In this document: positions 1 through 45,117 of the stretch, in pieces
How the letters are laid out: the number at the start of each line of letters is the position of its first letter
Numbering within the stretch: the first letter of the stretch is position 1
Assembly: GCA_900768425.1 (NCBI GenBank)
Contig: CAAGCR010000108.1
Span: 1 to 45,117, forward strand
Length of the DNA: 45,117 bases
Direction: 5' to 3'
Origin: Clostridia bacterium
Lineage (GTDB): Bacteria > Bacillota > Clostridia > Christensenellales > UBA1242
Notes under the pieces: generated by a model
Told to the model about the DNA's origin: nothing
Database searches by the model: none
What the model saw: only the letters and a program-made list of their open reading frames with translations
Translations under genes and position numbers: made by a program

Positions 1-18
1 ACGACGCTCTTCCGATCT
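1..18. other. Illumina TruSeq adapter remnant (ACGACGCTCTTCCGATCT) at the contig end
   Basis: Exact match to the 3' 18 nt of the TruSeq universal adapter. The IS3 orfB frame on the minus strand runs straight into it without a stop codon. Confidence 0.9.
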
Positions 19-921
19 TAATTTTTTAAAATATTGTTCTTTGTATTGTTTAGGTGTTAGATAATTTAACGCATAGGCTGGGCGTTCTTCGTTAAAGAAT
101 TTAATATATTCTTTTACTTCTTCTACGATGTTTTCGTCGCTGGTAATATGCAAGTCTAAAAACATCTCTGTTTTTATCCAACCATTTATTGATTCCATGC
201 TAGCGTTGTCCGTTGGTGTCCCAGCCCTTGACATTGAGCGAATAATATGGTACATTGGTAATAGTTCGTTGAACTTTTTGGAAGAATACACAGAACCTTG
301 GTCAGTATGCAGAACCGTTTCCAAGTCTGGGTATTCTTTCTTAATTTCTAGCAAGTTGTTTAATCCGCTAATATATGTTAGTCTATCTCCGCGTTTAGTA
401 GACAATGCGTGAGATACGATTTCATTATTCCATAAGTCCATGTAAAGTGTTAGTTCGTAATATGTTCCATTAAAGTAGAATGCTGTCATATCGCTCACTA
501 TGCATTGCAATGGTTTATCTATACGCATATCTTGCATCAAAAGATTAGGGTAGAATCTAGACAATTCGTCCTTATCTTTTTTCTTGTATCTGTAATGTTT
601 ACATACACTTGTAATACCTGCTAATTTACAACATTTGTGTGCATATGGATTAGAATAGTGAATGCCTGTATCTAAAAAGATTTTAGCATTGAGCCAACGA
701 TATCCGTGCGATGGATATTTTTCGTGGTAATTCTTAAATCTGGAAATACTATCAACTAAGTTAAGTAGTTTTTTAGATGGTGCAGATAAACGATTTTTCC
801 AAGCATAGAAACCACTTCTGTTAAGACACATAACCTTGCATATTTTCTTAATAGGGAATAAAGCGGATAATTCTAAAACTATTTGGTATTCTTGCTGTTT
901 AAAGAAACGAATTCCTTTTTT
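19..921 (-). CDS. IS3-family transposase OrfB (DDE integrase core), reached by -1 frameshift from OrfA; 3' end truncated by the adapter
   Basis: Manual translation of the -1 frame gives ...CIVSDMTAF...LHTDQGSVYSS...GTPTDNASMESINGWIK...ERPAYALNYLTPKQY. This is the classic D, D, E spacing and the IS3 C-terminus. It is absent from the ORF track because it has no ATG and no stop inside the window. Confidence 0.8.
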
Positions 922-1235
922 TGACCACCCCCTTTCACAAGATATCCTTTTTTTGCTCGTGCTTCATTCACTTTAGCCTTGATAAGTTCGTCAATAAGTT
1001 GCTCTTTAGATAAAGAGAGATAGAATTCCAAATCTTTAGCATCATTTTTTCTAGCGAAAGAAAGGGAAACATTACCGTCCTTATCAGGGAGATTATTAAG
1101 GTCACGATAGAATCGCATGTAATCTCTAGCGGTATATGGGTTAATACTAAATTTAACAGCGGCTTCGGAACAGGACAATAACCAATCATAAATTTGCCTG
1201 CCGATATCAAGCCTTTCTTCTTCAGTGTATTTCAT
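879..1235 (-). CDS. IS3-family transposase OrfA
   Basis: 118-aa ORF with an N-terminal HTH-like region and a C-terminal coiled region. It ends just past the AAAAAAG frameshift motif, with an AGG-type SD upstream. Confidence 0.85.
   Translation of the reverse strand: MKYTEEERLDIGRQIYDWLLSCSEAAVKFSINPYTARDYMRFYRDLNNLPDKDGNVSLSFARKNDAKDLEFYLSLSKEQLIDELIKAKVNEARAKKGYLVKGGGQKKEFVSLNSKNTK
915..921 (-). promoter_or_regulatory. Programmed -1 ribosomal frameshift heptamer A-AAA-AAG
   Basis: Minus strand reads GGT CAA AAA AAG GAA in the OrfA frame. The OrfB frame is open from this point. Confidence 0.7.
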
Positions 1236-1422
1236 AAAACCTCAAAAAAAATAAAAATTGGGATTCCCTGTATAGGGAATGAGAGAGAAAGTCCAAAGAC
1301 ATAGAAAGATAGTACAATAATCAAAAAGATATGTCCACAAAAAACACCCCCTTGTCCACTTTTAGTTTACCACTTCATTTTTTAAAAGATTGTTACATAA
1401 TTAAAAATAATTTTTGTGATGG

Positions 1423-1452
1423 TTGACAAATTATGGGGGCGGGTTTTAAAAT
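1423..1452 (+). promoter_or_regulatory. Sigma-A-like promoter TTGACA-18-TAAAAT
   Basis: The hexamers were read directly. The -10 ends 6 nt before the ATG at 1459. Confidence 0.45.
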
Positions 1453-1458
1453 AGGGGT

Positions 1459-2271
1459 ATGAAAGATTTACACATACATACAAAATATTCAGATGGCGAG
1501 TATGATGAATATGAGATTATTGAAAGAATTAAAAATGCCGGAATTACAGAGTTTGCTATTTGTGACCACGACACAATTGAGGGTAGCAAAAGGGTGAGTG
1601 ATGTTTTAAAGGGTCAAAAAAGTGACTTAATTTTTCATTCGGGAGTGGAACTTACAAGCAGAGTGTTTGATATTTTTGGTGGAGTCAATGTACATTTGCT
1701 GGTTAGAGATTATGACTTTAATGAACCGGGAATTGCCGAACTTGTGCAAGAAATTTCAGTTTTAAGAAGAAAAAAGATTCAACGAATGGCGGACTTTATT
1801 GCAAGCATCTATGGCATAAGGTTTAGCGATGCAGAAATAGCCGAAGTTGAGAAACAAACAAATTCTGTCGGCAAGCCACATATGTATAAATTGTTATGTA
1901 AATATGGAAATTACGATAGAATAACATACTATAAAAATATGGACGAACTACACTCGGAAGATTTAAGACTAAACGCACTAAAAGTTTTAAAATTGGCGCA
2001 TATGGGAAAAGGCTATGTTACACTAGCACATCCCAAAGAAGTTATGCGTGAATATAATATGGGCTATAAAGAAATTGATGAACTAGTTGCATATTTGAAA
2101 AATTTTGGACTAGATGCCCTAGAAACTGAACACTCATTACATACAAAACAAGATATTATAGAGTTTAACAGAATTGCCGATAAATATAACCTAATAAAAA
2201 CACGTGGCAGTGATTATCATGGTGAGAATGTAAAACCCGATGTCTTTTTAGGTGTTTGCGAAAAAAGATAA
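1459..2271 (+). CDS. PHP-domain metal-dependent phosphoesterase (TrpH/YciV-like)
   Basis: N-terminal DLHIHTKYSDG and ICDHDT motifs and C-terminal GSDYHG are typical of the PHP family. Confidence 0.8.
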   Translation: MKDLHIHTKYSDGEYDEYEIIERIKNAGITEFAICDHDTIEGSKRVSDVLKGQKSDLIFHSGVELTSRVFDIFGGVNVHLLVRDYDFNEPGIAELVQEISVLRRKKIQRMADFIASIYGIRFSDAEIAEVEKQTNSVGKPHMYKLLCKYGNYDRITYYKNMDELHSEDLRLNALKVLKLAHMGKGYVTLAHPKEVMREYNMGYKEIDELVAYLKNFGLDALETEHSLHTKQDIIEFNRIADKYNLIKTRGSDYHGENVKPDVFLGVCEKR

Positions 2272-2330
2272 AGATAATTTATTTAAGTAAATAAGTAATA
2301 ATTATAATTTAATTAAAAATACATAAAAAT

Positions 2331-2372
2331 AAGGTGAAATTGCGTAAAAAATTGCAATTTTGCCTTATTTTT
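2331..2372 (+). terminator. Rho-independent terminator-like hairpin
   Basis: AAGGTGAAATTGC / GCAATTTTGCCTT stem followed by ATTTTT. Confidence 0.55.
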
Positions 2373-2434
2373 AATAAATTAAAGTGTTTTTCATATGTAA
2401 TGATAATTTAACAAATGTCCAATTATGTAAAAAA

Positions 2435-2463
2435 TTGACAAAATTATAATTGTGGTGTATAGT
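2435..2463 (+). promoter_or_regulatory. Promoter TTGACA-17-TATAGT upstream of the dlt-like operon
   Basis: Near-consensus hexamers with a 17-nt spacer. Confidence 0.6.
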
Positions 2464-2516
2464 AATAACTAGTGTGCATTGCACAATTATGTGAAATCAA
2501 TAGGAGATGCGATATT

Positions 2517-3971
2517 TTGAAAAATATTATTGAATTTTTGCAAAGAAATTGCAATAAATCGCCGGATAAAATTTTCTGCGTTGATGATGAAGATTCTTAC
2601 ACTTATGCAAAAGCCTTGCAAATAGTAAAAAATATTGCATCTTTTTTTGCGGATAAAAACATTCAAAATCAACCTATTATGATAAGGGCAGAGAGGAACA
2701 ACAAAACACTTTTATCTATTTTAGCAATCATAATGTCAAATAATTACTATGTGCCGGTTAATCCGGATTTTTCAAAAGAAAAGGTGGAGTCGGTTATTGA
2801 ATCTTCACATATTAATTATGAACTTATAACAGATGATAATGTGGAAATATTCACAGATGAACATTTTTATTATGATGATTGTGTTAAGTTTAAGGCTGAT
2901 GAAAATTTGTTAGATAATGTCAGTAAAAACTATGACATCAATAACAACATATATACAATATATACATCTGGCTCAACAGGTAAACCTAAAGGGGTGGCAA
3001 AATCGCATAAAAATGTTATTGCTTTTGTAACCAACTTTTTGCAAACTTTTAAATTGCCCGAAGATTTAAAAATCGCAAATCAGTCACCGCTGTTCTTTGA
3101 TGCATCTATGAAAGATGTATTTATCACGTTAATTGGCGGTGGGGAGATATACTTTCCAAACAAGACTTTATTTTCAATGCCAATGAAACTTATTGAGTAT
3201 TTGAATGCTAATTGTATTAATTTTATATGTTGGGTGCCATCGGCATTGACAATCATTGTTAGATTAAATACTTTTAAATACATAAAACCGCAATTTTTAA
3301 AATTTGTTATGTTTGTCGGGGAAGTATTTTTACCTAAGTACTTAAATATGTGGCTTCAAGAACTTCCCGAAATAACCTATGTAAACCTATATGGTTCAAC
3401 CGAAATTGCGGGGGTGTGTCTGTATAAAATAATAGATAGACCTTTGCCGGAAGATAAAGCCATTCCACTAGGAAAGCCACTTGCAAATAATAAAGTGTAT
3501 TTGGTTGATGGTGAAATTGTGGTGGAGTCAGACCAAATAGCCTTGTGTTATGTCAATGATGAAGAGAAGAATAAAACAGTATTTGAAAATTTTGAAGGTG
3601 TAAGAAGACTAAAAACCGGTGACTTTGCTTTTATAAACGATGATAATGATATTGTGTTTACATCAAGAAAAGATTTTCAAATAAAGCATATGGGTTATAG
3701 AATAGAGTTGCAAGAAATTGATATTGCTGTATCAAAACTAAAATATATATCAAATTGTGCGGTGTTATATAATCAACCTGCGGATAAAATTGTTGCTTTT
3801 GTGTCGTTAAACCAAAAAGTAGATAATCCAACCAAAAGCATAATTTCGGACTTAAAAAATATTATTCCTGCGTATATGATTCCTAATAGGGTTGTTGTGT
3901 TAGATGAATTACCTTTAAACGCTAATGGGAAAATTGATAGAGTAAAATTAAAACAAATGATGGGAGAATAA
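2517..3971 (+). CDS. dltA: D-alanine--carrier-protein ligase-like adenylating enzyme (DltA family)
   Basis: Motifs: AMP-binding YTSGSTGKPKGV, DltA-like FFDASMKDVF, YGSTE, TGD...FQIKHMGYRIEL and C-terminal NGKIDR. I prefer the TTG start at 2517, which has AGGAGA 9 nt upstream. The track start GTG 2472 sits right after the -10 box. Confidence 0.85.
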   Translation: MKNIIEFLQRNCNKSPDKIFCVDDEDSYTYAKALQIVKNIASFFADKNIQNQPIMIRAERNNKTLLSILAIIMSNNYYVPVNPDFSKEKVESVIESSHINYELITDDNVEIFTDEHFYYDDCVKFKADENLLDNVSKNYDINNNIYTIYTSGSTGKPKGVAKSHKNVIAFVTNFLQTFKLPEDLKIANQSPLFFDASMKDVFITLIGGGEIYFPNKTLFSMPMKLIEYLNANCINFICWVPSALTIIVRLNTFKYIKPQFLKFVMFVGEVFLPKYLNMWLQELPEITYVNLYGSTEIAGVCLYKIIDRPLPEDKAIPLGKPLANNKVYLVDGEIVVESDQIALCYVNDEEKNKTVFENFEGVRRLKTGDFAFINDDNDIVFTSRKDFQIKHMGYRIELQEIDIAVSKLKYISNCAVLYNQPADKIVAFVSLNQKVDNPTKSIISDLKNIIPAYMIPNRVVVLDELPLNANGKIDRVKLKQMMGE

Positions 3972-3975
3972 AAAA

Positions 3976-4215
3976 ATGGAAATTAAAGAAAAGATTTTAG
4001 AAATTTTAAGTGATATGCATCCAGAGGTAGATGACTTTGAAAGCATTCCAGATTTAGTTCATGGCGGAACTTTGGACTCTTTAAACATAGTTATGTTAGT
4101 AGCAGAACTTAGCGACAACTTTGATATTGAAATTCCACCACAAGAAATCGCTTATGAAAATTTTGATACTGTTGCCGGACTTGTAAAAATGGTAGAAAGA
4201 TTACAAGAGGCATAA
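3976..4215 (+). CDS. dltC: D-alanyl carrier protein (DltC-like acyl carrier)
   Basis: 79 aa, with the phosphopantetheine-attachment motif GTLDSLNIVML. Confidence 0.85.
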   Translation: MEIKEKILEILSDMHPEVDDFESIPDLVHGGTLDSLNIVMLVAELSDNFDIEIPPQEIAYENFDTVAGLVKMVERLQEA

Positions 4216-4216
4216 A

Positions 4217-5806
4217 ATGGGCTTTATATCATTATATTTTTTAGCCTTTATTGTCACTTTGTTTTTGGTATACTTTTTAGTGCCAAAGAAAATTCGCTGG
4301 ATGATTCTTCTAATATTCAGCATAATTTTTTACTTGCTTTGCAGTTGGAAATCTATATTTTTTATACTTTTTACAACAATTTGCATATATTTTGCCAGTA
4401 ACAATATATCCAAGAATAAAACGCGAGAAAAAATTTATTTGGCAGAAAACACAAATCTTACCATAGATGAAAAAAAGGCATACAAGGCAAAAAATAAAAA
4501 ATTACGAAAAATACATATGGTGCTGGGTATTATTTCCATCGTTGCAGTGCTTGCAGTGATGAAATATTTAAACTTTACCATAGGAAATATAAATACCGTT
4601 TTAGGCTGGTTTAATAGCAGTTTTAAACTGAGTACAGTAAAGTGGTTTTTGCCACTTGGCATATCTTTTTATACCTTTCAAGCAATAGGCTATATTGCCG
4701 ATGTATATTGGGGAAAATATGAAGCGGAACAAAACTTTTTTAAGTTTTTGCTTTTTATGTCATTCTTTCCAAAAATTATGCAGGGTCCAATTATTCGTTA
4801 CAACGAAATTAAGGAAACATTGTTTGGCGAAAACGATTTCAATTATGAAGGTTTTACTAACGGCTTAAAACGTATGCTTTGGGGATATTTCAAAAAAATG
4901 GTAATAGCAGACTGTTTGATTGTGTTTACCAAATATGCTTTTGAAAATCCACAACTACTTAGCAGTATAGAAGCGGTGCTTGCAATAATTTGTTACTTTA
5001 TTTATGATTATTGCGATTTTTCAGGTTATATGGACATAGCCTGCGGTGTGTCGGAGTGTCTGGGGGTTAAACTGCCAGAAAACTTTAATCATCCATATTT
5101 CGCTTGCGGAATTGATGAGTACTGGCGTAGATGGCACATGACTCTTGGTGCGTGGTTTAAAGATTATATTTTTTATCCTTTGAGCGTGTCTAAATTTTCT
5201 TTAAACTTAGGTAAAAAATCTAAAAAGATTTTTAAAAAGAATGCTAACAAAGTTCCGGCAATTTTCGGTTTGATTCTTGTTTGGTTTTTAACCGGTTTGT
5301 GGCATGGGGCTAGTTGGAATTATGTTTTATGGGGCTTATATTTTGGCTTAATAATAATTATTAGCATAATTTTAGAGCCATTGTTTAATAGGTTCTATGA
5401 AAAGACAAAAATAGACAGAAATGCAAAATGGATAGTGGTGCTTAGACACTTGCGAACACTTGTCTTGCTTGCATTTGGTAAAATATTATTTGAAACAAAT
5501 TCATTGGGTGCAACCTTTGCATTTATTGGCAGTTTATTTAATTTTGGTAATGAATTCCCATTTATGCAAATTCATTCAAGCATAGGCGCTCCGTCTTTGA
5601 TTACGGCAATGATTTTAAGTTTGATTGTGCTTGTGGTTGACTTAATTCAAGAAAAAAATCCAGAAACAACATTTAGACAAAAACTAAAAAAATTGCCACT
5701 TGCATTAGAGTGGGCATTGCTATTATGTTTGGTCATATTTATTGTATGGTTTGGTTACTACGGACAAGGTTTGCCAAAATATGAGTTTGGTTATATGGGG
5801 TTCTAA
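4217..5806 (+). CDS. dltB: MBOAT-family membrane O-acyltransferase (DltB/AlgI-like)
   Basis: Polytopic membrane protein with WRRWHMTLGAWFKDYIFYPL and WHGASWNYVLWG motifs. At 529 aa it is longer than classical DltB. Confidence 0.8.
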   Translation: MGFISLYFLAFIVTLFLVYFLVPKKIRWMILLIFSIIFYLLCSWKSIFFILFTTICIYFASNNISKNKTREKIYLAENTNLTIDEKKAYKAKNKKLRKIHMVLGIISIVAVLAVMKYLNFTIGNINTVLGWFNSSFKLSTVKWFLPLGISFYTFQAIGYIADVYWGKYEAEQNFFKFLLFMSFFPKIMQGPIIRYNEIKETLFGENDFNYEGFTNGLKRMLWGYFKKMVIADCLIVFTKYAFENPQLLSSIEAVLAIICYFIYDYCDFSGYMDIACGVSECLGVKLPENFNHPYFACGIDEYWRRWHMTLGAWFKDYIFYPLSVSKFSLNLGKKSKKIFKKNANKVPAIFGLILVWFLTGLWHGASWNYVLWGLYFGLIIIISIILEPLFNRFYEKTKIDRNAKWIVVLRHLRTLVLLAFGKILFETNSLGATFAFIGSLFNFGNEFPFMQIHSSIGAPSLITAMILSLIVLVVDLIQEKNPETTFRQKLKKLPLALEWALLLCLVIFIVWFGYYGQGLPKYEFGYMGF

Positions 5807-5807
5807 T

Positions 5808-6863
5808 ATGAAAAAATTAATTAAATTTTTAAGTTTTTCTTTAATATGTGTGATGACTCTTGTTTGTTTAAAACAGTTTGTTTTTGTCAAGCGAAAAATT
5901 CCAACAGAGTATAGTAAGTTTTACGATGAAACACAAAATACGCTTGATTTAGTGTCAATAGGCAATTCTACGGTTGCATACGGAATAAATCCTTGCATTG
6001 CTTGGAAAAATTTTGGAGTTACAAGCTATAACATAAGCGGACAACCATCGCATCCGGAAATTATTAATCTTGCCATAAATGAAGTCGCAAGAACACAATC
6101 TCCAAAAGTTATTTACATAGACATCAACGGACTTACATTCCAAAAACAAGAAGAAGCTCCGGAGTTCATTAAAAGATATGTACAAGCAATGCCAGATGGC
6201 GAGGCTAAGCAAAATGTTATAGCACAATATAGTTTTTTAACTGATAATAACAGTGAAAAAGATTTGGAAATTTTTGAAAATCATAATGATTATAGAAATC
6301 CAGATTTTTGGGTATCTATGAACCAATTAGATTATTCAAAAGGGTATAGGGTTTCTTATAAAACAAAAAAAGCAAAAGATGTAAAAACTTTAGATAAAAC
6401 AACTATCTTACCGATTCAAGATGATGGGGTGTATTATCTAAATAAAATTTTAGATACCTGTGCAAAATATCCACAAATAAATTTCATATTTGGCAAAACT
6501 CCTCGATTTTTAAATGAAAACACCATCAACGAATCTTATATGTTGCGTTCACTTATTCCTACCATTCAAGATAAAGGCTATGAATATGTTGATTGGTCAG
6601 AATATTTAGAAGAAATGGAGTTTGATGCAAAAACCGATTCGTTTGATGAACATCATTTAAACATCTATGGTGCTACTAAATTTACAAAGTTTTATATCTC
6701 ATATCTAAACGATAAATATTCAATCTGTGGCACAGACCACGATGAAGAAACAGAAAACAACTTTAATGACTCTTATAAAAAATTTGAACAAGATAAAGAA
6801 AAACACGAGAAAAAGAAAGATAAAAAAGATTCAAAAAAGAAGTTGATGATTAGTGTAAAATAA
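5808..6863 (+). CDS. Membrane-anchored SGNH/DHHW-like acyl-transfer protein (functional analogue of DltD)
   Basis: It has an N-terminal TM anchor, a GNS motif (VSIGNSTV) and a C-terminal DEHHLN motif resembling the DxxH/DHHW catalytic motif. The ATG at 5808 overlaps the upstream stop (TAATATG). The C-terminal tail is lysine-rich. Confidence 0.6.
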   Translation: MKKLIKFLSFSLICVMTLVCLKQFVFVKRKIPTEYSKFYDETQNTLDLVSIGNSTVAYGINPCIAWKNFGVTSYNISGQPSHPEIINLAINEVARTQSPKVIYIDINGLTFQKQEEAPEFIKRYVQAMPDGEAKQNVIAQYSFLTDNNSEKDLEIFENHNDYRNPDFWVSMNQLDYSKGYRVSYKTKKAKDVKTLDKTTILPIQDDGVYYLNKILDTCAKYPQINFIFGKTPRFLNENTINESYMLRSLIPTIQDKGYEYVDWSEYLEEMEFDAKTDSFDEHHLNIYGATKFTKFYISYLNDKYSICGTDHDEETENNFNDSYKKFEQDKEKHEKKKDKKDSKKKLMISVK

Positions 6864-7249
6864 TAGTGAACAAAACGCAAAAGTATTTTGTAGTGAACGA
6901 GATAATCATAAGTGAACAAGCATTAAAATGCTTACAGAGAGCGGGCTACACCCGCGGTGAACGAACAATAAATTGTCCGCTGTGAAGTGTAAGCCGTTGG
7001 CTTGCGGTGATGGTCAATGTTGCTGTCGCAACAAATGATAAATGAAGATTGATGACTGATGAATTATTGTCAAATTAAAATATTTGAATTATAACCTATT
7101 AAAATATTTGAATTATAACCTAAGTTTTGCTCCCGAGCTCGCGTGGAGCAAAAACCAGAATAATACAATAAAGACCTTTTGGTGCGTCAATGGTTGTAAA
7201 ACCTTAAAAGGTTGGCAAAAACTTAGATGATAATACAATATTAAAAAAC
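6864..7249 (+). repeat. Mosaic intergenic repeat, copy A
   Basis: Module order: GTGAA-prefixed hairpin array 6864-7015, TGATGAATTA arm module 7018-7066, TTGTCA core 7067-7121, then hairpins. It shares 58 nt at about 84% identity with 32726-32783, and its arm module recurs at 25488-25600 (inverted) and 32641-32672. Confidence 0.75.
7074..7121 (+). repeat. Exact 24-bp tandem duplication (ATTAAAATATTTGAATTATAACCT x2)
   Basis: Read directly from the sequence. The first unit completes a TTGTCA-17-TATAAC promoter-like arrangement (7067-7095). Confidence 0.9.
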
Positions 7250-7290
7250 AAAGCAAAATTGCTATTTATGTGCAATTTTGCCTTATTTTT
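7250..7290. terminator. Bidirectional terminator-like hairpin
   Basis: AAAGCAAAATTGC / GCAATTTTGCCTT stem with T-runs on both strands. It shares a 20-nt identical 3' arm with the hairpin at 2353-2372. Confidence 0.55.
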
Positions 7291-7824
7291 TTATTTTTCA
7301 ATATTATTTTCTTTAATTTTACTACAATTTTTATAGAATTTATGATATTCCCCATCAAATTCATTATATGTAAAATTTAATTTTTTTAATAATTTTATCA
7401 TACTTGTATTTTGTGGTTTTACAGATAAAATAACTCTGTTAAAAGGTTGGCTTAATTTTAAACTTTTGTCTTTTGTTAAAAGTTGGTCTATAACATCTTT
7501 TGCAATGCCCACACCTCTAAATTTAGGATTTACGGTAATGCAATACAAATTTAAAGCATCAATATGTTCAATTCCAAACATAAGTGCAACAACCGGATGA
7601 TTATTTATATATCCCATTATATTTTTAAACTGAGAACCATTCATATATTTTAAACATTCATTAATGTCATTTGCGGTTTGCTCCCACGATTTTGTTTCCA
7701 TACAAAGATTAAATTTATCTTCTTTAGATAACCATTTGTCAAGAGTTAAATAATTTTCTTTTTCTATGTTTTTCCATTCTATTTGCATAGTTAAAATACT
7801 AGCATATTTTATTATATTTTTCAA
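7291..7824 (-). CDS. GNAT-family N-acetyltransferase
   Basis: Acetyl-CoA binding motif RGVGIAKDVIDQLL in a 177-aa protein. Confidence 0.75.
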   Translation of the reverse strand: MKNIIKYASILTMQIEWKNIEKENYLTLDKWLSKEDKFNLCMETKSWEQTANDINECLKYMNGSQFKNIMGYINNHPVVALMFGIEHIDALNLYCITVNPKFRGVGIAKDVIDQLLTKDKSLKLSQPFNRVILSVKPQNTSMIKLLKKLNFTYNEFDGEYHKFYKNCSKIKENNIEK

Positions 7825-7850
7825 TACTTTTAAGTTTAATTTTTAGCAAA

Positions 7851-7879
7851 TTGACAACTAGAATATATTTTAGTATACT
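7851..7879 (+). promoter_or_regulatory. Promoter TTGACA-17-TATACT
   Basis: Near-consensus hexamers. The TTG start shown in the ORF track is the -35 box itself. Confidence 0.6.
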
Positions 7880-7919
7880 AAAACTCGTTTACAAATTTTT
7901 TATACGAGAGAGGCTAGAG

Positions 7920-8525
7920 GTGTATATTTTATCACAAGTGCTAGTTGGCATATCGGATGTTTTTTGCGTAATGTCAATGCTTAGCAAACAAAAAAAGAAT
8001 ATTGTTATTTTATTAGTTTTATCAACGTTGTTGTTTTCTTTGCATTATATATGTCTTGGCGGTTGGACTGGGGCAGGCGTAGGTGGTATAGAAATTATCT
8101 TTTTACTTTTAATGTATTTGCTAGAAATTAAAGATAAAACAAAATACAATGTTTATTTATCCATTGCCACAATTATTATTACAGTCATTGTTTCAATAAT
8201 TACTTGGAGTTCTTGGATTTCGGTTTTGCCTATGATAGGTATGGTTGCGTATTTATTTTTAATGATGTTTAAAAATGTTATGATAGTAAAATCGGGTGCA
8301 TTAGTAAGATTTGTCTTTAACGGGACATATATGATTTTGTTAAAGTCCTATGTTGGTGCGGGTTTAAGTTTGGTTATTTTAGGTTTTACAATTTATGGTA
8401 TTGTAAAAGACTATAAAGAAAAAAGACAAAATAACAGCATTAAAGAAAAGGAAAGTATAAGTACAGAAAGCGACACAAAAAATATAAGTGTTCAAGAAGA
8501 ATACTTGAACGCGAATGACAAATAA
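7920..8525 (+). CDS. Polytopic inner-membrane protein (YgjV-like), function unknown
   Basis: Five to six hydrophobic helices. The GTG at 7920 has a GAGAGAGG SD 6 nt upstream. The start remains uncertain. Confidence 0.5.
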   Translation: MYILSQVLVGISDVFCVMSMLSKQKKNIVILLVLSTLLFSLHYICLGGWTGAGVGGIEIIFLLLMYLLEIKDKTKYNVYLSIATIIITVIVSIITWSSWISVLPMIGMVAYLFLMMFKNVMIVKSGALVRFVFNGTYMILLKSYVGAGLSLVILGFTIYGIVKDYKEKRQNNSIKEKESISTESDTKNISVQEEYLNANDK

Positions 8526-8742
8526 TATGGTTGTTAAAAAAATATACTAAACTTAGTATTGTAAAACGATTTTTGATTGAAAAAAGATAAAACAATTAAA
8601 GATTCTTACATTTGCATAAAGATTAATATATTAAAGAAAAATATTTTTGTGGAATTAATTAAGTTTATATAATTAAAAAAAGCAAAATTCAAAATGAGAT
8701 AAACTCAAAAATGAATTTTGTTTTTTTAAATTAATCTTTTAA

Positions 8743-9168
8743 TTATTCTTTTTCTTTAACAACTTTGTGTGCAAGGAAATTCCAAACTGCATCTGCAACT
8801 GTTAAAATTAACATAATTACAACTGCCCAATGTGTCGTTTCAAAGTATTTTAATAATAAAATAAAGAATACTAGAACAAGCACTGCAAGAACAACTCCAA
8901 GAATCTTAGCAACTAGGTTTGTCTTAACAATTCCAAAAATCATTAATGTTCCAATTACAATATTTGCAATAGAAACAAAGAACATAAGCATAGGAACAAG
9001 GTAGAATACTGCGGTCATAAAACCATCAGCAAATATTTCACCTAAATGTCCCATTAATGGAAGAAAAAAGTAAGAGCCTTCAAAAGCGAAAATTCCTAGC
9101 ACAAGCATTAATACGTCCAAGCCAGCGAAAATTCCGCCTAGTAAAAGATTTTTCTTGTCAATTTTCAT
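8743..9168 (-). CDS. Small four-helix membrane protein, unknown function
   Basis: 141 aa and almost entirely hydrophobic, with a GGGG-type SD upstream. Confidence 0.55.
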   Translation of the reverse strand: MKIDKKNLLLGGIFAGLDVLMLVLGIFAFEGSYFFLPLMGHLGEIFADGFMTAVFYLVPMLMFFVSIANIVIGTLMIFGIVKTNLVAKILGVVLAVLVLVFFILLLKYFETTHWAVVIMLILTVADAVWNFLAHKVVKEKE

Positions 9169-9570
9169 ATTTACCCCGCCCTAGGGGTATAATACTCCAT
9201 TAAACGATAAAATATCTACTTATATGACATAATATACAAAAAACATTATTTTGTCGGTTAATTATAAAAACAAACAAAAAGTTTGTGGTGTTAATTCGCT
9301 TGGTTTTAGAATAAATATATGTTTTTGTAGTGTGTAATCTTATAAAACAATATATCAAAAAACGATAAAATTGAAAAAATATTATGTTTTTGGTGCAAAT
9401 ATTCGCAACAAGAATAATAAAACCTATAAAATTTTGTAAATTTTTTATCTAAGTTGTGAAAATTTATATACAGATTTGAAAATTTTATGTTAATATATAA
9501 TTGAATAGTTGCAAAGAAACTCAAAACTAAACTCCACTTATGCAACTTAAAAATAAAAAGGAGAATGACT

Positions 9571-11085
9571 ATGTTAAAGAAAAAAAATTATAAATTGGCA
9601 GTTTTTATACTATTTGCCATTATACCAATGATTCTATTATTGTCAGCGTGCGGAGAAAAGTCTCCAAAATATTACTATTTCACAGTTGATGCACTTCCTT
9701 CACATATTTTAGAAGTTACAGTTCAAAATACAACTGGTGGCTATGGTTCAGATAGTAAAGGAAAATTCTTAGGAAAGGGTGATGTTGCTGAAATTAGATT
9801 TTTTATTGAAGAAGGATACAACCTTGGAACTTTGAAAGTTTTAAGCAATGGTGAAGAACTTACTATTACAGAAGAAGAAGGCGAATATGCCTATAAAGCA
9901 ACTTTCACACCAACAAAAGACTTTGCGATCACATTTACTGGGGCTGTTGCACCAAAAGTTGCAAACGTTCGTCTTGCAGTTGGAGATATGCTGTATCCAA
10001 GCTATCATGACAGAATTATGGTTGAAATTGACAGATATGATTTATTTGGACTTGAAAAAGGAAAAATGAGTTTTACAGAATTTAAGGCAGCTGTTAGTTC
10101 ACCTGCTCAAACAAACTATGATACGCCAATTACTGTTTCAGTTTATACAGTTGGCGCATATAATTTTGCAATTTCAAAACAAAATAGTGTTCGCATTTTG
10201 AATAATGACGGCTATACAAACATTGGTTATAATGAGCAAGTTGAAAACATTGTTGATGAAGAAAACCAAAAATATGGTTATAAACACACAATCAGATTTT
10301 CAGAAGATAATAAAATCACAATTGAAGACGCAGTTGTAGAAGAATATACAGTTGATTTTGTTCATGACTGGGATAAAGTTTCAATAAATAATGATTTGTT
10401 CACTCTTTCAGTGAATGGTGAAACTCGTGCCAAAAATTCAGGTTATTATTATATTCAAGGCGTTATCAAGTTCTCAGATTTCACAGGAACAGAACTTCCT
10501 AAACTTAAAATTGATTTCCTAAAATATGCAGATGAAAATTATAAAAACTATTATGATAATTTAACTTTTGATCTTGCTGGAACACAAGCACAAAGAAGTG
10601 CAGATGGCTCATACGTTGAGATTGAATTTGATAAATATTATAATTATAACTTTGAACACGAATGTTATATTGTTTCAACAAACGCGCTTGAACTTTTGAA
10701 AACAATGGATATGGTTACAGGAAAAAGTTCTCGCATTGTTGATAAAATTGAAATTAATGGAGATGAAGATTTCTCTCAATATGGTCATATTGTAATTCCC
10801 GAGTTGAATAATGACAAGTGTGTTGGGAGATCAAATGAAGGACTTGTGTGTTTCTTAAAAAATGAGTCTTTAACTTTCACAATTAATTTTTATAGTGAAG
10901 TTGATTATGAATATATTCGCTTTGGAGAAGTTGTTGTAAAGGTTAATAGCACTTGGAACTCAGATATTGTTGTAACAAAAGAACAATATGACTTTGATGG
11001 TGAAACAAAAGCAAGCCTATTTATAATCACAGTGCGAGCAAGTGTTCCAACTGAAAAGATAGAATTCTTTACAAATAATCCTTAA
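9571..11085 (+). CDS. Lipoprotein, unknown function
   Basis: Signal peptide with lipobox LLSAC. The ATG at 9571 is 7 nt after AAAGGAG, whereas the track ATG 9565 is too close to the SD. Confidence 0.65.
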   Translation: MLKKKNYKLAVFILFAIIPMILLLSACGEKSPKYYYFTVDALPSHILEVTVQNTTGGYGSDSKGKFLGKGDVAEIRFFIEEGYNLGTLKVLSNGEELTITEEEGEYAYKATFTPTKDFAITFTGAVAPKVANVRLAVGDMLYPSYHDRIMVEIDRYDLFGLEKGKMSFTEFKAAVSSPAQTNYDTPITVSVYTVGAYNFAISKQNSVRILNNDGYTNIGYNEQVENIVDEENQKYGYKHTIRFSEDNKITIEDAVVEEYTVDFVHDWDKVSINNDLFTLSVNGETRAKNSGYYYIQGVIKFSDFTGTELPKLKIDFLKYADENYKNYYDNLTFDLAGTQAQRSADGSYVEIEFDKYYNYNFEHECYIVSTNALELLKTMDMVTGKSSRIVDKIEINGDEDFSQYGHIVIPELNNDKCVGRSNEGLVCFLKNESLTFTINFYSEVDYEYIRFGEVVVKVNSTWNSDIVVTKEQYDFDGETKASLFIITVRASVPTEKIEFFTNNP

Positions 11086-11148
11086 TAATTATTGCACTTT
11101 AATTTGATAAATTTTTAAACTTATAAAACAATAAAAGAGGAAATATAA

Positions 11149-11304
11149 ATGTATAAAACAGAACTAATAGGCTACACTCCAGTAGCAAAGAAGATGGCAA
11201 AGAAAATTGAAGACAAGTGTAACGAAATGGAAAAAGAAGGATATGTTTTAATTTCCACAACAATCACACTTGGAGCAAAAGGTATTTTAATTTTTAAGAA
11301 ATAA
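11149..11304 (+). CDS. Small 51-aa protein (MYKTELIGYTPVAKKMAKKIEDKCNEMEKEGYVLISTTITLGAKGILIFKK), unknown function
   Basis: It is not in the ORF track because it is under 60 aa. It has an AAAGAGG SD 8 nt upstream and sits between two lipoprotein genes. Confidence 0.5.
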   Translation: MYKTELIGYTPVAKKMAKKIEDKCNEMEKEGYVLISTTITLGAKGILIFKK

Positions 11305-11356
11305 TAAAAAATGTAAATATAAAAAATTATAATTATGACAATATAAAGGAACATAT

Positions 11357-11992
11357 ATGAAAACAAAAAACAAAATTTTTAGTTTAATAATGATAGTATT
11401 ACTAATTATTCCAGCAATGTTTTTCTTATCTGCTTGTGGTGATAAGGGGAATAATGGTTCGGGTGGAAATACCAACTTACACGATAGTTCTAAATGGTTT
11501 ACCGAAACCGAGTTGTCCGCAGTTGGATTATCTAATTTAACAGCGCCAACTGGTCTTAACGGCACAATATCTTCTAGTGACTCTTGGTTTAATGATGGTT
11601 ATTCATTTTCGCAACCTTGTGATAATGCTGACCTATTAGAACAGAATGCTGAAATTTATCTTAATTATTTCAAAACTAATTATGATGGGTATTTTGGACA
11701 TATCTCTAACAATGGTGTAAAATATGGCGAAAACAAAACATGGTATATCTTGGAACAAAGTAACTCATTAATTGATTATTTCGGTGACAATCCAAGTAAA
11801 CTTTATAAATTTTACTATGTTACAAACCACGATACAGACGAAGAAGGATATTTTGTTAAAAACGCGGTTTATACTTTTGAAATTAGATATGAATTTAGTA
11901 CCTCGACAAATCAATATATGTTCAAACTTTTCATAGAGAAGGCAGATACATCATTGAATGGAGTATATTCATATTACTATAAAATGAAATAA
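11357..11992 (+). CDS. Lipoprotein, unknown function
   Basis: Signal peptide with lipobox FLSAC, followed by a Gly/Asn-rich linker. Confidence 0.65.
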   Translation: MKTKNKIFSLIMIVLLIIPAMFFLSACGDKGNNGSGGNTNLHDSSKWFTETELSAVGLSNLTAPTGLNGTISSSDSWFNDGYSFSQPCDNADLLEQNAEIYLNYFKTNYDGYFGHISNNGVKYGENKTWYILEQSNSLIDYFGDNPSKLYKFYYVTNHDTDEEGYFVKNAVYTFEIRYEFSTSTNQYMFKLFIEKADTSLNGVYSYYYKMK

Positions 11993-12221
11993 TTTTGTTA
12001 AATACAATTTAAACATTTATAAGAGGCTATAAAGAAATTATGTAAAGGACAATTTCTTTATAGCTCTTTTTATTACAAAAATATAAAAAAGATACATTAC
12101 GGTAAAATAATAGCTTTCGTACCTTATCTCGTATTAAGGTATTTTATTCAAATTTTTTTTTGGGGGTAAAAATATGTTTTGTTGTATGTTTTTTGTGCTA
12201 TTTTATTTGAATCTCTTGATA

Positions 12222-12253
12222 TAAAAAAATCGGCAAGGTTTGCCGATTTTTTT
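12222..12253. terminator. Bidirectional rho-independent terminator
   Basis: AAAAAAA-ATCGGCAA-GGT-TTGCCGAT-TTTTTT, immediately 3' of the tRNA on the minus strand. Confidence 0.75.
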
Positions 12254-12330
12254 TGGTGCGCCGTGAGGAGTTCGAATCCCCAACCTTTGGTTCCGTAGAC
12301 CAACGCTCTATCCAATTGAGCTAACAGCGC
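12254..12330 (-). tRNA. tRNA-Arg (anticodon ACG), CCA encoded
   Basis: I folded the reverse complement GCGCTGTTAGCTCAATTGGATAGAGCGTTGGTCTACGGAACCAAAGGTTGGGGATTCGAACTCCTCACGGCGCACCA by hand. It gives a 7-bp acceptor stem, a D arm, the anticodon loop CTACGGA and a T arm with TTCGAAC. Confidence 0.9.
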
Positions 12331-12350
12331 ATATTTAATTAACGAATAAA

Positions 12351-12379
12351 ATTATACAACTTTAATTTGGCTTTGTCAA
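12351..12379 (-). promoter_or_regulatory. Consensus promoter TTGACA-17-TATAAT for the tRNA
   Basis: Perfect hexamers on the minus strand. The -10 ends about 20 nt upstream of the tRNA 5' end. Confidence 0.7.
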
Positions 12380-12540
12380 TAAAAATATGCTAAGTTTTAA
12401 ATTTGAATGCATTTTAAATTTCTTAAGATAATATTTATGGTTAAAAGGTGAGTATGTCTTAAACTTTTGTCTTTATAGGCTATAAAAAATATCATCTCAA
12501 TATGTTTGAAAAAATTAAAACATTATGTTAAAATAGAAAT

Positions 12541-13509
12541 GTGAATTTTGAAAAACAAATTAAAAATTTAAAGGTGTATAGCGAATTCAAATCGGCTTTT
12601 ATGGCTGACAAATTAAGTCAGGCATATTTGTTTTTATGCCCTGATAGGCTGACAAATAAAATTTTGTTATTAGAACTTGCAAAACTTTTGCAGTGTGATA
12701 ATAACAACGCTTGTGAAATTTGTGATAATTGCGTTAAAATAACCGCCGGTACACATCCCGATGTTTTAGTCTTTCCTAAAGATAAAAACTTTATGGTTGA
12801 AGATGCTTCTACAATTTATGATAATGTTCAAGTAAAACCAATGCTCGCAAAATATAAAGTATTCATTATTAATGATTTAGATTTATCCACTGAACAGGCA
12901 CAAAACAAAATGCTAAAAATTCTTGAAGAGCCACCTAAAAATGTTGTTTTTTTAATGTCCGCAACCACACAAGATAAAGTGCTTTCAACAATTCTATCAC
13001 GCGTGCAAAAAATGACTTGTGATAAAATGGATAAGGAAAGTTTAAAAAAATTATTTTGCGAAACCGATTCAAATATTTTGCAAATAGCCATAAGTTTTGG
13101 TGATGGATATATTGGTAAAACTTTGGATATTATTAATAATCCTAACTTTATTGAAAATTATAAAAATATGGAAAATTTAATTGAAAATATGAAAAATAGT
13201 TCACAAATACCATATTTTTCACCATTTTTATTTAAAGATAAGGCAGTTTTTGAAAATAATTTAAAAATATTAAACAGTTTATTTCGTGATATGTTGATGA
13301 TTTCCTTAAACAAAGAAGAACTAATAAACAATTATTTTATAAAGGATAATTTGGAAAGTTGTATAGCGGAATATTCGGTTAATTGCTTATTACAAATTTT
13401 AAAAAGAATTAATAAAGTAAAACAAATGTTAGATAGCAATGTAAATTTAACTTTGCTTGCCGATAACTTTTTGTTTGATATATTGGAGATTAAATATTTA
13501 TGCAAATAA
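12541..13509 (+). CDS. holB: DNA polymerase III delta-prime subunit
   Basis: QAYLF box, Zn module C-x2-C-x2-C...HPD, and SRVQ (SRC-like) motif. The position upstream of ricT matches Bacillus. Confidence 0.8.
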   Translation: MNFEKQIKNLKVYSEFKSAFMADKLSQAYLFLCPDRLTNKILLLELAKLLQCDNNNACEICDNCVKITAGTHPDVLVFPKDKNFMVEDASTIYDNVQVKPMLAKYKVFIINDLDLSTEQAQNKMLKILEEPPKNVVFLMSATTQDKVLSTILSRVQKMTCDKMDKESLKKLFCETDSNILQIAISFGDGYIGKTLDIINNPNFIENYKNMENLIENMKNSSQIPYFSPFLFKDKAVFENNLKILNSLFRDMLMISLNKEELINNYFIKDNLESCIAEYSVNCLLQILKRINKVKQMLDSNVNLTLLADNFLFDILEIKYLCK

Positions 13510-14309
13510 AAGAAGTAAAAGTTTGCTTTACACAAAACGGTAAAGCGTATTCGTTTGATTGTTCAGATGTTTTTGTTCGCTATGGTCAACAAGTTTTGGT
13601 TGATACCATTAGGGGCATTGAAATAGGTACAATATGCTCAAAAGTAAGAACTCATGATGAGTCAGATTTTTCTGAGCCATTAAAAAAGGTGCTAAGAGTT
13701 GCATCTAAGGAAGATATAGAACAAAAAGAAAATAACAAAAAGAAAGAAGAAGAGATAAAAACAACTTGTGAAAGTTTGGCTAAAAAATTAAACTTAAATA
13801 TGAAAGTAGTATCTAGCGAACTTAACTTTGATGCATCTAAGGTGGTAATATCTTTCACATCTGAGCAAAGAGTAGATTTTAGAGAACTTGTAAAACAATT
13901 AGCAAGCAAATACAAAATGCGTATTGAATTAAAGCAATTAGACTCTCGCGAAGAAACCAAAGTTATGGGCGGTCTTGGACCTTGTGGCAGAGAATGTTGT
14001 TGCTCCAAATTTTTAAACGAGCCTTCTCATAGTAGTATAAAAATGGCAAAAACTCAGGGGCTTTCACTTAATCCAACAAGCATTAGCGGTCTTTGTGGTA
14101 AACTTAAATGTTGCTTAGCATACGAAAATGATTTTTATAATGAAGTGAGCAAAATAATGCCACGCCTTAACACAGAAGTTATAACACCAGATGGAAAGGG
14201 GTTAGTCATTTACAATAATCTTTTAAAACAACAGGTGAGCGTAAAATTTTTAAATCCAGATGGCTCACAAAGCATAAGAGATTATGAAGTTAAAGACTTA
14301 AAATTTTAG
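13500..14309 (+). CDS. ricT: PSP1-domain protein RicT/YaaT
   Basis: PSP1 C-terminal domain with the cysteine cluster GPCGRECCCSKFL...LCGKLKCCL. Confidence 0.85.
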   Translation: MQIKEVKVCFTQNGKAYSFDCSDVFVRYGQQVLVDTIRGIEIGTICSKVRTHDESDFSEPLKKVLRVASKEDIEQKENNKKKEEEIKTTCESLAKKLNLNMKVVSSELNFDASKVVISFTSEQRVDFRELVKQLASKYKMRIELKQLDSREETKVMGGLGPCGRECCCSKFLNEPSHSSIKMAKTQGLSLNPTSISGLCGKLKCCLAYENDFYNEVSKIMPRLNTEVITPDGKGLVIYNNLLKQQVSVKFLNPDGSQSIRDYEVKDLKF

Positions 14310-14312
14310 AGT

Positions 14313-15068
14313 ATGGAAGAAATAAAACTTAATTCAAATGAAAGGTTAGATGACTTACAGTTGGGCGGTTTAAAAATAATTCAAAAGGTCGGTGGTTATG
14401 GTTTCACAAGCGACTCTGTTTTGCTTGCAAATTTTGTAAAAGCAAAAAAATTAGATGTTTGTGTAGAGATAGGTGCTGGCTGTGGTATAATTTCTATTCT
14501 TGTAAACTATAAACAAAAACCAGCAAAAATTTTTGCGTATGAACTACAAAAATCACAATGTGAACTTTTTTCTCGCAATGTGCAAATTTGTAATATGTGT
14601 GACAGTATTGAGATAATCAACGACAAAGTCCAAAATTACAAAAAGCATACAAAAGAAGGCAGTGCAGATATTGTCTTTTCTAATCCGCCATATTTCAAAT
14701 ATGATGAAAAAGTTTGCGGAGAAATTAGCGAAAAAGTGTTAAGTCGTTTTGATAAAGAATTGCCATTGAAAGATTTATTTTTATCAGTTAGCAAAATGTT
14801 AAAGTTTGGTGGTAAATTTTATTTTATATATGACTCAGATAGATTAGATGATTGCATTTTAACAATGAAAAATTATAACCTTATTCCAAAACAAATATAT
14901 TTTATTCATCCAAATCAAACCAAAAATTCAACCACATTTTTGTGCTTGGCAACTTTGGGCGGGAAACAAAGCCTAAAAATAATGCCACCTATTTTTACAA
15001 ATGATTTTGATGGCAATTATATAGAAACATTACAAAAATTATTTAACACAGAAAATAAAAATAATTAA
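14313..15068 (+). CDS. SAM-dependent N6-adenine methyltransferase (YabB/TrmN6-like)
   Basis: SAM-binding EIGAGCG and catalytic NPPY (FSNPPYF). Confidence 0.75.
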   Translation: MEEIKLNSNERLDDLQLGGLKIIQKVGGYGFTSDSVLLANFVKAKKLDVCVEIGAGCGIISILVNYKQKPAKIFAYELQKSQCELFSRNVQICNMCDSIEIINDKVQNYKKHTKEGSADIVFSNPPYFKYDEKVCGEISEKVLSRFDKELPLKDLFLSVSKMLKFGGKFYFIYDSDRLDDCILTMKNYNLIPKQIYFIHPNQTKNSTTFLCLATLGGKQSLKIMPPIFTNDFDGNYIETLQKLFNTENKNN

Positions 15069-15274
15069 TAAAAAAATAAATTAAAATTATTATAATTGAT
15101 TAATATTTAATAAAAAACAATAATTTTTTGTTTGTTTTTAATTCTTCTTGTATTTGAATTGTATTTATGTGTTATTTTTAAATATTTTAAATAATAAATA
15201 AAATATTAAAAATTTTTTGAAAAGTTTTTCCAAGAAAAAAACAAAAAACAAATATAAACCAAAAAGGATAAATT

Positions 15275-16081
15275 ATGCTATATTTTGTTGCAACGCCAAT
15301 AGGCAACTTAAAAGATATTTCTTATAGAGCAATAGAAGTTTTAAACTCTGTTGATGTTATTGCGTGTGAAGATACTCGCAATTCATTAAAGTTATTAAAC
15401 TATTACAACATTCATAAAAAACTTATTGCGTATCATAAATACAACGAAGAAAATTCAAGTGAAGGTATAATTGCTTTATTAAATGAAGGTAAAGATGTCG
15501 CAATTATAAGTGATGCCGGTATGCCGGTAATTTCCGACCCAGGTGAAACAATCATTAAAAAGTTAAGAGAAAACAATATTGATTATACTGTTATACCAGG
15601 TGCAAATGCTGGGTTATGTGCTTTAATTTTAAGCGGGCTAGATGCAGGTCGTTTTACGTTTGTCGGCTTTTTGCCAGATGATAAGAAGATGCGAGAAAAT
15701 TTGCTTGCCGAAATTAAAGATTATAAAACAACCCTTTTGTTCTATGTTGCCCCACACGATGTAATTTCTGTGTGTGAAAAGTTATACAATGTTTTAGGGA
15801 AAAGAAAGGCAGTGCTAGTAAACGAAATTACCAAAATGTACGAAAAAACTTTTAATTTTAACCTAGGTGATGAAATAAATTTTGAACCTAAGGGTGAATA
15901 TGTTTTAGTAGTGGAAGGAAGCAAAAAAATAGAAGTCAACGATTTAAAAAGTCTATCAATTAAAGACCATTTGTTATACTATATAAACTTAGGCGAAACC
16001 AAAGCTGATGCAATAAAAAAGGTCGCCAAAGAACGCGGAGTTAATAAAAACGAAGTGTATCAAGTAGCAATAGATTTATAA
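15275..16081 (+). CDS. rsmI: 16S rRNA (cytidine1402-2'-O)-methyltransferase
   Basis: The N-terminus LYFVATPIGNLKDIS...CEDTR and the SDAGMP motif are typical of RsmI. Confidence 0.85.
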   Translation: MLYFVATPIGNLKDISYRAIEVLNSVDVIACEDTRNSLKLLNYYNIHKKLIAYHKYNEENSSEGIIALLNEGKDVAIISDAGMPVISDPGETIIKKLRENNIDYTVIPGANAGLCALILSGLDAGRFTFVGFLPDDKKMRENLLAEIKDYKTTLLFYVAPHDVISVCEKLYNVLGKRKAVLVNEITKMYEKTFNFNLGDEINFEPKGEYVLVVEGSKKIEVNDLKSLSIKDHLLYYINLGETKADAIKKVAKERGVNKNEVYQVAIDL

Positions 16082-16220
16082 CGATATTAAAAGGTTTTGC
16101 ATTATAACTTTATTTGTTAATAAAAATTATCTGTTTAATATATATCACTCTTGCAAAATCTTTAAAAGTGTGATATATTTTCTTTATAAAATAAAATTTA
16201 TAAAATAAAAGGGGCAAATA

Positions 16221-17114
16221 ATGAAAAAGTTTTTTAAACTATTAATAGCATTAGTCTTAATCACTGGGCTTTCCGTTGGTGCATTCTTTGTTTTTAAAAA
16301 CAAAGATAATAGCAAAAATGTGTACAACAATGTTTATGAACTAACCTATAATGTTAAAGATAAAAACAAAAATATAACCAAAAGCGTTGATGATGCTGTC
16401 AATAATATGCTTACCGTAATAAGCGAAAAAGGCTTAGATGTCGGGGATGCTAAAAACACTTTGGTAACATTCAAAAATCTAAGTGAAAACTATGCACTAA
16501 TTAGAGATGAAATTTTGGCAAGTGGTGATTTTGTAACAGCAAACACACAAGTTAATGATTACATAAACAATGCAGGCAAAGCATTGAAAAATGTTAAGAA
16601 TGTTTATAGAGAATCTTATGACTATCTTGTTAAAACTTATTATAAAATAGTAGACACTGACTACAATAAAGAAACAATGAAAACATATATCATTAACTTT
16701 GAAGTTATTTTCAAAGATATTTTAACAGATTATAACAACTTTTATTATAACTGTGGTGTTGCATATTCACATTTGCTTAATAATATGATGACAAAAAATA
16801 ATGCATATAAGTTGCAAATTGAATATCTTTCAACTTTGGTGAATAACTATTATTCAGCTACAGATGCAGAAAAAACAACATATATTTCGTTAATTAATAA
16901 TTGTGGAAGTTATTTGAACACAGACTTAATGAATGAGTACTTTGAAAATAAGTCAGTATATGATAACTTAATTGATAATTCAATTTCTTTAAATGTTCCT
17001 TTATTGTGTGAAAAACTTGTTGCGGGCGAAAAAGATGCCTACATAGCTTCACTAGAAGATGAAACTACAAAACAAATGGTAACAAATTATTTTAGCAAGG
17101 TAGTAAGGGGGTAA
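16221..17114 (+). CDS. Signal-anchored, N/Y/K-rich helical protein, unknown function
   Basis: N-terminal TM helix and a good SD. I recognise no motif. Confidence 0.5.
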   Translation: MKKFFKLLIALVLITGLSVGAFFVFKNKDNSKNVYNNVYELTYNVKDKNKNITKSVDDAVNNMLTVISEKGLDVGDAKNTLVTFKNLSENYALIRDEILASGDFVTANTQVNDYINNAGKALKNVKNVYRESYDYLVKTYYKIVDTDYNKETMKTYIINFEVIFKDILTDYNNFYYNCGVAYSHLLNNMMTKNNAYKLQIEYLSTLVNNYYSATDAEKTTYISLINNCGSYLNTDLMNEYFENKSVYDNLIDNSISLNVPLLCEKLVAGEKDAYIASLEDETTKQMVTNYFSKVVRG

Positions 17115-17119
17115 ATGTT

Positions 17120-18184
17120 ATGAAAAAAATTATTTTATCTTTATTATTGATTATTTGTTGCGGGTTTTGCTTTGCCGGTTGTAAAGAAAATCTACCGGAA
17201 AATTATTACACCATAACGGGTGAAGAGTTGACTACTTTTTTCGCAAGTGAAGACTTTACAAAATCTTTAAGTTATGACTTTTCGGCAGAACTAGAAAAAC
17301 TCATGGCAAAAGATTATGCAAAAAATTATGCCGAATTAAAAAACATCTATGCTCCTTTGTATGAACAAACAATATATTGTGCAACCAAATATGCAAATGT
17401 TTTTGTAAAAGGTACAATGCCAACAAATGATAGTGACAAACTTAAAGAATATTTTAGAAATATAAACTCAGATATAGAGAGTTTTAAAAGAGAAGTTTCG
17501 CTATTTAACACAAATAGAGCAAATTACGAAAGCTATATTAACTTTGCAGATGATGAAGCAAAATCAAAAACCGAAATTGAAAAGGCAAGACTAAACAGAT
17601 TTAAACAAGCCTACTTAAGTTTGTTAAATAAAGCGTACAGCTTGTCAGAAAACATCTTTATGGCATACAACGAAGGTTATAATAGTTTTATAAATGTTGA
17701 AACAACTTCTTCGGCAAATTTAGAACCATATTTAATAGAAATCAATCTAAAACTTGCACTAAATGGCTCAAATTTACAACTTGCTAATTCAGCAATAAAA
17801 ACCTTGCAAGTATATTTAAATAAAGAAGTAAACAATGAATATGACAAACTTTGGGCAAGTTCGGTAAACTTCTTCACCGACACTGTAAAAGTTGCATACA
17901 ATATGACAGAAGATGATTTCAAAGCAATCAATGCCGATGAAATGTTTAATAAGTTTAAAGTTTGGAAAGGTGTTTATGATGTTTTTTCATCTGATGCAAA
18001 AACCTTTAACGATATTGTATCTGACATAAAGTTAGATGTCCTAAAAAAATATAACTACGACACAAAGAAATATGCAGAAGTAACAAATGACAAAGCAAAC
18101 GAAGGCAAGGCAAATTTCTTCTTGTCATATTACAAAAACATTGAAAAACTAAACACTTATGCTTTAAACTTAATTAATAATTAA
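17120..18184 (+). CDS. Lipoprotein, helical, unknown function
   Basis: Lipobox FAGC. It is translationally coupled to the preceding gene (5-nt gap). Confidence 0.55.
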   Translation: MKKIILSLLLIICCGFCFAGCKENLPENYYTITGEELTTFFASEDFTKSLSYDFSAELEKLMAKDYAKNYAELKNIYAPLYEQTIYCATKYANVFVKGTMPTNDSDKLKEYFRNINSDIESFKREVSLFNTNRANYESYINFADDEAKSKTEIEKARLNRFKQAYLSLLNKAYSLSENIFMAYNEGYNSFINVETTSSANLEPYLIEINLKLALNGSNLQLANSAIKTLQVYLNKEVNNEYDKLWASSVNFFTDTVKVAYNMTEDDFKAINADEMFNKFKVWKGVYDVFSSDAKTFNDIVSDIKLDVLKKYNYDTKKYAEVTNDKANEGKANFFLSYYKNIEKLNTYALNLINN

Positions 18185-18440
18185 AGTTTTATAAAATTTT
18201 TAAAAGAGTATTTATAAAGTTATGAAAAAGTAATTTTTAAAAAATACTCTTTTTTTATTGCATTTTTTGTTAAATTGTTTTACTTTTTATATCATTTAAT
18301 GCAATAATTAAAAGTAAAACATTTCATTAATTTATTTTTTTACAAAAATGGCAAAATATCTATAAATAAAGGATTTGTAAACTCTTTGTTGCTTTACTTT
18401 TGTAAAAAAATATGTTATAGTTAAATCAATAGGTGAGATT

Positions 18441-19451
18441 ATGGAAAAATATAGCAAAGAAGAATTAAATGATATTGGAATTTTTGAACTTAGATCAATC
18501 GCAAGAAATGTAGGGGTTAAATCTCCAACAACCAAAAGACATAATGATTTGGTTAATGCGATTTTAAGAGTGCAAAACGGAGAAGATAAAGTTTTTTCAA
18601 CCAACAAAGGCAGACCACCTAAAAAAATGTCCTTTGTACCTAGCCTTAGCGAATATGAAAAAAGCGAAGGTCAAACTAGCGAATTTAAATACACAAACGA
18701 ACAAGATGATAATCTGGTTTTTTGTGCAAATGGTGGTGAGAAAGGCATTAATAAAGAGTATGTTCCTTGTGGTGGAATACTAAGAGGTGCTGAAGATGGC
18801 AGATATATTTATAACCATATGGAAGCAATTAAATATATTACTGTCAATAATAACTTCGTTAAAAAATACAATTTGAAAGTTGGTGATTATGTCATCGGCA
18901 AAGCCGTTGAAACAAGTTTTAAAACCGGTTATTTGGTTGATGTTTTAGATGTCAACTTTAAAGACGTAACAAATGAAGATTGTGAAAAGAAAGCCAACGA
19001 AATAAGAGAAATAAATGGAATGCCAAAAGTATATAGCGAGATAAAAAACGATAAGCAACCATTAAAGGTTGTTTTAGAATTAGAGGCAAAAAACTCTGCT
19101 GTTACTAATATGAGAAATGATAGCATATATTTTTATAGTGAAGAATTGGCCAATGTTAAAAAATCATACAACGCAGCACTAGACTCATTGTATTTAGTAA
19201 AAAATCTTTGCAAAGATAACAAACCGTTCACCTTATATTTAGTGGATATAGATTATATCTTTATTACATTAAACTTGCATTTAAGATCTTTAAGCCAAGA
19301 TGGTGACAAAAACTTTGTTGATGCAGGATATTTCTTAAAAACTTTATTTTCTTGTGTTAATAACTCAGAATTTGGCAATATTGTTGTTTATGAGAACAGA
19401 AAATATAAAAGAAATGAATATTTAGATGCAATTTTAAATAAATATTTGTAA
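18441..19451 (+). CDS. Rho N-terminal-domain-like protein (Rho_N plus CSD-like RNA-binding fold) lacking an ATPase domain
   Basis: ELRSIARNVGVKSPTTKRHNDLVNAIL resembles the Rho_N helix bundle. GGILRGAEDG...ITVNNNFVKKYNLKVGDYVIGKAVE...VLDVNF parallels E. coli Rho GVLEILQDGFGFLR...[23 protein letters not shown]...VNEVNF. There is no Walker A or B motif in the remaining 150 aa. Confidence 0.55.
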   Translation: MEKYSKEELNDIGIFELRSIARNVGVKSPTTKRHNDLVNAILRVQNGEDKVFSTNKGRPPKKMSFVPSLSEYEKSEGQTSEFKYTNEQDDNLVFCANGGEKGINKEYVPCGGILRGAEDGRYIYNHMEAIKYITVNNNFVKKYNLKVGDYVIGKAVETSFKTGYLVDVLDVNFKDVTNEDCEKKANEIREINGMPKVYSEIKNDKQPLKVVLELEAKNSAVTNMRNDSIYFYSEELANVKKSYNAALDSLYLVKNLCKDNKPFTLYLVDIDYIFITLNLHLRSLSQDGDKNFVDAGYFLKTLFSCVNNSEFGNIVVYENRKYKRNEYLDAILNKYL

Positions 19452-19531
19452 AATACAAAAAATAAATTGTGTTTTTAATTTGATATAAACACAATTTGTG
19501 ATATATTTGTAATGTTGACTAGGAGGATAAC

Positions 19532-21802
19532 TTGGATAAAAAAGCAAAAAGATTTAATATAACATACATCTTACTATTAATCTTGGTGGTAGTGTTATGT
19601 GTATATTTAGGAACACAAAAAACAGGAGATTTAGGGAAAGAAATTAACTCATCTGAGGCAGTTCAGTTAATTCAAGATAAAAAAATTGCTCAGGTTTGGT
19701 ATCAAGGCACTAATTTTAGAATGCGTTTGGCTGAAAATAGTAGTGTTAAAGATGCAAAAGATTTCCCAGCTAATGCGGACTATCACTTTGTAATCGGTAC
19801 AGAAGCCGAACAAGAAACAATCATAAAATTAATATTAGAAACAAAACTAGATGCACAGGGCACAAAAATTGAACTTACTCACACAGATGTCGTTGATTAT
19901 TGGTCATATATAATTCCAGTGCTTTACATTGGTGCAGGCATACTTTTAATTGTGTTGTTCTATAAAATGATGAACAAATCAAATAATAGTGCAATGACAT
20001 TCGGTAAAAGCAAAGCCAGACAATCTAATAATGTTAAAGTTCGTTTCTCTGATATAGCAGGTGCAGATGAAGAAAAAGAAGAATTAAAAGAAATTGTGGA
20101 ATTTTTAAAAAATCCTCGCAAGTTTACTGCTTTAGGGGCAAGAATACCAAAAGGTGTATTGCTTGTTGGTAATCCGGGAACAGGTAAAACTTTGCTTGCT
20201 AGAGCTGTCGCAGGAGAGAGCAATGTTCCATTCCTTTCAATTTCCGGTTCGGACTTTGTAGAAATGTTTGTTGGTGTTGGTGCAAGTCGTGTTAGAGATT
20301 TGTTTGACCAAGCCAAAAAGAATGCTCCTTGCATTGTATTCATTGATGAAATAGATGCTGTTGGTCGTCAACGTGGTGCAGGCCTTGGCGGTGGAAATGA
20401 TGAAAGAGAACAAACATTAAATCAATTATTGGTTGAAATGGACGGTTTTGAAGCAAACGAAGGCATAATTGTGCTTGCAGCAACTAACCGTAGCGATGTT
20501 TTAGACCCAGCATTAATGCGTCCAGGCAGATTTGATAGACAGATTTATGTTCATGTTCCAGATGTTCGTGGTAGAGAAGGCATACTAAAAATTCATGCAA
20601 GAAACAAACCTATTGATGAAGAAGTTGACTTTAAAACACTAGCAAGAATAACAAGCGGATTTACCGGTGCAGATATTGAAAATATGTTAAACGAAGCGGC
20701 AATATTGGCTGCAAGAAATAATCGTTCTAAAATTTTAATGCAAGATATTACAGAGGGTATAAACAAGGTTATTATGGGTCCTCAGAAAAAGAGTTTGCTT
20801 GTGACCGATAAAGATAAAAAAATTACTGCTTATCACGAAAGTGGGCACGCAATTTTAGGTAAAAAACTTAAAAATTGTGAAGATGTACAAGAAGTTTCAA
20901 TTATTCCTCGCGGTATGGCTGCCGGTTATACAATGAGTCGCCCAGATAGTGATGATAATCATATGACATACGGCAAACTTAACGATGAAATTGCAATGAT
21001 TATGGGCGGTAGAATTGCAGAAGAAGTATTTATGGATGATATTTCAACAGGTGCTTCTAATGATATTCAAAAAGCAACAGACATTGCAAAACGTATGGTT
21101 ACTGAATGGGGTATGAGCAGTAAGTTTGGCTTTATGAATTTAGGGCAAAAAGAAGAAATCTTTGTTGGTAGAGATTATCAAACTAAAAACTCATATAGTG
21201 AAAAAACTGCATCAGAAATTGATGAAGAAATCCATAAAATTTTGCATAACAACTATGTACGTGCTAAAAAGATTATAGAAGAAAATAGAGATGCTTTAAT
21301 TGAAATGGCTGAAATATTGCTTGTTAAAGAAACCATTTATAAAGAAGAAGTTGATTTGATTTTGCAAGGCAAAACCAAAGAAGAAGTTTTGGAATATATG
21401 GACAATAAACAAGCTGCTCAAAATGCTAAAGATGAGGAGCGTAAAAAACAACAAGAAGTTTATAATCAACTTCAAGAACTAGAACAAAAAGTAAAAACTG
21501 CGGAATTCTATTATAAAAATGGTAAAATATCTAAACAAGATTACGATAAACTTCTAGAAGCAAAACAAGATATGGAAGACCAAATTAAAAATCTAAATGC
21601 TCCAAAACAAGAAAAAACAACAGAGCAAGCAGATGAAACAGCAGTAGAAAAATCTGAACAAGAAAAAATGGAAACTCCACAAGAAAGTGCTTCCGAAAAG
21701 CCAAAACGTGGCAGAAAACCAAAAACAGAAAATACAGAAACCAAAGAAGAAAAACCAAAAACAAAAAAGGTAAAAAAGGAGAATAAAGATGAAGAAAATT
21801 AA
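19532..21802 (+). CDS. ftsH: ATP-dependent zinc metalloprotease FtsH with a long K/E-rich C-terminal extension
   Basis: Walker [12 protein letters not shown] region and the HESGHA zinc site. TTG start with an AGGAGG SD. Confidence 0.9.
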
Positions 21803-22367
21803 TCAAATTATAGCATATACCTTACTAGGTGTTGTTTTGCTAGGTTTGGTATTAACCGCAATTTTAAAAAAGGACTTTTCTCCAAATATAGATTTGTCAA
21901 AAGGTCAAGTGTTTATTGAACAAGCTGGCTCAGGTGCTAAATATGATGGCTTAACATCAAAAGATGAAAAAGTGTACAACGAATTTGTTAAAACATATAA
22001 CAATAGTTTTAAACTAACAGTTCTATACTCAATCTTCTCTGGAAGAATTAGCCGTCAACAAGAAATTGAAAACTATGGTAAAGATGCTCCAACATTCTCT
22101 AATGGTTTTGTTATTACAATAAATTTTGGTGAAGCACAAACATTAAAATCTAACGGCAAAGTTTATTACGAAAGCACAAACTCAGACACTGAAACACTTT
22201 ATAAAAAAGTATTCTTTGTTGTAGAAAATGGCAAAGGTTTAACCACAAAATATATTTATTTCTATTGCGATGCAAACTCAAGATATTACAGACTTACAAC
22301 TCTAGCAAATTATGATGACCTATACAAATTCATAAGCGAAATGGATATGTTCAAAACAGCCGAATAG
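21789..22367 (+). CDS. Signal-anchored protein, unknown function
   Basis: N-terminal TM helix. It overlaps the ftsH 3' end by 14 nt and has an AAGGAG SD. Confidence 0.5.
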
Positions 22368-22405
22368 TAAAAATGAATTATATTTAAAATTAAATAAGAT
22401 AAATT

Positions 22406-22444
22406 AAAACCTCCTAACAAATGATTGATTGTTAGGAGGTTTTG
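22406..22444. terminator. Bidirectional terminator between convergent genes
   Basis: ACCTCCTAACA / TGTTAGGAGGT 11-bp stem flanked by A- and T-runs. Confidence 0.7.
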
Positions 22445-22572
22445 TGTATATTTGTAAATATTATATGGGTCTTACAATAATTATTTATTTCACAAAAAAA
22501 TTTAAAAATATTAATTTAATTAATTTTTTCTAATAGCTTAACTATTTAAAATTGTTTTATATATCTCATATT

Positions 22573-23493
22573 TTAATCTAAAAACTCGTGGAGTAGTGAA
22601 TTTGTTGGGAGTAGGGTTGGAGAGAGTTTTTCACATTGTTCTAGCATTTCTATTAATGGTTTTGCTTGTTCGTTGTTATCTTGTTTTAATAGTGGTAAAA
22701 GTTTGTCGGCATACATAAGTGGTTCATAGGCATGGGTTGAGTTTATAAGGTAATCGGCTGTGTTTTTATATGGTTTAATATATATATCTTCACCGGCCAA
22801 AACATTTTTCCACATATGGAAAGTGCGTTCCAAACTTGCTCCGCGGTTTAGTAGGTCACGAATTAATCTACGCATTAATCTTACTTTTTGTGCCGGCATA
22901 ATAATTTTGTCGTTTAGTTCGTAATTTGTATTTACGCAAATATAAATTCTGTACATTGCATCGTTGTGTTTTTTAAACATTATTGGGTTAAGTGCGTGTA
23001 TACCTTCCATAATTACAATGGTGTTAGGGTTTAGTTTTATGTGTTTATATTCTTCTTCGCGTCTACCGGTTTTAAAGTTGTATTCAGGCATTAAGGCTTC
23101 ACCTTTTTCAAACATATCATCAACAAATTTGTTGATATAGTCTAAGTCTAGTGCTGTTATGTTTTCATAATCATATTCGCCATTAGGAAGTTTTGGACGG
23201 TCGTTTAAGTCCAAATAAAAGTCATCTAATGATACGACCAAAGACTCATAGCCTTGCTCAGAAAGTGCCTTGCAAATTAAATTGCTAGTGGTAGTTTTGC
23301 CAGATGATGATGGACCGGCAAGCAAAATAAATTTAAAACAATTTTTTGTTACTATTTCATTTACAATGTCGTTTATTTGTTTATGATATAATTCTTCGCT
23401 ATCTTCAATTAATTTTTGTGGATCGGTAACGGCAAGTTCGTTAATTTTGCCTAAATCAAATATTTCTTTTTTATAATCGTGTAAAATGTTCAT
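22573..23493 (-). CDS. Uridine kinase/phosphoribulokinase-family P-loop nucleoside kinase
   Basis: Walker A GPSSSGKTT and the family C-terminal signature W..V..GE..YI.P....AD..INS..YE. The internal ATG at 23493 with an AAGGA SD is preferred over the track start at 23544. Confidence 0.7.
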   Translation of the reverse strand: MNILHDYKKEIFDLGKINELAVTDPQKLIEDSEELYHKQINDIVNEIVTKNCFKFILLAGPSSSGKTTTSNLICKALSEQGYESLVVSLDDFYLDLNDRPKLPNGEYDYENITALDLDYINKFVDDMFEKGEALMPEYNFKTGRREEEYKHIKLNPNTIVIMEGIHALNPIMFKKHNDAMYRIYICVNTNYELNDKIIMPAQKVRLMRRLIRDLLNRGASLERTFHMWKNVLAGEDIYIKPYKNTADYLINSTHAYEPLMYADKLLPLLKQDNNEQAKPLIEMLEQCEKLSPTLLPTNSLLHEFLD

Positions 23494-23806
23494 TAAGTGG
23501 TATCCTTTTAAGTTTAATAATAGTGTCTTTTTGCATTTTATCATAAATTATCAAATATTACAACAACTATTTAAAATTGATGTAAAAAGTGAACAAAATG
23601 ACAAAATTTTGAGTTAAATTTATTTTTCTAGCGGAATTTTAAAGTAATTTTTCTAGATTATGTTCACAATTAATTATCCACGTATTTTGCTTGCCACACA
23701 AGCAATTTTTTGTCATAAATTTTCTTTAATTATTTTAAAACACTTTTCGCTATTATTTTTGGTATTAAAGTCAAAAAGTTTGCATTTTGTATTATAAGGG
23801 GTATTT

Positions 23807-25252
23807 ATGAAACTAAAAAAGTTGTTAAAGGGTATTAAAGTATTAAATGCAAGGCAAGTAAAAAATGTTACTATTGATAATATTTCAAACAAGACCACCG
23901 ATATTTTAACTAATGGGTTATATGTATGTTTAAAGGGCGAGAATGTTGATGGGCATAATTTAAAGCAAGAAGCACAAAGATGTGGTGCAGTTGCTTTTGT
24001 CGTTGAAGAGTATGACTATGATTTTAGTGGACTTCAAATTTTAGTGGAGGACACAAGAGCGGTATTATCAAAATTGGCAAGAAATTTTTATGGTGAAATA
24101 CCAAAAGTTATTGGCATAACCGGAACAAACGGAAAAACGACCACAACAAACATTGTATACCATATTTTAAAAGAATCCGGCAAAAAGGTTGGACTTATTG
24201 GTACAGAAGGAATCTTTTATAACGACCAAAAAATAACTTTACATATGACAACACCTGACCCGTTAGAGCTTTATAAATATTTGGCAGATATGAAAAATAG
24301 CGGTTGTGAATATGCTGTGATGGAAGTTTCGGCTCATGCAATTTTTTATAAAAAAGTCAATGCCATAAACTTTTGCATTAAAGCATTGACCAACATTACC
24401 GAAGATCATTTAGATTTTTTTAAAACACTATCTAATTATCAAAAAACAAAAATGGGGTTTATGGTTAAAGATAAATGTATAAAAATTGTAAACACCGATG
24501 ATAAATACGGGGTAAGTCTTGCGTGCAAAAACAAAAATTGTTTTACATATTCAACAAACTTGCCCGCAGATGCAAGGGCAGAAAACATAACTTGTGGCGG
24601 TAAAAGGTTTAATTTAATTTTAAACGGCAAAAATCTATCAGTGGAAAGCAATTTACTTGGAGAGTATAATGTTCAAAATATGCTTTGCGGTGCATTAATT
24701 TGTAGTAGACTCGGCATAACAAATAGTCAAATTTTATCGGCAATTAAAACCTTTACTCCTGTTGATGGCAGATTAAATGAGTATAAAATTGGCAATAAAA
24801 ATATTGTAATAGATTTTGCTCATACTCCCGATGCTTTAAAAAATGTGCTAGTAACTTTAAGAAAAATTACACAAAACAAATTGTATTGTCTTTTCGGGTG
24901 CGGAGGTAACAGAGAAACCGAAAAAAGAAGCATAATGGGACAAATTGCAGGAGAGTTCAGCGATTTTGTCTATGTCACATCAGATAACCCACGTTTTGAA
25001 GAACCGGACTTTATTGCTAACCAAATTACATCGGGAATAAAATCTAAAAATTACAAAGTGATATTAGATAGAAAAACCGCCATATATGATGCTATAAACA
25101 CAATGCAAGATGGCGACATTTTAGCAATATGTGGTAAAGGTGCTGAAAACTATCTGGAAATCAAAGGTGTTAAATATCCATACAGTGACAAAGAAGTAGT
25201 TGAGCAGTGTGGTGGGAAAAAGGTGGGGAAAACGATGAATAGTGAAGAATGA
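23807..25252 (+). CDS. murE: UDP-N-acetylmuramoyl-L-alanyl-D-glutamate--2,6-diaminopimelate ligase
   Basis: GITGTNGKTTT P-loop and the DNPR motif (meso-DAP type), in a dcw-cluster context. The last codons and the TGA stop lie in the purine-word repeat. Confidence 0.9.
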   Translation: MKLKKLLKGIKVLNARQVKNVTIDNISNKTTDILTNGLYVCLKGENVDGHNLKQEAQRCGAVAFVVEEYDYDFSGLQILVEDTRAVLSKLARNFYGEIPKVIGITGTNGKTTTTNIVYHILKESGKKVGLIGTEGIFYNDQKITLHMTTPDPLELYKYLADMKNSGCEYAVMEVSAHAIFYKKVNAINFCIKALTNITEDHLDFFKTLSNYQKTKMGFMVKDKCIKIVNTDDKYGVSLACKNKNCFTYSTNLPADARAENITCGGKRFNLILNGKNLSVESNLLGEYNVQNMLCGALICSRLGITNSQILSAIKTFTPVDGRLNEYKIGNKNIVIDFAHTPDALKNVLVTLRKITQNKLYCLFGCGGNRETEKRSIMGQIAGEFSDFVYVTSDNPRFEEPDFIANQITSGIKSKNYKVILDRKTAIYDAINTMQDGDILAICGKGAENYLEIKGVKYPYSDKEVVEQCGGKKVGKTMNSEE

Positions 25253-25627
25253 AGATTGATGAATAGAGAATAATGAACAATGACTTATGACAGAAGAATT
25301 ATGACTGATGAATGAATAATGAAGACTGACAACTGATGAATTATTGTCAAATTATAAATATTAGAGTTATCACTAACTTTTGCATTATTCTTTTAGTTTG
25401 AGTCACTACAAGCCTTTACCCCCCCCCTTAGCAGGAGAGCAAAAACTTAGGTATTAAATTCACTATTATGAATAAAACATTAATTTTTCAGTCATCAGTA
25501 TTCATTTATCATTTGTTGCTTTAACAACACAACATTAATTCATCAGTTAGCATTCTTCATTTGTTGCATTAGCAACATAACATCAATCATCATTCATCAT
25601 TAAATAAAATCATTTTAAAGGGTTATT
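25253..25627 (+). repeat. Mosaic intergenic repeat, copy B
   Basis: Purine-word arm (TGATGAAT-type) 25233-25344, TTGTCA core 25345-25420, and two inverted arm modules 25488-25600. The core is about 75% identical to 32783-32868. The inverted arm modules match 7018-7066 at about 85%. Confidence 0.75.
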
Positions 25628-26605
25628 ATGTTGAAGTATATAATTGTGTTTTTAATTACTTTTGCAGTGGCAATGATTTTTGCTCCGCTGGTTTTTTTAT
25701 TGGTTAAAAAAATTGGGGCAAAACAGACTATACTTCATTATGTAAAAGAACACGAAGGCAAGCAGGGTACACCTACTATGGGTGGAATAATGTTTATTTT
25801 ACCTGCAATAGTTATTCCGCTTGTGTTTTTTAGCAATGATTACACATATGCAATAATCTCTCTTGCGGTATTCTTTGCTTATGCAGTTTTGGGATTTTTA
25901 GATGATTTTATTAAAGTTCATTATAAACAAAATTTAGGGCTTAGGGCTTATCAAAAAATTATAGGGCAGTTGGGCATTGCTTTGGTGCTAGCAATTTTTG
26001 TATATAACTCTATTGGTGGTGAAATATTAATTCCGTTTACCGGCAAAACAATAGATTTAGGCTTTTGGATAATTCCTTTTGTTGTGTTCATATTTTTGGC
26101 AACTGTCAACAGTGTCAATTTGATTGATGGTTTAGATGGTTTATGCTCATCTTGTTCAATAAATTACGTGTTTTTCTTTTCTGTAATTTTACTTTTAAGC
26201 CTGCCACAGTTTAACCCCGCACTTAAAGGCGAAATTGAAAATATTGTTTTATGTAATTATTCTCTTTTGGGGGCTTTGTTTGCGTTTTTGTTTTTCAATA
26301 GTTTTCCGGCAAAAATCTTTATGGGGGATACAGGTTCGCTTGCTCTTGGTGGATACATTGCAAGTGTGAGCATACTAACTAAAAACGAACTTTTAATTCC
26401 ACTTTTAGGATTTGTCTTTGTTATCACAGCTCTCAGCGACATTATTCAAGTTTTACATTTTAAACGCACTAAAAAAAGAATATTTAAAATGGCACCATTG
26501 CATCATCATTTCCAAATGAGCGGTAATCACGAAAACAAAGTGACTTTTGGATATTTTATGGTTAGTTTTATTCTAAATTTAATTATTTGTGCATTTTATA
26601 TGTAA
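25628..26605 (+). CDS. mraY: Phospho-N-acetylmuramoyl-pentapeptide transferase
   Basis: Polytopic protein with the GTPTMGG, NLIDGLDGL and MGDTGSLALGG motifs. Confidence 0.9.
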   Translation: MLKYIIVFLITFAVAMIFAPLVFLLVKKIGAKQTILHYVKEHEGKQGTPTMGGIMFILPAIVIPLVFFSNDYTYAIISLAVFFAYAVLGFLDDFIKVHYKQNLGLRAYQKIIGQLGIALVLAIFVYNSIGGEILIPFTGKTIDLGFWIIPFVVFIFLATVNSVNLIDGLDGLCSSCSINYVFFFSVILLLSLPQFNPALKGEIENIVLCNYSLLGALFAFLFFNSFPAKIFMGDTGSLALGGYIASVSILTKNELLIPLLGFVFVITALSDIIQVLHFKRTKKRIFKMAPLHHHFQMSGNHENKVTFGYFMVSFILNLIICAFYM

Positions 26606-26618
26606 AAGGAATAATTAT

Positions 26619-27845
26619 ATGGATATTATAAATAAAAAATTCTTAATTTACGGCGCGGGCGTGAGTGGTATATCGGCATACAAATTTTTAAGTCAAAAGG
26701 GTGCTAATTGTTTTATGTATGCCGATAAAAAGCCCGACAATTTAGATATAAATAATTACATAGACAACTTTAACAAAGCCCTAGAATTAAAACCAGAATA
26801 TGTTGTTTTAAGTCCGGGTATAAATATTATCGGAAACAAAAACATAGTCAAATTAAAGAAAATCGGTGCATTAATTTTAAGCGAGTTAGAACTCGGATAT
26901 TTGTTTTGCAAAGGTAAGTTTATTGCCGTTACGGGAACAAATGGCAAAACAACTTGCGTGTCACTATTAAACCATATTTTAAGCACAAAGTATAAGACTT
27001 TTTTGTGTGGAAATATTGGTTTGCCGGTTACAAGCATTGCTGAGCAAACCGATGAAAATAGCATTGTCGTTTGCGAAGTTTCTAGTTTTATGCTAGAAAC
27101 AGTTTCGCCAAATTTTAAGCCAGATATTTCTGTAATTTTAAACATTACTCCTGACCATATTTCACGACATAAAACTTTTGATAATTATTATAATATTAAA
27201 TGTGAAATTACAAATTATCAAAATAATAATGATTATTTATTAATTCCGGAACAATTAAAAAATATACAAACAAATGCAAAAAAAATTATAATAAATTATA
27301 AAAAATATAAAAGTAATTTAATTGGTGATTTTAATAACTTAAATATTGCATTTTGTGACAAAATTTGTGAAATATTAAATATTAATAAAAAACAATTTAA
27401 GTTAGCATTAAAGACATTTGCTCCTGTGCCATTTAGACTTGAATATTTGGGTAAAAAGAGAGGAATAACTTACATAAATGATAGCAAATCAACTAATCCA
27501 GATTCTTGCATACAAGCATTAAAAGCAATGAAGAAACCGGTTGTAGTACTACTAGGCGGAAGTGATAAAGGTAATAATTTTAATGATATTTTTAAGTTAA
27601 AAAATAAAATAAAATTAGCAATTATTTACGGACAAACCGCCGATATATTAGAGAGTGATGCAAATTTTTGTGGGTTTAATAAAATAGAAAAATTTGATAC
27701 ATTAAAGCAAGCATTAACACATCTAAGCAGTTTTGTAAAACGCGGAGATATTGTGTTATTTTCACCCGCTTGTGCCAGTTATGATGAATTTAAAAACTAT
27801 GTTGAACGCGGTGAGTTCTTTAATAAATTTTTTGAAGAAAAGTAA
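26619..27845 (+). CDS. murD: UDP-N-acetylmuramoylalanine--D-glutamate ligase
   Basis: N-terminal GAGVSGIS Rossmann fold and the GTNGKTT P-loop. The ATG at 26619 is preferred over the track start at 26589. Confidence 0.88.
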   Translation: MDIINKKFLIYGAGVSGISAYKFLSQKGANCFMYADKKPDNLDINNYIDNFNKALELKPEYVVLSPGINIIGNKNIVKLKKIGALILSELELGYLFCKGKFIAVTGTNGKTTCVSLLNHILSTKYKTFLCGNIGLPVTSIAEQTDENSIVVCEVSSFMLETVSPNFKPDISVILNITPDHISRHKTFDNYYNIKCEITNYQNNNDYLLIPEQLKNIQTNAKKIIINYKKYKSNLIGDFNNLNIAFCDKICEILNINKKQFKLALKTFAPVPFRLEYLGKKRGITYINDSKSTNPDSCIQALKAMKKPVVVLLGGSDKGNNFNDIFKLKNKIKLAIIYGQTADILESDANFCGFNKIEKFDTLKQALTHLSSFVKRGDIVLFSPACASYDEFKNYVERGEFFNKFFEEK

Positions 27846-27976
27846 GACTAATTTTCACAAAAGAAATATAAATTTATTGAGTAATTAAAGTAAAAAATAT
27901 ATGTTGGTGTAAAGATTTCAGGTGTGCTTTAATTTTTGATAATAAAATTATAAAATTAAAAAAGGAGATTAGTGTT

Positions 27977-29113
27977 TTGCAAAAAAAGAGTTTAAAAAAC
28001 TTGTTTATTGTTTCAAAAAACAAAAAACCGGATATGCTTAGCGTTACTGTAGTTTGTTTGACTCTTTTTTTGTGCCTTGTTGGTTGTGTTATGGTATATA
28101 GTGCAAGCAGTTATTCAGCACTAAAAAACTATCATAATCAGTATCATTTTTTAATTAAACAAATTGTCGGTGTTATTGTCGGATTTGGTGGGCTTGCGTT
28201 TTTTTACTTTTTTGATAGTGACATATTAAAAAAATTAAAATGGCTGTTTTGGAGTGTGGCTGTAATTGGCCTTGTGCTTGTGTTTGTTCCGGGAATTGGT
28301 GCAAGCAATTATGGGGCAACTCGTTGGATAAGAATCGCAGGCGTGTCTTTTCAGCCGAGTGAACTTGCTAAGTTTGCCTTAGTGCTTTTTTGTGCTAGTT
28401 ATTTAAGCGATAATTTTAAAAAAGTCAAAAGTTTTAAAAGTTTGCTTTTGCCTATGCTAGTAGGCGGTGCATTGTGTTTGCTTGTAATTTTAGAGCCAAA
28501 TATGAGCGTTACTATGTGTTTAGGTTTAACACTTATTGCAATGCTTATCATAGGTGGTATATCAAAAAAACATTTTATGACATTATCCGTTCCGGCAATG
28601 GCTCTTGTTCCTGTGCTTATTATCATCGAGCCATATAGAATGAAAAGATTAATGGCATTTATTGACCCTTGGGCAAATCCGAAAGGTGAGGGCTTTCAAG
28701 TAATACAGTCTTTATATGCACTCGGCAATGGTGGACTCTTTGGGGTTGGACTTTTTAATAGTCGTCAAAAATATCTATTTTTGCCTTTTAGTGAATCAGA
28801 TTTTATATTTTCCATTATAGGTGAAGAATTAGGACTCTTTGGTGCGATAGTAATAATTCTTGCATATGTTGCTTTGGTTGTATGCTTAATAAAAATAGCA
28901 CTAAACGCAAAAAGTCGTTTTGGTGCTTTATTAACCGCGGGTATAGGTTGCCTAATAGCCATACAACTAGCAATAAACATAGCCGTTGTAACTTGCTCAA
29001 TTCCACCAACAGGAATACCACTGCCATTTATCTCAGCCGGCAGTTCCGCCCTAGTAATATTTTTAAGTATGATAGGTGTTACCCTAAATGTTAGAAAAAA
29101 GAGTTTAATGTAG
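27977..29113 (+). CDS. ftsW: SEDS-family peptidoglycan glycosyltransferase FtsW/SpoVE
   Basis: Ten-helix SEDS pattern (RWI..G..FQPSE, SESDFIF, GLPLPFISAGGSS-like) following murD. Confidence 0.85.
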   Translation: MQKKSLKNLFIVSKNKKPDMLSVTVVCLTLFLCLVGCVMVYSASSYSALKNYHNQYHFLIKQIVGVIVGFGGLAFFYFFDSDILKKLKWLFWSVAVIGLVLVFVPGIGASNYGATRWIRIAGVSFQPSELAKFALVLFCASYLSDNFKKVKSFKSLLLPMLVGGALCLLVILEPNMSVTMCLGLTLIAMLIIGGISKKHFMTLSVPAMALVPVLIIIEPYRMKRLMAFIDPWANPKGEGFQVIQSLYALGNGGLFGVGLFNSRQKYLFLPFSESDFIFSIIGEELGLFGAIVIILAYVALVVCLIKIALNAKSRFGALLTAGIGCLIAIQLAINIAVVTCSIPPTGIPLPFISAGSSALVIFLSMIGVTLNVRKKSLM

Positions 29114-29175
29114 TATTGGTGTTTTTGTTGATTTGAAAATGTTATTTGTAATATAATTAGCACAAGGAGTAAAAT

Positions 29176-29628
29176 ATGAAATTATCTGAAGCATTAATTA
29201 TAAGAAGTGATTTACAAAAACGCGTTGAACAAATTAGAATGCGTCTTGTTGCAAATGCAAAAGTTCAAGAGGGGGATAAAACTGCAGAAGACCCAAATGA
29301 GATTTTGGCAGAACTTGACCAAACTATAACTGATTTAACAGACATTATAAAAAGAATAAATTTAACAAATAGTGTAGTAACCGATGGTAAAAATACTATA
29401 ACTGAGTTGTTGGCAAAAAGAGATTGCTTGTCTTTAAAAATAAAAATTGAGCAAGAATTTTTAACCACTGCCAGAAACAAAATTGATAGATATTCCAATA
29501 AAGAAATTAAAGTATTTAGTGCAATAGATGTCAAAACAGAACAAGCAAAACTTGATAAATTGTCGAAAGAATTAAGAGAGTTAGATGTTAAAATTCAAGC
29601 ATTAAACTGGGCATCTGATTTAATTTAA
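29176..29628 (+). CDS. DIP1984-family (septicolysin-like) helical protein
   Basis: From memory, the N-terminus MKLSEALIIRSDLQKR...AKVQEGD..AEDPNE...INLTN and the C-terminal LNW motif match this 150-aa family. Confidence 0.65.
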   Translation: MKLSEALIIRSDLQKRVEQIRMRLVANAKVQEGDKTAEDPNEILAELDQTITDLTDIIKRINLTNSVVTDGKNTITELLAKRDCLSLKIKIEQEFLTTARNKIDRYSNKEIKVFSAIDVKTEQAKLDKLSKELRELDVKIQALNWASDLI

Positions 29629-29980
29629 TAAGTAAAATGAATTTTTTGATATTGTTTTAGACTTAAAAATATCTATTTTTTAAGTTGCAAACAAGCAAAA
29701 TGTTGAAAATTTATATATTTTTATTAAAAAGATTTTGTTTTTTACATATTAAAAGTGCATAGTGAGTAGCAATAATTGGGGTGTAACCCTTTACGTGGTT
29801 TTTGGGTAAAAAAATTCACAAAGAATTAGGGGTCCGCGGGAAAGGCTGACCGCAAAAATTAACATAAAATGCCAGCATATTAACATGTGCATTTTTATAT
29901 TTAACATTTACTACCAACATCAAATTATTGCGAGGGTTGAGGTTTAGGGGAAAATTTAAAATTGTGCCATAATAAATACT

Positions 29981-30022
29981 CTACTGAAAGATTTTATTGA
30001 CTTTTGAAAAATCTTTCAGTAG
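29981..30022. promoter_or_regulatory. Perfect 15-bp inverted repeat (CTACTGAAAGATTTT / AAAATCTTTCAGTAG) with TTGACT in the 12-nt loop
   Basis: Read directly from the sequence. A third half-site TGAAAGATTTTCTACT lies at 30085-30100. I read it as an operator-like element upstream of the phage-like cluster. Confidence 0.5.
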
Positions 30023-30135
30023 ATGTAGTATTTATTTAGAGGGTTGGCTTATATAAGTTTGTTTTTAATTAAAACATATTAAATTGAAAGATTTTCTACT
30101 TATGTCCGAACTATAATTAGAAAAAATTTAAAAAA

Positions 30136-30169
30136 CTCCGTCACAGGGTTATTGTGATGGGGTTTTTTG
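30136..30169 (+). terminator. Intrinsic terminator 45 nt upstream of the first phage-like gene
   Basis: CTCCGTCACA-GGGTTAT-TGTGATGGGG 10-bp stem followed by TTTTTT. Confidence 0.65.
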
Positions 30170-30213
30170 TTGGTATTATTTTGGTGTGATTTGCAAGGGG
30201 AGGACAAAATGGA

Positions 30214-30561
30214 ATGAACATTGCAGAAGAAATTGATGGCAAAATGATTAAAAAAGTATTAGATGCTTTAACCAAAAAGGCTACAGGTTATGAAACCAAA
30301 GAAGTTACAGAAGAGTATACAAATGATGGTGAAAAAGATGTTTTGACCAAAAAGAAAATCTGCAAATATTATGTCCCGGCAGACATATCAGCGGCTAAGT
30401 TACTTTTAGATGTCTGTGGCACGAGTCAACAAAAAAGTTATTACGGAATGAGTGATGAAGAATTGGACAATGAGGCCATTAGACTATTTAAAGAGTATCA
30501 AAGTTTGACTGACAAAAATATTTTTAATGAAGTAGAAGGAGAAGTAGGTGAAGATAGTTAA
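30214..30561 (+). CDS. Terminase small-subunit-like protein (C-terminal half only)
   Basis: ATGYETKEVTEEYTNDGEKDVLTKKKICKYYVPADISAAKLLLD resembles the conserved GYEYEE..EYD..G....K.....K..PPD..A..FWL core of Firmicute phage TerS proteins. The N-terminal HTH half is absent. Confidence 0.45.
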   Translation: MNIAEEIDGKMIKKVLDALTKKATGYETKEVTEEYTNDGEKDVLTKKKICKYYVPADISAAKLLLDVCGTSQQKSYYGMSDEELDNEAIRLFKEYQSLTDKNIFNEVEGEVGEDS

Positions 30562-30757
30562 AATAGCGTACAAAACAAAATGCGATTTCCCCGGTTGTAA
30601 AAATTTGGCAGAAAAAATAATTTGTGATGAAAACGATTCTGCAAAAAAGTTACAACTATGTGATGTATGTTTAAACAACATATATAATTGCGTTGCGAAA
30701 ACGGTTATCCCTAAGGGAATTGAAGCACCTTTTAAAAATCAAAGAAAATTAAGATAA
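30548..30757 (+). CDS. Small Cys-rich (C-x4-C ... C-x2-C) zinc-ribbon-like protein
   Basis: 69 aa, GTG start with an AGGAG SD. It overlaps the upstream gene by 14 nt. Confidence 0.45.
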   Translation: MKIVKIAYKTKCDFPGCKNLAEKIICDENDSAKKLQLCDVCLNNIYNCVAKTVIPKGIEAPFKNQRKLR

Positions 30758-30765
30758 GGAGATTT

Positions 30766-32640
30766 ATGAAAAAAAACGAAGAACAAGAACTTGTAAAAGA
30801 AGTGACCGATGATTTCAAAAAACGAAGTTATGAGCGTAAACCTTTTGATGCACAATGGCAATTAAATATGAACTTCTTGATGGGAAATCAATATTGTAGC
30901 ATAGGTTATAATAACGATGTTGAAGAATATGACAAACAATTTTTTTGGCAAGAAAGAGAAGTTTTTAACCATATAGCAAGCATAATAGAAACAAGACTTG
31001 CCAAGCTAAAAACAGTAAGACCAACAATGACAATAGTGCCGGCAAGCGGTGATGAAAGTGACATAAAAACAGCCAAATTAAGTAAAAAAATTGTCAATTC
31101 AATTTACAATAAAGAAGATATGTCAAAACTTATTTGTGAAGCTACTAAATGGAGTGAAATAACGGGTTCGGTTTTCTATAAAATTACATGGAACAATAAC
31201 AAAGGGCAAACATTTGCAGTAAACGACAAGGGTGAAAAGTTAAAAATGGGAGATGTGCAAATATCAATTTGTTCACCTTATGAAATCTATCCAGAAAGCA
31301 CTGCATCAACTAACTTGCAAGACTGCAAATCAATTATTCATGCAAAAGCATATCACATAGATGAAATAGAAAAACTATGGGGTAAAAAAGTTGCTGGTGG
31401 TGATGTAAATGTTTTCTCGCTAGATGCTAAAAATGATGGCATTGGTGGGCTTGGTTATAATGCTCGGGCTCCAAGAGTTGTAAATACCATAAAGAGCAAC
31501 TATGCGGTAGTAATTGAAAAATATGAAAAGCCAAATCTTAAATATCCGAACGGTAGACTAATTATTGTGGCAGGTGACCAGTTGCTATATGCGGGCGACC
31601 TACCATATGAAAACGGCAATGATGGCGAAAGAACTTTTCCGTTTGTTCGCCAAGTATGCTTAGAACAAAGCGGTTGTTTTTGGGGTGCAAGTGTTATTGA
31701 AAGAATAATACCTGTACAAAGAGCATACAATGCAGTAAAAAATAGGAAACACGAATATATCAACAGATTATCAATGGGGGTTTTGACCGTAGAAGATGGC
31801 TCGGTAGATATTGACAACTTAGAAGAAGAGGGCTTGTCACCAGGTAAAATTTTGGTGTATAGACAAGGTTCTTCTGCACCTAGTTATATGGCAAACACAA
31901 ATGTTCCGGCAGATTTTTCAATAGAAGAAGAACGTCTTTTAAATGAATTTAAAGTAATTAGTGGTGTGTCTGATATTATTAATTCAAATATTGCCAATAG
32001 CAATATTTCAGGTGTTGCTTTGCAACTTTTAATTGAACAAGATGAAGCAAGACTGTCAGTCACTAGTGACCAAATAAAAATGGCAATAAAAGATGTTGCA
32101 AAACACATTTTAAGACTATACAAACAGTTCGCAACAGTGCCACGTTTATTTAAAATTGTAGGCGATCATGGTGAATTAGAAGTCAACTATTTTAGTGCAT
32201 CTGATATCACCAGTGATGATATAACCTTTGAAACCGATACAGAACTAAACGAATCTTTGGCACAGCGTAGAACAATGGTTTTTGATTTGTTAAAAGCGGG
32301 ACTTTTGTACAACGAAGATGGAAAACTTACAAACAGAATGCGAATAAAAGCATTAGAACTTTTAGGTTTTGGTGTTTGGGAAAATTCACAAGATATTATG
32401 GAACTTCATCAAAAGAAAGCAGCGTGTGAAAATTCACATTTAATGAATGGTGATAAAATATCTGTCAGTGAAATTGATGACCATGATATTCACATAAATG
32501 AGCATATTGCTTTTATGTTAGGTGGAGATTACGAAAAGAATGCAACAAAAGAAATAGAAGCAAAATTTTTAGAACACATACGAGAACATAAAAAATACAA
32601 ACAAATAAATAATGAGATAGAAAATAGTCAAATACAATAA
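30766..32640 (+). CDS. Phage portal protein
   Basis: The call rests on its size (624 aa), the N-terminal W.LN.NF..GNQY motif, acidic internal segments and its position directly upstream of scaffold and capsid genes. Confidence 0.7.
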   Translation: MKKNEEQELVKEVTDDFKKRSYERKPFDAQWQLNMNFLMGNQYCSIGYNNDVEEYDKQFFWQEREVFNHIASIIETRLAKLKTVRPTMTIVPASGDESDIKTAKLSKKIVNSIYNKEDMSKLICEATKWSEITGSVFYKITWNNNKGQTFAVNDKGEKLKMGDVQISICSPYEIYPESTASTNLQDCKSIIHAKAYHIDEIEKLWGKKVAGGDVNVFSLDAKNDGIGGLGYNARAPRVVNTIKSNYAVVIEKYEKPNLKYPNGRLIIVAGDQLLYAGDLPYENGNDGERTFPFVRQVCLEQSGCFWGASVIERIIPVQRAYNAVKNRKHEYINRLSMGVLTVEDGSVDIDNLEEEGLSPGKILVYRQGSSAPSYMANTNVPADFSIEEERLLNEFKVISGVSDIINSNIANSNISGVALQLLIEQDEARLSVTSDQIKMAIKDVAKHILRLYKQFATVPRLFKIVGDHGELEVNYFSASDITSDDITFETDTELNESLAQRRTMVFDLLKAGLLYNEDGKLTNRMRIKALELLGFGVWENSQDIMELHQKKAACENSHLMNGDKISVSEIDDHDIHINEHIAFMLGGDYEKNATKEIEAKFLEHIREHKKYKQINNEIENSQIQ

Positions 32641-33175
32641 CAAATGAAGAATGAGAACTGATGAATTAATGATAATATTCCAGTGAACAAAACACGATGT
32701 GGCTTGCAGTGAACGGTCAAAGACCGCAGTGAATGAACAACAAGTTGTTCGCTGTGAAGTGCAAGCCTTAGGCTTGCGGTGATTGTCAAGTTTATATATT
32801 TTTATTTTGAGTTATTACAAACTTTTGTTATCACCAATTAACTTTGAGTCATCACAAGCCTTTGCTCCGAACAAAAGTGGCTGGCATTTGCAAAGCAAAT
32901 GACTGTGTTGTTTCTCTGCCTATTGAAAAAATAATCAATACTTATAATTAAAGAATTAAGGATAATATCAAAAAAAATAATTAATAAATATTTATTAAAA
33001 ATTATTTAATAATTAATTTTTAATTAAATTAATGTTTTAATTATTTATATATAAAATCTAATAAGAAATTATCAAAAAAAGATAAAAATAATCCTTAATT
33101 CATCATTTATCATTAATTTTCAATCATCATTAACTTTAACTCATTATTTATTAATAAACAAAAATAGGAGATATT
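32641..33175 (+). repeat. Mosaic intergenic repeat, copy C
   Basis: Arm module 32641-32672, GTGAA-hairpin array 32681-32783, TTGTCA core 32783-32868, an AT-rich segment, and an inverted arm module about 33090-33135. The homology to copies A and B is given in their entries. Confidence 0.75.
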
Positions 33176-33841
33176 ATGGAAGAAATAAAAAATTTAGGGG
33201 AACAACCTGAAAATCAAAACAAGGAAAATGTACAAAGTGAAATTGTTGAAGAAGTGAAAGAAGGTACGACTTGTCCTTGTGAGAATGAAGGCTCCCTAGG
33301 TAAATTTAAAGATACCACAAGTTTACTTTCTGCCTATAACAGTTTGCAGGCAGAGTTTACTAAAAAGTGTCAAAAATTAAGCGAGATTACAAAACAATTA
33401 AATGATAATCAGACCTTAAACAAAGAAGAGAGTATGCCGGTTTTTGCCGATGCTAATTGGCAAGAAAATGTTTCAAACTTCTTATCAAAAAATACCGAGG
33501 CACAAAAATATTCGGGAGAGATTGCAAACGAAATTCTTATGGATAAAAATTTGCAATCTTCTCCAAATGCCTTGGAACTTGCTTGGGCAAGAGTAATGCA
33601 AAAAAATTATGCCGAGCCTGAAAAATTATCTAATGATCAAAACTTCATCAATGAAAAAATTTTGAGCAGAGATGATGTAAAAAAACAAGTTTTAGAAGAA
33701 TATTTTAAAAATCTACAAAATGTAAAAACTCCACCAGTTATTACTTCTGATGGAAGTGTGGCAAGCATAGTAGAAAAAAAGCCTACTACAATGCATGAGG
33801 CAAAACTAGCGGTGGAGAAACTATTTAACTTAAAAGGATAA
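33176..33841 (+). CDS. Phage capsid scaffolding protein
   Basis: Acidic helical 221-aa protein with the GKFKDTTSLLSAYNSLQAEFTKK motif common in scaffold proteins. It lies between portal and capsid. Confidence 0.65.
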   Translation: MEEIKNLGEQPENQNKENVQSEIVEEVKEGTTCPCENEGSLGKFKDTTSLLSAYNSLQAEFTKKCQKLSEITKQLNDNQTLNKEESMPVFADANWQENVSNFLSKNTEAQKYSGEIANEILMDKNLQSSPNALELAWARVMQKNYAEPEKLSNDQNFINEKILSRDDVKKQVLEEYFKNLQNVKTPPVITSDGSVASIVEKKPTTMHEAKLAVEKLFNLKG

Positions 33842-33844
33842 TAA

Positions 33845-35071
33845 ATGGTAACTTTATCAAGCGCAGAAAGCGCATTAAAAACAGTATATTTGGGTGTCGT
33901 TGCAAATCAATTAAACATTAACGCAAACCCATTACTTGGAAAAATTAAACAAACAACAAAAGATGTCTGGGGTAAAGAAGTTAGAAAACTTGCTCCATAC
34001 GGAATTAACGGTGGTATTGGTGCAGGTGCAGAAGATGATGCACTTCCAAAAGCCGCTGGAAACAAATATGTTCAATTCGTGTCAGAACTTAAAAACTTAT
34101 ATGGCAAAATTGAACTTTCTGACAAGGCAATTCGTGCATCAGAAAACAATGCAGGTGCATTTGTCAATTTATTAAACGATGAAATGGAAGGCTTAGTAAA
34201 AGCATCTTCATTCAACTTTGGTCGTATGCTTTTTGGTGATGGTTCAGGTTTACTTGCAACTGTGCAATCTTTTGATTCATCAACAAAAGCTATTACTTGT
34301 GACACTGTAAAAAACTTGATAGAAGGAATGGTTATTGATACATATGCAACTTCCGGTAAAGTGGCTAATAGCAGTGGCGTAAGAATTAAATATGTTGACC
34401 GCGTAAACAAAAAAGTTTATATCGAAGACACAACCGTTACTTTCTCGGCTAACGATAAACTTTATGTTCAAAATTCAAAAGATTTTGAAATTACAGGGCT
34501 TGGAAAAATTTTCTCTAACTCAACCAAACTATATGGCTTAACAAGAGCAGATTATCCATGGCTTGCTCCTTACACTAAAACAAGTGCAGGGGAAATTAGC
34601 GATGGCTTAATTCAAAGTGCTATTGACTTTTTAGAGGAGGTTTCTGGCTCAGAAATTAACTATATTGCTTGCTCAAGTGCAGTAAGACGTGCTTATCAAG
34701 AATATTTAGGTGCATATAGAAGAAATATTGATATTGCAGTTTTAGATGGTGGTTATAAGGCTATATCATACAATGGTATTCCACTTGTTGCCGACAGATT
34801 TGTTGCTGATGATACAATGTATCTTTTGAATACTAATGACTTTACTTTACATCAACTTTGCGACTGGAAATGGTTAGAAGGTGAAGATGGTAGAGTAATT
34901 CGCCAAAATATGGGTTTCCCAACTTACAGTGCTACTCTTGTTAAATATGCTGACTTAATTTGCGATAAACCAAATGGTCAAGCAAAAATTAGCGGTATTT
35001 CTAGCACAGTAACTAACCCTTTTGCACCGGTTGTAAATAACAATATCACAAATACAACTGCCAATGGCTAA
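33845..35071 (+). CDS. Phage major capsid protein (HK97-fold type)
   Basis: 408 aa, immediately after the scaffold gene. Its composition and segments (YGKIELSDKAIRAS, FNFGRMLFGDGSG) resemble major capsid families. Confidence 0.7.
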   Translation: MVTLSSAESALKTVYLGVVANQLNINANPLLGKIKQTTKDVWGKEVRKLAPYGINGGIGAGAEDDALPKAAGNKYVQFVSELKNLYGKIELSDKAIRASENNAGAFVNLLNDEMEGLVKASSFNFGRMLFGDGSGLLATVQSFDSSTKAITCDTVKNLIEGMVIDTYATSGKVANSSGVRIKYVDRVNKKVYIEDTTVTFSANDKLYVQNSKDFEITGLGKIFSNSTKLYGLTRADYPWLAPYTKTSAGEISDGLIQSAIDFLEEVSGSEINYIACSSAVRRAYQEYLGAYRRNIDIAVLDGGYKAISYNGIPLVADRFVADDTMYLLNTNDFTLHQLCDWKWLEGEDGRVIRQNMGFPTYSATLVKYADLICDKPNGQAKISGISSTVTNPFAPVVNNNITNTTANG

Positions 35072-35108
35072 AAGGTTTTAAAATGCCTATAAGGTGAACT
35101 TTGAGAAC

Positions 35109-35206
35109 GAGCGGTAAAGTTTGTGACTTATAAAATAAGTCACAAAAGCCAAATTGATAATTCAATTTGGCTAGCACACTAAAATTTTAGTGTGCCTTTA
35201 CCGCTC
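35109..35206 (+). ncRNA. Perfect four-way-junction element (candidate structured RNA or DNA cruciform)
   Basis: An outer 11-bp stem GAGCGGTAAAG/CTTTACCGCTC encloses three perfect hairpins: 35123-35143 (9 bp), 35148-35171 (10 bp) and 35174-35195 (palindrome). It is preceded by GGTGAAC at 35093-35099. The strand is not determinable. Confidence 0.5.
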
Positions 35207-35259
35207 TAAGAAATCTTAAACAAACCTACATAATTTGCTTTAATTTTAAAAGGAGAAAA

Positions 35260-35595
35260 ATGGAAAAAGTAATTGTAAATAGTGACGCTTTAGGAATAAT
35301 AGACCGCTTAAAAATGTGGAATAAAAAATATGAAATTTATTATAATCTAAAATCTAAAAAATATATGTTATACCTTTTTGAAAACGAATTAAAACCAAGT
35401 GCATATTGCTTGACCTATCCATTTGATCAGATTGATGAGCGAATGATAGACTACACATTAAAAAGCGAAATACAAAACCGTAAAGCGTATTTAAAAGAAA
35501 TAGAGGAGTCCAATGCTCTCCTTTTAAGAAAAGAGCAAAAAAATATGTTAAATAAAATGGAGAATCATTTAAGTGACAGCAAAAGAAATAATTAA
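35260..35595 (+). CDS. Hypothetical phage-cluster protein (111 aa)
   Basis: Good AAGGAG SD. I recognise no motif. Confidence 0.5.
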   Translation: MEKVIVNSDALGIIDRLKMWNKKYEIYYNLKSKKYMLYLFENELKPSAYCLTYPFDQIDERMIDYTLKSEIQNRKAYLKEIEESNALLLRKEQKNMLNKMENHLSDSKRNN

Positions 35596-36142
35596 AAATG
35601 TTTGTACTTATCTCGGAAAAGAAGAACTATTAAATTCTTCTTTTTTTGAAAACGATGGACAAGAGCCAACAAAAGAGCAAACAAAACAAATAAACAAAAT
35701 GATAGATTGTTTAAACTACATAACAGAAGAATTAGCGACAGAATATTTGCCAATTATAAAGACAAAAGAAGTGACATTAAACTCTGGTGCGATTACATTA
35801 AAAGAAATAGATAGTAAATTACAAGAGATAATTTCAGTAAAAACTCTAAACGGAAAAACTCTAAGATACACCATAGCAAATGATAAAATGATATGCCTTG
35901 CAACAAGGGTGGTTATAAGTTATAAGGTATATCCCGAAACAATAACATTTACATCTTTGGCGGAAAACTTTGGTGGTAAAATCTCCGCAAGAGTAATTGC
36001 TTATGGTGTGGCAAGTGAATATTGCTTTTTAGAAATGTTATATGATGATGCAACGCTTTGGGAAAGCAGATATAAAAATGCTTTACTTGTAGCATCGCGT
36101 AAAAAAGGGGAAATACAACTTAAAAAAAGAGGGTGGTTTTAA
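35573..36142 (+). CDS. Putative head-tail adaptor/connector protein
   Basis: 189 aa, and its position after the capsid gene matches the podoviral adaptor (T7 gp11-like size). GTG start. The call rests on position and size only. Confidence 0.4.
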   Translation: MTAKEIIKNVCTYLGKEELLNSSFFENDGQEPTKEQTKQINKMIDCLNYITEELATEYLPIIKTKEVTLNSGAITLKEIDSKLQEIISVKTLNGKTLRYTIANDKMICLATRVVISYKVYPETITFTSLAENFGGKISARVIAYGVASEYCFLEMLYDDATLWESRYKNALLVASRKKGEIQLKKRGWF

Positions 36143-37644
36143 TGTTTTATCCAAACCGAAAATTACGCAAAACAAGCAAACAAGCGGTTGTAAATTTTAC
36201 TAATTTTCAAAAATGTATGAACACAGACACAGATGAAGCCTTGTTGCCATATAAAGAAGCAAAACTGTCATATAATTTCAATGTTAAAAATGGCGCTCTT
36301 TGCACAGGTTATGGTGTTAAAGCTTTAACTTTACCAAAACTATCTTTGCTAGGGGAAAGAATTATAAAAAATCCAGGCAAAGATATAAAACAAATTTGGA
36401 AGTATAAATATTATCATCAAAGTGTAAAACGCGATGATTCACAAATAGTGTGTATGGACTCTGATGGACAAATATATTATGTTTTGATTCAAGACAATTC
36501 CTCAGCATGTTGCCCACTATTTGACCAAACACCATTCACCGGTGTGCCAACGGCAATTAATTATAGGTTAAATTCGACCGATACATTAATATTTTCTTCT
36601 GAAGAAGATGGTATGTGGAAGTACGCAACAAACGAAGGGCTTACAAAGGTAGAAGATGCTCCACATATTGTATCCATGTGTGTGCATTATGAAAGATTAT
36701 TCGCTGTTGTTGGTGGTGAGCGTAATAGACTTGCGTTTTCAGCGAACCTAGATCCAACAAATTGGAAAGCTGACCTTACTGATGGTGGGTTTATTGATAT
36801 GCAAGATGAAAGAGGTGCATTGCAAAAGGTAGTATCATTTAATGATTATGTCTATGTGTTTAGAGATTATGGAGTTACAAAAGTATCTGCATATGGCGAC
36901 CAGACAGATTTTAGCGTTTCGCACCTATTTGTGTCTAGTGTAAAGTTATATGGCGATACAGTTACGGTATGTGGCAATAAAATATTGCTTTTGACAAGAG
37001 ATGGCATTCACACCTTTGATGGTTATTCAACTCATAAATTGAATTTAGGAATAGATGACCTTTTCAAAGATGTGCATAATGACAATGCTTGTGGTGTATA
37101 TTTTAAGAACAAATTTTTGCTTGCTTGCAAACTTAACTTTAACGATGATGAGAAAATTGGTTGCGAAAACTACGAAAGTGGATATGTAAACAATGCCTTA
37201 ATTGAATTAGATTTAGTGACAAAAGAAATATCTATAACGCGTGGCATAGATATTGCATCTATGGTGGTTGTAGATGATCCTCGCTTTGCGAAAGTGGTGG
37301 TTTGTTTCAATGGTGAGCATAGTAAAAAATTTGGTGAACTCTGCGAAGACGGTTGTGTATTTGGCGAGCCTCTGGCTAAAAAATGGGTAAGCCCAAAGAG
37401 CAATATGGGGTATCCTACAAAAGTTAAACAAATTAAAGAGTGCTTAATTAAAACAAAATCACCTTGCATAATTGACATAAAAACCGACAAAGAATCAAAG
37501 AGTTTTGAAGTGGAAGGTAAAGATACTTCTCAAAGAATAAAACTTAATATGATTGGCGAACAGATAGAAGTGGCATTCAAATCAAATAGTAGTGGTGAAA
37601 CAAACATATCTTGTCCGCAGATTACACTATTAATCGGAAGTTAA
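36142..37644 (+). CDS. Putative tail tube/nozzle-like structural protein with repeated beta-strand motifs
   Basis: About 500 aa with propeller-like repeats (DGQIYYV, EEDGMWKY, RLFAVVGGERNRLAFS, DYVYVFRDYG, ILLLTRDGIHTF). It has no P-loop, so it is not a terminase. The ATG at 36142 overlaps the upstream stop (TAATG). Confidence 0.4.
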   Translation: MFYPNRKLRKTSKQAVVNFTNFQKCMNTDTDEALLPYKEAKLSYNFNVKNGALCTGYGVKALTLPKLSLLGERIIKNPGKDIKQIWKYKYYHQSVKRDDSQIVCMDSDGQIYYVLIQDNSSACCPLFDQTPFTGVPTAINYRLNSTDTLIFSSEEDGMWKYATNEGLTKVEDAPHIVSMCVHYERLFAVVGGERNRLAFSANLDPTNWKADLTDGGFIDMQDERGALQKVVSFNDYVYVFRDYGVTKVSAYGDQTDFSVSHLFVSSVKLYGDTVTVCGNKILLLTRDGIHTFDGYSTHKLNLGIDDLFKDVHNDNACGVYFKNKFLLACKLNFNDDEKIGCENYESGYVNNALIELDLVTKEISITRGIDIASMVVVDDPRFAKVVVCFNGEHSKKFGELCEDGCVFGEPLAKKWVSPKSNMGYPTKVKQIKECLIKTKSPCIIDIKTDKESKSFEVEGKDTSQRIKLNMIGEQIEVAFKSNSSGETNISCPQITLLIGS

Positions 37645-37723
37645 AAAATGATAATTATAAACAAAAAATTACTGAAAATGATTGCCACTAGGCAAAAGAA
37701 AATAATTGTAAAGGGGGATAGTG

Positions 37724-38629
37724 ATGTATCAATATATTATTGATGACAATACAACTAAAAAAGTAAAAGACAGCACTACAAAAACAAAATCAGTGCTAGA
37801 TAAATTCAGCGATATAGATAAAAAATATACTGTGGGCAACCAAATAGATTCAGATATTTCATTACGAAAAATTGATTATAAAACACCAACACAAGAAGAA
37901 GTGGCAAAAAAGGCAGAAAACAGCCTATTTGACTACAAAACAAGTGGGGTTGATTCAATAAACAATAAATATGACTTGCAAAACTCTTTGGTGGATAAAT
38001 CTATAAAAGATTTAAAAACTAACGAAAAAGAACAAAAGGCAAATATAGAAGATGCATATTCACGTGTTAAAGAAAATGCATCTAACGATGCAATTAAAAG
38101 AGGTCTTGCCCGTTCTTCAATAATTGTAAATAAATTAGAAAATTATGACAATAAAATGTTGAACGATTTGGCAGTTTTGGCTAATAAAACAACTGCAAAA
38201 ATTGACTCGTTAAATACTCAAAAAAATACTTTAACATTAGAAAAACAAAACGCATTAAAAGCCTTTGACCTTGCTTATGCAATTAAACTACAAGACAAAA
38301 TTGATGCTCTTAATGAGGACATAACTAAAAATGAGCAAGCGGCAATAAAATACAACAATCAAATTGCAGAATATGAGGCAAAATGGGAAAGAGAAGTTGA
38401 GCAAGAAAATAATGATAGAGAGATGGCGATGGCTAACTTTATTGCAAAAAACAGTGTATATACCATTAATTCTGTCAAACGTAACGAAAAATATGGCGTT
38501 GCAAAAGAATATCTAAATAGCCTAGATAAACAAACAGCACTTGCCGAACTAACAAGCAATTCGGCATATAAAGAGAACTTAGGCGATACTTTATATGCCC
38601 AACTATTAAAAGAGTTGAACGAAAGATAG
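37724..38629 (+). CDS. Coiled-coil N/K-rich phage-cluster protein, unknown function
   Basis: About 300 aa with long heptad-like helical segments. AAGGGGGA SD. A GTG at 37721 is an alternative start. Confidence 0.5.
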   Translation: MYQYIIDDNTTKKVKDSTTKTKSVLDKFSDIDKKYTVGNQIDSDISLRKIDYKTPTQEEVAKKAENSLFDYKTSGVDSINNKYDLQNSLVDKSIKDLKTNEKEQKANIEDAYSRVKENASNDAIKRGLARSSIIVNKLENYDNKMLNDLAVLANKTTAKIDSLNTQKNTLTLEKQNALKAFDLAYAIKLQDKIDALNEDITKNEQAAIKYNNQIAEYEAKWEREVEQENNDREMAMANFIAKNSVYTINSVKRNEKYGVAKEYLNSLDKQTALAELTSNSAYKENLGDTLYAQLLKELNER

Positions 38630-38811
38630 GATAGTTGGGGAAAATAAGAGTGACAAAATTTTTGAAATTTGGTAGTAAACGAGCATAACTCACCGGCAAT
38701 AAAAAACTTGTTTGCGGTGAAGTATAAATCGTATGCTTAAATTAGGGTTATGTTATGAACAAAACAAATAATAGCCGATATATAAATTCTATTTTTCCCT
38801 AAATAAAAACT

Positions 38812-39054
38812 ATGTGGAACGACATTTTTAATATTGCAATTTCAAATGGCATATTTGCTGCTTTGTTTGTTGCACTTTTAATCTATGAATTAAAAGATTC
38901 GCGAAAACGTGAAGCGAAATATCAAAACACAATAGACAATTTATCTAACAAACTGAATACTGTTGACGAAATAAAACAAGATGTAACAGAAATTAAAGAG
39001 TGTTTGAAGAAAACACCAAGGAGAAAAAATGAAAAAACTGATAAAGTCGTATAG
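38812..39054 (+). CDS. BhlA/UviB-family holin-like protein
   Basis: The N-terminal TM segment ISNGIFAALFVALLIY followed by KDSRKREAKY closely parallels Bacillus BhlA (QGPFAVLFCWLLFYVMKTSKERESKLY). Confidence 0.75.
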   Translation: MWNDIFNIAISNGIFAALFVALLIYELKDSRKREAKYQNTIDNLSNKLNTVDEIKQDVTEIKECLKKTPRRKNEKTDKVV

Positions 39055-39334
39055 ATTTTGGACTGCACTTGCCGGCTCGGCTGGTTTGTTGGTAGTAAGT
39101 ACCGCCAAAATATTTGGTGTAACCATATCAAGTACTGCCGTAGAAGATTTTATTATGGCAATATGTGGTGTTTTAGTAGTTTTAGGTATCGTCAAAAAAC
39201 CTAAAAGTAAAGAAAAAGATAATTCTGTAAAAGATGATAAATCTGACACCGAAGAAATGGGAAAAGATGTAAAGGATGAGTTTTTAGAAAAATTAAAAGA
39301 TGAAAATAAAGAACAAAATCTTAAATCCAAATAA
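39029..39334 (+). CDS. phi LC3-type phage holin
   Basis: Pattern ..FWTALAGSAGLLV.....FG........I.AICGVLVVLGIVKKP with a charged tail. AAGGAG SD. It overlaps the upstream holin gene by 26 nt. Confidence 0.65.
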   Translation: MKKLIKSYRFWTALAGSAGLLVVSTAKIFGVTISSTAVEDFIMAICGVLVVLGIVKKPKSKEKDNSVKDDKSDTEEMGKDVKDEFLEKLKDENKEQNLKSK

Positions 39335-39597
39335 TATAGATAAGCGACACCATCGGAAGTAAAATTTTGCCATAAAGCAAAATTTTTGAAATTGTTATCA
39401 CAATTTCGTTTGATAAATCAAACACTTCCTAGCAAAGCTATCAGTATTTATCAAATTGCACAATTAATGTGCATAGTAAACATTCCGTAAATCGGATTAA
39501 AAACAAACACAAGTTTAATGACAAAAGTTTAAAATAGTTAAATTTTTAACATTTGTATAAAAAACTTGTGTTTTTTTTTGTACAAATCAATTTTTTG

Positions 39598-39626
39598 TTG
39601 AAATAATATAATATATATAGTATAAT
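39598..39626 (+). promoter_or_regulatory. Promoter TTGAAA-17-TATAAT
   Basis: A perfect -10 with a 17-nt spacer, upstream of the GLUG-protein gene. It is preceded by a hairpin plus T-run around 39514-39590. Confidence 0.6.
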
Positions 39627-39709
39627 ATTTATGAAGAAAAGTATAAGCATTAGCCTACTATGATTTATTTCTTCACACTTTTTGGGAGATATAAAAGGAG
39701 GGCAGAATT

Positions 39710-41533
39710 ATGGATATTTTAAAAAATAAATCTAATTTTTTAAAAACATCAGCAATCGTACTTACTTTTGCCGTATTGTTTCAGTTCTTAATTTTTGGAA
39801 TTAGTAAACCTACAAATCACTACTCCCGTCCAGTTGATGCTATCGCGTTTTCATTATCAACATCAGAAGGTAAATACTTGATCAAGGATGCCTACGATTT
39901 AGAATCATTTAGAAAATCTGTCAATTCTGGCGAGTATACTTCAAATAAAACTTTCGTGCTAACCGCTCCAATTTCTGTTGCGAGTAGCTTTGTTAGTATA
40001 GGTACAGCACAATATCCATTTAGAGGAACATTTGATAGTGCTGGCATATATTGTAAAATTACAAACTTAAAAAAACCTTTATTTGGTTATACCAATGGTG
40101 CAACCATTCAAAATATCGAAATAGAGTCTGGCACAATTAGTTATAGTTCAAATTATGTCGGTAGTGTTGTCGGAAATGCAGTAAACACCAATGTTTATAG
40201 ATGTTATAATGGTGCATCAGTCACTAACACGCAAACCTCTGGAAACGCATATGTGGGAGGAATTGTTGGTTATATCAATGGCGGAAGCGTTAGAGAATGT
40301 ACAAACGCAGGCGATGTAAACAATTCAAGCAATAAAGTTGATAAAGCATATGCTGGTGGAATTTTCGGTTTTGCTGAACCAAATGTCGGAATTTCAGATT
40401 GTGTTGTTTATAACTCAAATAATAAGATTAAAATATCCGCAAATGCCAAAGTGACCGAAAATACAACCACTGTTAGGTCAACCAATGATAGCGTATATTA
40501 TTCAAGACTAGAAACGGTAAACCAAGCCGCACAAGAGGCCTTAAATAAAGCGAAAGCAGTCTTGGCAAGTAAAGAAAATGAACAAAATGCATTAAGAAGA
40601 GAAATAAATAATGCCCATGCATGGATAGCGGATAGAAATGCATATATTGCAAGAAGAACACGAGAGGCAAACGATAGTTTTCTTGGTGCTAAGTGGACAT
40701 ACATAGGGCCGGAAATAGCAGGCATTTATGCTGCGATAGGTGCAAGATATACAGAAATAGGTGCTTTAGAGACAGCGCTAAAAATTGCAGAAGGTGCTGT
40801 ATGGGTAGCAAAAGGTGCTGTTGATTTAGCACTTAAAACTGCCAGCAAATCAGTATACGATATGCAATGGGTAAATGCTTATAACAACTGTACAAAAACA
40901 GCAAAAACACAATATGCCTATGCTTATGGCATTGGTTATACCAATGGCTCTGTATATAATTCATATACGGCAAAAGTTAAAACATCTGCCGGAAATGAAA
41001 GCACAACATATAATTTTTACTTAAAATTTTGGGCACAATCAATTAACCAAAACATTATGACATCTAGCGAAGCAATATCTCGTTCGATTACATTCTATAA
41101 CAATGGTTTCTTTGGTCCAGTGTCTAATGGAGATACATATAGTTGTTTCTATTATGAAGACACACCATCTTATAAAAGAGAAATCAAAGTTAATAATGGC
41201 AATAATATGTATAACACAAACAGTTCAATACAAAGCGAACACTCAAATATTGTTAGATTCGGTAAACAAAAACTAATCTTCACCAATAGTGGTGCAACAA
41301 TGTATGTAAGAGTTAATAATAGCACTAATACTGCATTAACTACAATTAATGAATGTAATTATGAAAACTCATTATTGTCATTAAGAGGTTCAACTTGTGG
41401 TTCAAGTCTTACAACATTGACCAACAAAGTTAAAAGTGAATTAAGTTCAAATGTGTGGGGAACAGAATCTTCATTAGAAAATGGCTATCCACATTTAAAA
41501 TATCGTTACTGGCAATATTATGCCGAAGACTAA
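39710..41533 (+). CDS. Signal-anchored GLUG-repeat surface protein with a central helical/hydrophobic segment
   Basis: N-terminal TM helix. GLUG-type repeats (YVGSVVGNAVNTNVYRCYNGASV, YVGGIVGYINGGSVRECTNAGDV, YAGGIFGFAE). C-terminal ENGYPHLKY. Confidence 0.65.
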   Translation: MDILKNKSNFLKTSAIVLTFAVLFQFLIFGISKPTNHYSRPVDAIAFSLSTSEGKYLIKDAYDLESFRKSVNSGEYTSNKTFVLTAPISVASSFVSIGTAQYPFRGTFDSAGIYCKITNLKKPLFGYTNGATIQNIEIESGTISYSSNYVGSVVGNAVNTNVYRCYNGASVTNTQTSGNAYVGGIVGYINGGSVRECTNAGDVNNSSNKVDKAYAGGIFGFAEPNVGISDCVVYNSNNKIKISANAKVTENTTTVRSTNDSVYYSRLETVNQAAQEALNKAKAVLASKENEQNALRREINNAHAWIADRNAYIARRTREANDSFLGAKWTYIGPEIAGIYAAIGARYTEIGALETALKIAEGAVWVAKGAVDLALKTASKSVYDMQWVNAYNNCTKTAKTQYAYAYGIGYTNGSVYNSYTAKVKTSAGNESTTYNFYLKFWAQSINQNIMTSSEAISRSITFYNNGFFGPVSNGDTYSCFYYEDTPSYKREIKVNNGNNMYNTNSSIQSEHSNIVRFGKQKLIFTNSGATMYVRVNNSTNTALTTINECNYENSLLSLRGSTCGSSLTTLTNKVKSELSSNVWGTESSLENGYPHLKYRYWQYYAED

Positions 41534-41557
41534 AACTTTGTACAAGAAACTAAAATT

Positions 41558-41597
41558 AAATCATCTCTGCTAAAAATGCAAGAGATGATTTTTTTGT
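41558..41597 (+). terminator. Rho-independent terminator
   Basis: AAATCATCTCT / AGAGATGATTT stem followed by TTTTTT. Confidence 0.75.
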
Positions 41598-41662
41598 AAT
41601 ACGAACTATTGCTATTGACAATATTTGTGGTTTCGTGATAAACTGCCGATAAAGGAGAAAAT

Positions 41663-41926
41663 ATGTTTGTTGAAAGATTGAATTTGGTTGATGTTGAAAA
41701 AATTTGTAGTAGAGTTTTGGGTAGGGTAAAGCCTTATATTGGGGAAATGCCAAAATCAGTCAAAATTGATAGGTCAACATCATTTGCAGTGAATATTTCT
41801 TGGGAAGATAGTTCGTTTTTGTTCCCGAACAAATATATTATTTCTATTACAGATTTTGACGTAAAATTTTATGGTTTTGAACTTGATGAAAAGGCTGTTG
41901 ACATAACAAAAAAAAGTGTATTTTGA
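41663..41926 (+). CDS. Hypothetical 87-aa protein
   Basis: AAAGGAG SD and a TTGACA-type promoter at 41615. It ends in one of only two TGA stops used by the genes called here, just after an A8 run. Confidence 0.45.
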   Translation: MFVERLNLVDVEKICSRVLGRVKPYIGEMPKSVKIDRSTSFAVNISWEDSSFLFPNKYIISITDFDVKFYGFELDEKAVDITKKSVF

Positions 41927-42230
41927 TTTTATGAAAAATCGTTTTAATAACTATCAAAAAGAGTACGACTCAAACAAAGAAAAGCAAAATGAATATACCA
42001 TTAATATTCGTTAAAGCAATGAAATTTAGTTTAATAACAATAAAAAAATGCACATAATGCTTGCATTTTTTTTATAGGTATGATATTCTTAATAAGTCAT
42101 TGGACAAATTAACACCCGCTTGCAAATTTGCAAAGTGTTGCCAAAACAAAAAGTAATTTAATTACATTAATTTAAGGCAATAAAATGTTTATTTGTATGA
42201 AAAATTAGTGATTGTTCTAATTGCTAAGTC

Positions 42231-42259
42231 TTGCAAATGTATGTTTAATTACTTAATAC
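42231..42259 (+). promoter_or_regulatory. Promoter TTGCAA-17-TAATAC upstream of rpsB
   Basis: The hexamers were read directly, about 60 nt upstream of the rpsB ATG. Confidence 0.4.
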
Positions 42260-42322
42260 TTTGGTTCTTTGCAGAGCATTAAAGCATCGGGGAAGACTAA
42301 AAACAAGGAGGATAAAAAATTT

Positions 42323-43285
42323 ATGTCAGTTATTTCAATGAAACAACTTCTAGAAGCAGGCGTTCATTTTGGTCACCAAACAAGAAAATGGAATCCTAAA
42401 ATGGCAAAATACATTTTCACTGCTAGAAATGATATTCATATCATCAACCTAGAAGAAACATCAAATCTTGTAGACAAAGCATACTCTTTTGTTAGAGATT
42501 CAGTTGCTGCAGGAAAATCTGTTCTATTTGTAGGAACAAAAAAACAAGCGCAAGAAGCTATTAAAGAAGAGGCAGAACGTTGCGGTATGTTCTATGTAAA
42601 CAACCGTTGGTTAGGTGGTTGCCTTACAAACTTTAAAACAATTCGTAAAAGAATTGACCGCCTAAACAAATTAAACCAAATGGAAAAAGTTGGAGAATTT
42701 AATCTTTTACCTAAAAAAGAAGTTGCTATTTTAAGACACGAAATGGAAAAACTAGAAGCAAACCTTGGCGGTATCAAAGAAATGAGAGAACTTCCTGGTG
42801 TTATCTTCTTAGTAGACTCAGCAAAAGAACACATTTGTGTTAAAGAAGCAAAAAATCTTCATATCCCAGTAGTAGGTTTAATTGATACAAACTGCGACCC
42901 AGATGGTATTGATTATGTTATTCCTGGCAACGATGATGCAATTCGTTCAGTTAAACTAATTGCTTCCGCAATGGCAGATGCAGTTATTGAAGCCAGAGAA
43001 GGTGTATCTTTAACTAAAGACAATGCAGAAGAAGACGAAGATATTGATTTGAAAGCAGTTTTAGCAGAAGTTAAACCAACTGCAAAAGAAGCAGAAGATG
43101 GCGAAAAGAAAGCAAAAAAAGCTGTTAAAAAAGTTGCTAAAAAAGAAGAAGTAGCAACACTTCCACTAGAAAACGAAGAAAAACCAGTTGTAGTTGAAGA
43201 AGTTAAGGAAGAAGTTAAAGAAGAAGCCCCTGTTAAAAAAACAAGAGCAAAAAAAGTTAAACAAGACGAAACAAAAGGAGAATAA
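42323..43285 (+). CDS. rpsB: 30S ribosomal protein S2 with a K/E/V-rich C-terminal extension
   Basis: [27 protein letters not shown] is the canonical S2 N-terminus. The AAGGAGG SD precedes the ATG at 42323 rather than the track start at 42269. Confidence 0.92.
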
Positions 43286-43290
43286 TTTTA

Positions 43291-43938
43291 ATGTTTACCG
43301 CTCAAGATGTTAATAAATTAAGACAAGCCACTGGTGTTGGTATGATGGATTGCAAAAAAGCATTAACTGAAACCAATGGTGACTTTGATAAAGCAGTTGT
43401 ATACCTAAGAGAAAAAGGTATGGCTGCCGCTGCTAAAAAAGCAGACAGAATTGCAGCAGAAGGTGCTGTTACATCATACATCCATATGGGTGGAAAAATT
43501 GGTGTTTTAGTAGAAGTTAACTGCGAAACAGACTTTGTTGCTCGTTCAGATAATTTCCAAGCACTTTGCAAAGATATTGCTATGCAAATTGCAGCATCAA
43601 ATCCTAAATATATCCGCCGTGAAGAAGTTCCAGCAGAAGTTGTTGCAAGCGAAAGAGAAATTGCTTTACAACAAGCAATCAACGAAGGTAAAAAACCTGA
43701 ATTTGCAGACAAAATCGTAAACGGAAGAATTGAAAAATTCTATAAAGAAGTTTGTTTAATGGAACAAGAATTCGTTAAAGACCCATCAAAAGATGTAACT
43801 CAAGTTTTAAACGAAGCAGTTTTACAAATTGGTGAAAAAATCACTGTTCGCCGTTTTGTTCGTTATGAAATGGGTGAAGGTCTTGAAAAACGCCAAGACA
43901 ATTTAGCAGAAGAAGTTGCTAAAATGATGAAAGCGTAA
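43291..43938 (+). CDS. tsf: Elongation factor Ts (short form)
   Basis: UBA-like N-terminus VNKLRQATGVGMMDCKKAL and LVEVNCETDFVA. Confidence 0.92.
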   Translation: MFTAQDVNKLRQATGVGMMDCKKALTETNGDFDKAVVYLREKGMAAAAKKADRIAAEGAVTSYIHMGGKIGVLVEVNCETDFVARSDNFQALCKDIAMQIAASNPKYIRREEVPAEVVASEREIALQQAINEGKKPEFADKIVNGRIEKFYKEVCLMEQEFVKDPSKDVTQVLNEAVLQIGEKITVRRFVRYEMGEGLEKRQDNLAEEVAKMMKA

Positions 43939-44089
43939 TTGTTTTTTGACTTTCTTTTTGAAAAGAAAGTAACAAATAAAAGGTTGGGGGTTGCGATTCC
44001 CCCAAACCCCGCAAACGCCCCTTGGCGAAGAAAATGCTTCGAAGGGTGGTTTGCAAGACTAACAAACAAAACGCAAAACATAACAAAAA

Positions 44090-44129
44090 ACAGACTAAAA
44101 ATTGATAAAATTTTTGGTCTGTTTTTTTT
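44090..44129 (+). terminator. Rho-independent terminator
   Basis: 13-bp stem CAGACTAAAAATT / AATTTTTGGTCTG followed by T8. Confidence 0.75.
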
Positions 44130-44252
44130 AGGAACGCAAGAGCAACGCGAACAATGTGAGTGTTTTCTTTAGGAACGCAAGAACAAGGCGAACAAAGTGA
44201 GTGTTTTCTTTAGGAGAGCAAGAACAACGCGAACAAAGTGAGCGTTTTCTTA
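44130..44252. repeat. Three tandem 41-bp repeats (AGGAACGCAAGAGCAACGCGAACAATGTGAGTGTTTTCTTT-like)
   Basis: The units are 44130-44170, 44171-44211 and 44212-44252, and they differ at a few positions. The last unit ends on the stop codon of the minus-strand XRE gene. Confidence 0.9.
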
Positions 44253-44555
44253 TTTATCTTGCATACCTGATATAAAATCGTTAACACGCTGAATTTGCCT
44301 ATCGTCTAAAGCAATTATTTTTATAATTAAGTCTTTTTTGTCTTCTGGGATATATCCAATATTGTTATTAAATGGTCTTTCACAAAGATAGTCCAAACTA
44401 ACACCTAAATAGTTGGCAAGTTTAACCAAGGCTTCAATGCTTTGGTTGTTTTCGCCATTCTCGTAATTTGAAATTGTTTTTTGCGATACTTTTGCAACAT
44501 CTGCAAGCTCTTTTTGTGATAAGTTTGAGTATAATCTTAGTTCTTTAAGTTTCAT
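44250..44555 (-). CDS. XRE-family helix-turn-helix transcriptional regulator
   Basis: LRLYSNLSQKELADVAKVSQKTISNYENGEN is a classic HTH_3 motif. The ATG at 44555 with an AGGAG SD is preferred over the track start at 44621. Confidence 0.85.
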   Translation of the reverse strand: MKLKELRLYSNLSQKELADVAKVSQKTISNYENGENNQSIEALVKLANYLGVSLDYLCERPFNNNIGYIPEDKKDLIIKIIALDDRQIQRVNDFISGMQDK

Positions 44556-44646
44556 TCGCACTCCTAAATGTATTTTAGGAAGAATAAACACAACTAGCAA
44601 TATTTTTCTAAAAAATAACATAAAAGATAAAAAACTACTAAAATGT

Positions 44647-44675
44647 TTGACTTATTAGTAATAAATTACTAAAAT
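44647..44675 (+). promoter_or_regulatory. Promoter TTGACT-17-TAAAAT flanked by a direct repeat TACTAAAAT
   Basis: The hexamers were read directly. The repeat TACTAAAAT occurs at about 44636 and 44667 and could be an operator for the divergent XRE regulator. Confidence 0.55.
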
Positions 44676-44729
44676 ATTAACAAAGAATAATAATTAAGTT
44701 AAATTATTCCAAAAAATAAAGGAGAAAAT

Positions 44730-45116
44730 ATGAAAAAAAGAAAATTTAACATTTTGCTAAATATTGCAGTGCTATGTATGTGTATTTGCGCAATAGCCAT
44801 AGGTGTATATTCAGCAAAAACCGCTAGTCTTAATGTAAGCGGTACAATAGGTTTTACGGCTCATAACTGCAAGGTTAGAGTATTAGGCAAAATTACAGGT
44901 GCAGTTGATAAAGACAATGTTGCAATAACAAGTAACACATCTACCGCAACAATTAACTATACTGATCCAAATGATACAACGAAAGGTAAACTAATTGACG
45001 GCACAGCAGAGACTTGGAATTTTGGAAATATATTTTTTGACGATTTAAACACCGATAAAGATCATGAAGTAAACGATATTGTCTTTACATTTACAATAAC
45101 CAACGAGTCCGCCTTC
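44730..45116 (+). CDS. Secreted or signal-anchored protein, 3'-truncated by the window end
   Basis: AAAGGAG SD. MKKRKFNILLNIAVLCMCICAIAIGVYSAKTASLNVSGT is a signal-peptide-like N-terminus, vaguely reminiscent of TasA/camelysin-type signals. Confidence 0.55.
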   Translation, partial: MKKRKFNILLNIAVLCMCICAIAIGVYSAKTASLNVSGTIGFTAHNCKVRVLGKITGAVDKDNVAITSNTSTATINYTDPNDTTKGKLIDGTAETWNFGNIFFDDLNTDKDHEVNDIVFTFTITNESAF

Positions 45117-45117
45117 G

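Follow-up and report, generated by a model that had tools for sequence, protein, structure and literature searches.

The DNA analysed here (the window) is a stretch of 45,117 nt from an uncultured human-gut Clostridia bacterium, labelled 'Eubacteriales bacterium' at NCBI. Three of its intergenic regions carry related repeats: copy A, which begins 1 nt past the stop codon of a dlt-like gene (5781-6863) and lies between that stop codon and an intrinsic terminator; copy B, between murF and mraY, which begins within the last murF codons; and copy C, which begins at the stop codon of a P22-like portal gene. A sequence-only reading had noted that these spacers share modules and start at stop codons, and both points hold; all the modules are where it had placed them, and their similarity is well above chance by BLASTN. 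Within the window, copy A aligns to copy C over 88 nt (6930-7017 with 32702-32789, 81%, E=2e-19) and to copy B over 63 nt (7034-7095 with 25311-25373, 86%, E=2e-13). In inverted orientation, A matches B (7018-7098 with 25529-25448, 76%, E=6e-12) and B matches C (25533-25565 with 32639-32671, 94%). The 58-nt string that the earlier reading aligned to copy C, 6954-7011, is identical without gaps at 50/58 positions (86%).

In gene orientation, a full element consists of a 4-hairpin GTGAA-tagged array, one or more TGA/TAA-rich arms, a TTGTCAA leader, and a T unit of the form 5'-TTTTG-(Y strand CTCCCC)-loop-(R strand GGGGAG)-CTGG-(variable hairpin P2)-AC-(third strand TGAGGGG); an intact example lies at L028:20465-20528. 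The leader is conserved and runs into this hairpin/triplex unit in intact copies; the copies in the window have mostly lost the unit. Their features are as follows.

Copy A
6864-6910, plus strand: partial extra array with hairpin 1 and a decayed hairpin 2 (nhmmer 6864-6927 to array HMM positions 1-65, E=1.8e-4; sequence; DNA fold)
6911-7016, plus strand: complete 4-hairpin GTGAA-tagged array, ~108 nt (nhmmer E=6e-25; 81% to copy C; fold z=-3.6)
7017-7066, plus strand: arm, with a GTTGC-TGTC-GCAAC hairpin (7019-7032) and a TGA/TAA-rich tract ending CTGATGAATTA (arm HMM E=7e-15)
7067-7123, plus strand: type-1 leader, TTGTCAA...GAATTATAACCTAAG (same leader before intact units at L028:20436-20470 and L026:2530-2570)
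7124-7155, plus strand: T unit remnant, hairpin P1 only, GCTCC 7129-7133 / GGAGC 7145-7149 (sequence; comparison with intact units)
7156-7249, no strand assigned: right part with local hairpins (7202-7252 with 25426-25477, 71%, E=0.018)
Copy B
25229-25343, plus strand: tandem degenerate arms including the murF stop codon, 25250-25252 (window BLASTN; arm HMM; strain comparison)
25344-25418, plus strand: type-2 leader, TTGTCAA ... GAGTCACTACAAGCCTTT (leader HMM E=2e-17)
25419-25480, minus strand: fused P1 hairpin and minus-oriented type-1 head/leader (comparison with strain L130)
25481-25610, minus strand: two full inverted arms (25481-25529, 25535-25577) and a partial one (arm HMM E=1.5e-13, 3e-12)
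Copy C
32639-32672, plus strand: arm directly after the portal gene stop codon (arm HMM E=1.8e-5)
32682-32788, plus strand: 4-hairpin array (nhmmer E=7e-31)
32783-32855, plus strand: type-2 leader (leader HMM E=9e-18)
32856-32917, plus strand: decayed triplex unit (CM R1 15.8 bits, E=0.096)
33085-33140, minus strand: weak inverted arm remnants (33085-33114 inverted to 32650-32679, 30 nt, 83%, E=0.003)
Elsewhere in the window
38668-38738, plus strand: possible fourth array relic, strongly decayed (nhmmer E=8e-4 in the window)

The arm of copy A closes all three reading frames, and its leader contains an exact 24-nt tandem duplication at 7074-7122 (TRF 2.0 copies, 100%). Runs of T and of A border the P1 remnant, and neither P2 nor the third strand is left. 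Because of this loss, copy A is today a relic that forms a 3' flank of hairpins and not a promoter. Searching with CM R1 found no full T unit in copy A or copy B, and the 15.8-bit unit in copy C. The right part of copy A is possibly the relic of a convergent partner, judging from a single 12-mer, GCAAAAACTTAG at 7207-7218, which corresponds to the type-1 head in reverse complement and is also found in the minus-oriented head of copy B. In the RNA fold of copy A, 7119-7130 is paired with 7207-7220. We rejected the right half as a minus-oriented leader-2 remnant, the leader-2 HMM giving no match. One strain contig ends 55 nt into the copy A repeat.

Copy B can be compared with strain L130, which keeps both complete units at the murF-mraY site (CM 46.6 and 53.8 bits) with ~215 nt extra between them. 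In the window and in most strains there is a ~215-nt deletion whose ends lie within the two P1 hairpins; by this comparison, 25419-25480 is the deletion junction of two convergent elements. The inverted arms end upstream of the mraY start codon (25628), and one 48-nt arm is missing in strains L127, L130, and L136. The arms of copy B supply the murF stop codon, and indels in them shift the length of MurF among strains, from 477 to 493 aa.

In copy C, P1 has two mismatches, P2 is intact (CATTTGC-AAA-GCAAATG), and the tail reads ACTGTG vs ACTGAG; the arm remnants at its right end lie upstream of the next gene (33176). The same portal-gene site carries only the arm in strains L029 and L036. Filled and empty sites are found past the portal gene and at the priA stop codon (445 nt), where the insertion sits between the stop codon and an intrinsic terminator and its ends lack inverted repeats. 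The filled priA site can be read, ambiguously, as a TA or ATA duplication, the sole possible 2-3 bp duplication. Across strains, arm units of 13-48 nt are gained or lost, whole 300-450-nt composites are present or absent, and deletions occur between the palindromic hairpins of convergent partners. The possible fourth relic is present in all strains, and nhmmer also matches the orthologous site of five strains.

The array module is 108 nt long and holds four hairpins of 16-20 nt in direct orientation and fixed order, each with the 5' tag GTGAA(C/G/T). The 11 units listed earlier for copies A and C all have three bases before the tag and a hairpin after it, although two read GTGAT. The compensatory change noted in one stem turns out to be general: across 13 array copies, six pairs have changed on both sides, 91.7% of stem cells are paired vs 34-44% when partners are slid, and the covariation score is reached by 0/500 shuffles. 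Covariation of the array stems thus bears out the proposed selection on hairpin structure. The argument that wobble pairs mark the plus-strand RNA fails; stem G.T and A.C mismatches are equal in number (7 vs 7), which leaves no sign of plus-strand wobble.

The arm is TGA/TAA-rich, and in forward orientation all three reading frames are closed in 36/36 distinct arms. Its proposed distribution stands for 7017-7066 in copy A, for two inverted arms in copy B, and for the left end of copy C; at the right end of copy C there is only a weak remnant. A kink-turn or C/D box reading of UGAUGA...CUGA in the arms was discarded, having yielded only weak snoRNA matches (E>1), as was a Fur-box-like reading of TGATAAT at the module borders, whose half-site match is too poor. 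Likeness to the ERIC central palindrome is superficial.

These modules also occur outside the window, in about nine loci of the 62.5-kb source contig, in other strains, and in one related species. The contig holds 15 arms, three arrays plus one possible relic, and six strong T units plus the decayed one of copy C. At least nine more strains (L027, L029-L036) have modules, and so does Clostridia bacterium HGM11346, a related species in which simple arm-leader-T units fill two co-directional spacers. In a relative whose ortholog of the protein encoded downstream of the dlt-like operon shows 50% identity, 21 kb of sequence contained none of them. A scan of genome contigs with the arm pattern, one that did not recover the source species, gave four matches, three by chance and one real (HGM11346), and scans of viral contigs with arm and hairpin patterns gave none, or chance 17-mer matches. 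No protein family recurs among the clustered genes flanking ~85 metagenomic units. Elements lie directly past stop codons or form convergent pairs; at 6/8 source-contig loci, the element is oriented like the upstream gene and starts 0-40 nt past its stop codon.

The suggestion of a modular repeat in the style of REP, BIME, or BOX is well founded to the extent that this is a multi-copy, intergenic family polymorphic for insertions and deletions. On balance, we think that 6864-7249 is probably a decayed member of a family of structured intergenic DNA repeats that are non-autonomous and restricted to one lineage.

The earlier statement that the family is unrecognised stands in part. Rfam 15, at gathering and permissive thresholds, returned only tRNA and nothing relevant at E<=10 for the three regions, and nothing relevant at E<=1 (or <=0.5) in 118 kb of related loci; a literature search with strings of the repeat sequence returned eukaryotic primers only. 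The core, in contrast, is of a described kind, a variant of the class II purine-motif intrastrand-triplex repeats known as BoxC/PIT/TM_ECO. The order Y-loop-R-connector-RH can be read in 136/141 CM hits (the parsable intact units), in which the P1 stem is paired throughout and the blocks hold 5-9 triplets. The second connector is 11-40 nt long (median 19.5) and holds hairpin P2, which covaries freely (75 seed sequences, 141 CM hits). The third strand, R', mirrors the purine strand R, and changes in the two strands track each other according to the purine-motif triplet code, which makes the T unit a class II intrastrand-triplex element. As predicted from this pattern, the T unit in a single strand can fold into a hairpin with the third strand in its major groove.

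Comparing tails with the code G*G-C, A*A-T, T*A-T, T*C-G in a fixed antiparallel register, we found a fit at 196/240 positions over 34 P1 types; permuted tails gave 161.6 +/- 5.0 fits, and the observed 196 was reached by 0/5000, with the independent evidence confined to the inner triplets and the partners recovered by the CM, given that the seed pattern fixes 23 bases. Properly parsed P1 types fit the code at 7/7 to 9/9 positions. The outermost pair occurs in three states: G-C with T, C-G with G, and T-A with A. Watson-Crick pairing of the tail with the 5' strand of P1 fails in asymmetric types such as CTCTCC/GAGAGG. Units from the source lineage fit the code imperfectly; the type-1 tail is GAGAGG vs GGGGAG, and units with a CCCCC P1 keep GAGGGG. 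Type-2 tails can alternatively pair with a downstream CCCTGCC to form hairpin P3, which has compensatory changes in HGM11346.

T units also occur in SR1/Gracilibacteria-type contigs, from bacteria in which TGA is a sense codon, in Deinococcus, with a doublet on a plasmid of D. actinosclerus, and in high-GC metagenome lineages. In these other lineages they alternate in orientation, like BIMEs. We tentatively propose, a little short of even confidence, that the T unit represents a class of intrastrand-triplex repeat that spans phyla, has a hairpin in its connector, and had gone unrecognised, and that the covariation reflects selection on a DNA triplex. If so, the three-way covariation would be the first comparative-genomic evidence of natural selection on a bacterial purine-motif DNA triplex, as opposed to a potential present only in the sequence, and the gut Clostridia lineage would have built the T unit into a larger mosaic with a three-frame translational stop.

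The closest known system is BoxC/PIT/TM_ECO of E. coli and other Proteobacteria (Hoyne et al. 2000, as cited; Holder et al. 2015, PMC4666352), which shares with the T unit the class II order pyrimidine-purine-reverse-Hoogsteen purine. Both have G/C-rich blocks, are intergenic and multi-copy, often as inverted pairs of two subtypes, lack an associated gene class, and occupy loci prone to small deletions that leave hairpins. Their sequences are unrelated (TM_ECO consensus CCCTCNCCC N3-6 GGGNGAGGG N3 GGGNGAGGG vs CTCCCC/GGGGAG/GAGGGG), and blastn of the T unit against 5,426 E. coli genomes gave no match. The second connector of TM_ECO is 3 nt, whereas that of the T unit is far longer and carries a covarying hairpin; published triplex searches cap loops at 6 or 10 nt, so these short-loop searches miss the T unit and with it the entire class. 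Because the blocks of the T unit, unlike those of TM_ECO, lack mirror symmetry, covariation reveals that its third strand runs antiparallel. Moreover, the T unit of the source lineage sits in a larger mosaic of arms, leader, and hairpin array, unlike BoxC/PIT/TM_ECO.

The likeness to REP/BIME/REPIN lies in the short extragenic hairpins, GC-rich and headed by a conserved 5' tag, in mosaics with linker motifs at the 3' ends of transcription units, and in the alternating orientation of T units of other lineages. However, the REP tag is GTAG or CGTC on palindromes of 20-40 nt, where the array has GTGAA and shorter hairpins; the basic REP unit is two inverted REPs, whereas the four array hairpins are direct, ordered, and mutually different; and the hosts are Enterobacteria and Pseudomonads rather than a low-GC Clostridia bacterium. 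Pneumococcal BOX elements (boxA-boxB(n)-boxC) are likewise modular, with a variable number of internal modules and strong predicted structure in a low-GC Gram-positive host; going by their description, their modules, order, and sequences look different. They are not known to contain a triplex-type unit or a three-frame stop arm. By description alone, the family also resembles the SNRs of Deinococcus radiodurans, intergenic repeats of 'unusual, mosaic structure' found in that species and not in a close relative (PMC1978522).

Most likely, the elements act as structured, non-autonomous repeats at the DNA level, a source of indels and of stop codons, and not as a dedicated RNA gene. Their structures would form transiently in single-stranded DNA at replication or transcription, and once folded could stall or mislead polymerases and give rise to indels. 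Palindromic TM_ECO pairs undergo the same kind of deletion (Holder et al, PMC4666352). A stable TM_ECO triplex was not detected by in vivo footprinting. Spread to new sites would need a trans-acting function; an ORF motif screen of the ~0.9 Mb of loci examined found no HUH/Y1 transposase (RAYT) candidates. Any effects on the upstream mRNA through 3' hairpins would be a by-product.

The strongest alternative, though an unlikely one, is that the elements act as RNA, as 3'-UTR extensions of the upstream gene in which the GC-rich arrays and a T unit folded as three hairpins, P1-P2-P3, would shield the mRNA from 3' exonucleases, serve as processing sites, or yield 3'-derived sRNAs. Most elements are oriented like the gene upstream and, as with copy A and the priA insertion, come before its terminator, which makes their transcription probable. 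E. coli REPs are known to stabilise mRNA (background in PMC6006769), and the covarying stems and the compensatory change in P3 of type-2 units in HGM11346 would suit an RNA as well. But the equal mismatch counts leave the gene strand with no G.U excess, and both strands fold equally strongly (z -3.6 and -4.0). At L028:19555-19740 and L030:17808-17918, elements run opposite to the genes on both sides, and the alternating units of other lineages likewise argue against a role in the upstream transcript. Watson-Crick pairing does not account for the mirror covariation of the tail, and purine-motif triplexes are reported to be unable to form in RNA (PMC4666352). Tetraloops typical of RNA are rare (18 C(GNA)G triloops, 5 GNRA, and 0 UNCG among 82 distinct P2 loops), and the lack of an Rfam match points the same way.

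It is more improbable still that these are classical MITEs whose arms are terminal inverted repeats for a DDE transposase, with the arrays and cores as passengers. The inverted arm pairs in copy B and at L028:16935-17013 invite this interpretation, but strain L130 assigns those of copy B to two separate convergent elements, both equipped with a leader and a T unit, and we rejected the arms at both ends as terminal inverted repeats of a single element on this ground. The simple units of HGM11346 have an arm on a single side, and arm number varies as tandem units. There is an IS3-family transposase gene on the same contig, and the priA site admits its short duplication, yet the ends of that insertion are not inverted repeats.

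Least credible, and very unlikely, is that the TTGTCAA core is an outward, Correia-like promoter of sigma-70 type for a small RNA or the downstream gene: the TTGTCA-17-TATAAC that had suggested -35 and -10 boxes does exist in copy A (7067-7095), some other copies have like spacing, and HGM11346 elements occupy the entire spacer before the next gene, but the second hexamer lacks the conserved final T at position 6 (TATAAC, TTATCA, ATTAAC), the first is variable (TTGTTA, TTGTCT, TAGTTA, TGGTTA), the spacing in copy C is 23 nt, a promoter scan made no call at 7067-7095 and its hits in the three regions were not above shuffled controls, and PIT elements have no promoter activity in E. coli (PMC4666352).

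For BoxC/PIT, whose fold has been seen in vitro, folding in vivo and the reason for retention are an open question; covariation among all three strands of a triplex unit, seen across distant phyla, makes that question addressable from sequence data, and T units offer concrete asymmetric sequences for experiment. The family of structured DNA repeats also accounts for hypervariable spacers between strains, for variable C-termini of essential genes such as MurF, and for assembly breaks in metagenome-assembled genomes, and might serve as a strain-typing marker. As for the tag itself, six of the 11 occurrences of GTGAAC in the 45-kb window lie inside the three regions, which together span 1.3 kb.

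Three intergenic spacers of the window, copies A (6864-7249), B (25229-25627) and C (32636-33175), share modules with similarity beyond chance, as the sequence-only reading had proposed. Positions 6930-7017 match 32702-32789 at 81% over 88 nt (E=2e-19) and 7034-7095 match 25311-25373 at 86% (E=2e-13); two further matches are inverted, 7018-7098 to 25529-25448 (76%) and 25533-25565 to 32639-32671 (94%). The 58-mer previously aligned between copies A and C is indeed identical at 50/58 positions. The placement of the copies at or near stop codons also stands: copy A begins 1 nt past the stop of the gene for a 360-aa protein, which closes a dlt-like operon after the AMP-binding, PP-binding and MBOAT genes; copy B has its left end in the last codons of murF and its right end at mraY; and copy C starts at the stop codon that ends a P22-like portal gene. 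Just past the right border of the copy A region, a bidirectional intrinsic-terminator-like hairpin at 7250-7293 (AAGCAAAATTGC...GCAATTTTGCCTT plus a T-run) separates it from a convergent GNAT gene; similar sequences lie at 2317-2383 and 15157-15190.

The array module spans ~108 nt and contains four differing hairpins in fixed order, each preceded by GTGAA(C/G/T). Across 13 copies, 91.7% of stem cells are paired versus 34-44% when the partners are slid, and compensatory changes affect both sides in six pairs; the observed covariation was reached by no shuffle. This covariation bears out the earlier suggestion of selection on hairpin structure. The accompanying argument that wobble pairs point to the plus strand does not hold; G.T and A.C mismatches are equal in number (7 versus 7), so the stems cannot tell the functional strand, and the arrays fold equally strongly on either strand (z -3.6 and -4.0). 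The arm (~35-50 nt) is a TGA/TAA-rich tract that ends in CTGATGAATTA and is in some cases preceded by a GTTGC-N4-GCAAC hairpin. Arms provide stop codons: all 36 distinct arms, each at least 35 nt long, close all three frames on their own strand, with 7.1 stop triplets per arm versus 1.9 on the reverse strand. At one locus (L028:16935-17013), two abutting inverted arms form a near-perfect 79-nt palindrome, the source of a spurious match to a plant microRNA precursor in Rfam (MIR1523, E=0.003). The leader starts with TTGTCAA and is either short (type 1) or long with a duplicated GAGTYATCACAAACTTTTG (type 2). Its start had been read as part of a promoter, a reading that finds no support: the second hexamer has no conserved final T, the spacing is inconstant, and promoter-like matches are not above shuffled controls.

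In intact copies the leader runs into a core, the T unit, TTTTG-CTCCCC-loop-GGGGAG-CTGG-[hairpin P2]-ACTGAG(G/A)GGTT; its loss from the window copies hid it from the sequence-only reading. A single metagenome scan with a gapped T-unit pattern yielded 89 loci (G+C 28 to 68%); 75 of these served to build a covariance model (CM), which detected 141 units in 0.5 Mb. Many of these are weaker partners adjoining the seeds, convergent as well as divergent, a pairing of neighbours like that of BIMEs; the genes flanking T units showed no recurrent protein family. P2 changes freely in both its sequence and its length, with pairing kept. The tail after P2 is the mirror image of the purine (R) strand of the first hairpin, P1, and not its reverse complement, and the two change together (Y, the pyrimidine strand of P1):

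P1 Y strand CTCCCC, P1 R strand GGGGAG, tail GAGGGG
P1 Y strand CTCTCC, P1 R strand GGAGAG, tail GAGAGG
P1 Y strand CCCCCTC, P1 R strand GAGGGGG, tail GGGGGAG
P1 Y strand CTCCTT, P1 R strand AAGGAG, tail GAGGATT

The outermost P1 pair occurs in three states: G-C with tail T, C-G with G, and T-A with A. When 34 P1 types are read against their tails in one constant antiparallel register, 196/240 positions satisfy the purine-motif code (G*G-C, A*A-T, T*A-T, T*C-G). Because the seed pattern fixes 23 bases, the independent evidence lies in the inner triplets and in the partner units recovered by the CM; the source lineage's own T units fit imperfectly. Permuting the tails gave 161.6 +/- 5.0 fits, and 196 was reached in 0/5000 permutations. 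Watson-Crick pairing as an alternative explanation of the tail fails in the asymmetric P1 types. By its mirror covariation, the T unit looks like an intrastrand triplex, and its order of Y, R, and then a predicted reverse-Hoogsteen strand matches the class II purine-motif definition.

Class II purine-motif intrastrand triplexes include E. coli BoxC, also known as the PIT element or TM_ECO (Holder et al. 2015, PMC4666352). Such triplexes are formed by isolated single-stranded DNA and were not detected in vivo, and RNA cannot form them (PMC4666352). TM_ECO is intergenic, frequently in inverted pairs of two subtypes, at loci with unusual variability; its palindromic pairs are prone to small deletions after which a hairpin remains (PMC4666352). 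The T unit differs in sequence, which is unrelated and has no match in E. coli genomes, in its asymmetric blocks, which reveal the antiparallel register, and in its second connector, which is 11-40 nt long and contains P2. Because earlier searches for intrastrand triplexes allowed loops of up to 6 or 10 nt only, they could not have found it. The family as a whole had not been recognised by the sequence-only reading, and our Rfam search likewise gave no match. It is a new mosaic family whose general style is known, REP/BIME/BOX-like, a likeness already drawn from the sequence; its core is, by predicted structure, a new variant of the BoxC/PIT-type intrastrand-triplex repeat. What gives the finding broader interest is the T unit's three-way covariation, which extends across phyla.

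Among 82 distinct P2 hairpin loops, the C(GNA)G triloop, which is stable in DNA, occurs 18 times, and the RNA-typical GNRA and UNCG loops occur 5 and 0 times. This preference lends modest support to a structure at the DNA level. The live rival is an RNA role in which the elements would act as 3'-UTR stabilisers, and it gains from the probable inclusion of most elements in the upstream gene's transcript. It gains too from type-2 tails, GAGGGG followed by TTTCCCTGCC, which can form a small Watson-Crick hairpin, P3 (L021:5040-5062; type-2 units, e.g. L028:16915-16936). In Clostridia bacterium HGM11346, a GTDB representative, the tail GAAGGG and its partner CCCTTC represent a double compensatory change in P3. 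In this lineage, then, a Watson-Crick hairpin may rival or have supplanted the third-strand contact.

The window comes from a 78-kb human-gut metagenome scaffold (ENA ERZ28569123, scaffold_204), and proteins identical to its own are labelled 'Eubacteriales bacterium' at NCBI. The source genome is known here from ~80 kb, and merging the flanks with the window gave 62.5 kb for survey. We counted about nine module-bearing loci (~one per 7 kb), with 15 arms, three 4-hairpin arrays and one possible relic, and six strong T units plus the decayed one of copy C; extrapolation would give a few hundred module-bearing loci per genome. The modules are also present in nine other strains with the same EF-Ts (L027, L029-L036), in contigs of one more gut co-assembly (SAMEA104315433), and, as two simple arm-leader-core units, in HGM11346. 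In 21 kb of a relative, no module was found; at the locus of copy A, where its orthologous protein is only 50% identical, an ordinary terminator takes the repeat's place. The viral contigs searched gave no match.

The commonest metagenomic T-unit lineage consists of rumen and gut contigs (28-33% G+C) in which long ORFs appear only with TGA as sense; translated with TGA=Gly, a 997-codon ORF matches, at 60-90% identity, proteins that carry the labels SR1, Absconditabacterales, Gracilibacteria or Peribacteria. A Deinococcus actinosclerus plasmid carries one T-unit doublet between hpaD and the next gene. Together with gut Clostridia, these occurrences show that the T unit spans at least Bacillota, Patescibacteria and Deinococcota. 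Metagenome loci rich in T units (L093, L113, L092, L065, L054, L060, L101, L120, L072 and others) have essentially zero ORFs >250 codons under the standard code and full coding density with TGA as sense, and their spacers hold further GC-rich palindromic repeats, e.g. GTCATTGCGAGCG...AGCGAAGCAATCC.

Strains differ by deletions, tandem arm indels and the presence or absence of elements. Between murF and mraY, strain L130 has two complete convergent elements, each with arms, leader and T unit (46.6 and 53.8 bits). In the window and most other strains, ~215 nt between these elements are missing, with the junction within both P1 hairpins, which read alike in either orientation; copy B is therefore a deletion product, and its inverted arms come from two former elements rather than one MITE. 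Arm units of 13-48 nt are gained or lost on both sides, and because the murF stop codon sits in this variable tract, MurF (window 23807-25252; strains L127-L136) is 477, 481, 488 or 493 aa long. On the 3' side of priA, some strains have TAA directly before the terminator and others have TAG, a 445-nt composite (array, leader, T unit, inverted arm) and the same terminator; its array and leader are 87% identical to another locus of the same strain. On the 3' side of the portal gene, two strains carry a single arm, and the window carries an arm, array, leader and decayed T unit. Copy A is a relic. It has one full array besides a partial one, a single arm, and a type-1 leader in which 24 nt are duplicated exactly in tandem; of its T unit, just the P1 hairpin survives. 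The 12-mer GCAAAAACTTAG at 7207-7218 suggests a lost convergent partner; the 427-nt spacer is the same in one other strain. A Logan contig (L138, SRR25936322) ends inside the repeat, 55 nt past the gene that precedes copy A, as would be expected if the family disrupts short-read assembly.

We propose that the triplex-like structures would arise transiently in single-stranded DNA and provoke slippage or deletion, as proposed for TM_ECO. Spread to new sites would require some trans-acting function; no HUH/Y1 candidate was seen among the fetched loci, and a possible target duplication appeared in one case only (an ambiguous TA/ATA). Gene-oriented placement just past stop codons may reflect tolerated insertions, with immediate termination presumably guaranteed by the forward arm.

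The window has other features. A phage-derived block at ~29100-41600, from ftsW to rpsB, encodes a P22-like portal, DUF7934, BhlA, phage holins and a Peptidase_M26-like protein. It occupies the same position in ten of ten strains, no integrase was seen in it, and instead of an active prophage it may be a phage-like cluster that has been domesticated. At 44120-44251, a 41-nt tandem repeat (TGTTTTCTTTAGGAACGCAAGAACAACGCGAACAAAGTGAG, 3.2 copies, 91% matches), unrelated to the family, sits in a strain-variable tsf-priA insertion with genes for HTH repressor-like and DUF285/LRR proteins; some strains lack this insertion entirely. Positions 1-17, ACGACGCTCTTCCGATCT, are the 3' part of an Illumina adapter, and since the ENA scaffold is genomic there, the contig end is an adapter artefact. 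At the left end, the minus strand (~10-1235; L026:8552-9777) carries an IS3-family transposase, made up of an rve-domain ORF and a small ORF upstream of it.

Follow-up and report, generated by a model that had tools for sequence, protein, structure and literature searches.

A probable gene transfer agent-like particle locus of short-tailed-phage origin in a large clade of gut Clostridia

The window analyzed here, a stretch of 45,117 nucleotides from a Clostridia bacterium (contig CAAGCR010000108.1), carries a cluster of phage-like structural genes between the host genes ftsW and rpsB, which raises the question of whether the cluster is a prophage in decay, a capsid-encoding satellite, or a particle system domesticated by the bacterium. 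The module (30214–39334) has all of its genes on the forward strand of the ORF listing, in the order p115 (acidic), p69 (zinc ribbon), portal, putative scaffold, major capsid protein (MCP), p111, adaptor, nozzle, DUF7934 protein, and two holins. A preliminary description, made by a model from the letters alone, had listed these open reading frames together with four non-coding gaps, and both were the same on re-examination, the gaps being at 32641–33175 (535 bp), 35072–35259 (188 bp), 38630–38811 (182 bp), and 39335–39709 (375 bp). It had also reported the interval from ftsW to rpsB to be free of genes for a large terminase (TerL), integrase, replication, and endolysin; profile and domain searches agree, and neither a TerL nor an integrase gene adjoins the module in the window's genome. 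The window's module has no recognizable gene for an endolysin, tail needle, fibre, or receptor-binding protein, and it lacks the extra, variable gene of 350–470 codons that some relatives carry 3′ of the nozzle gene.

The head genes are the most readily assigned. The portal (30766–32640) is of the P22/SU10 type (PF16510 P22_portal, 1.8e-23; phrog_156, 5.5e-45) and the MCP (33845–35071) of the podovirus type (phrog_14242, 1e-57; NCBIfam NF033394 capsid_maj_Podo, 4.5e-82), so that the portal and capsid homology claimed earlier is borne out by strong profile matches to both. Within the module, conservation is highest for the MCP, with 64–97% identity across the 80 best loci. The product of 33176–33841 (Cluster 1 in protein clustering, found at 81 loci) matched no family above noise in PHROGs, Pfam, and further profile searches; its position between portal and MCP, its acidic composition, and its conservation suggest a scaffolding protein, as had been proposed.

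Two small genes precede the portal. The acidic protein p115 (30214–30561), previously described as a fragment resembling the small terminase subunit (TerS), is a protein conserved at 67 loci, for which the TerS assignment itself is weak: it matches two PHROGs families annotated "terminase small subunit" (phrog_309, 1.1e-4; phrog_23444, 1.4e-3) and, faintly, the TerS of Tuc2009 (E = 0.6), it has no sequence match in the PDB, and in relatives its gene lies downstream of TerL rather than upstream. It may be a small-terminase-like subunit without a DNA-binding domain, a form that RcGTA-type gene transfer agents (GTAs) also have (PMC12946183, PMC6854486). The protein p69 (30548–30757; about 70 aa, 57 loci) has four cysteines, C-x4-C … C-x2-C, invariant in the alignment, and matches neither a family nor a PDB entry; a role as packaging accessory is suggested by the location of its gene between TerL/p115 and the portal gene.

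Downstream of the capsid gene, structure prediction was more informative than sequence profiles. The 189-aa and 503-aa products, formerly described only as adaptor-sized and nozzle-sized, are by predicted fold just those proteins. The AF2 model of the head-to-tail adaptor (35573–36142; pLDDT 87.8) has as its top Foldseek matches the adaptor chains of Pa223 (7.8e-7), KHP30, SU10, DEV, N4, and T7 gp11; neck chains of RcGTA appear as weak structural matches (ranks 26, 33, and 38). The model of the tail nozzle (36133–37644; pLDDT 86.1, pTM 0.86), nearly all β-strand, matches Pa223 chain 9nwi_Y (1.9e-21, TM 0.73) and further VP1, GP4, P22 gp10 (8eap_D), SU10, and T7 gp12, with a profile match to SU10 (7z47_G, 1e-3). 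The small protein p111 (35260–35595; Cluster 3, 79 loci) has no family or PDB match, and a role in head completion or as a neck accessory is a guess. The coiled-coil protein noted earlier (37721–38629) belongs to Pfam DUF7934 (PF25588, 5.3e-36); it has no PDB match, is confined to part of the family (28 of about 80 loci), and is possibly virion-associated. The two holins of the preliminary description are, by Pfam, a BhlA-family holin-like protein (38812–39054; PF10960, 5.7e-19; phrog_2429, 6e-18) and a Phage_holin_1-family holin (39029–39334; PF04531, 4.3e-5; phrog_297, 6.7e-11; TIGR01598, 2.7e-5). Beyond them, also on the forward strand, lies p607 (39710–41533), a signal-anchored surface protein with weak GLUG and M26_N-like matches (PF05342, PF07581) and no PDB match, which diverges fast in dN/dS comparison of relatives. 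Distant relatives of p607 adjoin the module at loci L017 and L018 and stand between TerL and p115 at L020, L026–L028, and L035; its membership of the particle system is uncertain.

The module is preceded on the same strand by a 585-nt non-coding leader (29629–30213) with GC-rich patches and two hairpins at about 29973–30036 and 30129–30169; after the latter comes a T-run, immediately 5′ of the p115 ribosome-binding site. A hairpin search found a terminator-like hairpin of 18 pairs. The leader matches no Rfam family, and one of its 25-mers is kept only in L015 among the relative loci compared. Its role may be regulatory, or it may hold the terminator of the preceding operon. Long gaps had been put forward as a trait of the module, but they are not shared by the family. 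The largest is due to insertion of a MITE-like repeat of about 0.5 kb with inverted-repeat ends (32636–33130, unstranded), related copies of which, as the preliminary description had noticed, occur elsewhere (6930–7090 and 25229–25565). The corresponding interval measures 138 nt in L015 vs. 483 nt in the window, and by this comparison the repeat is a lineage-specific insertion outside the ancestral module. The repeat carries GC-rich hairpins and, lying between the portal and scaffold genes, could disturb expression in the window's lineage.

Distribution and evolutionary rate bear directly on whether the locus is decaying. An MCP with two near-invariant motifs is encoded in at least 586 GTDB species representatives, a lower bound from species-representative genomes of Clostridia (MAGs, many labeled Christensenella). 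Among the 80 best loci, the same 10–11 genes occur in the same order wherever the contig is long enough, and no internal truncation of a structural gene was found across about 80 species, in keeping with the intactness of the large ORFs in the window. Each module gene has a dN/dS of 0.01–0.21 against L015 and of no more than 0.39 when the relatives are more distant, which indicates that the module is under purifying selection; the locus is neither sporadic nor pseudogenized in relatives. Clades of the MCP (UPGMA clustering) correspond one to one with classes of genomic context. In a clade of about 40 species flanked by ABC-transporter and ComEC genes, identities of module proteins correlate with those of the neighbouring host genes (Spearman 0.63–0.91), with the MCP 76–79% conserved, the ABC ATPase 77%, and ComEC 42%. 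These comparisons indicate vertical inheritance and co-divergence with flanking host genes. In the contexts with precomputed Pfam annotation, the module has no integrase, replication, or lysogeny gene next to it, and protein clustering of the 80 best loci revealed no recurring cluster of such genes in the flanks. An artefact of a contaminant contig is ruled out as the source of the conservation because the flanking host genes differ.

Where, then, is the packaging motor? The family TerL is a 480-aa Terminase_6N/6C protein with 66–84% identity among loci. Its gene immediately precedes p115 in the outermost MCP clade and in more distant IMG/VR relatives, and one surface-protein gene separates the two in the sister clade. 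Two genomes from the window's clade, with MCPs 87 and 85% identical to that of the window, have TerL on the same contig, 27 and 18 kb upstream; in the ABC-transporter clade it is probably about 18 kb upstream, a distance obtained by joining loci of different assemblies at dnaK–dnaJ. Wherever enough upstream sequence could be read, TerL adjoins one and the same gene for a sigma-like protein of 187 aa, and between the two, on the opposite strand, there is usually a gene for a membrane protein of 228–285 aa. This sigma-like regulator weakly resembles the "positive control sigma-like factor" NF005385, a model that covers Xpf of PBSX, at a value (1e-4) below the cut-off. The idea of a terminase supplied in trans is supported by this separate locus in close relatives; in the window's own genome, tblastn with the family TerL found none in the whole window, and precomputed Pfam lists show no terminase match at positions 13.2–76.3 kb (63 kb) of the assembly scaffold. 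Its TerL would, judging from the relatives, be encoded elsewhere in the chromosome.

TerL, portal, and MCP share their nearest cultured phages, namely Cellulosimicrobium phage DS1, the Arthrobacter Jasmine group, and Microbacterium phage Shocker, to which they are homologous at 23–30% identity. These phages have the order TerL-small-small-portal-x-capsid of the module family, and the predicted adaptor and nozzle folds match those of P22/SU10/Pa223-type short-tailed phages. The nearest phages are autonomous, with genomes of 42–47 kb; the region read has annotated genes for tailspike and endolysin, and replication genes are presumably located elsewhere in the genome. The module, by contrast, numbers about 10 genes and includes no autonomy gene. 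Among known particle systems, RcGTA-type GTAs of Alphaproteobacteria likewise consist of a phage-derived structural cluster without autonomy genes, inherited vertically and under purifying selection throughout an entire bacterial lineage, with genes at several loci and under host regulators. RcGTA differs from the module in its siphovirus-like build, which includes a long tail and a capsid protease, and in keeping TerL in the main cluster; it has no detectable sequence relationship to the module and belongs to a different host phylum. PBSX of Bacillus subtilis shares with the module a Gram-positive host, chromosomal fixation, a lysis cassette of small membrane protein plus holin, and, by weak resemblance, a sigma-like late regulator. 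It is a myovirus-like killing particle with a contractile tail, and a single cluster holds its two terminase genes together with an amidase gene.

The closest known system, compared by annotation, is FpGTA of Faecalibacterium prausnitzii, a podovirus-like, GTA-like element at two loci (Borodovich et al., Nat Commun 2026; PMC12946183); it is probably of a different lineage. Both are podovirus-type elements of strictly anaerobic gut Clostridia, lack replication and integration genes, function over more than one chromosomal locus, and are near-ubiquitous in their host groups; their operons share TerL, portal, MCP, nozzle, and an abundant coiled-coil or "TolA-like" protein, and the FpGTA nozzle was named from the PDB entry (8eap) that the window's nozzle model also matches (PMC12946183). 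They differ in that the FpGTA MCP is annotated as N4-gp56 family where the module's matches NF033394 capsid_maj_Podo, a Prp-like protein stands between portal and MCP where the module has its putative scaffold, and TerL lies in the operon with TerS upstream (PMC12946183), whereas in the module family it is upstream of p115 in the outermost clade and tens of kilobases away in the window's clade. Holin and endolysin of FpGTA are in a second operon with fibre genes, while the module has its holins within the head operon and shows no endolysin. FpGTA homologues were found in 12 of 12 Faecalibacterium genomes examined and not in Gemmiger or Subdoligranulum (PMC12946183), against the 586 or more species of the module family. 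In the same study, GTA-like packaging of fragments of about 4–6 kb was measured in Christensenellaceae, where the gene cluster was not identified (PMC12946183).

Set against these observations, a decaying prophage remnant still intact by chance, the null hypothesis of the preliminary description, can be rejected as the least probable reading: most phage functions are indeed absent, the intergenic gaps are unusually long, and a repeat has inserted, but the long gap is lineage-specific, the gene set is kept across the family without truncated structural genes, dN/dS is 0.01–0.2 across module genes, and the MCP is as conserved as the ABC ATPase in the ABC-transporter/ComEC clade. A phage satellite or hijacker, with a helper phage providing terminase, tail, and induction, would explain a locus without TerL, tail fibres, or endolysin, and IMG/VR lists 42 related fragments as viral. 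This reading, raised earlier, is unsupported and quite improbable, since no integrase, replication/primase, or repressor/antirepressor module occurs in any context examined, the position is fixed within clades with co-divergence with host genes over dozens of species, and the host chromosome itself encodes a cognate TerL that shares the phage ancestry; in the IMG/VR loci inspected closely, the module recurs with R-M-type genes following the capsid gene and does not form an autonomous element. That the readable scaffold of the window's genome holds no TerL would also suit a DNA-free shell, such as an encapsulin-like compartment or a protein-delivery particle needing no terminase, which is very improbable given that portal, adaptor, and nozzle are parts of a DNA conduit and that TerL is conserved family-wide and shares the ancestry of portal and MCP.

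It is unlikely, though a reading of more substance, that the domesticated particle serves another end, as a PBSX-like killing or lysis particle without productive delivery or as a device for programmed lysis or DNA release. BhlA plus holin is a lysis type of Bacillus defective-phage and bacteriocin-like cassettes, the PHROGs category of the BhlA homologue is bacteriocin production or immunity, the regulator beside TerL has its weak likeness to NF005385, the window's module lacks a recognizable receptor-binding protein, and the authors of FpGTA keep the same non-transfer alternative open for their own element (PMC12946183). Known phage-derived killing particles have long tails, however, whereas the module encodes a capsid and a short nozzle, and the strong conservation of TerL, portal, and MCP points to selection on DNA packaging itself.

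A gene transfer agent is the most likely reading, rather than a dying prophage, because the module is vertically inherited and intact and its packaging motor gene would lie elsewhere in the chromosome. The locus is thus rather likely to belong to a domesticated, chromosomally fixed, vertically inherited GTA-like particle system (a "viriform") derived from a short-tailed phage; the domestication proposed in the preliminary description gains support from breadth, intactness, purifying selection, host co-divergence, and the separate cognate TerL. In such a system, a host-integrated signal would switch the genes on, perhaps through the sigma-70-region-4 protein always found beside the terminase gene; portal, scaffold, and MCP would assemble a procapsid, into which the Terminase_6-type TerL from another chromosomal locus would package DNA, presumably headfuls of host DNA, possibly assisted by p115 and p69. 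Adaptor and nozzle would then seal the portal vertex as a minimal short tail, and the BhlA-type protein and holin would release the particles together with a wall hydrolase encoded at an unlinked site or belonging to the host. The module is best read, on its gene content and evolutionary record, as the head–neck–nozzle–lysis locus of a split system carried by a large clade of gut Clostridia.

The phage-like cluster comprises 11 co-oriented ORFs (window 30214–39334, plus strand) between ftsW/DIP1984 (27977–29628) and rpsB (42269), followed on the 3′ side by the gene for a signal-anchored surface protein (p607, a 607-aa protein; 39710–41533) and an 87-aa ORF. G+C content is ~30% all through, and a compositional break is absent. 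The portal is of the P22/SU10 type (PF16510, 1.8e-23; phrog_156, 5.5e-45) and the major capsid protein of podovirus type (phrog_14242, 1e-57; NF033394, 4.5e-82); family searches also identified DUF7934 (5e-36) and two adjoining genes for a BhlA-type holin-like protein and a Phage_holin_1 holin. The 69-aa ORF (p69) encodes a conserved zinc ribbon with four cysteines, and the scaffold gene was assigned by position. Two proteins described beforehand as adaptor-sized and nozzle-sized gave no useful sequence match; homologues were gathered, both proteins were modelled and their folds were compared. The model of the 189-aa protein (pLDDT 87.8) has the fold of a head-to-tail adaptor, with matches in Pa223, KHP30, SU10, N4-like phages and T7, an identification owed to fold comparison alone, as a sequence-profile search against PDB chains failed. 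The 503-aa protein (pLDDT 86, pTM 0.86) matches the Pa223 tail nozzle (E = 1.9e-21, TM 0.73) and also VP1, GP4, P22 gp10, and the SU10 and T7 nozzles. The same sequence-profile search returned noise only for p69, DUF7934 and the 111- and 115-aa proteins (p111 and p115); p115 had been called TerS-like, a label for which weak matches were all that was obtained. A portal, an HK97-fold podovirus capsid protein, a dodecameric-adaptor fold and a nozzle fold are thus all present, and the structural ancestry of the cluster is a podovirus head-neck module of the P22/SU10/Pa223 type.

Family searches of the module and its interval detected no gene for a terminase, integrase, protease, endolysin, replication protein or long tail; with the identities of the structural genes, this confirms the observation that prompted the analysis, a capsid-encoding module free of terminase, integrase, replication and endolysin genes. 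The p607 protein was considered as the missing endolysin or fibre and was rejected, having no catalytic or virion-protein match; it shares only an N-terminal GLUG-type domain with a surface-protein gene inserted next to the large terminase gene (TerL) in other clades, and its association with the system is uncertain.

The non-coding gaps of 535, 188, 182 and 375 bp listed in the preliminary description are exact, yet they are not a property of the system, since the module is tightly packed in most relatives and the largest gap, between the portal and scaffold genes, is filled by an element of ~0.5 kb (32636–33130) that resembles a MITE. Related copies lie at 6930–7090 and 25229–25565, both intergenic, and this small repeat family has inverted-repeat ends (motif AATGAAGAnTGAnnACTGATGAAT) and GC-rich hairpins; the portal-scaffold site measures 483 nt in the window vs. 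138 nt in the nearest species-level relative (locus L015). Upstream of p115 lies a non-coding leader of 585 nt (29629–30213), GC-rich in patches within an otherwise AT-rich genome. It has two strong hairpins, one of which is an 18-pair terminator-like stem immediately 5′ of the first gene. The leader is conserved in L015, was not seen in the other loci, and could be a regulatory RNA or attenuator for the module; Rfam searches of the leader and of the whole window gave no match except tRNA, the MITE-like repeat included. Elsewhere in the window, a 118-aa ORF and the gene for an IS3-type transposase with rve domains occupy ~10–1235 on the minus strand, 29 kb from the module (scaffold_204 annotation), and a 41-nt unit is repeated three times in tandem with 91% matches (44120–44251) directly 5′ of a divergently transcribed XRE/CI-like HTH gene (44250–44621, minus strand); these repeats are possibly operator sites.

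Database relatives of the capsid protein number in the thousands; the best 120 are all at least 71% identical to it, many of them on contigs of 100–400 kb. When a single genome from each GTDB species was scanned, the protein was placed in at least 586 species. Among the matches listed, the carriers are gut MAGs (human, ruminant, deer, rabbit and chicken) titled Clostridia, Clostridiales or Eubacteriales, and Christensenella is a frequent label. Gene order across the 80 best loci is constant wherever the contig is long enough (p115, p69, portal, scaffold, capsid, p111, adaptor, nozzle, DUF7934, BhlA, holin, with DUF7934 only sometimes present), and internal truncation of a structural gene occurs in none. 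The flanks are ordinary host genes, including PGI and def-fmt, an ABC transporter and comEC-holA, aspS and ileS, and pyk; clustering of the flanking ORFs of the 80 loci revealed no recurrent phage-autonomy cluster, and no integrase, replication or lysogeny genes were found in the window interval or in the annotated contexts of relatives. In L058 (USKO01000006.1, 4612–6212), rpsB on the opposite strand directly precedes the capsid gene, and the portal and scaffold genes are absent from the 5 kb upstream of it, an arrangement due either to misassembly or to an additional split of the module. The complete module is also found in MAGs labelled Spirochaetales and Lachnospiraceae (L071, JBFXFT010000001.1; L059; L060), which could reflect mis-binning, loose NCBI labels or real transfer beyond the main clade, and in L098 two XRE-type HTH genes lie directly 3′ of the module holins.

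Three readings of such a cluster had been put forward: a domesticated, GTA-like particle system (GTA, gene transfer agent), possibly served by a terminase in trans, a satellite-like capsid module, and a decaying prophage as the null hypothesis. Clusters obtained by UPGMA of the capsid protein coincide exactly with genomic-context classes, the location of the module being fixed within clades. In the largest class, in which the module lies between an ABC transporter and ComEC in ~40 species, pairwise identities of the capsid, portal and nozzle proteins correlate with those of flanking host proteins (Spearman 0.63–0.91), and identity is 76–79% for the capsid protein vs. 77% for the ABC ATPase and 42% for ComEC. 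Every module gene has a dN/dS of 0.01–0.21 relative to L015, and values against more distant relatives, where dS is partly saturated, do not exceed 0.39. The agreement with genomic context, the correlated identities and the low dN/dS reject prophage decay, as do the presence in at least 586 species and the intact reading frames; the sporadic distribution, pseudogenes and relaxed selection that mark a prophage remnant were not observed. Vertical inheritance and selection, a fixed location and the lack of integrase and replication genes likewise argue against a mobile satellite, and the integrase, attachment sites, replication or primase genes, helper-responsive regulation and mobility of a cf-PICI-like element were not seen, with no such genes adjacent to the module. 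What is found instead, namely inheritance with the host lineage under purifying selection on all genes, and chromosomally fixed phage structural genes unaccompanied by genes for replication, integration or lysogeny, is what characterizes GTAs. In the comparison with L015, dS is ~0–0.07 in DUF6847, rpsB and tsf (29176–29628 and 42269–43938) vs. 0.3–1.9 in the module genes (30214–39334) and 0.5–0.8 in murD and ftsW. The contrast could be due to recombination mosaicism or codon bias; its interpretation as allele replacement was dropped, and no conclusion is drawn from it, because divergence is likewise high in murD and ftsW, and codon usage is biased in ribosomal genes.

A terminase does occur in relatives. 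Clustering of flanking ORFs in the 80 loci recovered, from 16 of them, a protein of 480 aa that bears Walker A and B motifs, belongs to the Terminase_6N/6C large terminases and is 66–84% identical among loci. In the outermost capsid clade of the clustering and in more distant IMG/VR relatives, TerL lies directly upstream of p115; the layout is a sigma-like gene, TerL, p115, in some cases p69, and the portal gene onwards to the holins, usually with an oppositely oriented membrane-protein gene between the sigma-like gene and TerL. One GLUG-type surface-protein gene separates TerL from p115 in the sister clade of the window. In two long-contig genomes of the window's own clade, TerL and the module share a contig and stand apart, by 27 kb in JGI Ga0318466_10000349, whose capsid protein shares 87% identity with that of the window, and by 18 kb in GCA_054298215.1 (85%); both have groES-groEL, the sigma-like gene, the membrane-protein gene and then TerL, and housekeeping genes fill the interval. 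A similar split of ~18 kb probably exists in the ABC-transporter clade, as judged by joining different assemblies at dnaK-dnaJ. The cultured phages closest to the family in TerL are also those closest to it in the portal and capsid proteins, and they share the order TerL-small-small-portal-x-capsid, which makes TerL the cognate motor of the module and no stray gene. A tblastn comparison of the window with the family TerL, the sigma-like protein and the adjacent membrane protein gave no match, and no terminase was found at positions 13.2–76.3 kb (63 kb) of the window's scaffold, so that the presence of TerL in the window's own genome is something we infer. A DUF285/LRR surface protein is encoded at the end of the window (44730–45116); its N-terminal 129 residues are 84% identical to a distant-clade protein encoded right after TerL (L100, 11794–14277), and resemble a mobile N-terminal module that variable surface proteins have in common. 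Long IMG/VR contigs (capsid protein 60–66% identical) were examined as autonomous phage relatives and proved not to be phage genomes; they carry the same genes from TerL to capsid, followed by methyltransferase and helicase genes of R-M-like type. In three IMG/VR loci (L106, L133, and L138), DNA methyltransferase and helicase genes occupy the usual place of the adaptor and nozzle genes and apparently form a restriction-modification or defence island.

The sigma-like protein (187 aa; Sigma70_r4_2, 1.2e-6), which weakly resembles the "positive control sigma-like factor" family, is encoded beside TerL, downstream of groES-groEL, in every locus whose upstream sequence was read far enough (L095, 7796–8359; L100, 8507–9070; L146, 8487–9050; also L020, L069, L071, L083, and others), and it accompanies TerL whether the structural genes adjoin or not. 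Between the two genes, on the opposite strand, there is usually one for a C-terminally anchored membrane protein of 228–285 aa; the two are candidates for a regulator and an accessory factor of the system. No promoter motif shared by the regions upstream of TerL and p115 was found, and the only enriched k-mer, ACCTCTACAATATCAGTTTAG, was discarded as a promoter, being the ribosome-binding region and 5′ end of a divergent ABC ATPase gene.

From these parts, the portal, scaffold and capsid proteins would assemble a P22-like procapsid, with no protease in the parts list; the adaptor and nozzle would close off the portal and provide a minimal short tail, the two-protein membrane-lysis cassette would complete the particle set, a chromosomally encoded terminase would act in trans, and the sigma-70-region-4 protein accompanying TerL would be the obvious candidate regulator. 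Such a parts list with a terminase in trans is the architecture of a GTA. The cluster is therefore most likely one locus of a widespread, vertically inherited, selected, podovirus-derived particle system whose terminase is encoded elsewhere, and the interpretation favored at the outset, a domesticated GTA-like system that may draw on a terminase in trans, is upheld by vertical inheritance, selection and the location of TerL in relatives. That the cluster is a domesticated functional system is very probable, and domestication combined with a GTA-like nature makes a likely overall explanation; for gene transfer as its function the chances are about even. A PBSX-like role without gene transfer is a serious alternative. 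The module of the window has no recognizable receptor-binding protein or endolysin; some relatives have an extra, variable gene of 350–470 aa 3′ of the nozzle gene.

The closest described system is the GTA-like element of Faecalibacterium (FpGTA), which the present family resembles in kind. In FpGTA, one operon of 10.5 kb encodes TerS, TerL, the portal, the capsid protein and the nozzle, a second operon 125 kb distant holds fibre and lysis genes, and the capsids of ~40 nm contain 8.4–8.9 kb of DNA (PMC12946183). The order of its operons (TerS-TerL-portal-Prp-like-capsid-...-nozzle-...-TolA-like, plus the second, fibre/lysis operon) differs from the one seen here, where relatives have TerL-p115-p69-portal-scaffold-capsid-p111-adaptor-nozzle-(variable)-DUF7934-holins. 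In the place of the Prp-like protein of FpGTA the present family has a scaffold, a Prp-like gene being absent; its holins are encoded in the head operon and not in a second, lysis operon; and its TerL lies upstream of p115 or apart, not in the operon after TerS. The capsid, portal and terminase proteins of FpGTA bear the accessions RCH50849, RCH50851 and RCH50852. The capsid proteins are set apart by annotation names ("N4-gp56 family" in FpGTA vs. NF033394 here), which suggests a different capsid lineage. Full-text searches of the literature found no description of the present family, which on its gene content may be regarded as a GTA-like domesticated phage element. In two genera of Christensenellaceae (HGM11616 sp900761075 and QANA01 sp019420265), GTA-like read peaks of 4.1 and 6.3 kb have been reported, the gene cluster not being identified (PMC12946183, Suppl. 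Data 1), and the family may be the genetic basis of this 4–6 kb GTA-like DNA packaging seen for Christensenellaceae in human faecal viromes.

Taken jointly, the observations allow a tentative reading, somewhat less probable than its negation, of an ancient podovirus-type GTA conserved across an order-scale lineage of gut Clostridia (Christensenellales type), the terminase of which has been progressively uncoupled: TerL would have moved from adjacent, to one gene away, to 18–27 kb, to off the readable scaffold, staying throughout beside a dedicated sigma-like regulator. The family would record stages in the dismantling of a phage packaging operon and its scattering in the host chromosome while still functional. 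To our knowledge, GTAs are known from very few lineages, and among gut anaerobes only FpGTA, in January 2026, has been described. GTAs of the RcGTA type co-diverge with their hosts; if the present interpretation is true, this would be a large podovirus-type GTA family shown to do likewise over hundreds of species. Caution is called for in surveys, as virus-prediction tools will call these loci prophages, and 42 relatives are already in IMG/VR. A module conserved in at least 586 species, under selection and vertically inherited, would be a concrete candidate for the Christensenellaceae packaging genes, and would mark a major path of gene flow, or else of programmed lysis, in heritable, health-associated gut bacteria.
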